A stretch of DNA of 64,000 nucleotides from assembly GCA_010015585.1 (NCBI GenBank), contig ML975172.1; one strand, written 5' to 3'. The notes below the pieces were generated by a model. That model was not told where the DNA came from and did no database searches. It saw nothing but the letters and a program-made list of their open reading frames with translations. Positions 1 to 64,000 of this stretch are shown one piece after another; position 1 is the first letter of the stretch; each line of letters starts with the position of its first letter. The position numbers and the translations under genes were made by a program. The stretch is from Eremomyces bilateralis CBS 781.70 (taxonomy: Eukaryota).

Positions 1-403
1 GGGCTACGGAGAAGGCCCTTTTGGCGAAGGAGAGGCAGGTTAGTAAGGAGGCTCGATTAGCCAACCTCCAGATCCGCAGGGAGTCTAGATCCTTTAGAAC
101 CACCAAGAGAAAGTCTATACAGGTGGTTTCAAGGCGAAGTCTACAGCCTCACGTTATCCCCAGTGGTCAAGAAGATACAGAGGGGGGTCCTTCGTCTGGG
201 CGCCCACGACGTGAGAAACGCCTCCCAAAACGCCTACAGGACTACGAATTAGATGGGAAATAAGGCTCTATCTACACAGACCTCACCACCAGCTTTTTCT
301 ACATAATTTACTTTTTTATGGGTGCGAGTAGCCTCAAAAACATATCCAAAATATCCAGTGAAATCGTGCATTGAGTGGGACCGTGCACGCCGCGTGGAAG
401 ACC
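1..403 (+). mobile_element. 3' end of a Fot1/pogo DNA transposon (transposase C-terminus to stop at 263, probable right TIR ~361-403)
   Basis: Bases 1-159 are identical to 15457-15615 of the pogo transposase and continue it to a stop (RPRREKRLPKRLQDY*). 361-403 has the internally repeated GTGCA..GTGG structure I associate with pogo TIRs; the partner TIR is not in the window. Confidence 0.8.
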
Positions 404-1175
404 TCAAACCTTTAACCTTAGACCTCAGACCTCTACCCCCTGTGGCTTTTCCAGTTCCCGCCCGTGACAATTTCCACGATATTACTTGTGCCTAACTGCC
501 GATTTGGCTCTGCACCTCCATCCAAGTACCTATTAAATGAAGTCCCTCACACCATACAAAACAAACCAACAGACTATGGAGTACACGTACCCCTCCCCCA
601 CCCACCGTATTCAGGTTTGTTACTGATACGACGAAGCCTCCACCGGATGTCAACTCCCGAAATGGCGTGTGAGGATGAGACCACAAATGCAGGGGCCCTT
701 GGTGCCTTGGTGCCCTAGGCTGCTAGACAGCAGAGTATGTTTATCAATGTGTGTTAACTAGTCTACCAATCACACAGCGTATCCCGTTTAGATGGGGTTC
801 TGATTGGTTGATATAAAACGCCAGGCATCCAGGCATAAAACTACACCGCCGCCTCGCCAGTAAGGAAGGAGGGATGGGAAGGTAGCTGGCCCGTGTCCCG
901 GCATCAATATCCTTTTGTTCTCCACAACTCTGAGGGGATGAGGGAAATCCTCCGTTCAGGTCTCGAATTTCTTTTATCACCTCCGAACCAGTGGTCTTGG
1001 GTACATATCTTGTCCCTTCGTCAGTCACTACTGCCACGTCTTTGCCGATTGACGGGCTCATGCTGCAATTGGTGCTCCATTGACCTGAATTGTGCATTCG
1101 TTATCGCGTCTTTGGTCGCTGAATAATCGGTTCCGAGAGATTCCTGGGAAGGACCTTTAGACGCAAACACCAACG

Positions 1176-3059
1176 ATGGCAACCAACGCAACGTTTTTGC
1201 CGGTGGCGGGTGTGAAGGTGATGCCGATACGGCATACAAGCTTCTTGAGATCGATCATTGAGGGGACGAATATCGCGACGGTGTTGGTGACGCTGATTAT
1301 AGGCGCTCTTGTGTATGATCAAGGTACGGGACCCCCTGCTTATGCCTAAAGGTACCTCGTACCTGGAGATCATATGCATATTCCTCTAGGTTGATGTCTT
1401 CAACAATACTAACATGTCTCCGGAACAGCGATGTATATCTACAGAAAACGTGGCATCGTGGGTCCCAACTGGAAAACCCCCTTCATCGGCCCTTTCCTCG
1501 AGTCCGTGAACCCCGATTTCGAGAAGTACTACGCCAAATGGACCAGCGGCCCGCTCAGCTGCGTCTCCGTCTTCCACAAGTTCGTCGTCATCGCCTCAAC
1601 GCGCGATTATGCCCGAAAGATCTTCAACGCCCCGGCCTACGTCAAGCCCTGCGTCGTTGACATCGCATACAAGCTCCTGAGACCGCAGAACTGGGTGTTC
1701 CTGGACGGAAAGGCGCACGTCGACTACCGAAAGGGACTAAACGGTCTATTTACGCGCCAGGCACTCGAATCATACCTTCCCGGACAGGAGGAGGTGTTCG
1801 ACCACTACTTCGATGCGTTCATCCAGACGAGCAAGAAGAACGGCATGAAGCCGGTCCCCTGGATGCCGGACTTCCGCGAACTGCTATGCGCGGTCTCCTG
1901 CCGCACCTTCGTGGGCCACTACATGACTGAAGCCGCCGTGAAAAAGATCGCGGACGACTTCTACCTCATCACCGCAGCGCTTGAGCTCGTCAACTTCCCC
2001 ATCATCATCCCCTTCACGCGCACCTGGTACGGCAAGAAGGCCGCCGACATGGTGCTCGACGAGTTCGCCAAGTGCTCTGCGAAGAGTAAGGTGCGCATGG
2101 CGGCAGGCGGCGAGCCGAACTGCATTCTCGACCGCTGGGTGGTGCAGATGATCGCGTCAGAGAAATACCGCGAGCGGCTCGCCGCCGGGGTGGCTCCCGA
2201 GGACGCGGGGAAGCCCGACATCGTGCTGCGAGAGTTCACGGACTTCGAGATCAGCATGACGCTGTTGACATTCTTATTCGCGTCGCAGGACGCCACCAGC
2301 AGTGCGTGCACGTGGATGTTCCAGATTATGGCGGATCGGCCGGAGTTCCTGGATAAGATTCGGGAGGAACAGTTAGCAGTACGCGATGGGGACAGGAACG
2401 CGCGGATGACGTTGGATATGTTGGATAAGATGACGTACACGCGAGCGATCGTGAAGGAGACGTTGAGGTATCGACCGCCCGTGATCATGGTGCCGTACAT
2501 GGTGAAGAAAGACTTCAAGCTCAGCGAAGATTATACAGTGCCGAAGGGTAAGTCATCTCTTGTTACTCTTCCCATTCCTCGCTCCACCATATTCTGTCTT
2601 TCTTCTTTTCTCCCCTCGACAACCATCAGAATCATCCTAACCTTCCCAGGCTCCATGGTCATCCCCACCACCTACATGGCCCTCCACGACCCCGAAGCCT
2701 ACCCCAACCCGGAATCCTTCGACCCGGACCGCTGGATCACCGGTGACGCGGAGAAGCAGACAAAGAACTGGCTGGTCTTCGGCACGGGCCCGCACTACTG
2801 CCTCGGACAGCAGTACGCGCAGCTGAACCTGATGGCGCTGATCGGGAAGGCGAGTTTGGAGGTTGACTGGAAGCATGAGATCACGCCGCTGTCGGAGAAG
2901 ATTAAGGTGTTTGCGACGATTTTCCCGCAGGTTCGTACCGTTCCTTTCCTTGCCTAGAAACAGGCAATCATCCCCATCGGTCGGTGATGGGTTCTATGGT
3001 GCTAGCAGCTAATCCGAGAACAGGATGACTGCCTTCTCACCTTCTCGAAGCGCCCATAA
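1176..3059 (+). CDS. ERG5: Cytochrome P450 CYP61, C-22 sterol desaturase
   Basis: Spliced model 1176-1323, 1429-2547, 2650-2930, 3024-3059 with GT..AG introns and CTAAC/CTAAT branch sites. N-terminal TM ending VYDQ, SCVSVFHKFVVIAS, FLFASQDAT I-helix, ETLRYRPP, FDPDRW, heme motif FGTGPHYCLG, C-terminal FATIFPQDDCLLTF. Confidence 0.97.
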
Positions 3060-3432
3060 CGGTAGCACGAGCGGAAGAACGGCAACACTTATAAAGCATC
3101 TCATTTCACAGAGAACCTGTATATAGGGGGGAACGGCGTGGACGTTGGAAAAGCCAACGACGGAGCCGCGATCGATCCAGCACCCCCAATCCAAGGCTCG
3201 ATCGATGCGGCTGGACGCACCGAGTGTGGGATGTAATCATAGACCTTTTCAGCGGCGCTCGACTTTGTGGCCTGGGGGCGGTATTATAGCTTGAACTAAT
3301 ATTAATGGCACGGCCACTTTTCATCCAACACGTCTACTTTTTATGTTGTTGGGCTGCAATCGTCTAGTTATCTTCACTTATCCCGTCTTCTCTTCTCCCC
3401 ACCGCCGCGCTCCCTCCAAACTATCTATCCTC

Positions 3433-4101
3433 CTACGCCCTCTCACCCCCCTTTCCCACCCAATCCACCCAACTCCCCTTATACTCCCCCACCCTCCCAT
3501 ACCCCGCCCTCCGCGCCATCTCCGCCGCCGCCTTACTCCTTACCCCAGCCTTACAGTAAAACACCAGCTCCTGTGTCTCCTGCGGCTTCGGCATGCCGAA
3601 CCGGTCGGCGAACTCCGCGGGAGGGAGGAACAGAAAGTCCGGGGAGGAGGTGATGGGGAGATTGAGAGCGCGGGGGATGTGGCCGGAGGTGAATTCGGTG
3701 GGTTCGCGGACGTCTGGGATGGGTGGTTAGAGTGGTGGGGAGGCGGGGAGAGGGATAGTGGAGGAAGATGGGGAAGGGGGAGATAGTGTGAAGTCGTCAA
3801 CCATCACTCACCGATCAGAATCCTCTCCGGATCCGGTTTGGTACTTAATTCCTTAATCTACCACACCTCCTCGTCAGCGTCCGTTCCCCTTCATCGACAG
3901 TGTCCAGGCGCGACCTACCGAGTCGAAATCATATTTCTTTGCCGTTTTCGCTTCGCTCGCGGAGTACCATCGCACCGCATGCACTGGCGCCGCGGCTTTC
4001 GTTTGCGTTCGGAGGGTGGGTGAAAGGGTGAGGAGTGGGCGGGTAGTGGTGCGGAGGGAGGGGACGGTACGGGAGAGGTGGAGGAGGGTGCGGGATGCCA
4101 T
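3433..4101 (-). CDS. Single-domain rhodanese / thiosulfate sulfurtransferase (Rdl1/Rdl2-like) with mitochondrial presequence
   Basis: Arg/Ser/Thr-rich leader MASRTLLHLSRT..VRWYS, two introns, then DVREPTEFTSGHIP, active-site loop FYCKAGVRS and YKGSWVDW; TAG stop at 3433-3435. Confidence 0.9.
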
Positions 4102-4483
4102 TGGGAGTGCAGGTGGTGGGGGTTGGCGAGGGGGTATCGGAGAATCTGGGGTTTCGTGGAGTTGTTGGTGGGAGACGTTGGGGTTAGGAACCAGATGTTT
4201 CTCTGCTACAGTGCTGTTTGAGTCGGTATTTGCTTAGCTCGGGGAGGTTTTGGCAGTTTCTGGCGTGCCGGGATGAATATCGGACGATGTCGTCAGTTGC
4301 ACCGCCACAGTTCTAGGGGTTCCTCCGTCTGGCCTCGGCGGCGCATGGAATTCCAGCTTGAGCGACATGATAAGTCTCGGAACTGTTCATGATGTGCATC
4401 TCTCCTACCAACCCCATGAAATAGCAGGTCATTCCCGCAGACCATTTCCTCGCGCTCTTCTATGGCGCGCATCCTCCTCCATA

Positions 4484-6615
4484 ATGCCCGACCAACCCGA
4501 TGACGTCCCGCCTATCGCGGCGGTGTTTCTGATCAAGTTCGATCTCAAAGTCGGGTGTGTATCGCCGTGCATCCATGGGCGCTTTGTGAACGCTGTGGGG
4601 ATCCGAAGCTGACGGGTAGGATGTAGCTATACAATTGCCTGGAAACGATCGATATCCGAAGGTGAGACCGCGCCATGTCCTGCCCGCTGCGGATGCGAAA
4701 CGACCGGTCCGGACTGTCCTAACTAGCGATAGTTACCGTCGATGGCGGAGTGGAGTTTAAGTCGCTGCCGTCTGGATTACACAATGTGAAGGATGATCTT
4801 GTGTATGTATCCCAGGTATCAGCAGCATAGAAGAGGCCTGACGGGAGACTAGATACTTCATCCAGGACGACTACGCCGGCATCAGCGCGTTTGTCAACCG
4901 TCCCGCCGCGGAATCAGAGCGCAATGCGCACCTCGTTGCCGTGGGCGTACTTGTACCTCTGAATAACAGTCGGCTGGGGAGAGGATGGCTACATGCTGAG
5001 AAGCTACAGGAATTGGCAAGGTATGGATTGCGTCGCCGGTACCGTTGGCGACAGCTCAACATGAGCGTGAAGCTAACGACTATTCTCCACGATAGCGCCG
5101 TCGCTGACGATACATCGAAAACCGCTCCCCTCGAAAAGTTCTGGGAGCAATGGAGATCCGATAAGGGGAAGCAGGGAGCGTCCGCATCAAAATCGCCGCC
5201 AGGACTAGATCAGCGGAAATCAGGTCATTCGAGAATTAGGGCGTTGTCCACGCTGACGATCAATGTTCCCGCGGAGCAATCATTACCCAAGTTCCATCCC
5301 TCACTCTCGATATTGAAGTGCTTGGATGTGTTCGGGCCATTGATATTTCCACTTTACCGGGCTGCATTGCTACGACCGCGGATCCTGTTGATCGGGTCCG
5401 CGCCGGTACGATTTCCTTGCGAATTCGGTGAGTTCGTACCTTCTCATACCCAGCATCTGGGTCGAATATATGAACCGGAATTGACAATCGACAGCGTACG
5501 ACCTTTCCATCATCTCCGCCATCTCCTCCACCCTCCACTCCTCCCTCCCCATCGAATCCACCCCCCTCTACCGCCTAAAACCCCTCTTCAACGTCGGTGT
5601 CCACGACATCCCGTACCTCTCCCGCCCTCGCACCGGCGATGCCAACGACATCGAATCCGAGCTCGGCTGGATCGCCTGCACCACCGACGAGATCCTCGCC
5701 ATGAAACCGCAGCTCTACGACCTCCTCATCGAGCTCCCCCCAATCACTGACGACAAACCCGGCTCCCACCCCGGCCGCGTCCGCAAATGGCCCAAACTCA
5801 AAACCAGCGCCGGCGCCGAAATCAAGGCCACCCGCCGCGACCTGCGCCGCTACAAAGCGCTCTACTCCGTCCTCCGCCCCCTCCTCCATCCCTCCTCGAA
5901 CTCCCACCTCAACGAGGACGGCATCTCATCTACCGCCCCCATCGACCAAAGCACCACCTCCTACACCGACGACGAAGATGCCGACACCAACAACGACCAC
6001 CTCCCCCTCCTCCGCCACCCGAACTACGTGACCAAGAATCCTGCCGCACAAACCCCTGCCGAAGAAGATAGCCAGCTCTTCTCCGACCTTGAGAAGCTCA
6101 CCGAGCCGCGTTCGTGGACCGCGCTGGCATACTCCGGGTTCATGTGGTGGGCGGCAGCCGGGGAGCCGGACTCGAGCGAGGAGGAAGAGCAGCGCGACGC
6201 GGAGGACAGCGTGGGCGAGCTGGCGGACGTGGTGGGGCGGCTGGTGGACGAGGGAATGATCGGCGGCGGGCGCGGCGACGCGGAGAAGACGAGGGGGTTG
6301 GTGGAGACGACGATCGTGGCCAGCTTTCATCGGATGACGGCAGGGTTGGTGAGGGTGGGGGCGGAGGTGGCGGGGGTGCATGGGGAGCGGCCGGATATCG
6401 GTGTAGAGGATGGAGATGATGGTGAAGGAGAGGAGGCAGTGGAGGAGGAACTGGAGGCGGTGGATGTAGATACGGAGGATTTGAGGCGGATGGGGCTGGA
6501 TGGGTGGAGCCCGGGGGATGCAGAGTTCGCGCAGCGGTTCTTGGAGCTCTATTGGGGGCGGGAGGTGCGGGTGCGGACGGCGGGGTTGGAGTGTTGTGGG
6601 GTGAAGATCTGTTGA
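4484..6615 (+). CDS. Anr2/LCHN (DENND11-like, DUF2347+DUF4484) Avl9-related DENN-domain protein
   Basis: Multi-exon: AVFLIKFDLKVG|YTIAW, GVEFKSLPSGLH, YAGISAF, FGPLIFPLYRAALLRPRILL, GWIACTTDEIL, ATRRDLRRY, LAYSGFMWWA; ends ECCGVKIC*. Confidence 0.85.
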
Positions 6616-6909
6616 GCGAGGATGTGTACGGTTCCTTGGCTCTTTTACGGCGTATTTTGTTGTACGGAAGAATTCAGGGGCTTCTCGATCTGGGACGGGA
6701 ATATTGCTCTTGTCGGTCTATGTAGATTTCAGGTTCGGTCGGGTGCCTGGGGTCAAATGTATCATCAATCGGCGAAAAAAACCGCAGGACATGGCTCAAT
6801 TGTTCTACATCGAATCAGACACCCTCCTCCCTCCTTGCAGCAAAGTCTGCTCCAATCCCCCAAAAATCCTCCCCCCGCATCCCCGCCCCCTCTTCTTCCC
6901 CCATCTGTT

Positions 6910-7329
6910 TTACATCAATCCCGCCCAAAGCTCTTGCCGATTCCGCCCATACACCCCATTCTCTGCCGTCCAATCCACCTCCCCGTCCGGGCGCCCTTGG
7001 CCCGCATTCACATCGCCAGACGTCGCGCGGTCACCGCCGTTCGCGTGTGCTCGCGGAAGATTTTTCGGATCCGGGTTCAGGGGGTAGCATTTCGATTTCG
7101 GGGCGGAACCAGGGGGGGCGGTCTTCGCGTGGAATTCACGGGGGCCGGGGGAGCGGCCGGGTTGGTGCTGGTGGGGGTTAGAGGTGGGGTGGTGAGGGGA
7201 AGAGGTGGAGGGGCTTACGGCTTTGGAGGAGTGGGGGGGATCGTGGTGGATGCGGGAGGAGAATTGGCCTTGGTTGGAAAGGGATTTGGTGGAGGAGGGG
7301 GTGCTAGTTGCGGTGCCGATGGCGGACAT
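6910..7329 (-). CDS. Small conserved-looking fungal hypothetical protein (139 aa)
   Basis: ATG-initiated ORF; NQGQFSSRI, HQPG and EFHAKTAPPGSAP resemble an uncharacterised ascomycete family as I recall it. Confidence 0.55.
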   Translation of the reverse strand: MSAIGTATSTPSSTKSLSNQGQFSSRIHHDPPHSSKAVSPSTSSPHHPTSNPHQHQPGRSPGPREFHAKTAPPGSAPKSKCYPLNPDPKNLPRAHANGGDRATSGDVNAGQGRPDGEVDWTAENGVYGRNRQELWAGLM

Positions 7330-8086
7330 GGTGGAGGTGTTGACTTGTTGGTGAGAGACTTCTAATGTGGTGGGTGGATGAAATGGGGAGGTTTGACGGT
7401 ATGGAAGCAGTTCTTTAAAGACTTAAATGAATTGAAATAGTAAAGAACACAAAACTGCAAGTGACGTTGACTGGGTCTTGTCCCTACATCATTTCTTCAG
7501 ATATCAGGGTGTTTCTAGACGTGATCTTCCTAGTCATACGACACTGATGCCTAACACAGACCTGATTCATATATTGTTATCTTCATTTTGGATCCCGAAC
7601 ATCCGAATCGTAGACTCATATATAGAACTGAGAACATCGTGTTAGATGCTTAGATCTTGTAAGAATTTGCAAACAGTGCCAAAGGTGCTTCCAATGGCCG
7701 GTCGTGATGAGATTATATATCGTGTCGAAGATTAGATATTGCCTTAATGCCTGAGGCCCAACTTTGATTTTTGATTACGTCAGGCAACCATTCTGCGTTG
7801 GCCAGACCGACCAATCCACTCCTGTTTACATGTGAACGAGATCGGACTCCTGCTGCTAAAGTCTACTGGGTATAGGAACCCAAGGTTGACGATTTCAATA
7901 TTCGATTGTTTTGGTGTATACATGTGCATGTATCCTACAAGCGATCAGTGTGCGCCCCAATGAGTCCAATGAATGTCCGATATCACGTAGATAGTCCCAT
8001 ATACCCATATCGACATCCAGTTCGCAACTCCAACGCATATCCCGAAACCCAATTCCCAAATACCCATCCCTCATAAACCCAAACCA

Positions 8087-9319
8087 TTACCCTGAATTAG
8101 ACGGCGCCAAATCCCCCAACTCAATTTCCCTCCTCCTCTCCTCCCGACTTTTCGCCCTCGCCACCCCCTTCCCCCCCTCCTCCCCACCCCCCTTCCTCCC
8201 CCTCCCCCGCGCCCGCCGCACGCTCCCCGGCACCGCCAACAACCGGTCATACACCTGCGTCTTCCCATCGGGACCCATCCGACTCACCCGCTCGATCCGC
8301 TCAATCTGCACCTCATCCTCTTCACCGCCGGGCCACTCGATCTGGAACGTCGAGCCCGCCGCCGTCGCGGGGGCGGTGCCGCTGTCAGATTGGGAGCGTG
8401 TCAGGAGGAGGGCGAGGTTGCGTTGGGTGGGATCAGGTTCGTCGGGATCGGCCGGAGGGGGGACAGGGGCGGCAGGGGAGGGGATGGGGGAGTGGAGGGC
8501 GGAGGGCCATTGGTTGGCGTAGTAGTTTTGGTAGTAATCGGAGGACGGGGTGGGTTGGTGGGTGGGGGAGGTGTTGCTGGTGTGGGCGGTGTTGGCGTAG
8601 CTGGAGGAGGGCTGGAAGGCCCCACCGATGCCGGGGCTGGCGCGGTAGATGTCGTCGATTTGGGTGCCGGAGATAGTGGTGCGGTGGGTGGAGAAGCGGG
8701 GTTTGTTCGAGGCGTTGCTGCGCCGTTGCGCGATCCGTCGCTGGGTGAATATTAAAAGTGCGGCGTAGATGATGGTGGATACCAGGGAGAGGACGATGGC
8801 GACAGGGGCTCCTGCGCCGGAGAAAGTGTATCGTGTAGACGAGGCGAAGGCGTAGAGAGTTGCGAGGAGTCCCAGTGCGGAAGAGGCGAAGCATGGGAGG
8901 AAGAGTGATTCGGCGCGGAAGAGGGGGGATTTGCAAGCGAAGCAGATAAGCGGTGTTAGACTGTGTCCTGCCGTGAGGAGAGCGACCACTATGACGATGA
9001 GAGCGGTTTTGGAGAATCGAAGTTTAGGGTCGACGTCGAAGGTAGTGGGAAGAATGCAGTATCTTGGACGTTGTCAGTATGGCCGACCCTCGGTTCTATA
9101 GTCAAAGTCCTCACCCTCCCATGATCATCCATGATGCTGCTAATGCAAGACCGCGCCAGTACCACTGCCATAATGTCAGAAAACTCGGAATCTGTCAGTC
9201 ATGCCTTGTAATCTTACTGCAACCGGATCTCTCTCAAAGTATATATCGTCGAGTGCCATATATCCGGTGCGATGCCCGCCTGCATTGGCATCGGTCCGGG
9301 AGAAATCGAAGAGACCCAT
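8087..9319 (-). CDS. Hypothetical multi-pass membrane protein with Pro/Ser-rich C-terminal tail
   Basis: ATG at 9319 (MGLFDFSR), two GT..AG introns joining WYWRGLALAASWMIMGG|YCILPTTF to ORF 8087-8989; about four hydrophobic segments. Confidence 0.7.
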
Positions 9320-10559
9320 TGGATAACCATATATTCGATACAGCTGTTAGGCCGGAGAGATTCTTCCACAGCCAGGGAGGCTGCTCATCTAGGGGAAATA
9401 GGCCCGTCGTAGAGCCAGGTAGATTCGACGTCGATAGTGCGGTCGTGGGGTTGTTTCGGGGAGTGCGTTCGAGGTTTCTTCACTTTTCCAGGGCAATTCT
9501 CGCCCGGGCGTTCTATTATACCACGACCGAACTATATGTGATGTACGACCCTAGAAAACCGTCGAAGTGCGATTCGAGAGGAAGAACGAGGGTAGAACTC
9601 GATATCAACAAGTGGAGGAGCGAGTGACAGAACCAATGGATGGCAACCGGAGGCCTCCGAACGTTTCACGGCCAGACCAGCATCACCCTCAAGTCAACGG
9701 TTTGACCGATAAAAACAACGCAAGAAGTTTTCACGAGTGAAGATGGAAAAGTCTCGCAGCTGAATGATGGGTTGGGAATACGATACGACTGTCAGTGCAG
9801 CTCCCACGGACTGTTACTTCGATCCCAAGTCGTTACTTCGACCGGGGGGCTGTGTTTCGGGGCAAGGCTGCACGAGATGGCGGGGCGATGCTAACCCGGT
9901 CTTACAGATAGGCGAGATTCTGCCTTGACTCGAGCAAGAAATTGTAAGATTTTCAATGGGTAGTTTATATCAGAATAGAACTTATTGGTACGCCTGATTC
10001 TGGATGCTGAATTGCATCGAATTAGCACAGAGGAGAACGCGAGCATTTGAACGTCTCGTGGGACTTGTATGGAATATTCTGACTCGGGATTCAGGAAACG
10101 CGCTCTGACAATAGGTAATATCGCACCGTTTGAAGTTAGCCTGACGATCGTGAAACAAACAATATTAAAATGGCTTGACAAGACCAATCTTTCTTTTTGG
10201 ACTGTAAAACGTAAGCCGAGTTTTCAAACGTTTTCCAGGTCGAATATTAGGAGCGAGCCGAAGTTCTCAGCTAACCAGAAGTCGTGAAAAGCAAACCGAA
10301 TCATCAACGTTTTTGCTGTCCTCGACCTTCCTCTTCTCTATTATCACCCTGACCACACTACGCGCTTCCCTTCTAGACATATTCAAGGACAATCTTCATC
10401 ATAACTAATTGAATGTTTACCTATAAAGCCTCTGGTACTCGGTGGTGCAAGAAACGAAGGTAATGACAAGCCTTCACAGTTAGTGTTTGTTTCCAACAGT
10501 TTCAAACAGAAGTTGAATCATGCGCGTTTTTTCTTTTGGTCTTTGCAAGTTCTCGATTT

Positions 10560-11570
10560 CATGCGAGACTACATCGTCCTGTCTACTCCAATGGACTCGG
10601 ACGCCGTCGAACCCGATGGCCATGAAGTGTCATTGGCATTAGTCCAACGAAGCCGTATGATTTGGTCTACGTGCATTGAATCGAGCCACGATCACGATGT
10701 CGATCTGCAGCCCGCTCAGATGGAGTACCTGATCTCTGAATCCAAGGACTTGACCGACTCGTCTTGGAGATCGATATTGGGGAGACAACCTAGGACGCAT
10801 TAACATGGTGGCACACCCTTACATCCCCAGCAAAGCCACTTGGGAAGGGCCTGCTAGACTATGGTACCCTCCTTCTACATGTCCCTCGCATGCAATACGA
10901 GAGAAATTGTTGCACTTCTTTCAACGCCATTTTTCGACAAATCAACTCCCCGCAACCTCATAAGCGCATGACTGGAACCGATATTCGAACTTCTAGATCC
11001 GCTGTGGAAACTGAACCAGTACACAGATTTCCTCAACGTTTTGACCCTGCGAGCCCCTGCTGTGGCATCTCTTGGTTAGGAGCTCTCTTAATTGGCCTGA
11101 AAATGCTCCTTTTGTCCACAGCACGGATAGGAACACCTATCATAGACCTCATGGCCGCGGCATGAAATATTATCTCTACTGACCCAATCCAAGAAAGAGG
11201 GCCACATACTATTCGGCGCGCGGATGAGTGCCGTCCCCTATTCTTTACGCATTGCAATGGGTATAAGCTGCTCCCATCTGTCCTTGGCGGTCGTTTGGAT
11301 CGGTCCCGTTGGAGCAGGCGATACTAGCAGCTCGGGTGCATTTAGAATGTAGACATAACTTTGAATACCAGGGCTGGCTCTGGGCCTCTCTGGCCTTCTC
11401 AAGCTCATTATATGCTGGCTATCACCAAGCTCAACCTCATGGGCTGGCAGAAGATCTACTGGTTAAAACGGCAGCACAGAACATCACCAAACCTTCCTCA
11501 AGCATTTTTCAGAAACTGCGACTCGGAAAACCTTCAGGTGGTTGCATGACAATTCATGGCCGCTGACAGA
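10560..11570 (+). pseudogene. Decayed copy of an uncharacterised ascomycete protein
   Basis: Fragments in shifting frames: LACNTREIVALLSTPFF..NLISA*LEP, LGALLIGL, GTPIIDLMAAA*, IRRADECRPLF, RVHLECRHNFEYQGWLW. Stops fall where Trp (TGG>TGA) would fit. Boundaries approximate. Confidence 0.45.
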
Positions 11571-11749
11571 AACACATATTCAGGAACATGAATGGGTATT
11601 TGCGTACGAAGATAATTCAGAGATTGATAGCACAGACGCAGATTCTTTTAATAACTTTAATTCTCAAGGGGCCATCTGAGAATTGCTCCTTCGATTAGAG
11701 CAAGGGTCAGTCAGTGACTTCATCTAACTTCCAATGGAGTAGGATACAG

Positions 11750-12836
11750 TGGTTGTACAATTGTACGGATGATCAGTTTACCAGCAAACTAGAAGCGCAA
11801 GGTTCCGGGGTTCCTCAAGGACAGATATTGAAGCAATCAAAGAGCATGGACTTTGGCATCTAGCACGTCGACCACTCTCACGGTTCATCTAGACTGAACT
11901 GCTTTCATTATTCTATACTAGATCGGTACTCTCCATCGGAATAACCATTCAAAGCGAGATCCGCACCCAGATATTTCCATCTCTCGGATTTCTAGGACGA
12001 ACGCCAACAAACAAAACGGAGGATATGCTTCCACTAGTCTAGTTATGACCGGGGGCTGCTCCTCTGCACAATCGGAGTTAGGATTTCTCTAAGTTATGAG
12101 CTCGGAGTTTGCAGTTATCTCTATCACCGATTGAAGGACGTTCGAACAAGACTATTGGATAAAGGTCCGAAGTCCCTCTTTGCTCCGACTTAAGTTAGCT
12201 TCTTTCTGGGAAATATCGTGGCTCTTTTCAGGTCTACTAACTGATTTCTAATACACCTCTCGATCGGCCTACTCGCCGTTGCGGGTGAGCTGGCGGAGAG
12301 GCTCATCGCGAATTGTGTAAATTTTAGTTCTTCGCCTGTTGCTGGGATAGATCATTGTGCCTGCGTTTTATCGCAATCCACACCCATGAGATTACCTGTG
12401 GTCACGGCTATGGTCTCTTGCGGACCTGGGATTCCCTCTCCAAGCGGCATTATCCAATACCGGCCTTTGAGTAGACTAGAAACTAAGACACAATTGAGCC
12501 CTGGTATAAAGGAGTGCATACTCTGACCAAAGCTATGTCTCCATTGTGCTATTATTGTTGTTCTTGAGCAACTGTGAATCCGACAAAGTACCGTTGAGAC
12601 CTTTAAGTGACTGATGGGACTGATCTTTCCAGTGTAATATATTCGGCAACTGATTCGCGGACCAGGCATTTGGTGTAGGTAGAATAGACAAGTCCAGGGA
12701 CCACTCTATGCCATGTATTCCCATTTATATACGCACCAACTACCATTACATCGGGTGTAGCTCCTGGGATGACCACAACCTGTTCCGTTGCAGACGTTGC
12801 AAACCACCGGAGTCCAAACAGAACCAGTGCCGTCAC
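11750..12836 (-). pseudogene. Heavily degraded relic, possibly an amidase-family gene
   Basis: Short stop-riddled fragments (KFTQFA, DFG, GTPE) loosely resemble fungal amidases; weak. Confidence 0.25.
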
Positions 12837-13086
12837 ACGTCAATCACGAACGTCTAAAGCGAGATACTGCGGCACATGTAGGACATTGGTCGTTACGTCG
12901 TCCCATAGTTCCCATCCCACGGCATATCACACACTATGGCGTGACGATGCCGTAGCCATGACAGGCGTTGCAATTTTCGGTGCTCAGCCTTCCGAGCTAG
13001 ACGAGGAGTGGGTTGAGGCTTGGGAGACTAAAAAGCAGTTTAATAAAGGCTTCATTAAGGCTCTAGGGATATACATACTGGGCATA

Positions 13087-13818
13087 GGGGATATCAGACA
13101 CGACAGCAAAAAACCCGCACCGGATGATCCAGGACGAGTATCGAGCGAAATGGAGGGAGAGATGGCAAGCCGAAGCGGCCAGACCAGGAAGGAGAGCAAG
13201 GACATGGAAGGAACCGTGGGAAACCCAGTGCCTTAACCGGTACGACGGCCTTCAGAAACACGAGACCCCGGCGCTTATGGCACTACGGACTGAGGTAGTT
13301 GGAGTTAAAGGATGGCTCGCGAAAATTGGTGTCCCTGGAATCCACCCAGCGTGTGAGTGCGGTGCCCCCCAACAGACTCTCTACCATCTCCTTGCATTTT
13401 GCCCGCAGCGGACCGACCAGAGGATCGCGCTCCTCCAACGAGCTGGAACAACGGACTTTAAGAGGATATTGCATGACAGGGACAAGGTGCGCCACGCAGC
13501 AAAGTGGCTGATCGATGCGGGAGGCCTAGAGCAATACCGGGTGGCCAAGGAAGTTGAGGAGGAGGTAATAGAGGACTGGAAACCGTTCCAGTTCCTCCAC
13601 GACGTGCCAGAATAAGCTCTCCGCGTAGGCGGAAACACCGACTCTTACGGATAGATAATAAACGTTTAAGATAGTCTACTAAAGGGAGGAGGCGGGATTT
13701 TATGTACCCGCAGCCTCAGGGCTACGGGGAAACTTTTGCCCGCGGCAGACCAGATAGAATACCGTGCTCATAGACCCGAAAGGGATCCAGATAGTACGTT
13801 AAATTGATTCTTATTATA
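13087..13818 (+). mobile_element. 5'-truncated Tad1-like LINE (ORF2 C-terminal zinc knuckle, 3' UTR, TAT-type tail)
   Basis: ORF 13124-13615 has LMALRTEVVG..CECG..QTLYHLLAFCP (CxC-x7-H-x4-C). Preceded by TACATACTGGGCATA (13072-13086), which recurs at 15953-15967; ends in TTCTTATTAT. Confidence 0.88.
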
Positions 13819-13839
13819 ATTAGATACATCTTTACCAAA

Positions 13840-15615
13840 ATGAATCAGATTGAGCTCGCTCTTGCTGCGTTGGAGTTGGAGGAGAAACCTAATTATACTA
13901 AGAATGCAAAAGAGTATGGAATCGACCGTACAACGTTATCTAGGAGACATCGCCAAAAAACCACCTCTAGGCAAGATGCGGACTTGAACAGAGGAAAACT
14001 CCATGGATTCCAGGAGAAGAAACTTGTTTCGTATATCAACGACCTCTGTAGGCGTGGTTTTCCGCCTACTACTACAATGGTACAGAACTTTGCCTGCGAT
14101 ATTGCGAAACAAGACATAGGCAAGAACTGGGTCTCTAGATTCGTGGAGCGGCATGAGACGATGCTCGACGGGAGATATCTCAACGTTATCGAGTCCTCCA
14201 GGACCCGGGCGGATAAGGAGCAAGACTATCGTGATTTCTACGCCTTATTAGCCCAAAAGATTACGGAATACGACATTGATCGGGAGAATATGTACAATAT
14301 GGATGAAAAGGGCTTCCTTATGGGGATCATGACCAAGATGAGACGGATCGTCTCAAAGGCGGTTTTATCGCAAAATAAGAGCCTAGCGCCACGACGGATG
14401 GTAATCGTGAGTGGATTACCATTCTTGCATGTATCTGTGCGGATAGTTCCTGGTTACCGCCCGGTCTAATTTACCAGGCGGTTTCCGGTAATCTCCAGGA
14501 CTCTTGGCTCCAGGATTTCGACACGGAGAACCACCAGGCCTTTTTTGCCTCATCTCCATCGGGATGGACGAACGATGAGCTAGGATTCCATTGGTTGACT
14601 ATCGTTTTTGAGCGGTATACGAAGCCGAAGGCGAGACGGAGATATCGTCTCTTGGTTATCGATGGGCACGGTAGCCATATCAATATGAGATTCCTGGATT
14701 GGTGCCACGAAAACCGTATTTTGGTATGCTGCTACCCTCCGCGTACCACTCATCGCCTACAACCGCTCGACGTTAGCCTGTTCTCACCTCTTGCGACCTA
14801 TTATGGGCAGGATCTCAATACCTTCATATCTGAGTGCCAGGGACTCTATTCTATCACGAAACGAGGGTTTTTTCGCTTATTTTGGGCGGCATGGCATAAA
14901 GCTTTCACTCCTGCCCATATTCGAAGTGGTGGGGAAAAAACAGGACTGGATCCACTAGATCAGTCCGTGGTCCTACATGTTATCGGGATTAGGGAAACAA
15001 CCTCTCGACCGGGCTCAAATGCATCATCGGCAGATTCTCACCTCTCGTCAACGGACTGGAGACAAGTAAAACGGATTATCCGTGATGCTGTAGGTAATGC
15101 GGTTACTTCGGAGTCGAAAAAGCTTCTCAGCTCGGTCGCACAGCTTTCAACCGATATTACCCTCTTACGAGCGTAAAACCAGGGCCTGCGAAAGGCTATC
15201 ATCAACGAGAAAAAGAAACGTAAGAGGGCGAAGCCGTTATTTGAAGAGTTATGTGCTGAAACTGGTATAAAGGCACAGTTTTTCAGTCCCTCCAAGATCC
15301 AGAGAGCTCGCGAACTTCAAACACAGAGAGAAGAGGAAAAGGTCGATCAAGAGGCACAAAGACAACAGGATAAGGTAGAGAGAGCACAACGCAAGATAGA
15401 GAAGGAAAAAAAGATGATAGAAAACCGCCTCCAACGAGATGAGGCACGTACAAGGAGGGCTACGGAGAAGGCCCTTTTGGCGAAGGAGAGGCAGGTTAGT
15501 AAGGAGGCTCGATTAGCCAACCTCCAGATCCGCAGGGAGTCTAGATCCTTTAGAACCACCAAGAGAAAGTCTATACAGGTGGTTTCAAGGCGAAGTCTAC
15601 AGCCTCACGTTATCC
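13840..15615 (+). mobile_element. Fot1/pogo transposase pseudogene (HTH, CENP-B HTH, DDE_1)
   Basis: ATG 13840; GIDRTTLSRR, GKNWVSRFVERH, YNMDEKGF, DGNREWIT, GWTND, LLVIDGHGSH, THRLQPLDV. Frameshift near 14385, in-frame TAA at 15174, truncated by an N gap. Confidence 0.92.
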
Positions 15616-15625
15616 NNNNNNNNNN
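15616..15625. other. Assembly gap (10 N)
   Basis: Run of n. Confidence 1.
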
Positions 15626-15952
15626 CACGCAGCAAGGTGGCTGATCGATGCGGGAGGCCTAGAGCAATACCGGGTGGCCAAGGAAGTTGAGGAGGAGGTA
15701 ATAGAGGACTGGAAACCGTTCCAGCTCCTCCACGACGTGCCAGAATAAGCTCTCCGCGTAGGCGGAAACACCGACTCGTGCGGAAAGATAGAAATGATTG
15801 AGATACTCTACTGAGGGGAGGAGGCGGGATTTTACGTACCCGCAGCCTCATGGCTACGGGGAAACTTTTGCCCGCGATAGACCAGATAGAGTGCCGCGCT
15901 CATAGACCCGAAAGGGATCCAGATAGTACGTTAAATTGATTCTTATTATTAT
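15626..15952 (+). mobile_element. Second copy of the Tad1-like LINE 3' end
   Basis: Closely similar to ~13492-13818, differences mostly transitions; (TAT)n tail followed by the 15-bp TSD at 15953-15967. Confidence 0.9.
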
Positions 15953-17443
15953 TACATACTGGGCATATCGACATGATATATAATCATTAACTACCAAATA
16001 GGAGAAGCAGGTTTTTCTTGGATTGCTCGAAGTATTTGATGGCCTCAATGCGTAAACAAGTTTGAAAGGGCTCGTTATATCCAAAGCTGTGATCGAGAGC
16101 GTTTAAGTCGCTGGTCACAAGGTTTGTTAGTTGCCTAGTAGTAGCCTTGTACTATTCTCATACGGCTTTAATATGCAAGATACACCAATTAATTTCTATT
16201 GCTTCCGGCCTATTGGTAGCCTTGTACTATACTCATTTGTCTTGTATCCCCATGGCCAGTTGACTGTCTTGTAATATAACCTCCTCCTGCCACCTACTGC
16301 TTGATAACTCCAAAGAAGGAAGAGAGTCTCGACAGAGCTGCAGGTGAATTGGACCGGTGATAGCGAGCTGAAAGGGTGAGACTAAGACTGGACGGTAACT
16401 CTCTAGTGAGAGACCCAGTAGTCTTAAGGTAGTGCTCCTGTTTGCTATGCTTTCAGGACCTCATGCCACCTCTGCTGCGTGCATGCTATCAGAGGGGTAT
16501 TCCAAAGATGGAACTTCAGTAGATTGGACGTGGGGGGAATTACCCACTAGAAGATGTCCGGCAGCTCATTGGTTGTAATATCGCTCTGGAACCCCTCCAG
16601 ACAGAAGGTTATGGTTTTCGAATATCGTCCTAGCCAGATAGAGGGCTATAGTGCGCACTTCAACAAGTACAGTCTGGAACTGTTAACTAGGCTGACAGGA
16701 GGGTTTTATGAAAGGAGAATGGAGTTAGGCGGGTTCAATACTAGGTGTCTCTAGGCTGTGAACAACTGTATCTATGTAGTGCTATAATAGGACTGATTTG
16801 ACTCTACCCTAATGCCAGATATTTTATTTTGCCTACAAACACTGATACCAACATCTTCCTCCCCGCAACTGAAGAGCATATGAACCTCCTTGATTCGAAG
16901 CGCCAAATGTCCTTGTGAAATCTATCCAAAATCAACTGGGTACGTTCTTTGGACATGGTTGAAGGGTGAATGGCAAGCGACGGTGAAGATTCACATGTAG
17001 GCTGCCTAAAATATTAGGTTGGCTCATTTTTGCAATGGAACTATCGCGAGAAAGTTGAGCAGTCGCCGGTTTGGATGCATCTACATTCATGGCCAACGGA
17101 TGAGATAGCCCGGTCAGTGATGAAAAGTTGGAAGTGAGGATACGGGAAGTGATATTATGTGATAGTAGACCCGTGTGCGCAATGTATGGCTGACTCTGAT
17201 TAAGATTAATGATCGCATGTGACAATACTTCTAGAATACAATTTATATTCATATTCACCCTCACATGCCAACTGAAGTGTTACCAACTCAGCCTGCATCG
17301 GACCAGGACCTTTATTTGCATTAACAATCTTCCAAATATTTACCTCGAGTAAGCAGGATACGCCTTACCTGAGCAGGTCCTTGCCATATAGCGCTCTTGA
17401 GGTCACTTACCACTGGTATCAACTGCTCCAGTACTTGAATAGA

Positions 17444-18416
17444 ATGCCTCCTAAGAACCAGATTCTAAAAACGAAGAGAGAGGGCAAGGCCAAGGGCCCA
17501 GGTGAGGCCCGATTGCCTCTTTACAAGCAGTGCCTTGAACGAACCAGCATCGTGAAAGAGGTCTTTGGGTCTGAGGCTGCCGAACACCCACTTCGAGCAC
17601 AGATCGTGCAGTATCAGGCTCAGTATCAGTCTCGGATTGAGCCTCTGCAGGAAATCAGTGAATACATCGCCAAGTGCTCATTGATTCATAGGTCTAAGAC
17701 TGACTGCCGAAGTAGACCACATCAATGTCCTGTTCATGAACAAATTCGGGTTCGGGATTATCGAGAAAGAACAAGAGTTGGTTCGCGCTTACATGACTGG
17801 CATCGACGGCCCCGAGGCGAACAAAGCGATCCTGCAGACGATCTACCTCATCTACGCTCGAGACCGCCACTTCAAGACCCGCGATGACCCCTACGAGGAA
17901 CGAACCATCCGGGAATGCTCGAAGCTTCATCTGCTCTTGATCAAAGCGCTGAAAGAGACGTGCAGGAAGCTGAACGTCCTCCGCGCCGATGGTCGGCTTC
18001 CCTCGGAGATTGACAGAGCGGTGGCTGGACTGCCCAATACGATTTGGTTTAGCACATTGGAGGACGCTAATAAACACATCGCTTCCCTCAATGCTGAGAT
18101 GGCAACCGTCGATTTCGTCCGCAAACCGACCGACCCGGTATCAGAATGGTTCAGTTCCGAGGCGTACGCCGCAGCGGCAAGTATGGCGAAAAAAGGCCAT
18201 ATCGACTTTGAAACAAAGCTATTTAGGAACTTTGGGGACTTGAATACCTTGCCTGGGCAGCCTCGAGAGAGGATGGGTCGGGCACCTGCGCTGGTAATCG
18301 GGTCTGAGTCTGCTGTCGTTGGATCTGATGCGGAGGTTCATAGTGGACCGACGGGCGGAGGAGAAAACGATGCAAGGCATGGGAAAGAGTACAAAGTCGA
18401 TCAGGAGACGATTTGA
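17444..18416 (+). CDS. Hypothetical protein (two exons, ~300 aa), no recognised domain
   Basis: MPPKNQILK ORF joined by a GT..AG intron (~17659-17715, CTGAC branch) to ORF 17736-18416. Confidence 0.55.
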
Positions 18417-19009
18417 GCATTGGACTATACGGCTTTGATGTCGGGTCAAGCGTCCTATCCGGACTGAGATGGAACTGGAGGATTGGTGCTAGATCCTTTG
18501 CGCGGCGGTACTACGGACACAGGTTCAGCGATATAGATCGATTTTCACTCAGCTCTTGCTAGTGGAATAGAAGGAATTTGAGCCATTACTGATAGCCTAT
18601 GTTCCCAAATCATTTCGCAAGCAGCAGTCATTCATAGTACCATCATATCTAGAAGTCATCCAGATGAGGTTGAAATAAACCATCCGATCCAGCCGAGGAT
18701 GATCCGCGATCTGGAGATGGGACCCACTTCCTTTACAGACCCTTGTCCACTTTCTGGTTCACGTTCGTGTTCATTCAACATTCAAGTTCAACCCCACGTC
18801 TACAATTTCCAATACGTGCTTTATCGAATGTCAATTGCCAGCGAGTCGAGCATTGGATCATAGAAGTCAAAAGACTATCAGGATTACGCTTCTCGATTTA
18901 AATCGCTCAGTTCTCGCCCATATATTCCTCAACTCGAAGCAACAATGAGGATAGCGGAGGTGCGATAGCTCGCAATCCTCCCATTCATTGTCCTCTCAAC
19001 ATTCCCATA

Positions 19010-21738
19010 ATGGAAACCCCCACGGCCCCGTTTGATCCTGTAGTCTGTGTTGTAGACTTTCACCATGCACGGTACGGAGCATTCTCGCACCATCGCCTAG
19101 TGTGGCCGAGTTCTTGGATCACAGAACGCTGTACTGACTAGACGATACAACCAGTGGTCCAGAAGTTGAGACGTGGCTCGGAGTTCAAGATGGCGTAGAC
19201 CTCGCTGCGGAGAATGACTGGTCCTTACTCCCATTCATGGCATTGACGGACGGAGTTCATGCGTATGGCCATCCCTAATCCTACCCTAAAAGTATGATAT
19301 CTAGCGGCGATACTGAGATCCAACTTTAGAGCAGCCGAGGACTACTCCTACTTCACCCTCCGATATACCGGCCCGCCAAACTCCTCAGATGCCCCCGTAG
19401 ATAAGAAGGATGACGAAGAAGGAGATGAGTTCAAATCCATTGCTCTGGACCGCCCTTCCGGTATCGCGGCTACGTCATTATTTGGAATCTCTTGCACCAG
19501 GCAGATCGATGCGTCCCAACTGATAAATCGACCGGCAGACGTCACACGATCGACCGTACAAAAGGCTGTGATAGTGATTGGAGGCGCCCATATGCCGAAA
19601 CATTTTGGTTGGTTGAGGGAGAAGCTGGGTGCTGTGACACGAGCTTGGTTCGAGCAGCGGTACGTCGAACCCGGGAATGATCCTATTCTGAAATATTTGT
19701 CTCCGACATTGGCTTTCTATATGCTCATTTAACGGTTTAGGGACTTCTCGGACCTTGAGATCTTGAAGGTGTGTTAAATCAAGATGGGGATGACGATTAC
19801 AACTAACGGCGTTGAAGGAATTCCAAGACAGCCTTGGGAAGACATTCAAAGACATGGAAGACGAGAAAGATCAATATTTTGGTGGGAATAGCTGTACTCT
19901 CTGTGAACTGTACTTTGTTACTGACATTGCTAACAGGGCTTTCTCTCCGCGAACTGATCCACCAGTTCAAATGGCAGACCCTCGTCCTTCTCAAAGCATG
20001 CCTTTTGCAGCGCAAGGTTGGTTAATACAACCCTGTAAACCGTATTCATGCTGAATCTCGTCCAGATACTCTTCTATGGATCCAACTGCGAAAAGCTATG
20101 CATGATACAATTCTCGCTAATCTCTCTAATCCCCGGATTGCTCCGTTCTCTGCAAGATTGTGCGGATCCACAATTTAACTCCTACGAAGAATCGCTCGTC
20201 ATGCCAACATCGCTGAAGACTAGTGAAAGGGCCTCGCTCCTAGCTTATATGGGACTGCCCCTCCAAATATTTGGCAAGGGAAGTCTATTCGGGCCGTATA
20301 CTCCTTTGCAGCAGCTCGATGTGCTCGCGGATCATGGCACGACATCATATATTGTCGGATCGACGAACTCCCTCCTTTTGCAGCAAAGGGATCGGTACAG
20401 TGACGTACTGATTAATTTGGATGAAAATACTATCGACATCAGTTCACCATCTCTGAGATCGGCTCTGGCTCTATCAACACCCGACCGGAGATGGGTCGAC
20501 TTCATAACACAGACGGTCAACGACACCTGGGATGATGCAAATCCAGGGAGACCAAACACAATGGGCTATGCAGGAAGCGAAGAGTTCATTCGTCTCCAGT
20601 TCGAAGAGTATCTCCTCGCGCTCCTCTCCGCTGTTAAATACCGTTTGTATACGGAGAAGAACAAGGACGACCCGAAAGCCTTGCTAAACGAATACGGTAC
20701 ATATTCTCTTCGTCTTACACACCAAAATCTACTAACACGGGCGTAGAAGGCGATCCGGCTCAGGAATTCAGCAACGAATTCATCAAAGGCTGGATGGAGA
20801 CGGACAATTACCGAGTCTTCCAGAAATTCACGGACTCGCATCTTTTCGACATTGTTGAACCATTGCACCCATGCAGCGGCGGCCTCTCCATTGAGGATGT
20901 CCAACGACGTCTGGCACAGTAGGTCGACTTCCTCTCTCGATTTTTCAACGCTAATAGTATCGTAGGCAAATAACTGAACTGCATCTGGATGAACGAGTGC
21001 AGGCTGGTCGCGAAGTCCTCGGGAAGCACCTCGCCACCGGCCAGAAGAAAGTATCAACCGCCCTGAACAACATCTGGGCGGAGATTGAGGTCATGAGGGA
21101 AGCGCAGAAAATGCGCGCCGAAGAACAGCGTGCTGCGGCTGCCGTTAACAGCCCGACCGCTGGGTCTCCGACAAGTCCGTCCAATGCACAAAGGGGCGGA
21201 GCAGGGTCACGATGTAAGTTAAGGAATGCGTAAGGACCCTAGGGTATCTGCTGATAGTCCATAACCAGTCTCTGCCATCGGAAAACCAGATCTGTCGCAA
21301 GCTCAAGCATCAGCACAGGCAGCTGGCGCCAAAGCCGGAGCATACCTCTCATCTTGGGGTTCGTGGGCGGCGGAGAAGCGGCGGACAGCATGGTCCGCAT
21401 ATTCCGGAACGGGATCACAACCGCCGAGCAGACCGTCCTCGCAGGTTCCCAATACCCCGCCTGGGACATCATGGTCGCTCTCTAGTGGCACTGATTCGAA
21501 GCGATCGAGTGCTGCGGCTGGGAAAGAGAACGAAGTCCCGGATATCAAACCAGTTGATGTTACGAAGGGTCCGCGCGAAAGTTATCAGCAGGTCGTGTTG
21601 GATGTGAAAGCAGATGAGAAGGTACCGGAAGCTAAACCGAAGGGTCTGCAGGAAAGTGATCAGAAGATCTTGTTGGATGGGAAAGCAGACGAGATGGCAC
21701 CGGAAGCTAAACCGAAAGAGACGACCGAGGCTTCCTAG
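19010..21738 (+). CDS. AVL9: Late secretory pathway protein Avl9 (DENN-related)
   Basis: Multi-exon: VCVVDFHHAR|GPEVE, LPFMALTDGVH, SLFGISCTRQI, DVTRSTVQKAV, GLSLRELIHQFKWQTLVLLK, QFSLISLIPGL, GLPLQIFGKGSLFGPYTPLQQ, VGSTNSLL, GSEEFIRLQFEEYL. Confidence 0.93.
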
Positions 21739-21922
21739 TGCTCGCCTGAAATTGCATAGCGATAGGAATTGGATAGGCGTTCTGATTTATGTGTGTAACG
21801 CTAGCATCTTATGAATGTGTTATGAGAACAACTCAGCATATCTATTTGAATGCAGTCCAATAGAACCTTATCTAAATCTAACGATTCTGGGTTTCCTTTT
21901 TCAGATCTGTTACCTAACTGAT

Positions 21923-24900
21923 TCAATTCTCCGTCTCAACAAGTCCCCGGAACCGTCCACCATCTTTCCGCATTAACTCTCCCGGGGAGCCGACCTCCAC
22001 AATCTTCCCCGCATCCATGACCACAATCCTATCAAACTTCATCACGGTTTCCAGTCGATGAGCGATCGCGATCACCGTGGGACGGTGCCTGAACAGCTCC
22101 TCATCACACACCGTGAGCATGCGCTTCTCCGTCTCCGCATCGACCGACGAGGTCGCCTCATCGAGAACCATGATCTTGGCGTTGCGCAGCCGAGCCTGGA
22201 CAAGCGCCCTGGCCAGCGCGAGTAGAGCGCGCTGCCCGTGAGAGAGGACTGCCTCCACGGTATCCATGGAGAGGTCTAACAATGACACTGCGCTCGAGTA
22301 GCCTGCAATATCCCGAAGTGTCCCCAGGAGATCAACATGAGCCAGCACCGATTCTAGGGCAGAATCGTCAACGGACTGTGGCCCCGTCGAAGCACGAAGC
22401 TGAGCGACACGGTTGGCATATAATTCTTCCCGAAGAGTGGTATCACCGCCGATGAAAACGGGCTCTTGGGGCAGCGCAACGACGGACTCGCGGACTTGGG
22501 TCCAGGACAGACCGCTAGCGGCACCGAGGTTCAGCCCGTCAATGGAAATTGACCCGGTTCGAATGTTGAGAAGTCCGAATATGCTCGCGACGAGACTGGA
22601 TTTTCCGGAGCCGGTTCGGCCAACCACGGCAATGCGCTCGCCAGAGTTGATAGTGAGGTTGATAGACTGTAGGACAGACGGGGTGTGAGGAGTGAGAGAG
22701 TAGCCAGCGGCGAAATCTTGGAAGTTGATGCAGCCAGACATGATCGGGTTTCCATGCCCCTCAATCGTCTCTAATGGAACCTTTGAGGGCGATGTAGGCA
22801 CTGGGATGCTTTGGGGACCAAATGAGTTCTCCTGTGGAGTGTTCGTCGCAAACTTCCGGATGCGAGTAATTGCACTGAGTGACGTCTCCAGGTCCGTCCA
22901 ACTCGTCACCAAGACTTTAATCATTATCCCCAAATCCATCGTTCCGACAAGAGCCAGGCCGAGGAATCCAGCATCAAGCTTATTCTTCAATGGGATGGCC
23001 AAGCCGACTGTTACGATGACGATGCCTGCAACCATCAATTGAAGAACCAGATGAAGCCAATTCTGAATGGCTGCCAACAGATAGAATGGACGCTGCGACA
23101 GGTTTAGCAACTCCATGTTCTGCCGATCATATGATTCCGACCACCCGAACGCTCGCACCGTGCTAATCCCAGCCAGCGTCTCCAAGAAATGGGTGCACAG
23201 CGGTGCTTTCGCTTCCAAGTCCATGAGCCGCATTTGCCGGCTCGTCCGTAGGTAAACTCGCTGGATAACCCAAGAGATTCCGAGCAGGAATGGCACCAGC
23301 GCCGCGATTGGAGGGGTCGCAACAACGACCAGTCCGAAATAAAGAGCGCAATTGAGAATCTCTCCGGTGGTGTTAATGAAGGCATACGGAAGATTTCTGT
23401 CAACCAGTGCGATGTCTTGTGAGAACCGGTTGGTGATGTTGCCAATGTCGGTGGAGACTATGAAGGGAAATGATGCGTAGAGCAGTGCTTTCAGTTGGCG
23501 TGCATGTAGCACTCGACTAGCCGAAGGTATGATGCCGAATGAGAAGTGGGCTATCCATATACTGATAAAGGCAATGGCCAGCACGGATATCACGATGAAT
23601 ATGGTGAGGTGTCGATACATCACTTCCAGGCTTTGGTCATTAAAAGAAGCCCAAAGCTTTAGCCATAGAACTATTATATGTTAGCATTGTGGAACGAATG
23701 AGTGTATGCTTAACTCACATTGAGAGAAGGTCATCCCACTTTCCAGCACCATGACCGAGAAGAAGATGATACAATGCTTTAATCCAATAGCAGAGAGGTA
23801 ATATTTGAACGCAGCTTTGTCCCCGGACCTCCGATCGTCGTCAATTACGTAGTCATCCAAAGGAGAATTCTTTGCCGGAGTAGCCTTAACCAAGCTCACT
23901 GGCGTTTGATCTTCATTTTCATCCACACCATTATCTGAAGAAGTCTCTGATGATTGGTCATTGATCAGATCCTTGAAAAGCTCCGAACTCTCGATCAGCC
24001 TCTCTGGTGTATCCGATTCGACGATATTTCCCGACTGGAGTATAACTAATAAGTCCGCCTCTTGAACCCATTTCAAGGAATGCGTTGCGAGTACGACTGT
24101 CGAGTTTGATTTCCGAAGAAGTCCCTGTTTCCCGAACACTCGATGGAACACAAGTCTCTCTGTCGTTGAGTCTAAACCGGATAGTACGTCATCAATAATA
24201 AGTACCGCTTGTCTTGAATAGACCGCTCGTGCCAAAGACATGCGGTTCTTCTGTCCGCCGCTAAGTGCGATCCCTTTTGAACCGACAACGGTCAGGTCCC
24301 CCTGAGACATGTCCACGAAGTCTTCTTGCAAGCCGCAAGCATATACAACTTGGTTGTACCAGGTGGAGGAGAAGTCACTCTCGCCAATGATATTTTCTCG
24401 TAATGTTTGATTTCGCAGCCAAGGAGTTTGGGAACAAAATGCCACTGAATCCTGGCTGCGGCTCATTGTCCCATCCAAAAGTTCTATTTCCCGTGCCAAA
24501 CATCGTAGAAAAACCGATTTCCCACTAGCGACCTGGCCAATGATGATGGTTAACGCATGAGACGGGATTTCGAGATTGGCATTTCGGATAATCGGCTTGT
24601 CCGTGTCAATGCCGATCGTCGCGTTTCGAAGGCATATCGCCACTGTATCGGAATAATGTGGCATGGCCTGTAGGCAATAACTAGAGCGTCCATCAAGTCC
24701 CTGGATGTTGTGGTTTTCGCTGGTTTTGCCATGATTCTCAGAAACGAGATACCTATGGATCCGCTCCAAAGAAGAAAACGCATTCTGGAAAGTAGCTATG
24801 CTCTGTAGAGCAGGTAGGAGAGGGGTTGTGATAAGCTTCAAGGCTGATAGAGAGGAAAAGAGCCGAGAAAAGTCGAGTATAGAACCTTTCGACATGTCTA

Positions 24901-26437
24901 TTCCTGCAAATAGGGCATAAGTAGCGAGAGCCGCCAACGGAAAGATGAAGTTTGCAATGGCGATGATAATGGAAAGTAGATGGAATGAATAGTTCGACTT
25001 TTTGACTTCGGTCTCCCGCAGGTCGGTCAACCTATTCTCGAAGACGCTGGTCAGGCCCAGCATTCGGATTCCTTTTACCGAAGCCACCATATCTGAGACG
25101 GATTTCACTCTTTTCTCGGTCATCCCCACGTAGTTGAGTTGACGTGGTCGAATTCTACTTCCCAGAATTGAACAAATGAAAGCCGCTGAGAAGATGGAGA
25201 CCAACGCTCCCAGGAAGGCAATTCCAAGCTGATGGTAGAGAATATAGGACGCAATTCCACTCTGTACAGCGGCTGACCAGAATTCGTGGAATCTTGGGAG
25301 CCCTTCAACAACCTTTTCGACATCCACATTCATAAGAATTGTCGCTGAGCCCATGTTGACGTCTTTGGGTGAAATTTCTAGCGTCTTGCCGTATAGCAGC
25401 GAAATGAGTCCTCCTCTTATTTTTGCCTTGAATCGTGCCAGCGCTTGCAAATGCCAGGCGGAGAAGATCGCAAGGAACATATAATCCAACGAAAAAGCAG
25501 CGAGGAGTCCATAACCGGTATTTCTTGTCGTTTCGCTGTCGGGAGTTTGTACGTATTTTGTGATAGCCGGGATCAAGAACGTCTGCGATATCGTCATCCC
25601 TATCTGCAGGAGCATAGGTATGACGGGAATGACGATATCCGCAGGGATGACTTTGACAATCGTCCATAGCAGAGACAGCCGCTTCTCCTTGTTTCTCGTT
25701 TTGGCCCATGATTCTCGGAACGAGACTTGGAGACTCTCGGCAGTCAAGTCCCCATCCAGCGAAAACAGATCATCGGGCTCGAGGATCTGTCGATATCCAG
25801 CGCGAAAGAGGCCGTTCAAGTGCCAAAACAGCTTCTGAGCAAACAAGCCTATAGTATCCTCAGGAGAGAGCCTCGTAAAAGTGTCAGACAGGAGCTCCGA
25901 CTTGTCTAGAGACTCTAGAAGGAGCAGCATGGCCGTCAAGAAGGTATGGACAGAAGCAACCGACACTAACGACGATTCGTATTTCATCAAGAACAGCGTT
26001 CGAAGCCTAACTGCATCGGTGGCCAACAGAACTAGCAAGAATAACTGCAATAAATGGCTAGGTCGCACGGCTCGCGTATGTTCTAACCGTGACAGCGCAA
26101 TCACAGTCAAAGATCCCAGGAGCTCAAACACCGCCGCCGCAACTGTTTCTCGGGTTCGGAACCTTGCTTCGCTCCAAAGCACAAGCAGCGCCGTGCTTGA
26201 CGCCGCGTAGATGAAGGTAGCGACGACTTTGAGAGTTCCAAGGCGGGAGTGCTTCGTAAGTCTTTCTCGACGCAGCCGGAGAGTACTGTAACGTATCGGT
26301 GCAAGGAGGAGAAAGAAACATTGTGGGAGAAGCGCGAAGATGCTGTCTTCGAAGAGCAAGGTGAAGTCGAAGGAGCCACGACAATGATCACCGACTGTCG
26401 GGCCAAACGTGCTATCCGTTGGACACACCCGTGCCAT
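21923..26437 (-). CDS. Full-length ABCC/MRP-type ABC transporter (TMD0-TMD1-NBD1-TMD2-NBD2)
   Basis: Start MARVCPTDSTFGP..CRGSFDFTLLFE. NBD1 GQVASGKS / LSGGQKNR / LIIDD; one intron 23671-23718; NBD2 GRTGSGKS / LSHGQ / VLDEATS / IAHRL. Confidence 0.95.
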
Positions 26438-26891
26438 GATTACCAGACTGATAACGTATGAACCAAGGATGATAAACAAGAATTCGATAGAACTATCGAA
26501 ATTGCACCATAGACATTTCCACCATGATAAAACTGATGCCACTTAATTAGCCGAACACCTCTGGTTATGTACGAAGGTTAGCGAGCTCTAGAATTTGCAA
26601 GGACGCGCCAGCCGATGAGTATACGCAATCCAGCTCCGCGTTCTGCAATAATACCTAGCTAGTTGCGGCACGTCGGAGTCATCACTCGTCAGATAAGACG
26701 GATCTCCGACACAAAGAATCAACATGATAGGTTCGATGAAAAACCTCCTAATCGCATACGCGGGATCTGAGCGATCTTGAAGGTGAATTGAGTTGGTGCC
26801 TGATGGCAGTTCTAGATATTAGTCTGACGCCGTTTGGAGTTCGACTTCGGGGTTCGACTTCGGAGTTGGATTTTTGACGACCGCCAAGCTA

Positions 26892-28715
26892 AGTTCGAAT
26901 CCCTGCCAAATACCATAAGCAACCACCTAAGTAGCCAGTATCACCATCTCAACCACCATCACCTAGACCGTGATACCACTACGTAATTGTATTTAGAATT
27001 TAAACTATACGACTATTGCACAATATCTTGGGGAGACTCTTGGGCAGTTTGAGCTATTGGACTAGCCTGATTTGGTGGTGTATTCGCGTCAAGAAGTCGT
27101 ACAGCCTCTTGCGCTAGTTTGATCTCTTGAATCTGTGCGAATTTGACATTAAGATCTATCTGAACCTTCCTCTTACGTTTTGGGAGTGGAGCGGAATCTA
27201 GGTGGGCCTGAAGACCAGCAATTTTCAGTTCTGACGCAGCCTGGCGCGCCTGTAGCACTCCGATTGCCTTTGCTGCCTTCTCTATGTACGACTTGGTCGC
27301 CTTCGCCATGTGTGTATTCTTGCTAAGAACGCGCAATGCACTTTGTATTTGTTTGGGCCTGTAGGGCATCGTCTGGAGGACTGAGGGGACTAGTATTGGG
27401 GCGCGTGGAAGCGTGTTTGGTGGTGGAATTGAGGATGTTGTTTCGGTAGGCGTGGGCGGTACCACGAACCGGTTATTGAGGCCTTTTGACGGGTCCCACG
27501 GTATAAGACCTGCCCCCTTCCACCCCGATCTGATTGTACGGTCGGTTAGGCGTGCCTGGCGCGCCTTAGCATAGAGGACAATGAATCTTTGTCGTTTAAT
27601 CGGTAGCGCCTCGTCGATAAATGCGCTTTGGCGGAGGAGGGCCTTGTAGAAGCGTTTCAGAGGTGAAAAACAGGCGAGATCGAGAGGTTGAAGGATATGG
27701 GAGGTATGCGCAGGTAGGAAGACCACAGTCATGTCGTTTATCCTGCATTCGTATAGGAAATCGACGGTTGCATGGCTTCCGTGCCCGTCCATGAGTAGGA
27801 TCCTGGACCGTCGCTCTGTAGCGGTTTCATGGATGAAAACCGTACGAAGCCATACCAACACGTGTTTATCTGAAGCCCATCCGTTCGAAGATACCGCATA
27901 ATGCAAGTCTGGAGGCTGTCCGGGGAACCAAGCAGATTGTAGGGACGCGCCTTTCTGGATAACGGTTGCTTTGAGAGAGCGACTGGTTGCAGACTGCTTC
28001 TAGGATAGAAAACCATTCCCGGTTCTCAGGACTCGTGATTTAGGCTGTCGACTTCTGCGAGTCTGCGATAACAGTAGAAGTAGAACTAGCACATATTCCC
28101 ATTCCAACACCGACTTCATCCATATTTCATGTATCGGAAGAGTGGACATCGTACTGTGTCTGAACTTGGTGAAAATACGCGTAAAACCCAATGATTGTAT
28201 CCGGTGTTGCAGCCCGACGTCATACGACATCTGGACTATGTCCAATACAGGTCGCAACGCGTGGATTTCGATGTAGAAATCGCGGTACCCAGTTCTTCCC
28301 AAGAGGGGTGGAATCTTCTTGAAGGGATAGAACTCGCGATGCCATTTCTCGCAGTCGTGCGTGGGTAGGAGGGAATCCTTGAGCGTTATTCTCAAGTATC
28401 CAATCAACTAAAAAGGCCTCTTGCACCGGTGTAAGGCGTTGGTTCGATCGTTGAGCTTTAGCTCGTGGAGGGACACCTCTGAGGCGGTTTTGAAGCGTTC
28501 GTCAGTTGACCTGGAATAGGGCCGCAGCTTCGTTTTGTGATTTGCATTGACCGGTCTCTACTTAAGGCATGAATGGCATGTTGGACTCGATCCTCCAAAG
28601 ATGACATCGTAATATTAGACGGTGGCGGTGACATCACGGTTCAAGTGATGGTGGTTGAGATGGTGATACTCTACTGGCTACTTAGATGAGTGGCTACTTG
28701 GCTGGGGTTCGAACA
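26892..28715 (-). mobile_element. Full-length but decayed Fot1/pogo transposon, ~85-bp imperfect TIRs, TA target duplication
   Basis: TIRs 26892-26975 and 28632-28715 (GTTCGAA..CTAAGTAGCCAGTA..TATCACCATCTCAACCACCATCAC) flanked by TA. Transposase fragments GKNWVPRFLHRNP, IWNMDEVG, SNGWAS, LLMDGHGSH, SHILQPLDL with frameshifts. Confidence 0.93.
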
Positions 28716-29427
28716 TATTTTCATACCCATCGGGCATGATCCCAAATATCCATACAGTACATCAATTGATTCTATCATTCATTTCTATTATATTTGTTTT
28801 CCTGGAGTGCATGACCATAAAACCTTGTATCAAATCAAAAATAGCCATCTTCTTAGCCAAGCACCCAATGGCGTGACCACATCGCCTACTGATTGTGATT
28901 TGCGCCAAAAGGCCGCTCCATTCCTTTTGCGGGGCCAATCGGCGCCTTGACGACGATATTGAAGCGCCAGAGCCGCAAATCTGTGATGGACTAGTAGTTC
29001 TACTTGCAATGCACGATTTATCAGCTTCAACATATTCTAGAAGCCTAGCGTTAAAACCGAGATCCAAACACTGCTTTTCCATGAAGACGTTTTTGCGCAG
29101 CCTTATTGCGACATCCTTCTGACATCGTGAGTCAGATACGGTATACAATAAGGGTTGGAAAGATGGTCTGAGCTTTGGAGATCGATCAGCGGGCAGCGGC
29201 CAGCGCAACTCATTCGACTTATACTCTTTCGCACAGAAAACTAATCACTAACTACATTGAGGGTTGCATTCCTCCGGCTTCATGCCAACAAATCCCAATC
29301 TGTGGCAGCCTGAAAGAGACGCGCAACGACATACGGTACGTATACCCCAGGCTCATATCTTAAACAGAAAACCGCTGCCTGCTACACCATTTGTATTTAA
29401 TCGCCGAAGGGACGACAATATGACGAA

Positions 29428-29472
29428 CAAATTCAAGCATCAATTCAAGCATCAATTCAAGCATCAATTCAA
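29428..29472. repeat. Tandem 12-bp repeat (CAATTCAAGCAT, ~3.7 copies) just upstream of the GNAT start
   Basis: Read directly. Confidence 0.9.
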
Positions 29473-29504
29473 CTACGTTGGAAAGTTTTCTAAAAGTCAC
29501 CAAA

Positions 29505-30205
29505 ATGGCCACCACGATCCCCAACCACTCCATTCTCCCTCTGGAAGAGTCTGACATTCCCTCCCTCGCACGTCATGTTCAGGCCTCCAAGCTTGAACTC
29601 TCCATTAATCGTTTTTTATGGAAGGACTGGCCCAACGAAGCTGGTCAGGCTGTGAATTCCCGCCAAGCTATAGAGGGATCATTCGCCAGGTCCGACAGCG
29701 ACCGGTTCAAGGTCGTCAAAGATGACACTGGTGAGATTGTTGGACATCTTGTCATAACGCACAAGCGTCCTGTCCCCCAGGAGGAGGGAGGAAATCCAGT
29801 AAAGCCAGAGGTCCAGAAGGAGATGAATCCAGAAATCCTCGACTGGGTGATCAGGGCAAGTGCTAGCAACCAAAAGCTTGTCAAGGACCGAGAGCACTTA
29901 GGTATTTTGTGCCCCTCGATATTACCTTCGATCACTGGCTTATTATCACAGTTATAACTCACTTCTACGTCGCCCCCTCCTCGAGAAAGCAAGGGATTGC
30001 TTCGAGCCTGATACGTTTGGTCATTCAGAAGGGCAAGGAGGCAGCCCTTCCTGTCTTTGCGGGCGTGGAGCCACAGGCCCTTTCTTTACTACTCGCGCAT
30101 GGGTTTAAAGAGATTGGCTACTCTGATATTGACTTGAGCAAGTTTGCGCCAGAGAACTGCGGTTGGGGTGTGTTTCGTCTCACGGCAGTGATCCTGGAAC
30201 ATTGA
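29505..30205 (+). CDS. GNAT-family N-acetyltransferase
   Basis: Exons 29505-29901 and 29952-30205; acetyl-CoA motif FYVAPSSRKQGIASSLI, then LLLAHGFKEIG. Confidence 0.88.
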
Positions 30206-30715
30206 CATTTCACAAGAATATCTTTGTCAGCTTTGGGTACGAATTACATCGTAAACTGTGTGCTACCGAATTGCCGTTTGTGATTTAGTGCCACCCTATC
30301 GGGTATAGCGTTATTTTCCGTTTTCAAACCTCAAATCTCGAAAACATAAATACCACCACCCCTCCCCTTCTCAACTCCCCATAACTCTCTTCCGCCTCTT
30401 CCACCCTTTCCACACTTTAGTTTCTCTTTTCCTTTTGCTTCGCCCCGTCCTAATATTGCTCTGCACACCAATCGACCCCTTGCGCGAGCCATTTGCACTG
30501 GCTGAATCCGCCACCCCCTCCCCCCAGCACCCAAGTTTCTTCTCCTTCCTTTTCCATTCCATGCTTGACTGCTCACTCGTAGCGCCTTCTGGATGGTGAG
30601 TAAATGTGCGGCTTTATTGGAGCTTCTCGCCGCAATCTAGCGGAACTCTCAAGATATTTGTCCTAAGGGCACGTCCTACCTCGGCACCTCCGTATCCTCA
30701 GATTCGGCTTATCGC

Positions 30716-30953
30716 TCCGGCGAGTTCTTTGTAGATTTCGACTTCATTCATAAGATGTGAAGGACTGAGTTGGTTGTACTCGAGCTTCAAAGCGACGTTT
30801 TGTCCGGTTTGAAGGTCGTGACCTGCGATATCGATTAGGCTTCCCTTGCAATATCCTTTGAATCCGCACTAACCTTGATACAACTTCGCCATAAGAGCCG
30901 CCGCCAAGCCGGAGGTCTAACTGGTACTTATTCCGGACAAGGATAGGTTTCAT
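30716..30953 (-). pseudogene. N-terminal fragment of a casein kinase I-like gene
   Basis: VRNKYQLDLRLGGGSYGEV, a frameshift and intron, then GHDLQTGQNVALKLE..NEVEIYKELAG, after which similarity stops. Confidence 0.7.
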
Positions 30954-31536
30954 GACGGAAAAGAGAGGAGGACGTGGTTGAGTAGCCCAGAAGGTCCGCT
31001 ATTTTGGCCAGCATACAATTGTCTATCTTAGACCCCACTGTCGCACAGTATGTAAAAGCTAGTTATCAGGATTCCTCAAAACTTACAGAAATGTAGGTAA
31101 TTTGGTGGCGTAGACAGGGGGGGGTTGCAGCCCGTTCTCAGAAAGCCGGAGAGATATGTATGTTGTAGATCGGCTCTCCATTTCATCCCGACTCACTGTC
31201 AAGGGAAGATTTGTCAACTCTAATTGGAGGTTGGAATGTTGGCTGAGCAATTCACACGTACAGAGTGGGGTAGGGGCTGCACAGCCCTTGTATACTGTAC
31301 CGCCACTCATTCTGCAAGCCCCTGAGCAAGCGATTGGGAAGAGAGCTTGCGAATTCGCAAGGCCCGGATTGAATCCGAGGCTGGCATGTATCAACGTGCT
31401 TAAATCAACTATAAAGTGCCTACCCAAGCATCTCACCAGCTTCGATTGGCGTCAGCATCGTCGCCCGTCCACATCCAACTTTCCGACTACCGTGCCGAGC
31501 AAGGTGGATAAGGCGGGGATATATATCGAGCGCAGC

Positions 31537-32398
31537 ATGGCAGATATTTTCCGAGATTCCTTGTTCACGTCGAAGGCGACGGACTACGTGTGCCCCAAGT
31601 GGACTAGTCCGTGGCGGTTTTGGTGCAACGCTCCGAGCATCTGCACGACCGACTCTCGGACATCGAAACAGTATTGCTGCAATCCTGGTGATATCTGCTG
31701 GGCTCCCACCTCAGCGTGCTCTGGCGACGGGAGTACTTTCACCTGCACCAGTGGCGACAGCACATGGTGCTGTCTAAAGGATAAGTTCGTTCACACCCTG
31801 CTAGTGCTGGAGACGACCACAGTGGAAGACCAAGCTAACTCACGATTACATTGATAGAGAAATTTGCACACAGTTGACGGGTCAAAGAAACATATGCTAT
31901 ACCACATCCCCAAATCCTCTACAAAACTTTACCGAGAGCGTACTCGATGATACGTTTTCGTCCTTGAGCTCCGCGGCGCCGACCGCCAGTGCCTACAGGT
32001 TCGATCTCGCCGCGTTACTTGGACAAACCACACACACGTCGGGGCAAATCGCAGACCCGACGGGCACTAGTTCGACCTCAGATGGCGTTCCGTTGTCCAA
32101 TTCTCCGTCAAGTGGTCAGCCGTCTGCCGGTTCTCTTTCTGGTGGAGCAATAGCAGGAATCGTCATCGGCGCATTGGCCGTAGTTGTTATCGCTGCCCTC
32201 GTCGTGGTTCTCTTCTTGCGATACCGACAGAAACCCAAGAACCAGGTTGCGCAGCTGGCCCAGCCGCAGACCGGCCCAAAGTACTTTCCATCGGTTGAAG
32301 TGTCTCAAGCGGCTCCGCCTGTGGTGCCGTATGAGCTACAATTCATTTCGGTCAGCCCAGCGGAGCTGCCTGGATATGGGAACGGAGGCGGGCGATAA
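31537..32398 (+). CDS. Single-pass membrane protein: Cys-rich N-terminal domain, Ser/Thr stalk, Mid2/Skg6-like TM
   Basis: Exons 31537-31784 and 31858-32398; about 12 Cys including two CC pairs; LSGGAIAGIVIGALAVVVIAALVVVLFL followed by RYRQK. Confidence 0.8.
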
Positions 32399-32706
32399 CG
32401 ATCGTTTTCGAAAGAGCTTGAGTACTTCAAGATATAGTTAAATATTATGCCTGGTTAGGCAGGAACGCTCACGGAGGATACATCAAGGGAGCGATCACCA
32501 GTGATCGAAGGGATTAGAGTAATCACTAGTGATAGTTTGGAGGATTCTTGGATTGATCTCAAAGGTAAACTATCTAGTATCGGACAGAACGAAGAATGAA
32601 GAAGAAAAGGGAAGGGAAACAGGAACGAAGGAGGTATCTTATCTACATGTGTATCTTCCCGTGGTGGTTGTTTGTTACCCACCTCTCAACACATGCGACT
32701 ATCCTA

Positions 32707-34328
32707 CATTGGGGTGGTCAAATTTGTGGCGCAGAGGTCTTAGCAGCTGATATATCTCCAGCTCCCTCAACTTTGATCTTCAATATCTTCACCATTTTTT
32801 ATACAAATCATGCCAGGAAAAGAGTGGGATAGTCTCCGTAAGATTGCATTTTTTAGGCTCTATGATCAGTCCAAAACCGCCAATGATTTACCTCAATCTG
32901 TCGCCAAAAGGGCATTAAGATCCCACCATCAACAGGCCGCCGATGGCTTGCCCAATGCGATGAGCCAGGGCTACGGGCTATACGACGTACAAGGGATATT
33001 AGCAAACGCCTTGGACGACCTCCTAGCCTCGATAGCCGGACGCTTCAGAGCCCCCTCGATCCGTAGAACGAGCTATACTGGAAGTCAAGAGAGGAGCAAG
33101 CAAAAGAGCTAAGGGTATACACTCGAACACTCCAAAAGAACTTCTCTAAACGGCTCAACGCGAGGCGCTATAAGAAGCCACAAACCAAGGCTATCAGCTC
33201 TACAAACAAGGGGGTCCGGAAGGTCTATGGGGAGGACCATCGTGGTAAGTCAATCAAAGATCTATGGCGATGGCTCTACTTCATAGACGGGACCTATTTC
33301 AACTCCAGAGATCTCGCTGATAAGCAGGAATACGAGTTACGGGTCCCAGGCGAATCTCAACGATTTAAATCAATACAGGGGATTCAGGGTAGCCCCCTCG
33401 ACGTAACGGTTCACGTTGCAGCCGGAATCTCCTATGATCGGAAAGGGGTCTTCCATTTCTACCCTAATCCAGCCGAACCAGCTGCAAAAAGGGCGTATAG
33501 GCCCCGGAGACCGCGGAGGTCAAGTGTTGAGACTTGTAAGTGTATCACTGTAGGGAGTCTCCAATCGTGAGGCAAACATTGAATTGTTGCTATGAAGGAG
33601 GAATCTATCTAACTGTAAGGTGTGCGAGGCGTTTATCTGTTCTGGTGTTTACAGAGCAAACGGGCCAGGGCCACAGCAGGGCCACATGACAAGGCCACAA
33701 GGCCACAAGGCATCCAGGTCGATAGACCTCTGATCCATCACAAGACTACTGAGCAGTATACCGCTGCATAAGAGGCGTGGGAGGCCGGCTAGCGGGGCGA
33801 TATTGACGTAGATATCAAGATTAAAGGGAACTCGATGACCCAAAATTATTACGCTCAATACATCCTTCCAAAGCATATCGAGCATATTAAGGCTCTTGGT
33901 GAGCAATTCGGCCATCGTTTCTACTTATAGGACGACGGTGATTCATCGCATGGGATGCGATCCTTGATGAATCCAGCCGCGCAGGCTAAACCCGCGGCAG
34001 GTATCTTGATACTCCCCAATCCAGCGCAATCGGCTGATCTCGACCCCAATCGAGTCAATTTGGCAGATCATAAAGTAACGGCTACGCGGCGGGAGGTGGG
34101 AGACGGTGAAAGAGTTCAAGGAGGCGATCCTACGCGAATGGAAGCGTATTACACAGCAGCAAATCCGTTCAAGGACATCTGAGATGCGTTGGCGATGTGA
34201 GAAAGTAGTAAAACTTAAGAGAGCACGTATTAGGAGCTCGTTGTGGTAGATACCAACAATTGAAGTCGTTGATAGCGTGCTTTGTCCGGTGCCAAGACCT
34301 CTGCGCCACGAATTTTACCACCCCGGTG
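32707..34328 (+). mobile_element. Decayed Tc1-like (ITm) DNA transposon with ~40-bp TIRs
   Basis: Left TIR CATTGGGGTGGTCAAATTTGTGGCGCAGAGGTCTT after TA; reverse complement at ~34290-34328. Transposase relics: ATG 32810, WRWLYFIDG, KGNSMTQNYY..ILP, DGDSSHG, PAQSADLDP(I)ESIWQIIK. Confidence 0.9.
33535..33742. mobile_element. Solo LTR (208 bp) nested in the Tc1-like element
   Basis: Begins TGT, ends ACA, flanked by perfect 5-bp TSD AGACT (33530-33534, 33743-33747); removing it restores the transposase frame (RRSSVET-TEQY). Confidence 0.9.
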
Positions 34329-34343
34329 GAGCGCGTGCAAGGT

Positions 34344-35079
34344 CTTGGCGCTGTGGCAGGGAGTTTTTGGAACCGCCGGTAACGAAACGGGAGCGTTTCG
34401 CCTAAGCGGAAAACCCTCCAAAAACGGCGTCAGAAACCTCCGTTTTTGGAGGTCATTTCGGTAGCACACAGTTAATTACTGCGTATCCGAACATCAGATT
34501 TCATTTCATATACACTCTCTGCCTCGATCATAGGCAGACATACGAGTCGAGCAAGCAATGCAAAGGCCATCTCCGTCGCATTTAGCGGCAGCGGCGCCCA
34601 GTCAATCGCCTCTTCCCCCACGAATACAATCAACGCCTTCTACATCGCTTCAATCCGAACCATCTACCAGCATATCCGACAGCGCGTAATCTGCCTCGCC
34701 CAACCCACCAATTCATGTCCAGCAGTCAGAACACCCGCCATCTCAACCATTTCAGCTCTCTAAACCGCCTGAAGCAGAGTTTCCTCGCCCTACCACCGGC
34801 CTTACCCAGACCGCACACGTTGCCCCCTTCCTCCTCAACACAAACCTGATCCATGTCTCGAGCAAGGCCGATTGCCCATTCGCACAATTTCGGGCTGCCA
34901 GAGCCGTGAATCTAGCGTGGAGAAGTTGTGAAGGCTCTCTGAGGCGAGATCCGAAAATATCGTTTGCCAAACACGACGCCTTGGCGCTATGGCAGGGAGT
35001 CTTGGGCACCACCAGTAATGAAACGAGAGCGTTTCGCCTAGGCTGAAAGCCCTTTGGAAATGGCGTCAGAAACTACCGT
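34344..35079 (+). repeat. Pair of diverged ~100-bp direct repeats (34344-34443 and 34980-35079)
   Basis: CTTGGCGCT.TGGCAGGGAGT..GAGCGTTTCGCCTA..GGCGTCAGAAAC present twice, 636 bp apart. Confidence 0.85.
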
Positions 35080-35438
35080 GTCGCTTTGTAATGCCTGCTC
35101 CAACCTGTGCAACACGGGCTTAACTGTGCTAATATCTTTGGCGGCGTCTGGAGCATCTTTAACATTGTTGATGGTCTTGGCGAGGAACTATGCGCTCTAA
35201 AGAGCTGCCGTGGTGATGTCTACGATAGCAGCAGTAATATTAAGAGGGTTCGTTATGGTTACAGAAACCGTTCATGGAGATTAATCGATGGGTTCCCAAC
35301 CGAGGTAAAGAAACGAACACTGGAATGGAGGGATGAACGGTACGTTGGCCCGTTGGGAGGGCTACACTTCAATTGAGACGGTGCTGAGGGGCTGCGACGA
35401 ATCATCAGGTGCACCTAGACGCTGCCGCTTCAATACGC

Positions 35439-38400
35439 ATGACGAGGTCTTTTGTTCGTCGATCAAAATCGTCGATCAACACCTATGCAGACCAAAGTTG
35501 TGACGAGATTACATCGTTGAGTATTCCATCAAGGCATAACGTAACAATGGTAATGGTACGCAATAGCGGCGATACCTCCGGTAAGTACCTCAGTTTTGCG
35601 GCTTCTAGATACATCAAATTGACTAGCAGTCTAGATTTAGATCGAGTACTTAATATCTTACCCATTGCTGCCGATGCATCGTTCAAATCATTCAAGCGAC
35701 AGCACGAACCAACCTGCCACCCCGATACCCGTGTCGCCCTCCTCCGAGAGATATACAACTGGGCTGATGGAGAACGCTCACCATTCATCTTCTGGCTGAG
35801 CGGTTTGGCCGGCACTGGCAAGTCTACAATAGCGCGAACAGTGGCCGCCAGTTACTCTCAGAAGGGTCAACTTACGGGGAGCTTCTTCTTCTCACGGACC
35901 GGGGGGGATGTTGGTCGCACCGGAAAGTTCATTACAAGTATTGCATTCCAGCTTGCGAATGCAATACCAGATTTGAAGCCTAAGATTTGCGATGCTATAT
36001 CTAAGTGCAATAATATTTCAAGCTGGTCTCTCCACGATCAGTGGCACGAACTCATTCTTGGTCCCTTATCGAAACTTGACGACAAGGATTGCCGATCGAA
36101 ACATGTCCTTGTTGTCGACGCGCTTGATGAGTGTGAAGATCAGAACAATATTCAGATTATTTTACAACTTCTAGCTGAAGTTCAATCATTAAAGGTTATT
36201 AAGCTACGAGTGCTTTTAACGAGCAGGCCTGAGGTTCCGATCCAGCATGGGTTCCACCAAATACGAGAAGACGAGCACCAAGATTTAGTACTTGATGATA
36301 TTAAGCGGTCGATTATAGACCACGACATTTCTGTTTTCCTGAGAGGCAAACTCAGACTTATTGGACGAGAATGTCGATTTAAGGCCGGCTGGCCGGAAGA
36401 CAGAGCTATCGAACGCCTAGTCCAGAACTCAGGGGGATTGTTTATCTGGGCTGCAACAGCCTGTCGGTTCATCGAACAAGACGGCCAGCTTGCAGAAACA
36501 CGACTGACTTCTCTTCTATGGGAAGGCAGTGGTATACTTCTACCAGAGCGGAAGCTTGATAAAATATATACCACCGTCCTCACCAATTCTCTCCGAGGAG
36601 AATACGATAAAGAAGAAAGCTGGAGGCTGCACAAGCTATTTCGCCAAATTGTTGGACCTATGGTAACGTTACGAGATCCGCTATCCGTATCTAGTCTTGC
36701 GGAGCTGCTTGGGAAAGATGTCCACACTTTAAAACGAACCTTGACCAACTTATATTCCGTTCTCGATATGCCGAACATCGAGACAAATACCATTCGGCTT
36801 CTCCATCCATCATTCCACGACTTCCTTCTTGACCAGAGCAGATACTCGAATCCTCAATTTTACATCGACAAGAAACTCGTCCATCGTCTAATTTATCAAA
36901 ACTGTCTTCAAGTAATGTCAAAGCACCTACGGCGCGATATCTGCAATCTCCAACATCCGGGAGCTTCCACAGCCGGCTTGAGCGGAACCGAATTAGACAG
37001 ACATGTCCAACCTCCTGTCCAGTACGCATGCCGGTTCTGGGTATATCATTTCAAGCGAAGCGATATGGACATTGGCGACTACGATGACATTGAAGTATTT
37101 CTCCGAAGGCACTTCCTTCACTGGCTTGAAGTACTATCATTGCTAGGTTGTGTCTCTGATGCGACTTTTATGATTGATATGCTAGACTCAACATTGGTAA
37201 GAAGACCGATCACGGAAATCGATGACACTAGCTGACCGGTCAGAATATGCGAATCGAGCAACCTCAGATGCGATTAGGGCTTCGTGATAGAATAAAATCG
37301 ACCTTTCTACACCGCCTTGACCTCAAGAATGAAGGAACAACACCTTCTAGTTTACAAGCTTTCATACATGACGCTATACGCTTCACCGTAACTTTTCAAC
37401 CGGTTTTGGAAACGTCACCACTACAAGTATATTACGGGGGTCTAACATTTAGTCCGAATGCGAGCATTGTCAGGAAGAACTTCTTGATTGAAGTTCCAGC
37501 TTGGATCTCATGCATGCCCAAGGTGTCGGAAAAATGGAGCCACTATTTACAGGTGTTCAAGGGCCATTCAGGCCGGGTCACGTCCGTGGACTTCTCGCCG
37601 GACAGCAAGACGCTGGCATCAGCATCAGAGGACGCAACGATCAGGGTGTGGGACGCCGGGTCCGGAAAGGCGCTACAAACGCTTAAGGGCCATTTAGACT
37701 GGGTCATGTCCGTGGCCTTCTCACCGGACAGCAAGACGCTGGCGTCGGCATCGGTGGACGCGACGGTCAGGGTGTGGGACGCCGAGTCCGGGAAGGCGCT
37801 ACAAACATTTAAGGGCCATTTAGACTGGGTCGCTGCCGTGACCTTCTCGCCGGATAGCAAGATGCTAGCGTCAGCATCGAGCGACGCGACGGTCAGAATA
37901 TGGGACGCCCGGTCCGGAAAGGCGCTACGGATACTCAAGGGCCATTCGGGCATAGTCAAGGCCGTAACCTTCTCGCCGGACGGTAAGACGCTGGCGTCGG
38001 CATTATGCGATGCAACGGTTAGGGTATGGGACGTCGAGTCCGGAAAGGCGCTACGGACACTTAAGGGCCATTCGGGCTGGGTCGCGGCTGTGACCTTCTC
38101 GCCGAACGGCAAGACACTAGCGTCGGCATCATGCGACGGGACGGCCAAGGTGTGGGATCTCGGGTCTGGGGAGACGCTACAGACGCTTTATGGCCATTCG
38201 AACGTGGTCGCAGCCGTGACCTTCTCGCCGGATGGTAAGACACTAGTATCAGCATCGTGGGATACGACGGTCAGAGTATGGGACGCCGGGTCCGGGGAGG
38301 CGCTACAGACGCTTAAGGGCCATTCAAGGGCCGTTAAAGCCGTAGCCTTCTCGCCGGACGGCATGACGCTGGCGTCGGCATCGGGAGACACGACGGTCAG

Positions 38401-40426
38401 AGTGTGGGACGCGGGGTCTAGAGAGACGCTACAGACGCTCAAGGGCCATTCGAACCGGGTCACGGCTATAGCCTTCTCGCCAGACGGTAAGATGCTAGCA
38501 TCGGCATCAGATGACGCGACCGTCAAGATATGGGACGCCGGGTCTAGAAAGGCGCTACAGACGCTTAAGGGCCATTTGAACCTAGTCACGGCTATAGCCT
38601 TCTCGCTAGACAGCAAGACGCTAGCTTCGGCATCAGACGACGGGATAGTCAGGGTATGGGACGCCGGGCCCGGAAAGGCGCTACAGATACTTAAGGGCCA
38701 TTCGGGGTGGGTTACGGCCGTACTCTTCTCGCCGGACAGCAAGACGCTAGCGTCGACATCATGGGACGCGACGGTCAGAATATGGGACGTTGAGTCCGGA
38801 GAGGCGCTACAGACGCTTAAGGGCCATTCGAACGTGGTCATGGCTGTGGCCTTCTCGCCGGACGGCAAGATGCTGGCGTCAGCATCGGGCGACGCAACGG
38901 TCAGAATATGGGACGCCAGGTCCGGAAAGGCGCTACGGATACTCAAGGGCCATTCAGGCTGGGTTACAGCCGTGACCTTCTCGCCGGACGATAGGACGCT
39001 GGCGTCGGCATCGTGGGACACGACGGTTAGAGTATGGGACGCCGGGTCCGGAAAGGCGCTACAGATACTCAAGGGCCATTCGGGCTGGGTCGCGGCCGTA
39101 GCCTTCTCGCCAGACGGCAAGACGCTAGTATCGGCATCGTGGGACGCGACAGTCAGAATATGGGACGCCGGATCCGGGAAGGCGCTGCAGACGCTTAAGG
39201 GCCATTCAAACCTGGTCGCAGCCGTGGCCTTCTCGCCGGACGGCAAGACGCTGGCGTCGGCATCGTGGGACACGACGGTCAGAATATGGGACGCCAGGTC
39301 CGGAAAGACGCTACAGATACTCAAGGGTTACTCGGGTCGGGTCACGGCCGTAGCCTTCTCGCCAAACGGTAAGATGTTAGCGTCGGCATCGTGGGACATG
39401 ACGGTCAGAGTGTGGGACACCGGGTCTAGAAAGTCGCTACAGATGTTCAACGGCCATTCGAACGCGGTCACGGCCGTAGCCTTCTCGCCAGACGGCAAAA
39501 CGCTAGCGTCCGTATCGGACGATACGACGGTCAGAATATGGGACGCCGGGTCCGGGAAGGCGCTACAAACACTTAAGGGCCATTCGAACCGGGTTACGGC
39601 CGTAACCTTCTCGCCGGACGGTAAGACGCTAGCATCGGCATCGGGCGACGCAACGGTCAGAATATGGGATGCCGGATCCGGGAAGGCGTTACAGACGCTT
39701 AAGGGCCATTCGGGCTTTGTCGCAGCCGTGGTCTTCTCGCCAGACGGCAAGACGCTGGCGTCGGTACCGTGGGACATGACGGTCAGGGTGTGGGACGCCA
39801 GGTCCGGAAAGGCGCTCCAGACGCTTAAGGGCCATATGGGCATAGTCATGGCCGTGGCTTTCTCGCCGGACAGTACGATTCTGGCGTCGGCATCGTGGGA
39901 CGAGACGGTTAGGGTGTGGGACGCCGGGTCCGGGAAGGCGCTACAAACACTTAAGGGCCATTCGAACCGGGTTATGGCCGTAACCTTCTCGCCGGACGGT
40001 AAGACGCTGGTGTCGGCATCGAGCGACGCGACGGTCAGAATATGGGACGCCAGGTCCGGAATGGCGCTGCGGACGCTCCAGACGAATTTCAGTATTGGCA
40101 GCTTATCGTTTACCGAAGACGGGTCGTGTCTTATGACTAACAGGGGATTACTATATATTTGGGATCCTTCCAATCCCACAGTTCTTTCTCAACCCACGTC
40201 TCAGCCGTCAGCATTTATCGAGGATGAATGGGTATGGTATGGTGGTGAAAGAATTCTTTGGCTTCCTTTAGAGTATCAACAATCAACATGTACTGCTGTC
40301 CATGGTAGTACTGTTGCGTTTGGGTATTCCTCTGGTCAGGTTTTAATTATTGGATTTGCGTTTGAACATTTGCGTTTGCCTTTACCACCTCCCCAGTCAT
40401 CTCCGTTGCAGTTACGCTCTCTTTGA
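35439..40426 (+). CDS. Fungal NLR: NACHT-WD40 (HET-E/NWD-like) with 20 conserved WD40 repeats
   Basis: CHPDTRV, Walker A FWLSGLAGTGKSTIARTVA, SFFFSR, Walker B LVVDALDECE, LLTSRPE, GLFIWAATAC, LHPSFHDFL, YACRFW, FLHWLEVLSL. Intron 37197-37243 joins the two long ORFs; probable intron 35581-35634; start codon uncertain. Confidence 0.95.
37556..40076 (+). repeat. Tandem array of 20 x 126-bp WD40-coding repeats
   Basis: 42-aa unit LKGHSxxVxAVxFSPDGKTLASASxDxTVRxWDAxSGKALQT counted 20 times. Confidence 0.97.
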
Positions 40427-40859
40427 TTTCGCCATTAATAGGACACTAATGAGGAAGGGATGATTGGAAACAGATGATTGGAAATACAATGGCTTTTGAA
40501 ACTAAACTATATACTCTTGAAGGCCTGCAGAGAGCGGACTCTACACCTCCACCCAGGGCAGCCTGGGAGCCCATCGAAGACGATACCGACAATTGCCTTC
40601 ACGACGCCTGCGCAGCAGTGGCGAAGCCTTTCACCTTAACACCCCGACGACTACAAAGTACTAAGAGCCTGGATCACACCGAGCGGCGTTCGCCTCCGAT
40701 ACCTGTGGGGGAGGATTACCGTTTACCTTTGTTTGGGTGCAAAGGGACTAGGTTGGGATCCTGAATTAAATGAAACCTATATACATCCCGCTCTGAGGAA
40801 TTGGTCGTTATTGGGGGCGAGTAAGGTCAATCATACTGTACCGGGCCGCATAGGCGGAG

Positions 40860-41836
40860 GGATGAATGAACTTATGGGTAAGATGCGAAGCGTGGTTATC
40901 CATCAAGAGCAGTCGTTTCCCCTTCTTAGCCCGGTGTCTTGTATACCGATGGAAATCCTGGATCCAATCGAAGGCAATAAGGTCGTTTGACCACCCAGAC
41001 TTAGAGATGTTGATACAGTAATCGTCTGGAATCTGGCCTTCGTACCATCGTTCAAGATGGTTCTCGCCCTTTAAGATAAAGTAGGGCGGAAGAACAAAAC
41101 CATCAGCAGCGACACACTCGATATCCGTAACCGATTCGCCTGACTCCGTACTAGGACTGCCTCGTTTTGCCCCCGGTCGGAAACTAACCACTTTTTGCCG
41201 CTTCCCTTCACCAAGGCGGAAGCCACTTTCGTCGAAATTATATATATTCCGTGCCTCGATTCCATGCTCTTGAATCTGCTCCTGAAGGAGTTGAAACCAA
41301 TACTGTATATGTCCAAGATCCTCAGCACGTAGGCAGTCGTCTTTAACTGGTTTTTGGTCGATAAGCGAAAGGGTGTGGCGCTTGATAAATTTATATTTCC
41401 AGTTCTTACTAACGTGAGGTGGCTGCGTTGTATCGAGGGCGTTTATTCGGAGTATAGAGTTGGCGCACGCTTCGATTTCTGTAGGCGTAGGAGGCGCTCC
41501 CCACTCATCAAGCTGATGGATCCAAGCTAGGAGAGCCTTATCTGTAGCTGATCGAGTTTAGACGCTTGTACGAACGGAGAACGGTTGGTATAGGATGTTT
41601 TTCCTTCAAGGCGGCCTCGAAGGACAGGCCGGCTGATTTGGAACTCACGCGCTAACGCTGAAACGTTAACCAATTTCCCTGCTTTTTTTTTTTGGCTCTG
41701 TAGCCTTCTTGAGTGCTTTCTGTATAGTCTCCTCTGAATATTTGACACGTTTAGACATGTTTGGTGGTATAGATTTGAAGATGATGGTAAAATTGGACTT
41801 TTGGCGTGGGTTTGACTTTTGGTGTGGGAGCACCAA
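40860..41836 (-). mobile_element. 3'-truncated Fot1/pogo transposon relic
   Basis: 5' end TA|TTGGTGCTCCCACACCAAAAGTC with internal repeat; SALAREFQISRPVLRGRL, NFDESGF, ESVTDIECVAADG, SKSGWSND, LLLMDNHASH, then breaks off. Confidence 0.88.
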
Positions 41837-44164
41837 TAACTGGAGGTTGTGGGGCGGTCATGGGGCACGGATAATGGCTAGCATACGAGAATAACCCATA
41901 ATTATGTTTATTCACGTGAAGGTAGATGAAACTGCTGTTATATTGTACCTTGCTTCTTCTAAATCCGCGAGGAGTTTCGAGTTGGGTATGGTATGCAATC
42001 GCGCGGACGCTGTCGGCTCCTGGAATCAAAGTCTGTGTAATATAGACGCTTGCCTGGCCCGCCACAGGTTTGTAGCCGACATAATTTCATCCTATGCATT
42101 TGCCGAGATTGATGTCCTATTCAGTCCTTCAAATAGAATGTACCTCACAAGACTCCGCATTCCAGAATGACAAGAGTAGATATACAACCTCACTCGCTCC
42201 AAGTCCGCACGGGAGAGCCCACGGCAGCAGCTGGAGAAAGATGTCTTGGTTCGTCAGGCTCCCGAAGAATACAATCGCGACAAATGCAATAGGTATAATA
42301 TGGGGCTGATACTTGTCGAAATGAAGGCAATGATGTAGAAAATTGGCGACGGTGTAGATGCAGCTGGCGAGAACCAAGCCCTGGGCCCAAGGTTGTGGTT
42401 CTGGACTACGTGCATCGCTGATCGGGCTGCGGGGAAGTGCCGAAGTGGCGGAAGTCGGGAAGTGCCGAAGTGGAGCGGACCAGGGGCTCGGACCTCTGTC
42501 CATTCTTCTGAGAAAGGGGTCTGAATTTGGACATCATTATTAGTTCTTTTCCTCATAAAATCCTCAAGGATAAAGAAAGCCTTATGATATCGTCCCTTCA
42601 TTATTTCTACGGATGTTCATCATGATTATTGTCGATCCGATCGTGCATAGAAGTAGAGACACAGAAGCAAGAGGCTATTTCCGTAACGCCTGTCGTGGAC
42701 CTGTCCACGCCCGACTCGGTGTGTTACGAGCCGTACTAGTCTTCTCGTCGTCCTACGCGGACAGGCACCCAAAGTCCTCTTTTCTCTCGATTCTAGCTAA
42801 TATTCTACGGTTGATCGACGATATAGATTTCTGGTCACTAGCATTCTGAATGCACCGGTCATCCGATAGGGGAAGCTGGAGCCCCCGCTTCAGTAACCAT
42901 CGAGTTCGTCGTTCCAATAGAAGATGGCAAATACTGCCCGCCATTTGTATCTTATATCTCTTTCTAGATATCGAAGGAACGCATCTAGCTCGAATCTCAA
43001 CTGGGGTAGTGATCATATGACAACCATACGACTCTCATCTGTCATGGGTTCTTCGGAACATTTTTAGATGTTTCCCAGCAGCGTCAACATTGGCGGCAAT
43101 TTCGTTTGGAGTCCGGATACATCCTTCAGTCCATCGGCTTGTGTCCTGAGCAAACTCGGCAGGCTCGTCTGAGATGCAAATGTTATCCTGGGGATAGAAT
43201 GTATCTGATCGGTAACCAGATCCGCCATTTTTGATGATATGAGACCTTGAACAAGGAGCTCGCAACGGAACAATTTGATTGACAACGTCAACAAGAGTAA
43301 CAGCAACACGATGTTATGGACACAGTATTGGTACGTACCCCTCATAGCCTTGCGAGTGGCCTCACAAAGTCCAAATGTATCAGAATGGTCCATGCGGGGG
43401 CTGCCTGTAAGTGTCTAGGAGAGCTGTGGGATCTTCGTTTGATTTATTGTTGCTTTACATCCCATCTTACCTATACCGTCCTTTCAAAATTTCCGAGCAA
43501 TTTTTCTTTGGACCCGGACGAAACAATAATCCACTGGCTACAAACAGGTGTTCCAAGGCAAGCTAGGTTTATATCTCCCTTGCAAGTCTATAGCCTGAAG
43601 CAACTGGTTGGTGGCCATGACGGACTCCTCGATCCTGCGAATTACGAAAGAGCTACGTGAAAGTATAGAGGTTGCTAACGATTTCTATCTTCGAAAATAC
43701 GTATTGGGGCAAGATTCTTCTTTGTCGGAGTCATGGTTTCTATAGAAAGGCGCTCACGACATGGCTAGCACGCGCAAGTACCGGTAAGAAAGGCGATACC
43801 AATGCCACGAACCCAGCTGCAAGCTTTTCGGAGGCATCAACCTCTCAGCTTCCACGGCTTTCACGTTCACCAGAGAGTGGCGCATGGCATTAATTGGGAT
43901 CCTTTAATACTCCTGCTCTGCCTCGACTTACGTTGACGCGGACTCTTCGATCGTGCCCATAATCTACATGAACTTGTACGCAGAGTTCATTTGCAGTCTG
44001 CGGACTATGGTGAGGTGCTCTGGAATGATTCTCAGCTAGCAAGGCCCCTAGTGGACTGCCTTAAACGTAGGAAAAATTCGATTCGCTGCGTCCTGGACAG
44101 ATCAGTTATCCCGAGGACCTGAAACGCTTCTTGAAGAGAAGGATACGTCCGGATTGCCTGGAGG

Positions 44165-45017
44165 ATGCTCCTGCGAATAGCCTTCAGGTCGACACGGGCT
44201 TTCCAACCTCGTCCATATCCTCAGAGGTTATATACCTCTTCAATCAGGACACTCGAGCACAGCTCAACTATAATTTCCTATCCCGTGACCCCACGTCCTC
44301 AATCGCGGAGGTACCCCGGCCCGAATCATCCTTTTCAGTCCTTTGAGGCTACCCAAAGCCCCCCGCACCAGCATCTTATTCGCTCTTCCCCTGACTGTCG
44401 CCGCCCAGTCAATCAGTACCGGCATAAAGGCCCTCACCTACGGCAGCGGCGCCATCGTCTGCGGCGGAGGCTACACTGTTCTCCGCATCCCCGAACTCCC
44501 CGATGCGCCACTCACCCACCTATTCATATACGACCCCCCTCCCTCACCAACCTGAACCCAACACCCCCACTCACCTTCACTCTATAGCCTCTACTCCAGT
44601 TCCGCGTTCGTCTCCCTCCTCTGCGTCACCACCGCCACGAAATACAGGCTCGACGCGCACGAGCGCCTCCCGTACATCATCATGGTGATCCTCCTCACGG
44701 CGGGGATGAGCTTTCTCTTTAACCATGGCGTCGCGCCGGCGGGGCCGCCGAAAACGCAGTGGCCGGAGTCGCTGCCACTAATTGCGACGCTGGGAATTTT
44801 CATGGGGCAGGTTATTGTGTTGGTGTTACGGACGCCGAAGCAGGAAGGGTGGTGGGAGGGATATGGAGGATGGGGCGCTCACGCTAGAGTAAATGGGCTG
44901 CAATACATTCGCGGGACGCGAGGATTGCTGGACGGAATGTCCTGTACGTCCATGCGGTGGTTCATGGTATGGGCTTTGGTGTATTTTCCCTTGGTCATGG
45001 TCGGTTGGATACGGTAG
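44165..45017 (+). pseudogene. Probable disrupted membrane-protein gene with mitochondrial-like leader
   Basis: MLLRIAFRSTRAF leader and hydrophobic segments lie in different frames; an apparent 3' splice site (CTATAG 44582-44587) has no GT donor nearby. Confidence 0.35.
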
Positions 45018-45718
45018 GTTGGTACCTATTGCCCAGCGTCTGGCAAGGGCATAGAATTTCACTGGTAGATTGAGAGATTTTCGGCAATTAGTTAACCTTC
45101 GAGGATGACTCAGACTGAATTATAAGATAGCATATCAATGTTTAGCGTTGCTTGCATTTATCAGTTCCTTGCCAGGGGCTCGACATCTTCCTGGCCTCCA
45201 TAAGGCGGCATTGTGATTAACCCGCGACATGTTCGCCTTGTCATCCACAATCCCCCTAGACGGCGATGCTTACCTCACCGCTCTTATCCCTCTCCTAAGG
45301 CTCGACCGCATGCGACACGAAACAGCATCACCACAAACGCCAAGTTAAACAATGAATTTCCATTTTTATCTCATCTACACATACCCCACCCTACCATGGA
45401 AACGTAAAATCCAGGCACCCGCCCGCTCACCAAACCGACCCATCCATCGTCGTCCCATATCAGAATGCTCATCACTTCACCCGCCGCATGCCGTGCGGTA
45501 TGCGGACGGGCCCGAATGTGAAGCCAGCGGGACGCGGGAAACCGGGAAATATGCAGAACGCCAGAATGCCGGGGCATCGTGGATGCCTGTGCTGGGAAAC
45601 GAGAATGGTGCGACTGACTGCCGCCGTCTATGAGGGGGTTTGGGGTCAAGGGAGGGGGGAAGGAGGTCGTGGAGTCCGGAGACTTTGTGCGCTTCGTATT
45701 GGCGTGGAGGAGGGGGGG

Positions 45719-48360
45719 TTAGGCTAGGTAGCCAAGATCCTCGGAGTCGATGCGCTCGAGGTATTCTTTCTCGAGGAGGATGTCGATGCACTTCTTGATG
45801 TCGGCGACGTGGGGCATGAAGCGGTTCTTGATCTGTTCGATGGTTTCGGTGATGAGGAGTTGGTGCTTCATTCGCTTTCGCGACTTCATGATGCGGACGA
45901 TGGCGGACTGTAGAATGGTTAGCAGACCGCAAGATATCAGCATAGAGGCATGATACATACCTGGAGTAGAAGCTTCCGGTCTTCTTCGATCGTCTTGTGC
46001 GTGTCCTCCACTTCCTGCTTCGCCTCCGATTTGACCGCCAGGTTGAGGTTGATCTTCATCTTCTTGGTCCGGAAGCCGTAGTTGAGAGAGAACGTGGTCC
46101 CTTTCTCGGGCTTGGCACCCTCCGGTTGGATGTTTAGAATCTTCGCTTTGACCATCAACGCGACACTGGGCTCCAGTTGCTCCTTGAAGAGGAGCGTGCC
46201 CTGCTCAATGTCCTCGTACGTGAGGGTGTCAGCGTCGTTGAAGAGGAGGAGGATGGCGGTCTGATATGCGGAGACTTGCAGGGTCAGGGGGACCTTGCCG
46301 GGCTTGATGTAGTTCACGCGCACTTCGCCCTTGGACAGCTGCCACAGCCAGGTGAGTTTCCGACCCTGGTGCTTCGTGAGGTAGAATTTCTGGAATCGGT
46401 CGTACGTCTTCGAGATGATTTCGGGTGGGGAGAACTTCGTATTGGGAGCGGTGAGAGGCCAGAAGCTGGTGCCTAGGATCTGGAAGTAGGTGTCCACCAC
46501 AGCTTTGTTCTCAGGTTCGTCGAGATAGGTGTTCAGCCATTCCTTGTAGTTGGAGTTGAGGTCCTTGGACAGTTGCATGTCCTGGAACATTCGCTGCAGC
46601 TTGTTGGTGTATTCGAAGCCGCAAGCCTCCTTCATCTTGCTTATCATGCTCGTCTCTGCATCGTCGGAAGCAGAAAGTTGGTGGACCAGACGTCGTGCGA
46701 GACCTCGCGTGTAAAACTTCTGGAACACGTCTTTGTCTTCGATGTACTTGAAGACCGTCATGATATGCGTTAGCTGCTTCTCCACATCGTCTTCTTCGGA
46801 ATTCTTCGCCCCTGATCTCTTTAGTAGCGTGTCACAGTACTTCGCCAGAAGTTCGGGAGACTTGGTCGTGCCAGACTTGCAGACCTTATTCCGATTGACG
46901 AACTCTCGGCAGGCGTTATCCAAAGACCGAACAAACTCCGCTTCGCCGTTGAAAGCCATGTTGACGAGAGACTGATACTGCGTGTGGACATCGAGGAGAG
47001 TCTCCACATAGACTTTGGGTTCCATGATTTCTTTATCGGTGGTCTTTTCGATGGCAGCAAGACCCGATTTGCGAACGTGGGTCTCGAATCGGGTGCGAAG
47101 AGGGTCAAGTCCATCCGGTATTCTAGCTAGGAGTTTGTACATCCTGCCTAGGTCTTCCTGGCGATCGTTGTCCAGAAGGCTTTGGAATTCGTCTCGAAGA
47201 AGCAAGGAATGATCGGCGATAAGCGCTTCTTCGCACGTCCTCATGAGCGGTTGGGTGATCTCATTGAGCAAATACAGTGAAACGCGATCCTTCTCCTCAT
47301 CCAGTCGGAGCTCGGCTTTCTTCATATACTCCACCACGCTATTCTCGGCCAAAAACACCTTCGACTCTTGCTCATAATAGGCTTTAGTCGCAGCGAGGAA
47401 TGGCTTCTCGAAGTACTCTCGGTAGACGTCCAAAGTAGATTTCGTACTGTCGGACTCGTCCAGGCCGAGGGAGACGAAGGAGTTGACGATTTGCTTAATC
47501 TGAGACTGCTCGATGGTCTCACCATTGCGCTGCTTTTCCACAAGCCGCAGGACAGCTTTCATAACCTCTTTGTGGGTGTGGTTGAACATGTCTTCTTTCC
47601 AGCGCACCAGATGGAGGGTGTAGATATCATAGACGTTCTTCTTGCCCTCGTCCATCTCCCGCTTCACCCAATGTCGGTTGAGGTATCGGAAGAGATGGTT
47701 GTTGTAAGTCGCCGCGGTTGTGTAGCGGTTCCATTCGCTGATATAGTAGTGTAGAAGGGCTTCATCGCTGTGAGCTTTCGATCGTTCAAGGACACCAGCT
47801 AGATGTCCCCTGAGATAGTTGATTAGGTGGTTGTATAAGTCTTCGCCTAGGAGATGTGCTGTGGGAGTCGTTAGCAATAATGTACCTAATTCCGACCATT
47901 AACATCAAATGCCTGGAGAAGACAAGAGCTCAATCAGACTAAGATATAAGATGGAAAGTGTTCGGAGCGGCTGAAGGCGGTACGATGGTAGCTAATAATG
48001 AAGAGCCCGGCATAGCTTCAAGGTTGGGTTGACGGTGCTCTGAAACAGCAGCGAAATAAGATTCAATGTGTACAGTACCTCCTCCACCAGTAGCTGATCT
48101 CTGGTTGTTGCTGAAAGATCCTGATCCCACGGCTTTCTGAGCTGTGCAGAAGTTGTGTATGGCAGTGTAGAGGCTCATGTACATCTTCATGTCCATGCCC
48201 TTTTGCAGCTGGGTCATAATTCGGTCGACCCCCGATTCCAGTTGCGACCATCTGCAACTCACCGTTAGCCATGACACTCGCTTGTGGTCCCGCCATGAAT
48301 GATCCCTTACGTTGACTTCGCATCGTCCTTCATGTTCATCCCCATACCATTCCGTGCCAT
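45719..48360 (-). CDS. CUL1: Cullin-1 (SCF scaffold, CulA/Cdc53 orthologue)
   Basis: Exons 48360-48311, 48251-48079, 47858-45961, 45907-45719. [59 protein letters not shown], neddylation motif [22 protein letters not shown]. Confidence 0.97.
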
Positions 48361-49079
48361 GCTTGCGTTGACGTTGGAGCGGTTGTTCTCTCAGTGGCGG
48401 CAAGGTTATATGGGAGAAGCTGAAGTGTAGGAGCGTCGGCCGATCGCAGAGGCCCGGACCGCTCCGTCGTTATCAAGGGAAGATAGAGATCCGAGGGGAG
48501 TCTCTGATATTGTAGCGACAGCTGCTAAAGAAGGTAGATTAGTAAGTACTGTACTGGAGGCGCGGAGGGAATATAGGAGGGCAGCTGGTGATGATGATCG
48601 GTTCCAAAACTCACAGAAGATAGGTGTTTGGAGGTTGGTGTGTACCTCTCTTCACAGCTCCCAGGATGACATGAAGCGTGTTGACAGCTGGAGAAGAGAG
48701 AAAGGTCAACAGAGAAGTGGTGGGAAATGTGAATCAGTTATCACCATCAGTTCAGTTCATCATCTGCCTTAGTCGCTCCTGCCAGTCGAAGCATCGCCTG
48801 GACCCCGGTCGTGGCGTAGTTGCCTGAGGCTGACTACTATGATGACATTGCCGCCTGGCGTTGCCTATATTCACGTGACTTGGGTGTCGAGATTTTGATG
48901 CCTGAGGAGTGAGGCAGAGGCGACTTTTTATCTCCAAGTTCAGCTCGAACAAAGTCCACCAGACCACGATTGACGATATACTGTCATAGTTCCATAGAGC
49001 AGAGCTCTTAACTAACACTTAGAGGTCCCAATCTTCATGGCAGTTTCTCCTCCTAGATTTGAAGATAGCCACTTAGCCA

Positions 49080-49619
49080 TCACAGTCGACAAACTGGCCC
49101 GTCGTCGCCATAGATTGGATCCTTCGAAAACCATGGCAAATCCTTGATCTTCTGGATCTTCTCTTCCTCCCCCTTTTTTCCATAGCACATATCCCAATCG
49201 CAACCTTTCGGATAACTTCCGACCATCTGGAACCCGCCCTTGTCTGCCATAAGCCGATGCAATACACCCGCTGGAACAATCATCACATCGCCCTTCTCGA
49301 CCGTCGTCTCCACTCGGCCTGTGTTGTCCTCACCACCGAAGCAAAGTTCCGCGGATCCTGAAGAGACGCAGAGGACCTCGTCGGCTGTGGTGTGGAAATG
49401 AGACTGGCTGTACATCGTATAGCGCCACTGTGGAGTGACAACTCCGACCTTATTTAGATGGTCTTCGATGGTCGATGCTGAGAGACGGTCGGGACGGAAC
49501 GCGCCATGATAGATCAACAGAGGTTTGTTCCGGATCGATGTGTTTGGTGATAAGCCATGAGCAGAGATTTGCTTCGATGTAACGTGAAGCTTTTCTGTTG
49601 GAGTTAGAAAATACGACAT
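49080..49619 (-). CDS. Cupin-domain protein (YjlB-like)
   Basis: PNTS..PLLIY, QWRYTMY, HFHTTADEVL, GDVMIVPAGVLH, FQMVGSYP, WDMCYG, DPIYG; likely ATG at 49619. Confidence 0.88.
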   Translation of the reverse strand: MSYFLTPTEKLHVTSKQISAHGLSPNTSIRNKPLLIYHGAFRPDRLSASTIEDHLNKVGVVTPQWRYTMYSQSHFHTTADEVLCVSSGSAELCFGGEDNTGRVETTVEKGDVMIVPAGVLHRLMADKGGFQMVGSYPKGCDWDMCYGKKGEEEKIQKIKDLPWFSKDPIYGDDGPVCRL

Positions 49620-50429
49620 CTTGATATTGCTTTGCGAACGAAGCATTGAGAGAAACTTGTGATGAGTTACATTCTGTCGCGTTACGCTGAGTCGAACCAT
49701 GTCCCACTACGTCATCGTCCGTGGAGCTCTCTGTCTGACCTCTCCATCGCAAACAGTTGCAGTATTTGTGCAAGGTCGTCGACAAATACTGAACTTACCT
49801 TACCGGTTCCTGTCGATGTCGGACATGGAGTAACAGATACCCTAGACTAAAAATTCCATCGGGAGCCGAGTCATTAGAACATGGAGTGCTTGCCCAAGAG
49901 TCAGGAGCAGCTACAGGAATCACCAGCGTTACTCTCCTCCGTTTGTCTATTTCTATTTGTTTGTCTTCTTCTCTCAGCCTTTCTGAAATCTGTATTCTAT
50001 AAAGTCTTCAACTAGAGCATGAATTCGGAGGTTTCTCTTTGATGTCTTTACTTATTCTGCCATTCCTTTTCTAGCTAACGTGAGCCTTTTCCTCATCTCA
50101 TAAACTGTTGCAAATAAGTTTATATAACCTTTCCTCACTGCCGTTATAGTCTTGACATATTGAACATGACGCCGTATATTCAGCCAACCCCGATCCAGAA
50201 GGCATTCCCTCCCGCGTCCTTCCATTAGTTGCTCCTTGTGCCTTAATTTGCAATATTCAAACGCCATCCAAATTTTATAAACTTACTAGAATATATTTCC
50301 AGCCTCGTTCCATTTTCAACGTAGCATTCAGCTGTCAAGAGAGGACTGCTACGAGCACATGTCTCGAAGGCATGAATTGGTGGTTGACATCTCCGCGCCA
50401 TCGCGTTTATAATTTTTTCAGAATAGTTA

Positions 50430-51450
50430 ACGTAATCCACCACCGAGTCGGACACTTCTACTCACGACAGCGATCATCCCTATTTTTTCATAATGACTCA
50501 ACAACGACACTCAATTTTCTTCAAAAGAAGCCGGAATCAATATGGCTATTGAGGTTATCGATCAAGGCCACATTCGATCAATTCGAGGCGCTGCAAAGAC
50601 CTATAACGTCTCGAAAAGTACGCTATCTGATCGCCGTCATGGGACTCCTTCACGACGCGATCGCGCTCCCAATTCGAAAAAGCTCTCAGACATAGAAGAG
50701 AGGGTTATTATCAATTACTGTCTCGACGTCGACGCGCGCGGATTTCAACTTAATTATGGCATGTTGCGAGATATAGCCAACAAGCTACTCAGCGATCGCG
50801 GTCAGGCTCATGTTGGCATCAATTGGCCTTCAAGATTCGTACAACGCGTTCCAGAGCTCAAAACACGCGTTAATCGAAAGTACGACTATAAAAGAGCCCT
50901 GAACCAAGATCCAGAGATTATTCGCGCGTGGTTTCGCCTCGTACGCAACGTAAAGGCAAAATACGGCATCCTAGATGAAGATACAGACAACTTTGATGAG
51001 GTTGGCTTTCAAATGGGCGTAATCGGGACGCGCATGGTCATCACGGGTACCGAACGACGTCAGTCTCCAAAAACGTTGCAACCAGGCAATACAGATTGGG
51101 TGACATCGATCATTGCTGCCAGCGCGCAAGGTTAGGTTGTCCCACCCTTTATCATCTTCAAAGGCGCTCGACACTATGATACCTGGTACGAGGCGATTGC
51201 GGATAGGCCTGATTGGGTTCTATCAGTTAGCGAGAAGGCTGGACGTCTCTTGAGCATGGATTTGAGTGATTGGAGCATTTCAATCGCTTCACAGAAGGCC
51301 GTACTACTAGTGCCTATCGGCTCCTGATTATAGATGGCCATAACAGTCACAACACCATCGAATTCCAGGATTTCTGCAAGGATCACAAAATTATTACACT
51401 CTATATGCCTCCGCATTCATCTCATTTACTATAGCTACTCGACGTTGGCT
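50430..51450 (+). mobile_element. 3'-truncated Fot1/pogo transposon relic
   Basis: TA|ACGTAATCCACCACCGAG terminal sequence; SIRGAAKTYNVSKSTLSDR, VGINWPSRFV, NFDEVGF, QPGNTDWVT, IIDGHNSH, LDVG with stops and frameshifts. Confidence 0.92.
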
Positions 51451-51640
51451 TGTCACCGAGTCGCTCCAGACGAACGACACCTAGATCATAAGCTCATGGG
51501 CTTACGGTCTGTAGTTCTCCAGTTATTGTTCTCTCCGCGGTTACCGCCATTCCCATCACGTCGTTTTCGTCCGGCTTCGCGTTGGTAGTCCGTTCGCCTC
51601 GTCCGACCACAACCAGGGGACACTTATCGCTGCGGTGACG
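51451..51640. mobile_element. Probable LTR (~190 bp) truncating the pogo element
   Basis: Starts TGTCACCG and ends CGGTGACG (inverted ends, last base mismatched); begins exactly where transposase similarity stops; no matching TSD. Confidence 0.6.
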
Positions 51641-53841
51641 TACCTGGCAATTAGAGGTGGTTGAATCATCTGTGATTCCGCGCTCTGTGAGAGGAAGGCC
51701 TAGCCTCCAACCTAGAGTCATGGAACTTTCTCTGCGGGAACAACGAAAGACATTCCGGTTCAGATTAGAACAACACTTTGCGTGGGGTTAGAAGAGCTAA
51801 AATATATGCCTAGGAACATTGTTTAAAACAGTATATGCGTCGCCCAATGAATGGGAGTTCTGGATCAGCAATTCTCAATGATGATGGCAAGGTGGTGGGA
51901 TTCTTTAGGTTTAAAAGCCAAGGCTCTCGAGACGGCTACGCTGTGTCTTCCAAGATGTTGACTTAGGCCCGGGACATATACCAGGCTGGGGATAAGGACG
52001 TATGGCTGGAGTCAACACCAGCGAAACACCCCCACGTTCTGTGTGTCCCGGAAACGAAACTGGAGGTATGGATGCCAGATAAAAATTGCTCTGCGCAGAG
52101 AGATGCTTTCAACCCGAATCGGCACACGACCCTCGCGTAATCGAACGCACAAGCGGCACTGAATAGGCATCCTTCGAGGGCAACGAACGGCCGGATGGAA
52201 TCGCCGGCTCCATCGTAAAGGAGATGACTCAAAACCCCAATCTATGGTTCGCACAATCCACGAGCCCTGCTCTGAGTCCCTGAAGCGGTTTCCATGCTGC
52301 ATATGAAATAGCTCAAGGGCTATTCAGACGCATGGATGTATAAGAACGGCTTCATCACTCTTTCTCTAGCGAGCAAGCTATATATCCATCCATATGGAAT
52401 ATCGATCACAAGCCTAGCCAACTGGCGGGTTTCTTTTTCCAACACCGCAACATCCTCCACGCTCGACTTTTAGCTGCGAGACTCATTGAGATGGTGGCCG
52501 AAGGATACGATGGTCAGTCAGGAGGATCTTGCCAAACAGACTGGTTTGCCCGCAAGCTGAGGGGTGTGCGATTTCTTGGGATACCACAATACTAGCAACG
52601 ATTCATGCAAGACGCTACAGGCTGCTCTAACACGAGCGACGCAAAGACGAAAGTGGCAGAAGCCTTGGAGGAGGTCGAAAGAATCATTGCGAACCAGCCT
52701 CGGCACTGGGCACCAAGTCTGGAATAGGGCGGTTGTCTGAGGAACATCTCATGCAGGTAAGCAGCTCCTTCAGGCTTGTGGGCCACTTAACTCCAATGTC
52801 TACTAGGTCAATGGCAAGTTGGTTTCGGGAATACTAGGTACAGGAAAATGCTCGAACGATACCAGTTCGGGGAACGCCATAGCAAGTGTCACTTTACCAA
52901 CCACAATGCGAGAGATCTAGAGACATGGACTGATCCAGGCTATGTGGCCTACTACTATGCCAGACGCTGAATAGACTGGATTGAGACCCGCGGTGGCAGT
53001 ATTTCAGTCCCCAGGCCGTATTGTTGTAGATCGACACGCAACGATTTTCGACTAAGGTACGTCGGTACCCTCTGTTCTAGTTGTTCCCCTTGTGATGGAG
53101 TGGACTTCCACCATGCACAAGTCACCAGATTTGGGTCACGGGACTTACCACTTCATCACTTGTAGACTTTACAACCTCCTGCTGACGTAGACGTAGATTC
53201 TTCCCTCTTCATAGATGAATCTAACTTGTTACGTTACTACCTTGATTTTACATCATCCAGTATCAATCCGTGACACCCCTCCATGGTGGGTGTGGTCGAA
53301 TCCGGGTCAGTTCAGCAGAGATGAACATCGGGGAGCTGAAGTGGCTGGCTTATAGAATGAACAGTAGAGCATACAAGAAGCGGATAGACTCATTCGAACC
53401 CTTCCTCAATCAATAACCGCGATGATACACTGAACAATGTGCTCTTTGACCTCTCCCTTGCTGGCGAGGCCAACACCGATGCCATTAGGATGAGCAAGCG
53501 GACCATTCACGAGCTAGAATGGCAGATTACAGACCTGCAGAAAGAAATCCAGCACTGGAAAAAAGGGGGCGAATCTCGAATTGTGCGGAAGTAACTTCGC
53601 AGAGTCGGACCAGGGTGCTAGTTATAACAAACAATAACTTGAATATTAATCTTCAGCCTCAATTCTATAATCCGGCTCTAGCACTCCAGAAAAGGAATAC
53701 TCTCGACGAAGAAGGCCATGATGTTCAGGTTCTGGGCATCGGTATAATGCGGCAGTCGACGAGGTAGTTGCTGACGGCAGTGACGAGCGAAGTGACCAGA
53801 TCAAGCACGCAAATGATGTTCCTGGCAACGGACGGCATATA

Positions 53842-53895
53842 TGGATTTGGATGGTTCGGATGGTGCGGATGGTTCGGATGGTTCGGATGGTTCGG
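53842..53895. repeat. 9-bp tandem repeat (GGATGGTTC, ~6 copies)
   Basis: Read directly. Confidence 0.9.
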
Positions 53896-54000
53896 TTTCT
53901 TGCTGGAGACACTGATCACTGCTCAGCACCATTCAGCAGTCTTTGACACGGTCTGGATGCGCAAGGTCTGCGATTACCAAGTTCCATTAATCTAAACTGA

Positions 54001-54017
54001 AGAGAGAGAGAGAGAGA
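54001..54017. repeat. (AG)n microsatellite
   Basis: Read directly. Confidence 0.9.
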
Positions 54018-54518
54018 AGAAATCTCCCGGCACCTTTGTGCGCGAGATAGCGACTCTCCTCTCCAATGCCCTACTGCTGTGTTACCATGTTTGTTTGCTT
54101 CTCTGATATAATCCACCAGCCACGTCTTCAGCCACAACCAAGGGAACAGGCCGCAGGCCTGGGACCATAACAGTCTTTGTATTTTTCCATTCCACTCACC
54201 ACGTCGCCATAAAAGCGCGTAACAACTGTCTGATGCAATTCTGGGATCCATCGGTGTTGAAAGGCTCAATACCTTTTCCTGTATGTAATCTAGGTAGTCA
54301 CTGGGTAGAGGCAATCGGCCACGTTATGGATGGCACTGAAGTCGACTTCCCTTGATTCTCACGAGTGACTCTCCCAAGCGGTATAACGTTAAAATATACA
54401 AAGAAAGACGCTGCATCACGCATTATCGTAACAAGCTAAAATACCACTTCCTGTTGTCCCCACATCGTCCATATTCCTGGCGTGCTACTCTGTTATCCAT
54501 ACCCTTTTCCATCCGCAC

Positions 54519-56109
54519 CTATTCCCCCTGACTCCCTTCCCTCGGACCCCTGAAATAATTCCGTACTCTGTCCACAATGCTCTGTGGCCCCTCCCCATGC
54601 TGCGACGAACCCCCCGAGCCTCGCCGGCTTGAACTCAGCCTCCGGCCCCCTGACGACCGCGACGGCGTCGCCGGCTGGGAATAATACCGCGGATCGGGCG
54701 GTGGGAACTGAAAACCTCCGGGGAGTCCGGACATCTGCGGCATAGTCGAATCCGACGGCCGGCCCCCTCTCACCGAGCTCGAAGGACCGGCAGGCACCGC
54801 GGTCGCGGAAGCAGATCGACGTGGCAACGATGCATCGGCGCTGTTTTTTGGCTCGGAGTCACTGGCGATGCCTTGTCTGCAGTGCGGGCAGGTATCGTGC
54901 TCTCCCAGCCAGGCCTCGATGCAGGGGATATGGAACCAATGGGTGCACGGCAACTTCGCCACCTCCTGGTCCAAAATCACCTCGTCCATGCAGATGCTGC
55001 ACTCGGCCTTGCCGCTGTCGCCGAGCATGGATTTGTCGATTTTGACGCGCGGGATGGCGGCGATGGCTTCCGCGGAGGCGGGGCCGGGGGCGGAGCCGGT
55101 GGCGTTTTGCTCCATGAGTTGGGAGATGATGCGGTCAAAGGCTTCTTGGGTGTAGACGCCGTCGCCTTGGACGCCGCCGGGGGGGACGCCGAGCATAGTT
55201 TGGAGGAGGGTAGCGAGAGGGAAGGGTGGGGGAGGGGGGCCGCGGGATCCGGAGGGAGGGTGGGCCTGGTTCGGAGGACCCCAGGCGCGGCCTTGGGCGC
55301 CGAAAAGCATGTCGTTCAGGATACTAATCAGTTGTCAGCGAAGGGAATGGGGTAATAGTTGAGAACGACAACACATACTTCTGGATGGTATCCACGGGCG
55401 GACTACCCGGAGGCGACCCATTTCCATCCCGAGGGAACAGTTGGGTTGACGAGGTGAATGTAAACCTTGACCCCTGACCTGGCCCTGACCTGACCTCTAC
55501 CTGCCCTCCTCGAACATTCATGTTCTCAAGCGGATTTCGCTCGTCTGAAGTTGGGCTTCGCGGGTCTGGAGTTGGGGTCCGTTGTCCGGGTCCGCTTCTG
55601 CTGTTAGAACCGGGGCTTCGTGTCTCCTCTCCTGGTTGTGGACCTGCGATACCAGCCATCATTGACGTGAAGTTGTTCAATAGGTCGTGCAGTGCCGGTC
55701 GTGGTTGGCCATGGTCGTCTCGTGCTTCCCCGGTCGGTGATAAGGACCTATGTATCGTCCCTGTTACTGTGAACCCGTTAGGCGTTGGTCGGAACTGCAA
55801 GTTCTCAATATCATCTTCATCGGGATCGGGTGCTGCCCAGGGATCATGATCGTAGAGTGGGTGGCGCTGTGAGGGTTGAGGTAGATCACCTAAGGTAGGT
55901 ATGGATTGATCGATTCGCGGATCATGATTAGCTTCAATCTGTCGTGTACAGGTTAGTTTTGGTGCTGAGATTGTGATCCATTTCATGTGGGCACATACAA
56001 TCTCTGTGAACTCGGAATGACAATGCGGGCACGTCAAGCCATGTTCATCTCGGAACCACTCCTCCTCACACGAATGACAGTAGACAAGCGCTCGATTCTG
56101 GGAATCCAT
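54519..56109 (-). CDS. RNF115/RNF126-like RING-H2 E3 ubiquitin ligase with N-terminal zinc ribbon
   Basis: VYCHSC..CPHCHSEFTEI zinc ribbon, GDGVYTQEAFDRIISQLMEQ, RING-H2 CSICMD..LPCTHWFHIPCIEAWLGEHDTCPHCR; introns ~55939-55998 and 55324-55378. Confidence 0.93.
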
Positions 56110-57774
56110 CTTGTGATATGTGGGGATATCCAAGATATCAGTCGGAAAAGGCTCAATATCGGTTGCGCTCGGAGAATGGGATGCGCTCGGTCTCGTATAC
56201 GTCCCGTCGAAGTTGAGTTCAAAGGGAGTTTGTCATCCTTCTCATCGGCCTGAAATATCCGGAAAGCCTTCCAAAGAGTAGGTATGAGCCTTAATATAAA
56301 GCGTACGGCGCAATCACGAGAAAAACGAGAGGATGATAAAGCCTGGTGTCGTGATGTTGCTCAAGGCTGTCTAAGATGATGCGGGTTGGAATCGAGAGAT
56401 CTTGAATGCGACAGGCAGAGGAAGGAGAGGAGAATAGATAGGCTGAAACCTAATTTGAAGATGGTTTGCTGGAATTCTGATAGTGCTGGGGATCGTTTGG
56501 TTTGATGTGATATGTGGCTCGACACGTTTTTGGTGATGGCAGATGACGTTTGCGCGGAAGTCGTGGACCCTTTATATCTGATTCATCAGCATTCTTCACC
56601 ACTAATACCTATCTACCATCTCTCTTATCACTTCGCCTCTTAATTATTCAGGCAAATACCTCTGTATAGGTATCTTTTAATGGTTTTGTCCGTTGATTTC
56701 TACTGTCATTCGCGATAGGAAGTGGATTGGGCAGGCATGCCTTGTATCCGCCACTCCGGTCAGGTACGATATGCAATATAAATACTGGTACAGGTATTCT
56801 TCAGGGCCATCTTGTCCCTCTTCCTGACTTACAGCGTCATTTGGATCGGTTTACAGTCGTTCAAGTTAAGGCGTCTTTTCTTTTTGGCTGTTTTCTGCCG
56901 TTGTTTAGAGTAATTAGAGCGTCTGTCTTCATACCTTCCCTTCATTCCTCACATCATCCACGGTCCCAGTCCACAGGCACTGGCATCGAGTACGTACCCT
57001 TCAGCTAGCAAATGAGCAATGGGGTGCCTATTGAAACTTCGGGCCAATGAATGACTCTCGGGTCTCTCTCATGTGTCTGGTTGACCATGGAAATAGGACT
57101 CGGGTGGAGAACTCCGATGCTACAATCAACATTCGAAGACAAGTGAAGCGACTTTTGCGGCAGAGAATTCGATTCTTTGCTTGGCTACATTTGTCTAAAT
57201 ATCCATTGCGTCAATCCGAGGGGTATTCTATTAGGATATTGCCTGGTTACTCCCCTCTGTTCATCCAAGTTCTGCATCGTTTGGGCGCTTCCCAGTTCTT
57301 CATTGACAGGACTAGGACGACATGGTACACGCTCTATCTAAGCTAGATGGTCTATTGGGGCAGTGATCTCGCGAAGCTGAACGATCTTCATTCTAGTACA
57401 ATAGCTACTTCTACTAACAGAGAATCAGACACCCTGGGAGTTCAAATTCGTGTATATGCCGACCCTTTCCTAAGCCAACAGCAGCTTAACTTGTTTACAG
57501 TTTGCGTTCTACGGTTGCATACACAGCAGAAGCTGACCTGTTGGGCATGAATGGACTTGAGAATCCGACTGTATGCAAGCTTTCGCAGTACCATCTGCAG
57601 GTCGTATGCAAGACGTGGGGCCATGCATATAGAACCATCTAGACAAAATCAGGAGGCTGGAGCCTTCTTACATGCTTCACACCCGTATATTCAACACAGT
57701 TTCCATGGTATCTCTCTCTTCATTCGAATACAGCTCTCCGATCCAGATAATTCACACTCCGCTCTTCCGCAGCA

Positions 57775-58685
57775 ATGGTAATCAAAGGCTCCAAACAACC
57801 GACCTATGTCCTCCTCAACGACACACTGCCGTCCACCGGTTCGCACTCCCAACTACTCGGCCCGTTCGTAGCGAACCCGCTGAGTCCAACCGACGAATAC
57901 GCCCCCGATGATCATTCCATCATCACTGAGATCTTCAGCTCCCTCTCCCCGAACCTCGAGGCCGCTCGCAGTTCGTCTCCCAGCAATTCAGTGCATCTAA
58001 GTCTACCGCCGTGCAAGCACGCCTCGAGCACTTGTTGACGCTGGGCTGCACGGTTTAGCGTCAAGCGGACTGGTATGTTGACACGCCGCGAATTTTGACG
58101 CGGCGGTTAACACAGCATCGGCGCGTCTTTCAGTCTCTCATGCGCGACCAGGAGATCAAGGCGGAGGCACTAGACTTGCTCGAGAATAATGGCGGAATCG
58201 CGTACATGGCGGTTGTGACGCGATCCTTCACGGATGCCAAGGTGGTGGAGAACGGGGGTGTTCAGAAAGAGTTGGAGGGAAGCGTAGCGGTGCCGTTGGA
58301 TAAACTAGCTGGCGATGCTTCAGTCCCGCCGCCGGCGGTACCAAACTTGACAATGAGCGGGAAGAAGGAGGAGACGACGGATTAGGGTAGGGAATACGTC
58401 GTGGAAGGAGAACGGTTCTTCCAGGCACAGTATAGAATCATTAAGGCAAGAAGGTCTGGGTTCCTTGGGCTGGGTACGGGGTTGGTGACGGTACAGTTTG
58501 GTCAGATCGCTGGGGTTGAGGCTGGGAGCAGAACATTCCATGACGGAAGCCCAGTTATATACAGAGATGATCAGGACGAAGAGGACGAAATAGATGGTGA
58601 TATTGACGAAGATGTCGGTATCTCGGAAGAAGATCTTACAGCGGAAGCACTTGGCATGTCTGGTTCGTTGCTTGTGACGGAGTGA
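57775..58685 (+). pseudogene. Fungal gasdermin-like (HET-Q1/RCD-1 superfamily) gene with one frameshift and two in-frame TAG stops
   Basis: Reconstructed ~300 aa: LLGPFVANPLSPTDEYAP, SKSTAVQARLEHLLTLG, FQSLMRDQEIK, AYMAVVTRSFTDAKV, GSVAVP, GERFFQAQYRIIK, acidic C-tail. Frameshift near 57965, stops at 58056 and 58383. Confidence 0.65.
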
Positions 58686-58799
58686 CATTTATATTCCTGA
58701 AGTAAAGAGCATATCCCCAGGGCTTCTGGGGCCGGTGGTAGTTATTTGTAATGCATATCGTGTGCCCCTGTGCTCTCCTTCATCTGAGACTTCCGCAAC

Positions 58800-59640
58800 T
58801 CATCCATCCATATGACCTTGTTGCTGTTCCGGAGTGAGATACAAAAAGATAATCTGCCCAGTAATTTCCAGATATTCATCGAAAGCGAGGCGACCGCGTC
58901 CCATCTCAAATCCTAGAGGTTTGCAAAGAAGCTGAATCTGATCCTCAGAACTCAGATTCTCGAAAGGGATCAGAGTTTCTCGTGCTGCGATCGCCCGCAC
59001 GTAAGCGTCCATGTCGACTTGGGATTGAACCGATTCTCCAGCCTACGTGATGCGGAGCATTGAACGTAAAGCGGAGGAGAGCGCGGCACTGGGCGGCGTC
59101 TGGTTGTCGAAAGAGTCGCTGATTTGTTGGAGTCAATTCCAACTGCTCGATCGAGTCCACTTTCTCGGAGTACGCGTTCCGATTTCCCCAGGTTACCATA
59201 TGCCTGGATCAAAAGCCCACCGGCCTTCTCATATTGCTGCAGGCGTAGATAGGAAAGGCTCCAACGAGAATTGCGTTCGATCAACCCTATCGGAGCAGCT
59301 CGAGTCGCCCAATAGCCACCAGAAAGACCTGATTCAAGAGCAGTATACCGGTCAATGTAAGCAGCCGCAGAATGCCAGTCCTTCTCCTTGATGGCCATAT
59401 CGATCAATTGCTCGTAGTAAATTCCCTCAGCGGGTTTATCACCCCCCCTCTTCATATCTTCCAAGTCCAAGGAGCGCTAAACCGTAAATCAAGAGAGCAT
59501 GGCATTTGGCAGCGCGAAGCTCCGCATCATCTTTGTCGAAATGCATTCCATATCCATGATCATCGTCGAAATTTTCGGGAATTTATCCGGATTTGTCGCT
59601 TGGGATACAATTCGGCGGAGCATCTCAGCCGCCTGATATA
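58800..59640 (-). pseudogene. Decayed TPR-like repeat gene
   Basis: Frameshifted helical fragments ALLIYGLALLGLGRYEEG, LIDMAIKEKDWHSAAAY and WSLSYLRLQQYEKAGGLL fit the TPR pattern; boundaries approximate. Confidence 0.45.
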
Positions 59641-60027
59641 TGCTTTATTGGTCCAGGGGCGATGATCCAATGATTAAAACATTTCGAACCTTCTCCGATG
59701 GAATTCCTGTACGATCAGGATCTCCACAACCATCTCGGAACTTCAGTCTACCAAGGATAATCGGAAATCCAACAAATTGAGATAAAGATGTGGAAACCAA
59801 CTAGACTTTCCCTGTGGTATTGCGAAAATAAAGTCCAAAATATCATTCTCAACTCGACCGCCATGCAAAACACCAAACGCATTGCTTCACAACCCTGGCT
59901 GCATATCTTAGTGTGCAATATTCCGTTCCTTTTCCTGCTGAGGAGCAAGTTCTCTAAAGGAGCGAATCGTTACCGGAGCTATTCCTCCTTAAATCTCCTT
60001 TTGCTAGCCCCAAAGTTCCTTGAGGTA

Positions 60028-60807
60028 TTAGCCTGGAAGACTGCTATGGCTTGACTCGTCCAGTGGCGTCTGGTCGGCCCCAACTGGAACTTGGTCAGTC
60101 ACCCCTTTTCCACCAAGCAACCCCATTGCACGGAACAGCCTCAAGGTCCTAGCTTCTTGCTTATCACATAGCATTACATCGTGCCGTTGTAAATGCTCAG
60201 TGATCATCCGGTATGCATCTTTCCCTTCCTTTCTAGGAACTTTCATTTCAATCTCCATCAGATGGTGCGGCAGTGCTTTCACATCGTCGAATACCGCTTT
60301 GAATCCTTTGATTCTGAGCTTCCATTTCGGATTTTGGTACGGACCGAAGGGCACAAGGTCCGCCCAAGCAACCCGCTGGAACTGCTCAACGAAAGCGACC
60401 TGGTCGTCGCTCCAGAGTGACTTTCGATGCAGAGGTGATCTGCGTTCACAGGTGTAGAAGGTCGAATTGCCGTATTGATCCCAAACACAGTGAGCCTTGT
60501 CTCGGATGGCGGTTTCGTCTTCGTCGAATCGAACCTTGACTGAGGAGATCTTCTGTCGTTTGCTGATCATCGTACGTTTGCTCATCTTCGTGCGAAACAT
60601 GACCCCATTCTCAGTGTACCTGGGCATCTCCGTGTCATAGTAAGTGACCGGATTCTCTTTATATGGTTTGGAGCCTTTGTGCCCTAGCTTTTCAAGCACG
60701 ATTTTCGGGTGGGGGTCACAGAGTGACCATTGTAGGTGTACACTTTCTTTCGCCTTGGTACATGTAGCAACAGTGACCAAAACCAGGAATAGGAATACAC
60801 GCAGCAT
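60028..60807 (-). CDS. Intronless secreted protein with CYTH-like (triphosphate tunnel) features
   Basis: Signal-peptide-like MLRVFLFLVLVTVATC; YYDT..GVMFRTK..SSVKVR..LWSDDQVAF..LVPFGP..KWK..LMEIEMKV..QEART. Confidence 0.7.
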   Translation of the reverse strand: MLRVFLFLVLVTVATCTKAKESVHLQWSLCDPHPKIVLEKLGHKGSKPYKENPVTYYDTEMPRYTENGVMFRTKMSKRTMISKRQKISSVKVRFDEDETAIRDKAHCVWDQYGNSTFYTCERRSPLHRKSLWSDDQVAFVEQFQRVAWADLVPFGPYQNPKWKLRIKGFKAVFDDVKALPHHLMEIEMKVPRKEGKDAYRMITEHLQRHDVMLCDKQEARTLRLFRAMGLLGGKGVTDQVPVGADQTPLDESSHSSLPG

Positions 60808-62223
60808 CTTGAATAGCTATAGCGATATTTAGTGCAATAACTAATAAAGAAATGTTTAAATACAACACTCGTTGAAGATGAGGGTTCGTATGAATATATA
60901 CATCCATCATCTGATGGATGATCAGCACAAGTCGTGCTTGTGACGATAGGATGACGCAAAATTGAGACATTGTGGTACTTCAAAAGGTGTACAGGATAAA
61001 CTCTTATGATAACATAAAACTTCGACCTGGAGGCTACTTTAACAGTATATCGTAATAAACAAAGAAACGGCAGCCATGTGTCTTTTTTCCTTCACAAGTC
61101 AGATAGAAGCGTTCTGCAGACTGGTGAATATATCGACGATGATCCTCGTCGAGTGAATGCTGGAAAAATAAACCGCCCCAGACCACAACTCAGACTCCGT
61201 ACGGAAACATGTAGTGCATAACACATGTATCCAACTTGAAGGAGACATAAATCACAAACAACGGTGTTCTCATAGCTAGTCGGACGACCTTGAACTTCCT
61301 CTGGCAACCTCGCAGAGTCCCAAAGTTACGTCTACTGCAGCAAAAGAGCTGATACATCCCCTTCATCATCCTTGTGAGCTCTTTACTGAACTTCTGGCAC
61401 TTATCATAGGGTTTTTATTGCGCACTGGTCAGGTTGGCATACGGACTCACGCGATAACAGGCATCATATCGAGATATAAGACAGGCATACGGCTTGAGTC
61501 TTAGCCTCGTGTAAAGCTCGTTCTCGTCATTCGTCGCATCACTCTATAAGCTTTGATCAACCAATATGCTACTTCTCACACCCTCTTCGGACACAATTGA
61601 GATTGATGGTATCTCGTACTGTTGGGCCTGCGGCTTCCCGCTGTCGTATGTGTCTCCATGCGTCTGTGAGAGATGCAATTTGTTCAATTGACTTGGAGAT
61701 GTGGAGGGAGAGGGGGAGCAAGGGGGAGAGAGGGCGCGGGGAAGGGAGAACACGGGAAAGAAGAGCGCGATCGACGCGTCAGGGGAACTTCTAAGCGGAA
61801 CATATGTTACATTAAAAGGCAAAATTCATGGCTCGCTGGGGATGTTATTTGCTGATACGGGCACCATTAAGGAGGAAGAGAGCAATGATACATACTAGAG
61901 GTGGCAAACCAAGGAAACTATTCCTCTCAGATGCATATTGATCACATAGCAACATCTTGAAGTGCGGCATCTTACTATTATTCTCTCCCATACTTCGCTT
62001 TGCCACTGATTCCGGTGAATGTCCCTTAGAATTCGGCAGCAGAGCGTCGAGCTGGACCGGATCCCTTTTCCATACGCTGGCTTGAGCTACTTTGTCGAAT
62101 ATCTTCTTACATGACCATGGCCCAAATATGATTGGAGCGACATTCTTCGCTTCCTTTACTAGTCGCCATGGATCGATTGGCGTAGTCTAGGCCATCAGAT
62201 CGAAATTCTCTGATAGGAGCAGC

Positions 62224-62880
62224 TCATGTAAAACGTCGAAGCGCCGCATTGGAGTCCAAATGTAGCCCCACACTTTCAAACTTCCGCAACTTCCTTTCGA
62301 AAACACAGAACTCATACGTTTTTCTGCTCAGGCAGTCCAGGATTGGTCGCCAGCTCGGTTGCGTTGAAGATACCTGCCCATGGCACGGTCGTGGCCCCTC
62401 TCCAGTCCAAAACTCCAATGATTTTGTAGTCCTCATCCACCAATATGATTCGATGATCCAAATCCGCATGACATAAAGGAAACGGACCTGTAGGAACCTT
62501 ATCTCGGATGATGTGCGGGAGGGCGTGCATCAGAACCCAACAGACCGTGATCCACTCTTCCCTAGGGACATGTGTCCCAAAGCCCCTGGCGTTGCCGGTA
62601 AGATAGGCCATGTTGATGGGGTTCATGTGCTGCCGATGGCGTGAAAAGTAATCCAACGATGGGCCTAAAGGTGGAGTCCAGGCATTGGACGAGGGAATCC
62701 TAGACCGATCAACTTTGACGTTGGGTGAGCCCAGTTCGCGAGCGGGCATCCCAATCATATCGTAATTTATCAGGCTTAACTGACAATAGTAGTCTGCCAG
62801 ATAGTGTGCGAACTTTGCGCAATGATCTGCTGGCACGATTTCGCAGGCCTGCAGCCAAGTCGCAGAGGTAGTTGAAGTTT
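62224..62880 (-). pseudogene. Phosphotransferase (APH/choline kinase-like) gene, probably disrupted
   Basis: GPFPLCHADLDHRIILVDEDYKIIGVLDW (Brenner-like motif lacking the Asn); early stop at 62312 and no intact N-terminus found. Confidence 0.65.
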
Positions 62881-64000
62881 GCTTCCACGAGGACTTGCCA
62901 TATCTGACTATGCAGGCCGCTTCATTTGGGGTTCAGACTGGACACAGGAACCCAAGTCTTGTTCAAAGCTCAGGAGGTGACTATAACTAATTCAGACCGG
63001 GGAGTGCAGATCTGAATTGAAAGGGCAGTGGACCGAATCGAAGGTGCTGGTAATATAAGGAGACGCCGGTGAGACTTAGCCATGCCAGCAGACACACCAC
63101 AGGAACAAATGGAAGCAAACAGTTTGGTTCTTTATATGTATGAGCCAGATGTCTCGGAGATTCTCTTACTGAGTGAGAAGAAAGGACGGTGTTTCCGACC
63201 GCCGCAAGGCGCGTGGTAAGACTTCCGAATAGATATAAAAGGCACGTGTTTTAATATCAAGCCAAAGATATTGCACCAGGATTCAATCCCGAGTACTTGG
63301 TGGTTCGAAAACATGATAAACACATGATGAAGACAAAACACAATGTCCTTCATGCTATTCTTTTCACAAGCTCTTCAACGGCTGCGTCTTCTGTGGATTG
63401 CAGATCAGGTTTGTCTTGATAGTTTGGTAACCCGTAGTGCTGGTACAAGCATGGTGGAGCCTTTGTCAGTTGTTCTTCGTAAGAGAAGTAATCAGGCAAT
63501 GGCTGTTCCTTCGAATTTTCTTCACAGTTTCATATGCTCGAGATCAAGGCTGGCTTTAGAAGAGCGATCCATGGTTGTATAGAGGATGGTAGACCGAAGC
63601 AGAGATTCATATGCACAGAAAAGGAATAAAGAGAAGGTCTAACTGACGTTAGAGTAAGGCAATTTAAGATTCATTTGCAACATGACTCTAGCAGAACGCT
63701 GACTCGGATAAAGCAGTGAAGAAGCTCTCTTGACATGACTAACCATTAGAATATATATAACTAACTAGTTATAGGAGAATGAGTATTCCGATACAAGTCA
63801 TAAACAGGCCTGATCAGGATCTCTACATAAGCAGCTCAGGGAAGAAAGATATGATATGCTCTAGTTAAGTTGTAAGACCGCATTCAAGGACAAAACGCAA
63901 GTTAGTGACCTACTGCGTCTCAGCTAAGGTCACTCTTGACGGCTGTAAATCTAGGAATACGAGGCCCAGCCAGAAGTATAGCTATGCAAGCTGCGGCTGG

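Follow-up and report, generated by a model that had tools for sequence, protein, structure and literature searches.

The question raised by positions 57775-58685 of a 64,000-nucleotide stretch of the Eremomyces bilateralis CBS 781.70 genome (the whole stretch being referred to here as the window) is whether adjacent open reading frames (ORFs) on the plus strand are the remains of a single gasdermin gene and, if so, whether that gene can still produce its protein. The original prediction had joined three ORFs into one protein, through a frameshift near 57965 and two TAG codons, and had likened the product to the fungal gasdermins. A survey of these proteins by Clave et al. (2022; PMC8851545) covers 401 species and counts 1,884 homologues. 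A gene for an S8 or CHAT protease lies within 10 kb of 80% of these homologues, while the other 20% are without one, and the proteases are often part of NLR-like proteins (PMC8851545). One such pair consists of the gasdermin Q1-6 and a CHAT protein, Q2L-6, by which it is processed (PMC8851545). In this study, we examine the reading frames, relatives, predicted fold and genomic neighborhood of the E. bilateralis locus. The preferred reading, to which we assign a probability of about 0.8, is that a gene for a fungal gasdermin-like pore-forming protein has decayed here into a unitary pseudogene.

Relatives of the locus were sought with a read-through of the phase-0 frame (P0001), which carries X at both TAG codons and from which the N-terminal 52 residues are absent. 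A phmmer search of 1.84 billion representative proteins, at a cut-off of E <= 1e-3, matched 83 proteins, mostly of 280-320 aa. In 64 of these 83, the alignment already starts by residue 30 of P0001, inside the stretch of 42 residues upstream of the first TAG. The best matches in the alignment are single uninterrupted proteins that span the whole locus: the phase-1 ORF matches their N-termini (M..PTFVLL..LP..LLGRFVADP..PTDEY.PEDP), and the phase-0 pieces account for everything past approximately residue 65. P0004 is the closest relative (62% identical) and reads straight through the position of the second TAG into the same acidic tail; the nearest intact relative is P0005 of Dactylonectria, with 38% identity. 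These relatives appear to form a clade of proteins of about 300 aa in the Pezizomycotina that are listed as 'hypothetical' in public records.

A profile HMM, A2, was built from 61 full-length intact relatives of about 300 aa from other Ascomycota species, with the sequence of the window left out. It was used to scan all stop-to-stop pieces of 57301-59000, followed by the whole 64-kb window (pieces of at least 20 aa). Within 57301-59000, A2 matches four plus-strand pieces in collinear order and in two frames: 57751-58035 (profile positions 5-69, E = 9e-14), 57930-58055 (positions 60-85, E = 3.7e-3, a piece of 42 aa that scores just 12.7 bits alone), 58059-58382 (positions 90-197, E = 6e-29) and 58386-58682 (positions 202-287, E = 3e-12). 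As a control for chance, the same four were the sole A2 matches at E <= 1 among the 2020 pieces of the 64-kb window. A word-indexed search with the same profile returned three proteins only, and nothing new but P0091.

The interval 57775-58685 (+) is accordingly described as a single gene of about 300 codons, broken by a 1-nt frameshift and two in-frame TAG codons. The phase-1 ORF runs from an ATG at 57775 to a TGA at 58036-58038, and the phase-0 frame is open over 57930-58685, with TAG 58056-58058 and TAG 58383-58385 as its sole interruptions and a TGA at 58683-58685 as its end. Phase 1 provides the N-terminal coding part at 57775-57969, approximately residues 1-65 (M..PTYVLL..LP..LLG.FVANP..PTDEYAP..), where the start codon is preserved and the sequence can be aligned to the N-terminal ends of intact relatives. 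Both frames match profile positions 60-69, which places the change from phase 1 to phase 0 at approximately 57967-57972, a position that is not exact to the base; in effect the lesion is a 1-nt deletion or a 2-nt insertion. A hand check of the sequence at this site found no GT..AG intron of fitting length and phase. The original arrangement of three ORFs with one frameshift and two TAG codons was therefore recovered, the ORFs and stop codons lying where they had been placed and the frameshift a few bases further on.

Past the frameshift, phase 0 encodes at 57972-58055 a segment ending in ..VSQQFSASKSTAVQARLEHLLTLGCT, the start of the first long beta-hairpin, after which the first TAG (58056-58058) falls in a variable column of the alignment (S in 17, G in 8, A in 7 and Q in 5 of 64 relatives). 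The core of the gasdermin-like domain follows at 58059-58382, with helices (..TRRLTQHRRVF..), an AYMAVV strand and the second hairpin, all modeled with a pLDDT of 85-96. The second TAG (58383-58385) occupies a column in which W is the commonest residue, being found in 18 of the 64 other rows of alignment A4, including those of the nearest relatives P0004, P0005 and P0006; the stop would fit the expectation from a TGG to TAG change. Beyond it, 58386-58529 encodes the last conserved strands of the fold (GERFFQAQYRIIKARR.. and ..VQFGQIAGVEAGS, at residues 154-175 and 186-193 of P0001), and 58530-58685 encodes an acidic C-terminal tail of about 50 aa (..DDQDEEDEIDGDIDEDVGISEEDL..SLLVTE) with its TGA stop, a candidate inhibitory peptide. 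Besides the three lesions, the start codon, the family motifs (LLG, YM.V, P and GE..F..QYR) and the tail have all been retained.

The identity of the family was approached through its sequence profile and through predicted structures. When A2 was compared with all PDB sequences, the best match was chain 9uv9_A (E = 4.5e-4, 23 bits, profile positions 25-168 against chain residues 25-175), and entry 9UV9 is the pore of Podospora HET-Q1 (PMC13475620). It was the sole significant match, the next having E values of 0.23 and 0.28, and a sequence link between the family and bona fide gasdermins is supported but, at 23 bits, marginal. P0001 by itself gave no phmmer match among PDB sequences. Pfam likewise assigned no gasdermin family to the window pieces P0001 and P0002, whose sole match was PF22305 (E = 0.23), and none is present among the best 25 of the 34 families matched at E <= 1 by the 61 relatives.

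The gasdermin-N fold has a twisted beta-sheet core and two regions that lengthen into long hairpins in the membrane. An AF2 model of P0005, built with alignment A2, had a pLDDT of 80 and a pTM of 0.71, and a model of P0001, built with alignment A4, had a pLDDT of 76.5 and a pTM of 0.60. In a Foldseek search of the PDB, gasdermins filled ranks 1-9 for the P0005 model, the first being the RCD-1 pore 8jyz_A (E = 4e-9), followed by Trichoplax, bacterial, GSDME, GSDMD and GSDMA3 pores. For the P0001 model, the top nine of nine matches were also gasdermins, and again the RCD-1 pore came first (E = 3.4e-6). For the P0005 model, VIA-align gave its highest Z scores to the RCD-1 pore (12.9; 198 aligned, rmsd 4.9), the crystal forms of RCD-1-2 (12.1) and RCD-1-1 (11.8) and bacterial gasdermins (10.4 and 10.3), with a Z of 7.6 for the first row that is not a gasdermin. 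Both models have an extended, pore-like hairpin shape that favors matches to pore structures, and the TM-scores are moderate (0.41-0.61). In the Atlas, P0005 is located among several Ascomycota 'hypothetical protein' clusters, some of them linked to PF26164 Bact_GSDM. The agreement of the sequence profile, two predicted models and two structural aligners argues strongly for a gasdermin, and the interpretation first suggested by the order of motifs has held up: the profile reaches the HET-Q1 pore, and similarity to gasdermin structures is what both Foldseek and VIA-align rank first.

The acidic tail of about 50 aa that had been proposed is present, predicted to be disordered and conserved among close relatives. 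In the P0001 model, pLDDT falls below 50 at residues 201-232 and 242-251, and the tail of P0005 (residues 253-302) likewise has a pLDDT below 50. The identity between the E. bilateralis tail and that of P0004 is 36/51, versus 70/118 in the core. By analogy with HET-Q1, the tail may serve as a removable inhibitory peptide.

HET-Q1 of Podospora anserina (278 aa) shares with the family a plan in which one gasdermin-N-like domain ends in a short C-terminal peptide in place of a large repressor domain, and in both cases partner proteases are encoded next door, as reported in PMC8851545 and as seen for the family in a relative described below (locus L001). The two differ in that the sequence similarity is faint, that the tail of the family is longer (about 50-60 versus about 40 aa) and strongly acidic, that the one neighbor seen for the family is a CHAT-NACHT protein and not the S8 protease HET-Q2, and that the copy in the window is broken and has no protease nearby. 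The best structural matches of both the P0005 and P0001 models are RCD-1-1 and RCD-1-2 of Neurospora crassa (8JYZ pore, 8JYX and 8JYY crystals). RCD-1 is described as a bare gasdermin-N domain that is activated when two allelic forms meet and has no cleaved tail (PMC13475620; PMC11760362), whereas the family carries a conserved one. The pair Q1-6/Q2L-6 (PMC8851545) consists of a gasdermin homologue of about 35 kDa and the caspase-like CHAT protease that processes it, and the L001 relative has a neighbor of like kind. Bacterial gasdermins (among them 7N50, 7N51, 8SL0 and 9A84) have the same fold as the P0005 model (Z 10.4-7.8), and are reported to carry a short C-terminal peptide that is inhibitory and to have caspase-like proteases as partners (PMC13475620). 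They belong, however, to another kingdom and have no detectable sequence match with the family, the Bact_GSDM link being made through Atlas clusters only.

A protease partner was looked for in the window by a Pfam scan of 134 ORF pieces, in which neither Peptidase_S8 nor CHAT was found. The pieces comprised a first set of 11, a second of 77 of the 106 pieces of at least 55 aa at 51-64 kb (those left out were the pieces of the locus itself, pieces already scanned and overlaps with the RING-finger gene), and a third of 46 of the 72 ORFs of at least 120 aa at 1-50 kb, most of the 26 left out being overlapped by a longer scanned ORF. When the CHAT-NACHT protein of L001 was compared with the window by tblastn, the best E value was 0.12, within WD40 repeats at 37.5-39.9 kb. 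The window, which covers 5.3 kb downstream of the locus, thus gave no S8 or CHAT gene within 10 kb of it, in agreement with the original prediction within the pieces scanned and the tblastn comparison; such a gene is present in L001.

The flanks of the locus contain a RING-finger gene (54.5-56.2 kb, minus strand) and cupin and cullin genes, and the downstream ORFs have no assignment. Among possible partners, a NACHT-WD40 gene at 35388-40423 was rejected: it lies 17 kb away, past the cullin and RING genes and with housekeeping genes in between, and its product lacks a protease domain. This plus-strand gene is of NLR type, with some 20 WD40 repeats after an NPHP3_N/NACHT region (E = 4e-31 and 1e-8) and no recognizable N-terminal effector domain, and transposase-like debris is situated just upstream of it at 33067-33570. 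Copies or fragments of Tc5/pogo-type transposons (HTH_Tnp_Tc5, HTH_psq, DDE_1) are found at 13795-15173 (+), 27016-28407 (-), 40811-41557 (-) and 50497-51132 (+), and a transposon-rich region of this kind fits a fast-changing neighborhood. Convergent ORF pieces lie at 58800-59650 (-), just past the 3' end of the gasdermin relic, among them a piece of 168 aa at 58973-59476 (-). This piece was examined as what might be left of a TPR-protease partner. Its Atlas leads were TPR-like at 0.92-0.94 with low shared counts, and Pfam gave only COG4_N, below threshold (E = 2.5e-4, 21.5 bits); no longer relatives of it were found, which is weak evidence. An ORF of 262 aa at 60031-60816 (-) has a hydrophobic N-terminus that by eye resembles a signal peptide and no Pfam match, and its product may be secreted. 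Elsewhere in the window, two long ORFs at 21926-26542 (-) together make up a TMD0/ABCC-type ABC transporter, and a cytochrome P450 is encoded at 1413-2954 (+); both are ordinary neighbors.

Evidence on the neighbors of intact homologues comes from one related locus (n = 1), the metagenome contig L001; searches from P0010 found no relative locus. At 10001-10888 (+), L001 encodes an intact intronless relative, P0023. It is preceded on the same strand, at a distance of about 290 bp, by a gene whose product has CHAT (E = 2e-11) and NACHT (E = 5.6e-6) domains. By eye, this product also shows the motifs HFDLHG and LNAC, which presumably hold the catalytic His and Cys of CHAT. The interval 5945-10888 (+) of L001, in which P0023 directly follows a CHAT-NACHT gene that appears intact, offers a clean protease-NLR/gasdermin pair for the clade. 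The arrangement is a het-Q1/het-Q2-like pairing (cf. PMC8851545). The same contig also carries a TRIP13/AAA ATPase gene at 370-1518 (-). For E. bilateralis itself, Dataset S1 of the survey (PMC8851545) lists one gasdermin, KAF1810200.1, which stands beside the CHAT/P-loop protein KAF1810199.1. The gene in the window is represented publicly by KAF1809458.1, an accession distinct from KAF1810200.1 and absent from that table, in which a single Eremomyces row was found.

Several other explanations of the locus were weighed against that of a gasdermin pseudogene. One is that the family belongs to a different superfamily of beta-hairpin pore formers (MACPF/CDC-like), or consists of non-pore beta-sheet proteins that resemble gasdermin pores. 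MACPF and CDC pore structures are indeed among the Foldseek and VIA-align matches, and the models are extended in shape. Yet gasdermins took the first nine Foldseek ranks with both models at a probability of about 1.0, against TM-scores of 0.07-0.2 for MACPF/CDC structures; the VIA-align Z scores of 12.9-10.3 for fungal and bacterial gasdermins include the non-pore crystals of RCD-1-1 and RCD-1-2 and compare with 7.6 or less for all others; and the sole significant PDB sequence match is to HET-Q1. Taken with the CHAT-NLR neighbor in L001, these observations make a different superfamily very improbable. A separate explanation accepts the public gene model. The protein deposited for the locus (KAF1809458.1/XP_033531089.1, 'hypothetical protein P152DRAFT_484566', Eremomyces bilateralis CBS 781.70, 180 aa; P0003 here) equals the translation of 57775-57990 joined to 58059-58382, and so treats 57991-58058 (+; GTGCAT...TTTAG) as an intron of 68 nt that takes up most of 57972-58055 and skips the first TAG together with the last part of the frameshifted region. 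The model stops at the second TAG, and the 297 bases beyond it remain clearly homologous. Were the intron real and spliced, the 180-aa product might be functional, for example as a truncated gasdermin-N with a regulatory or decoy role. The spliced model stands at NCBI, and the putative intron has GT..AG borders, a length typical for fungi and a branch-like TTGAC motif about 22 nt before the AG. Against this, its 5' site, GTGCAT, is without a G at position 5, a base that fungal introns usually carry there. Moreover, the phase-0 translation of the putative intron includes sequence that can be aligned with relatives; the 180-aa product would be missing the final third of the fold as well as a portion of the first hairpin; homology is still clear beyond the second TAG (E = 3e-12) and extends to the tail shared with P0004; and P0023 is intronless. 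No splice joint crosses the locus in any contig from the sequencing runs described below, none of which is shown to be RNA; run X3, considered RNA by guess only, gave an unspliced contig of 5.7 kb with DNA-like depth. Other introns that could mend the frame (GTTCGT at 57971; GTATGT at 58073 with CAG at 58113-58115) were rejected by hand check, being in the wrong phase or deleting conserved residues. As both the phase-0 segment within the 'intron' and the sequence after the stop align with relatives, we judge the 'intron' to be a device of the gene predictor that bridges the frameshift and the first TAG, and the 180-aa protein to be an artifact. One frameshift and two TAG codons fit the homology better than the annotated intron, and a functional spliced product seems unlikely.

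The lesions themselves might also be read in other ways. Frameshifts and isolated stops are common assembly artifacts, and the gene of the organism could be intact with errors in the reference. We compared 57400-59000 with Logan contigs from three runs, X1 and X2 being from the same sample and X3, under the same organism label, from a different sample and study. The contigs of X1, X2 and X3 each span this interval in one piece with 0 substitutions, 0 indels and 0 joints, at a word depth of 160-247, and all three lesions are seen in each. Since independently built contigs from three runs, which come from two samples and two studies, agree with the window at every base of this interval, the lesions are not the slips of one assembler, and the frameshift zone has no long homopolymer. 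All three runs may be of the sequenced strain and hence not independent strains, and X1 and X2 may be source data of the assembly, a circumstance that favors the error explanation to that extent; even so, we regard errors in the reference as scarcely credible. A fourth run with a different organism label, X4, covers 58619-58766 only, at a depth of 3.8, and is uninformative. Alternatively, both TAG codons could be corrected to UGG (Trp) by sexual-stage A-to-I editing of the mRNA, with the death protein made at one life stage only. Restorative editing of UAG stops ('premature stop codon correction') is documented in Fusarium and Neurospora pseudogenes (PMC10776026; PMC4817773). Both stops of the locus are TAG with T at -1, and editing of the second would restore exactly the W that is commonest in its column. 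Editing cannot, however, mend the frameshift near 57970, which is present in the contigs of X1, X2 and X3; the defects thus extend beyond the UAG stops to which editing-restored pseudogenes are limited. In addition, W does not rank among the commoner residues at the first TAG, where the column is variable. Reports of such editing concern Sordariomycetes, and the term 'Dothideomycetes' is absent from the main text of PMC10776026. Correction by editing is therefore held to be highly unlikely. The same low standing is given to a more elaborate form, in which the TAG codons would be editing-gated switches that license the executioner only in sexual development, and the frameshift would be a later, strain-specific change or be somehow bypassed. 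If true, this would be the first cell-death pore former under restorative RNA editing control.

A gasdermin pseudogene is thus the reading that we retain. In the intact members of the family, the N-terminal 250 residues or so would adopt the gasdermin fold, and the acidic C-terminal tail of about 50 aa would hold this domain inactive. Once triggered, a protease of the CHAT (caspase-like) type, encoded next door and joined to a NACHT NLR module, would remove the tail. The freed domain would then oligomerize, extend its two long beta-hairpins into the membrane and kill the cell. These roles of tail, protease and freed domain are modeled on HET-Q1 and Q1-6. The copy in the window cannot make such a protein: the uninterrupted reading frame of a functional gasdermin gene is absent, the frame being broken near codon 65 and again by two TAG codons, and no protease partner is present in the available flanks. 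Its inactivation looks recent because the start codon, conserved motifs and tail are otherwise intact, and a null allele or recent inactivation is plausible. The RIP indices of the gene (TpA/ApT 0.70, (CpA+TpG)/(ApC+GpT) 1.01) and of the window (0.71 and 1.16) give no clear RIP signature.

Fungal gasdermins are already recognized and abundant, and one more decayed copy leaves that picture unchanged. The locus indicates, nevertheless, that published counts miss copies, as it is a second, hidden gasdermin locus in a species listed with one, and that automatic gene models can mask pseudogenes by means of invented introns. It also points to a sizeable clade of Ascomycota 'hypothetical proteins' of about 300 aa, with an acidic tail and a predicted gasdermin fold, that is matched by no Pfam model scanned. 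An orphan and freshly broken executioner gene fits the rapid turnover that is expected of immune and allorecognition modules.
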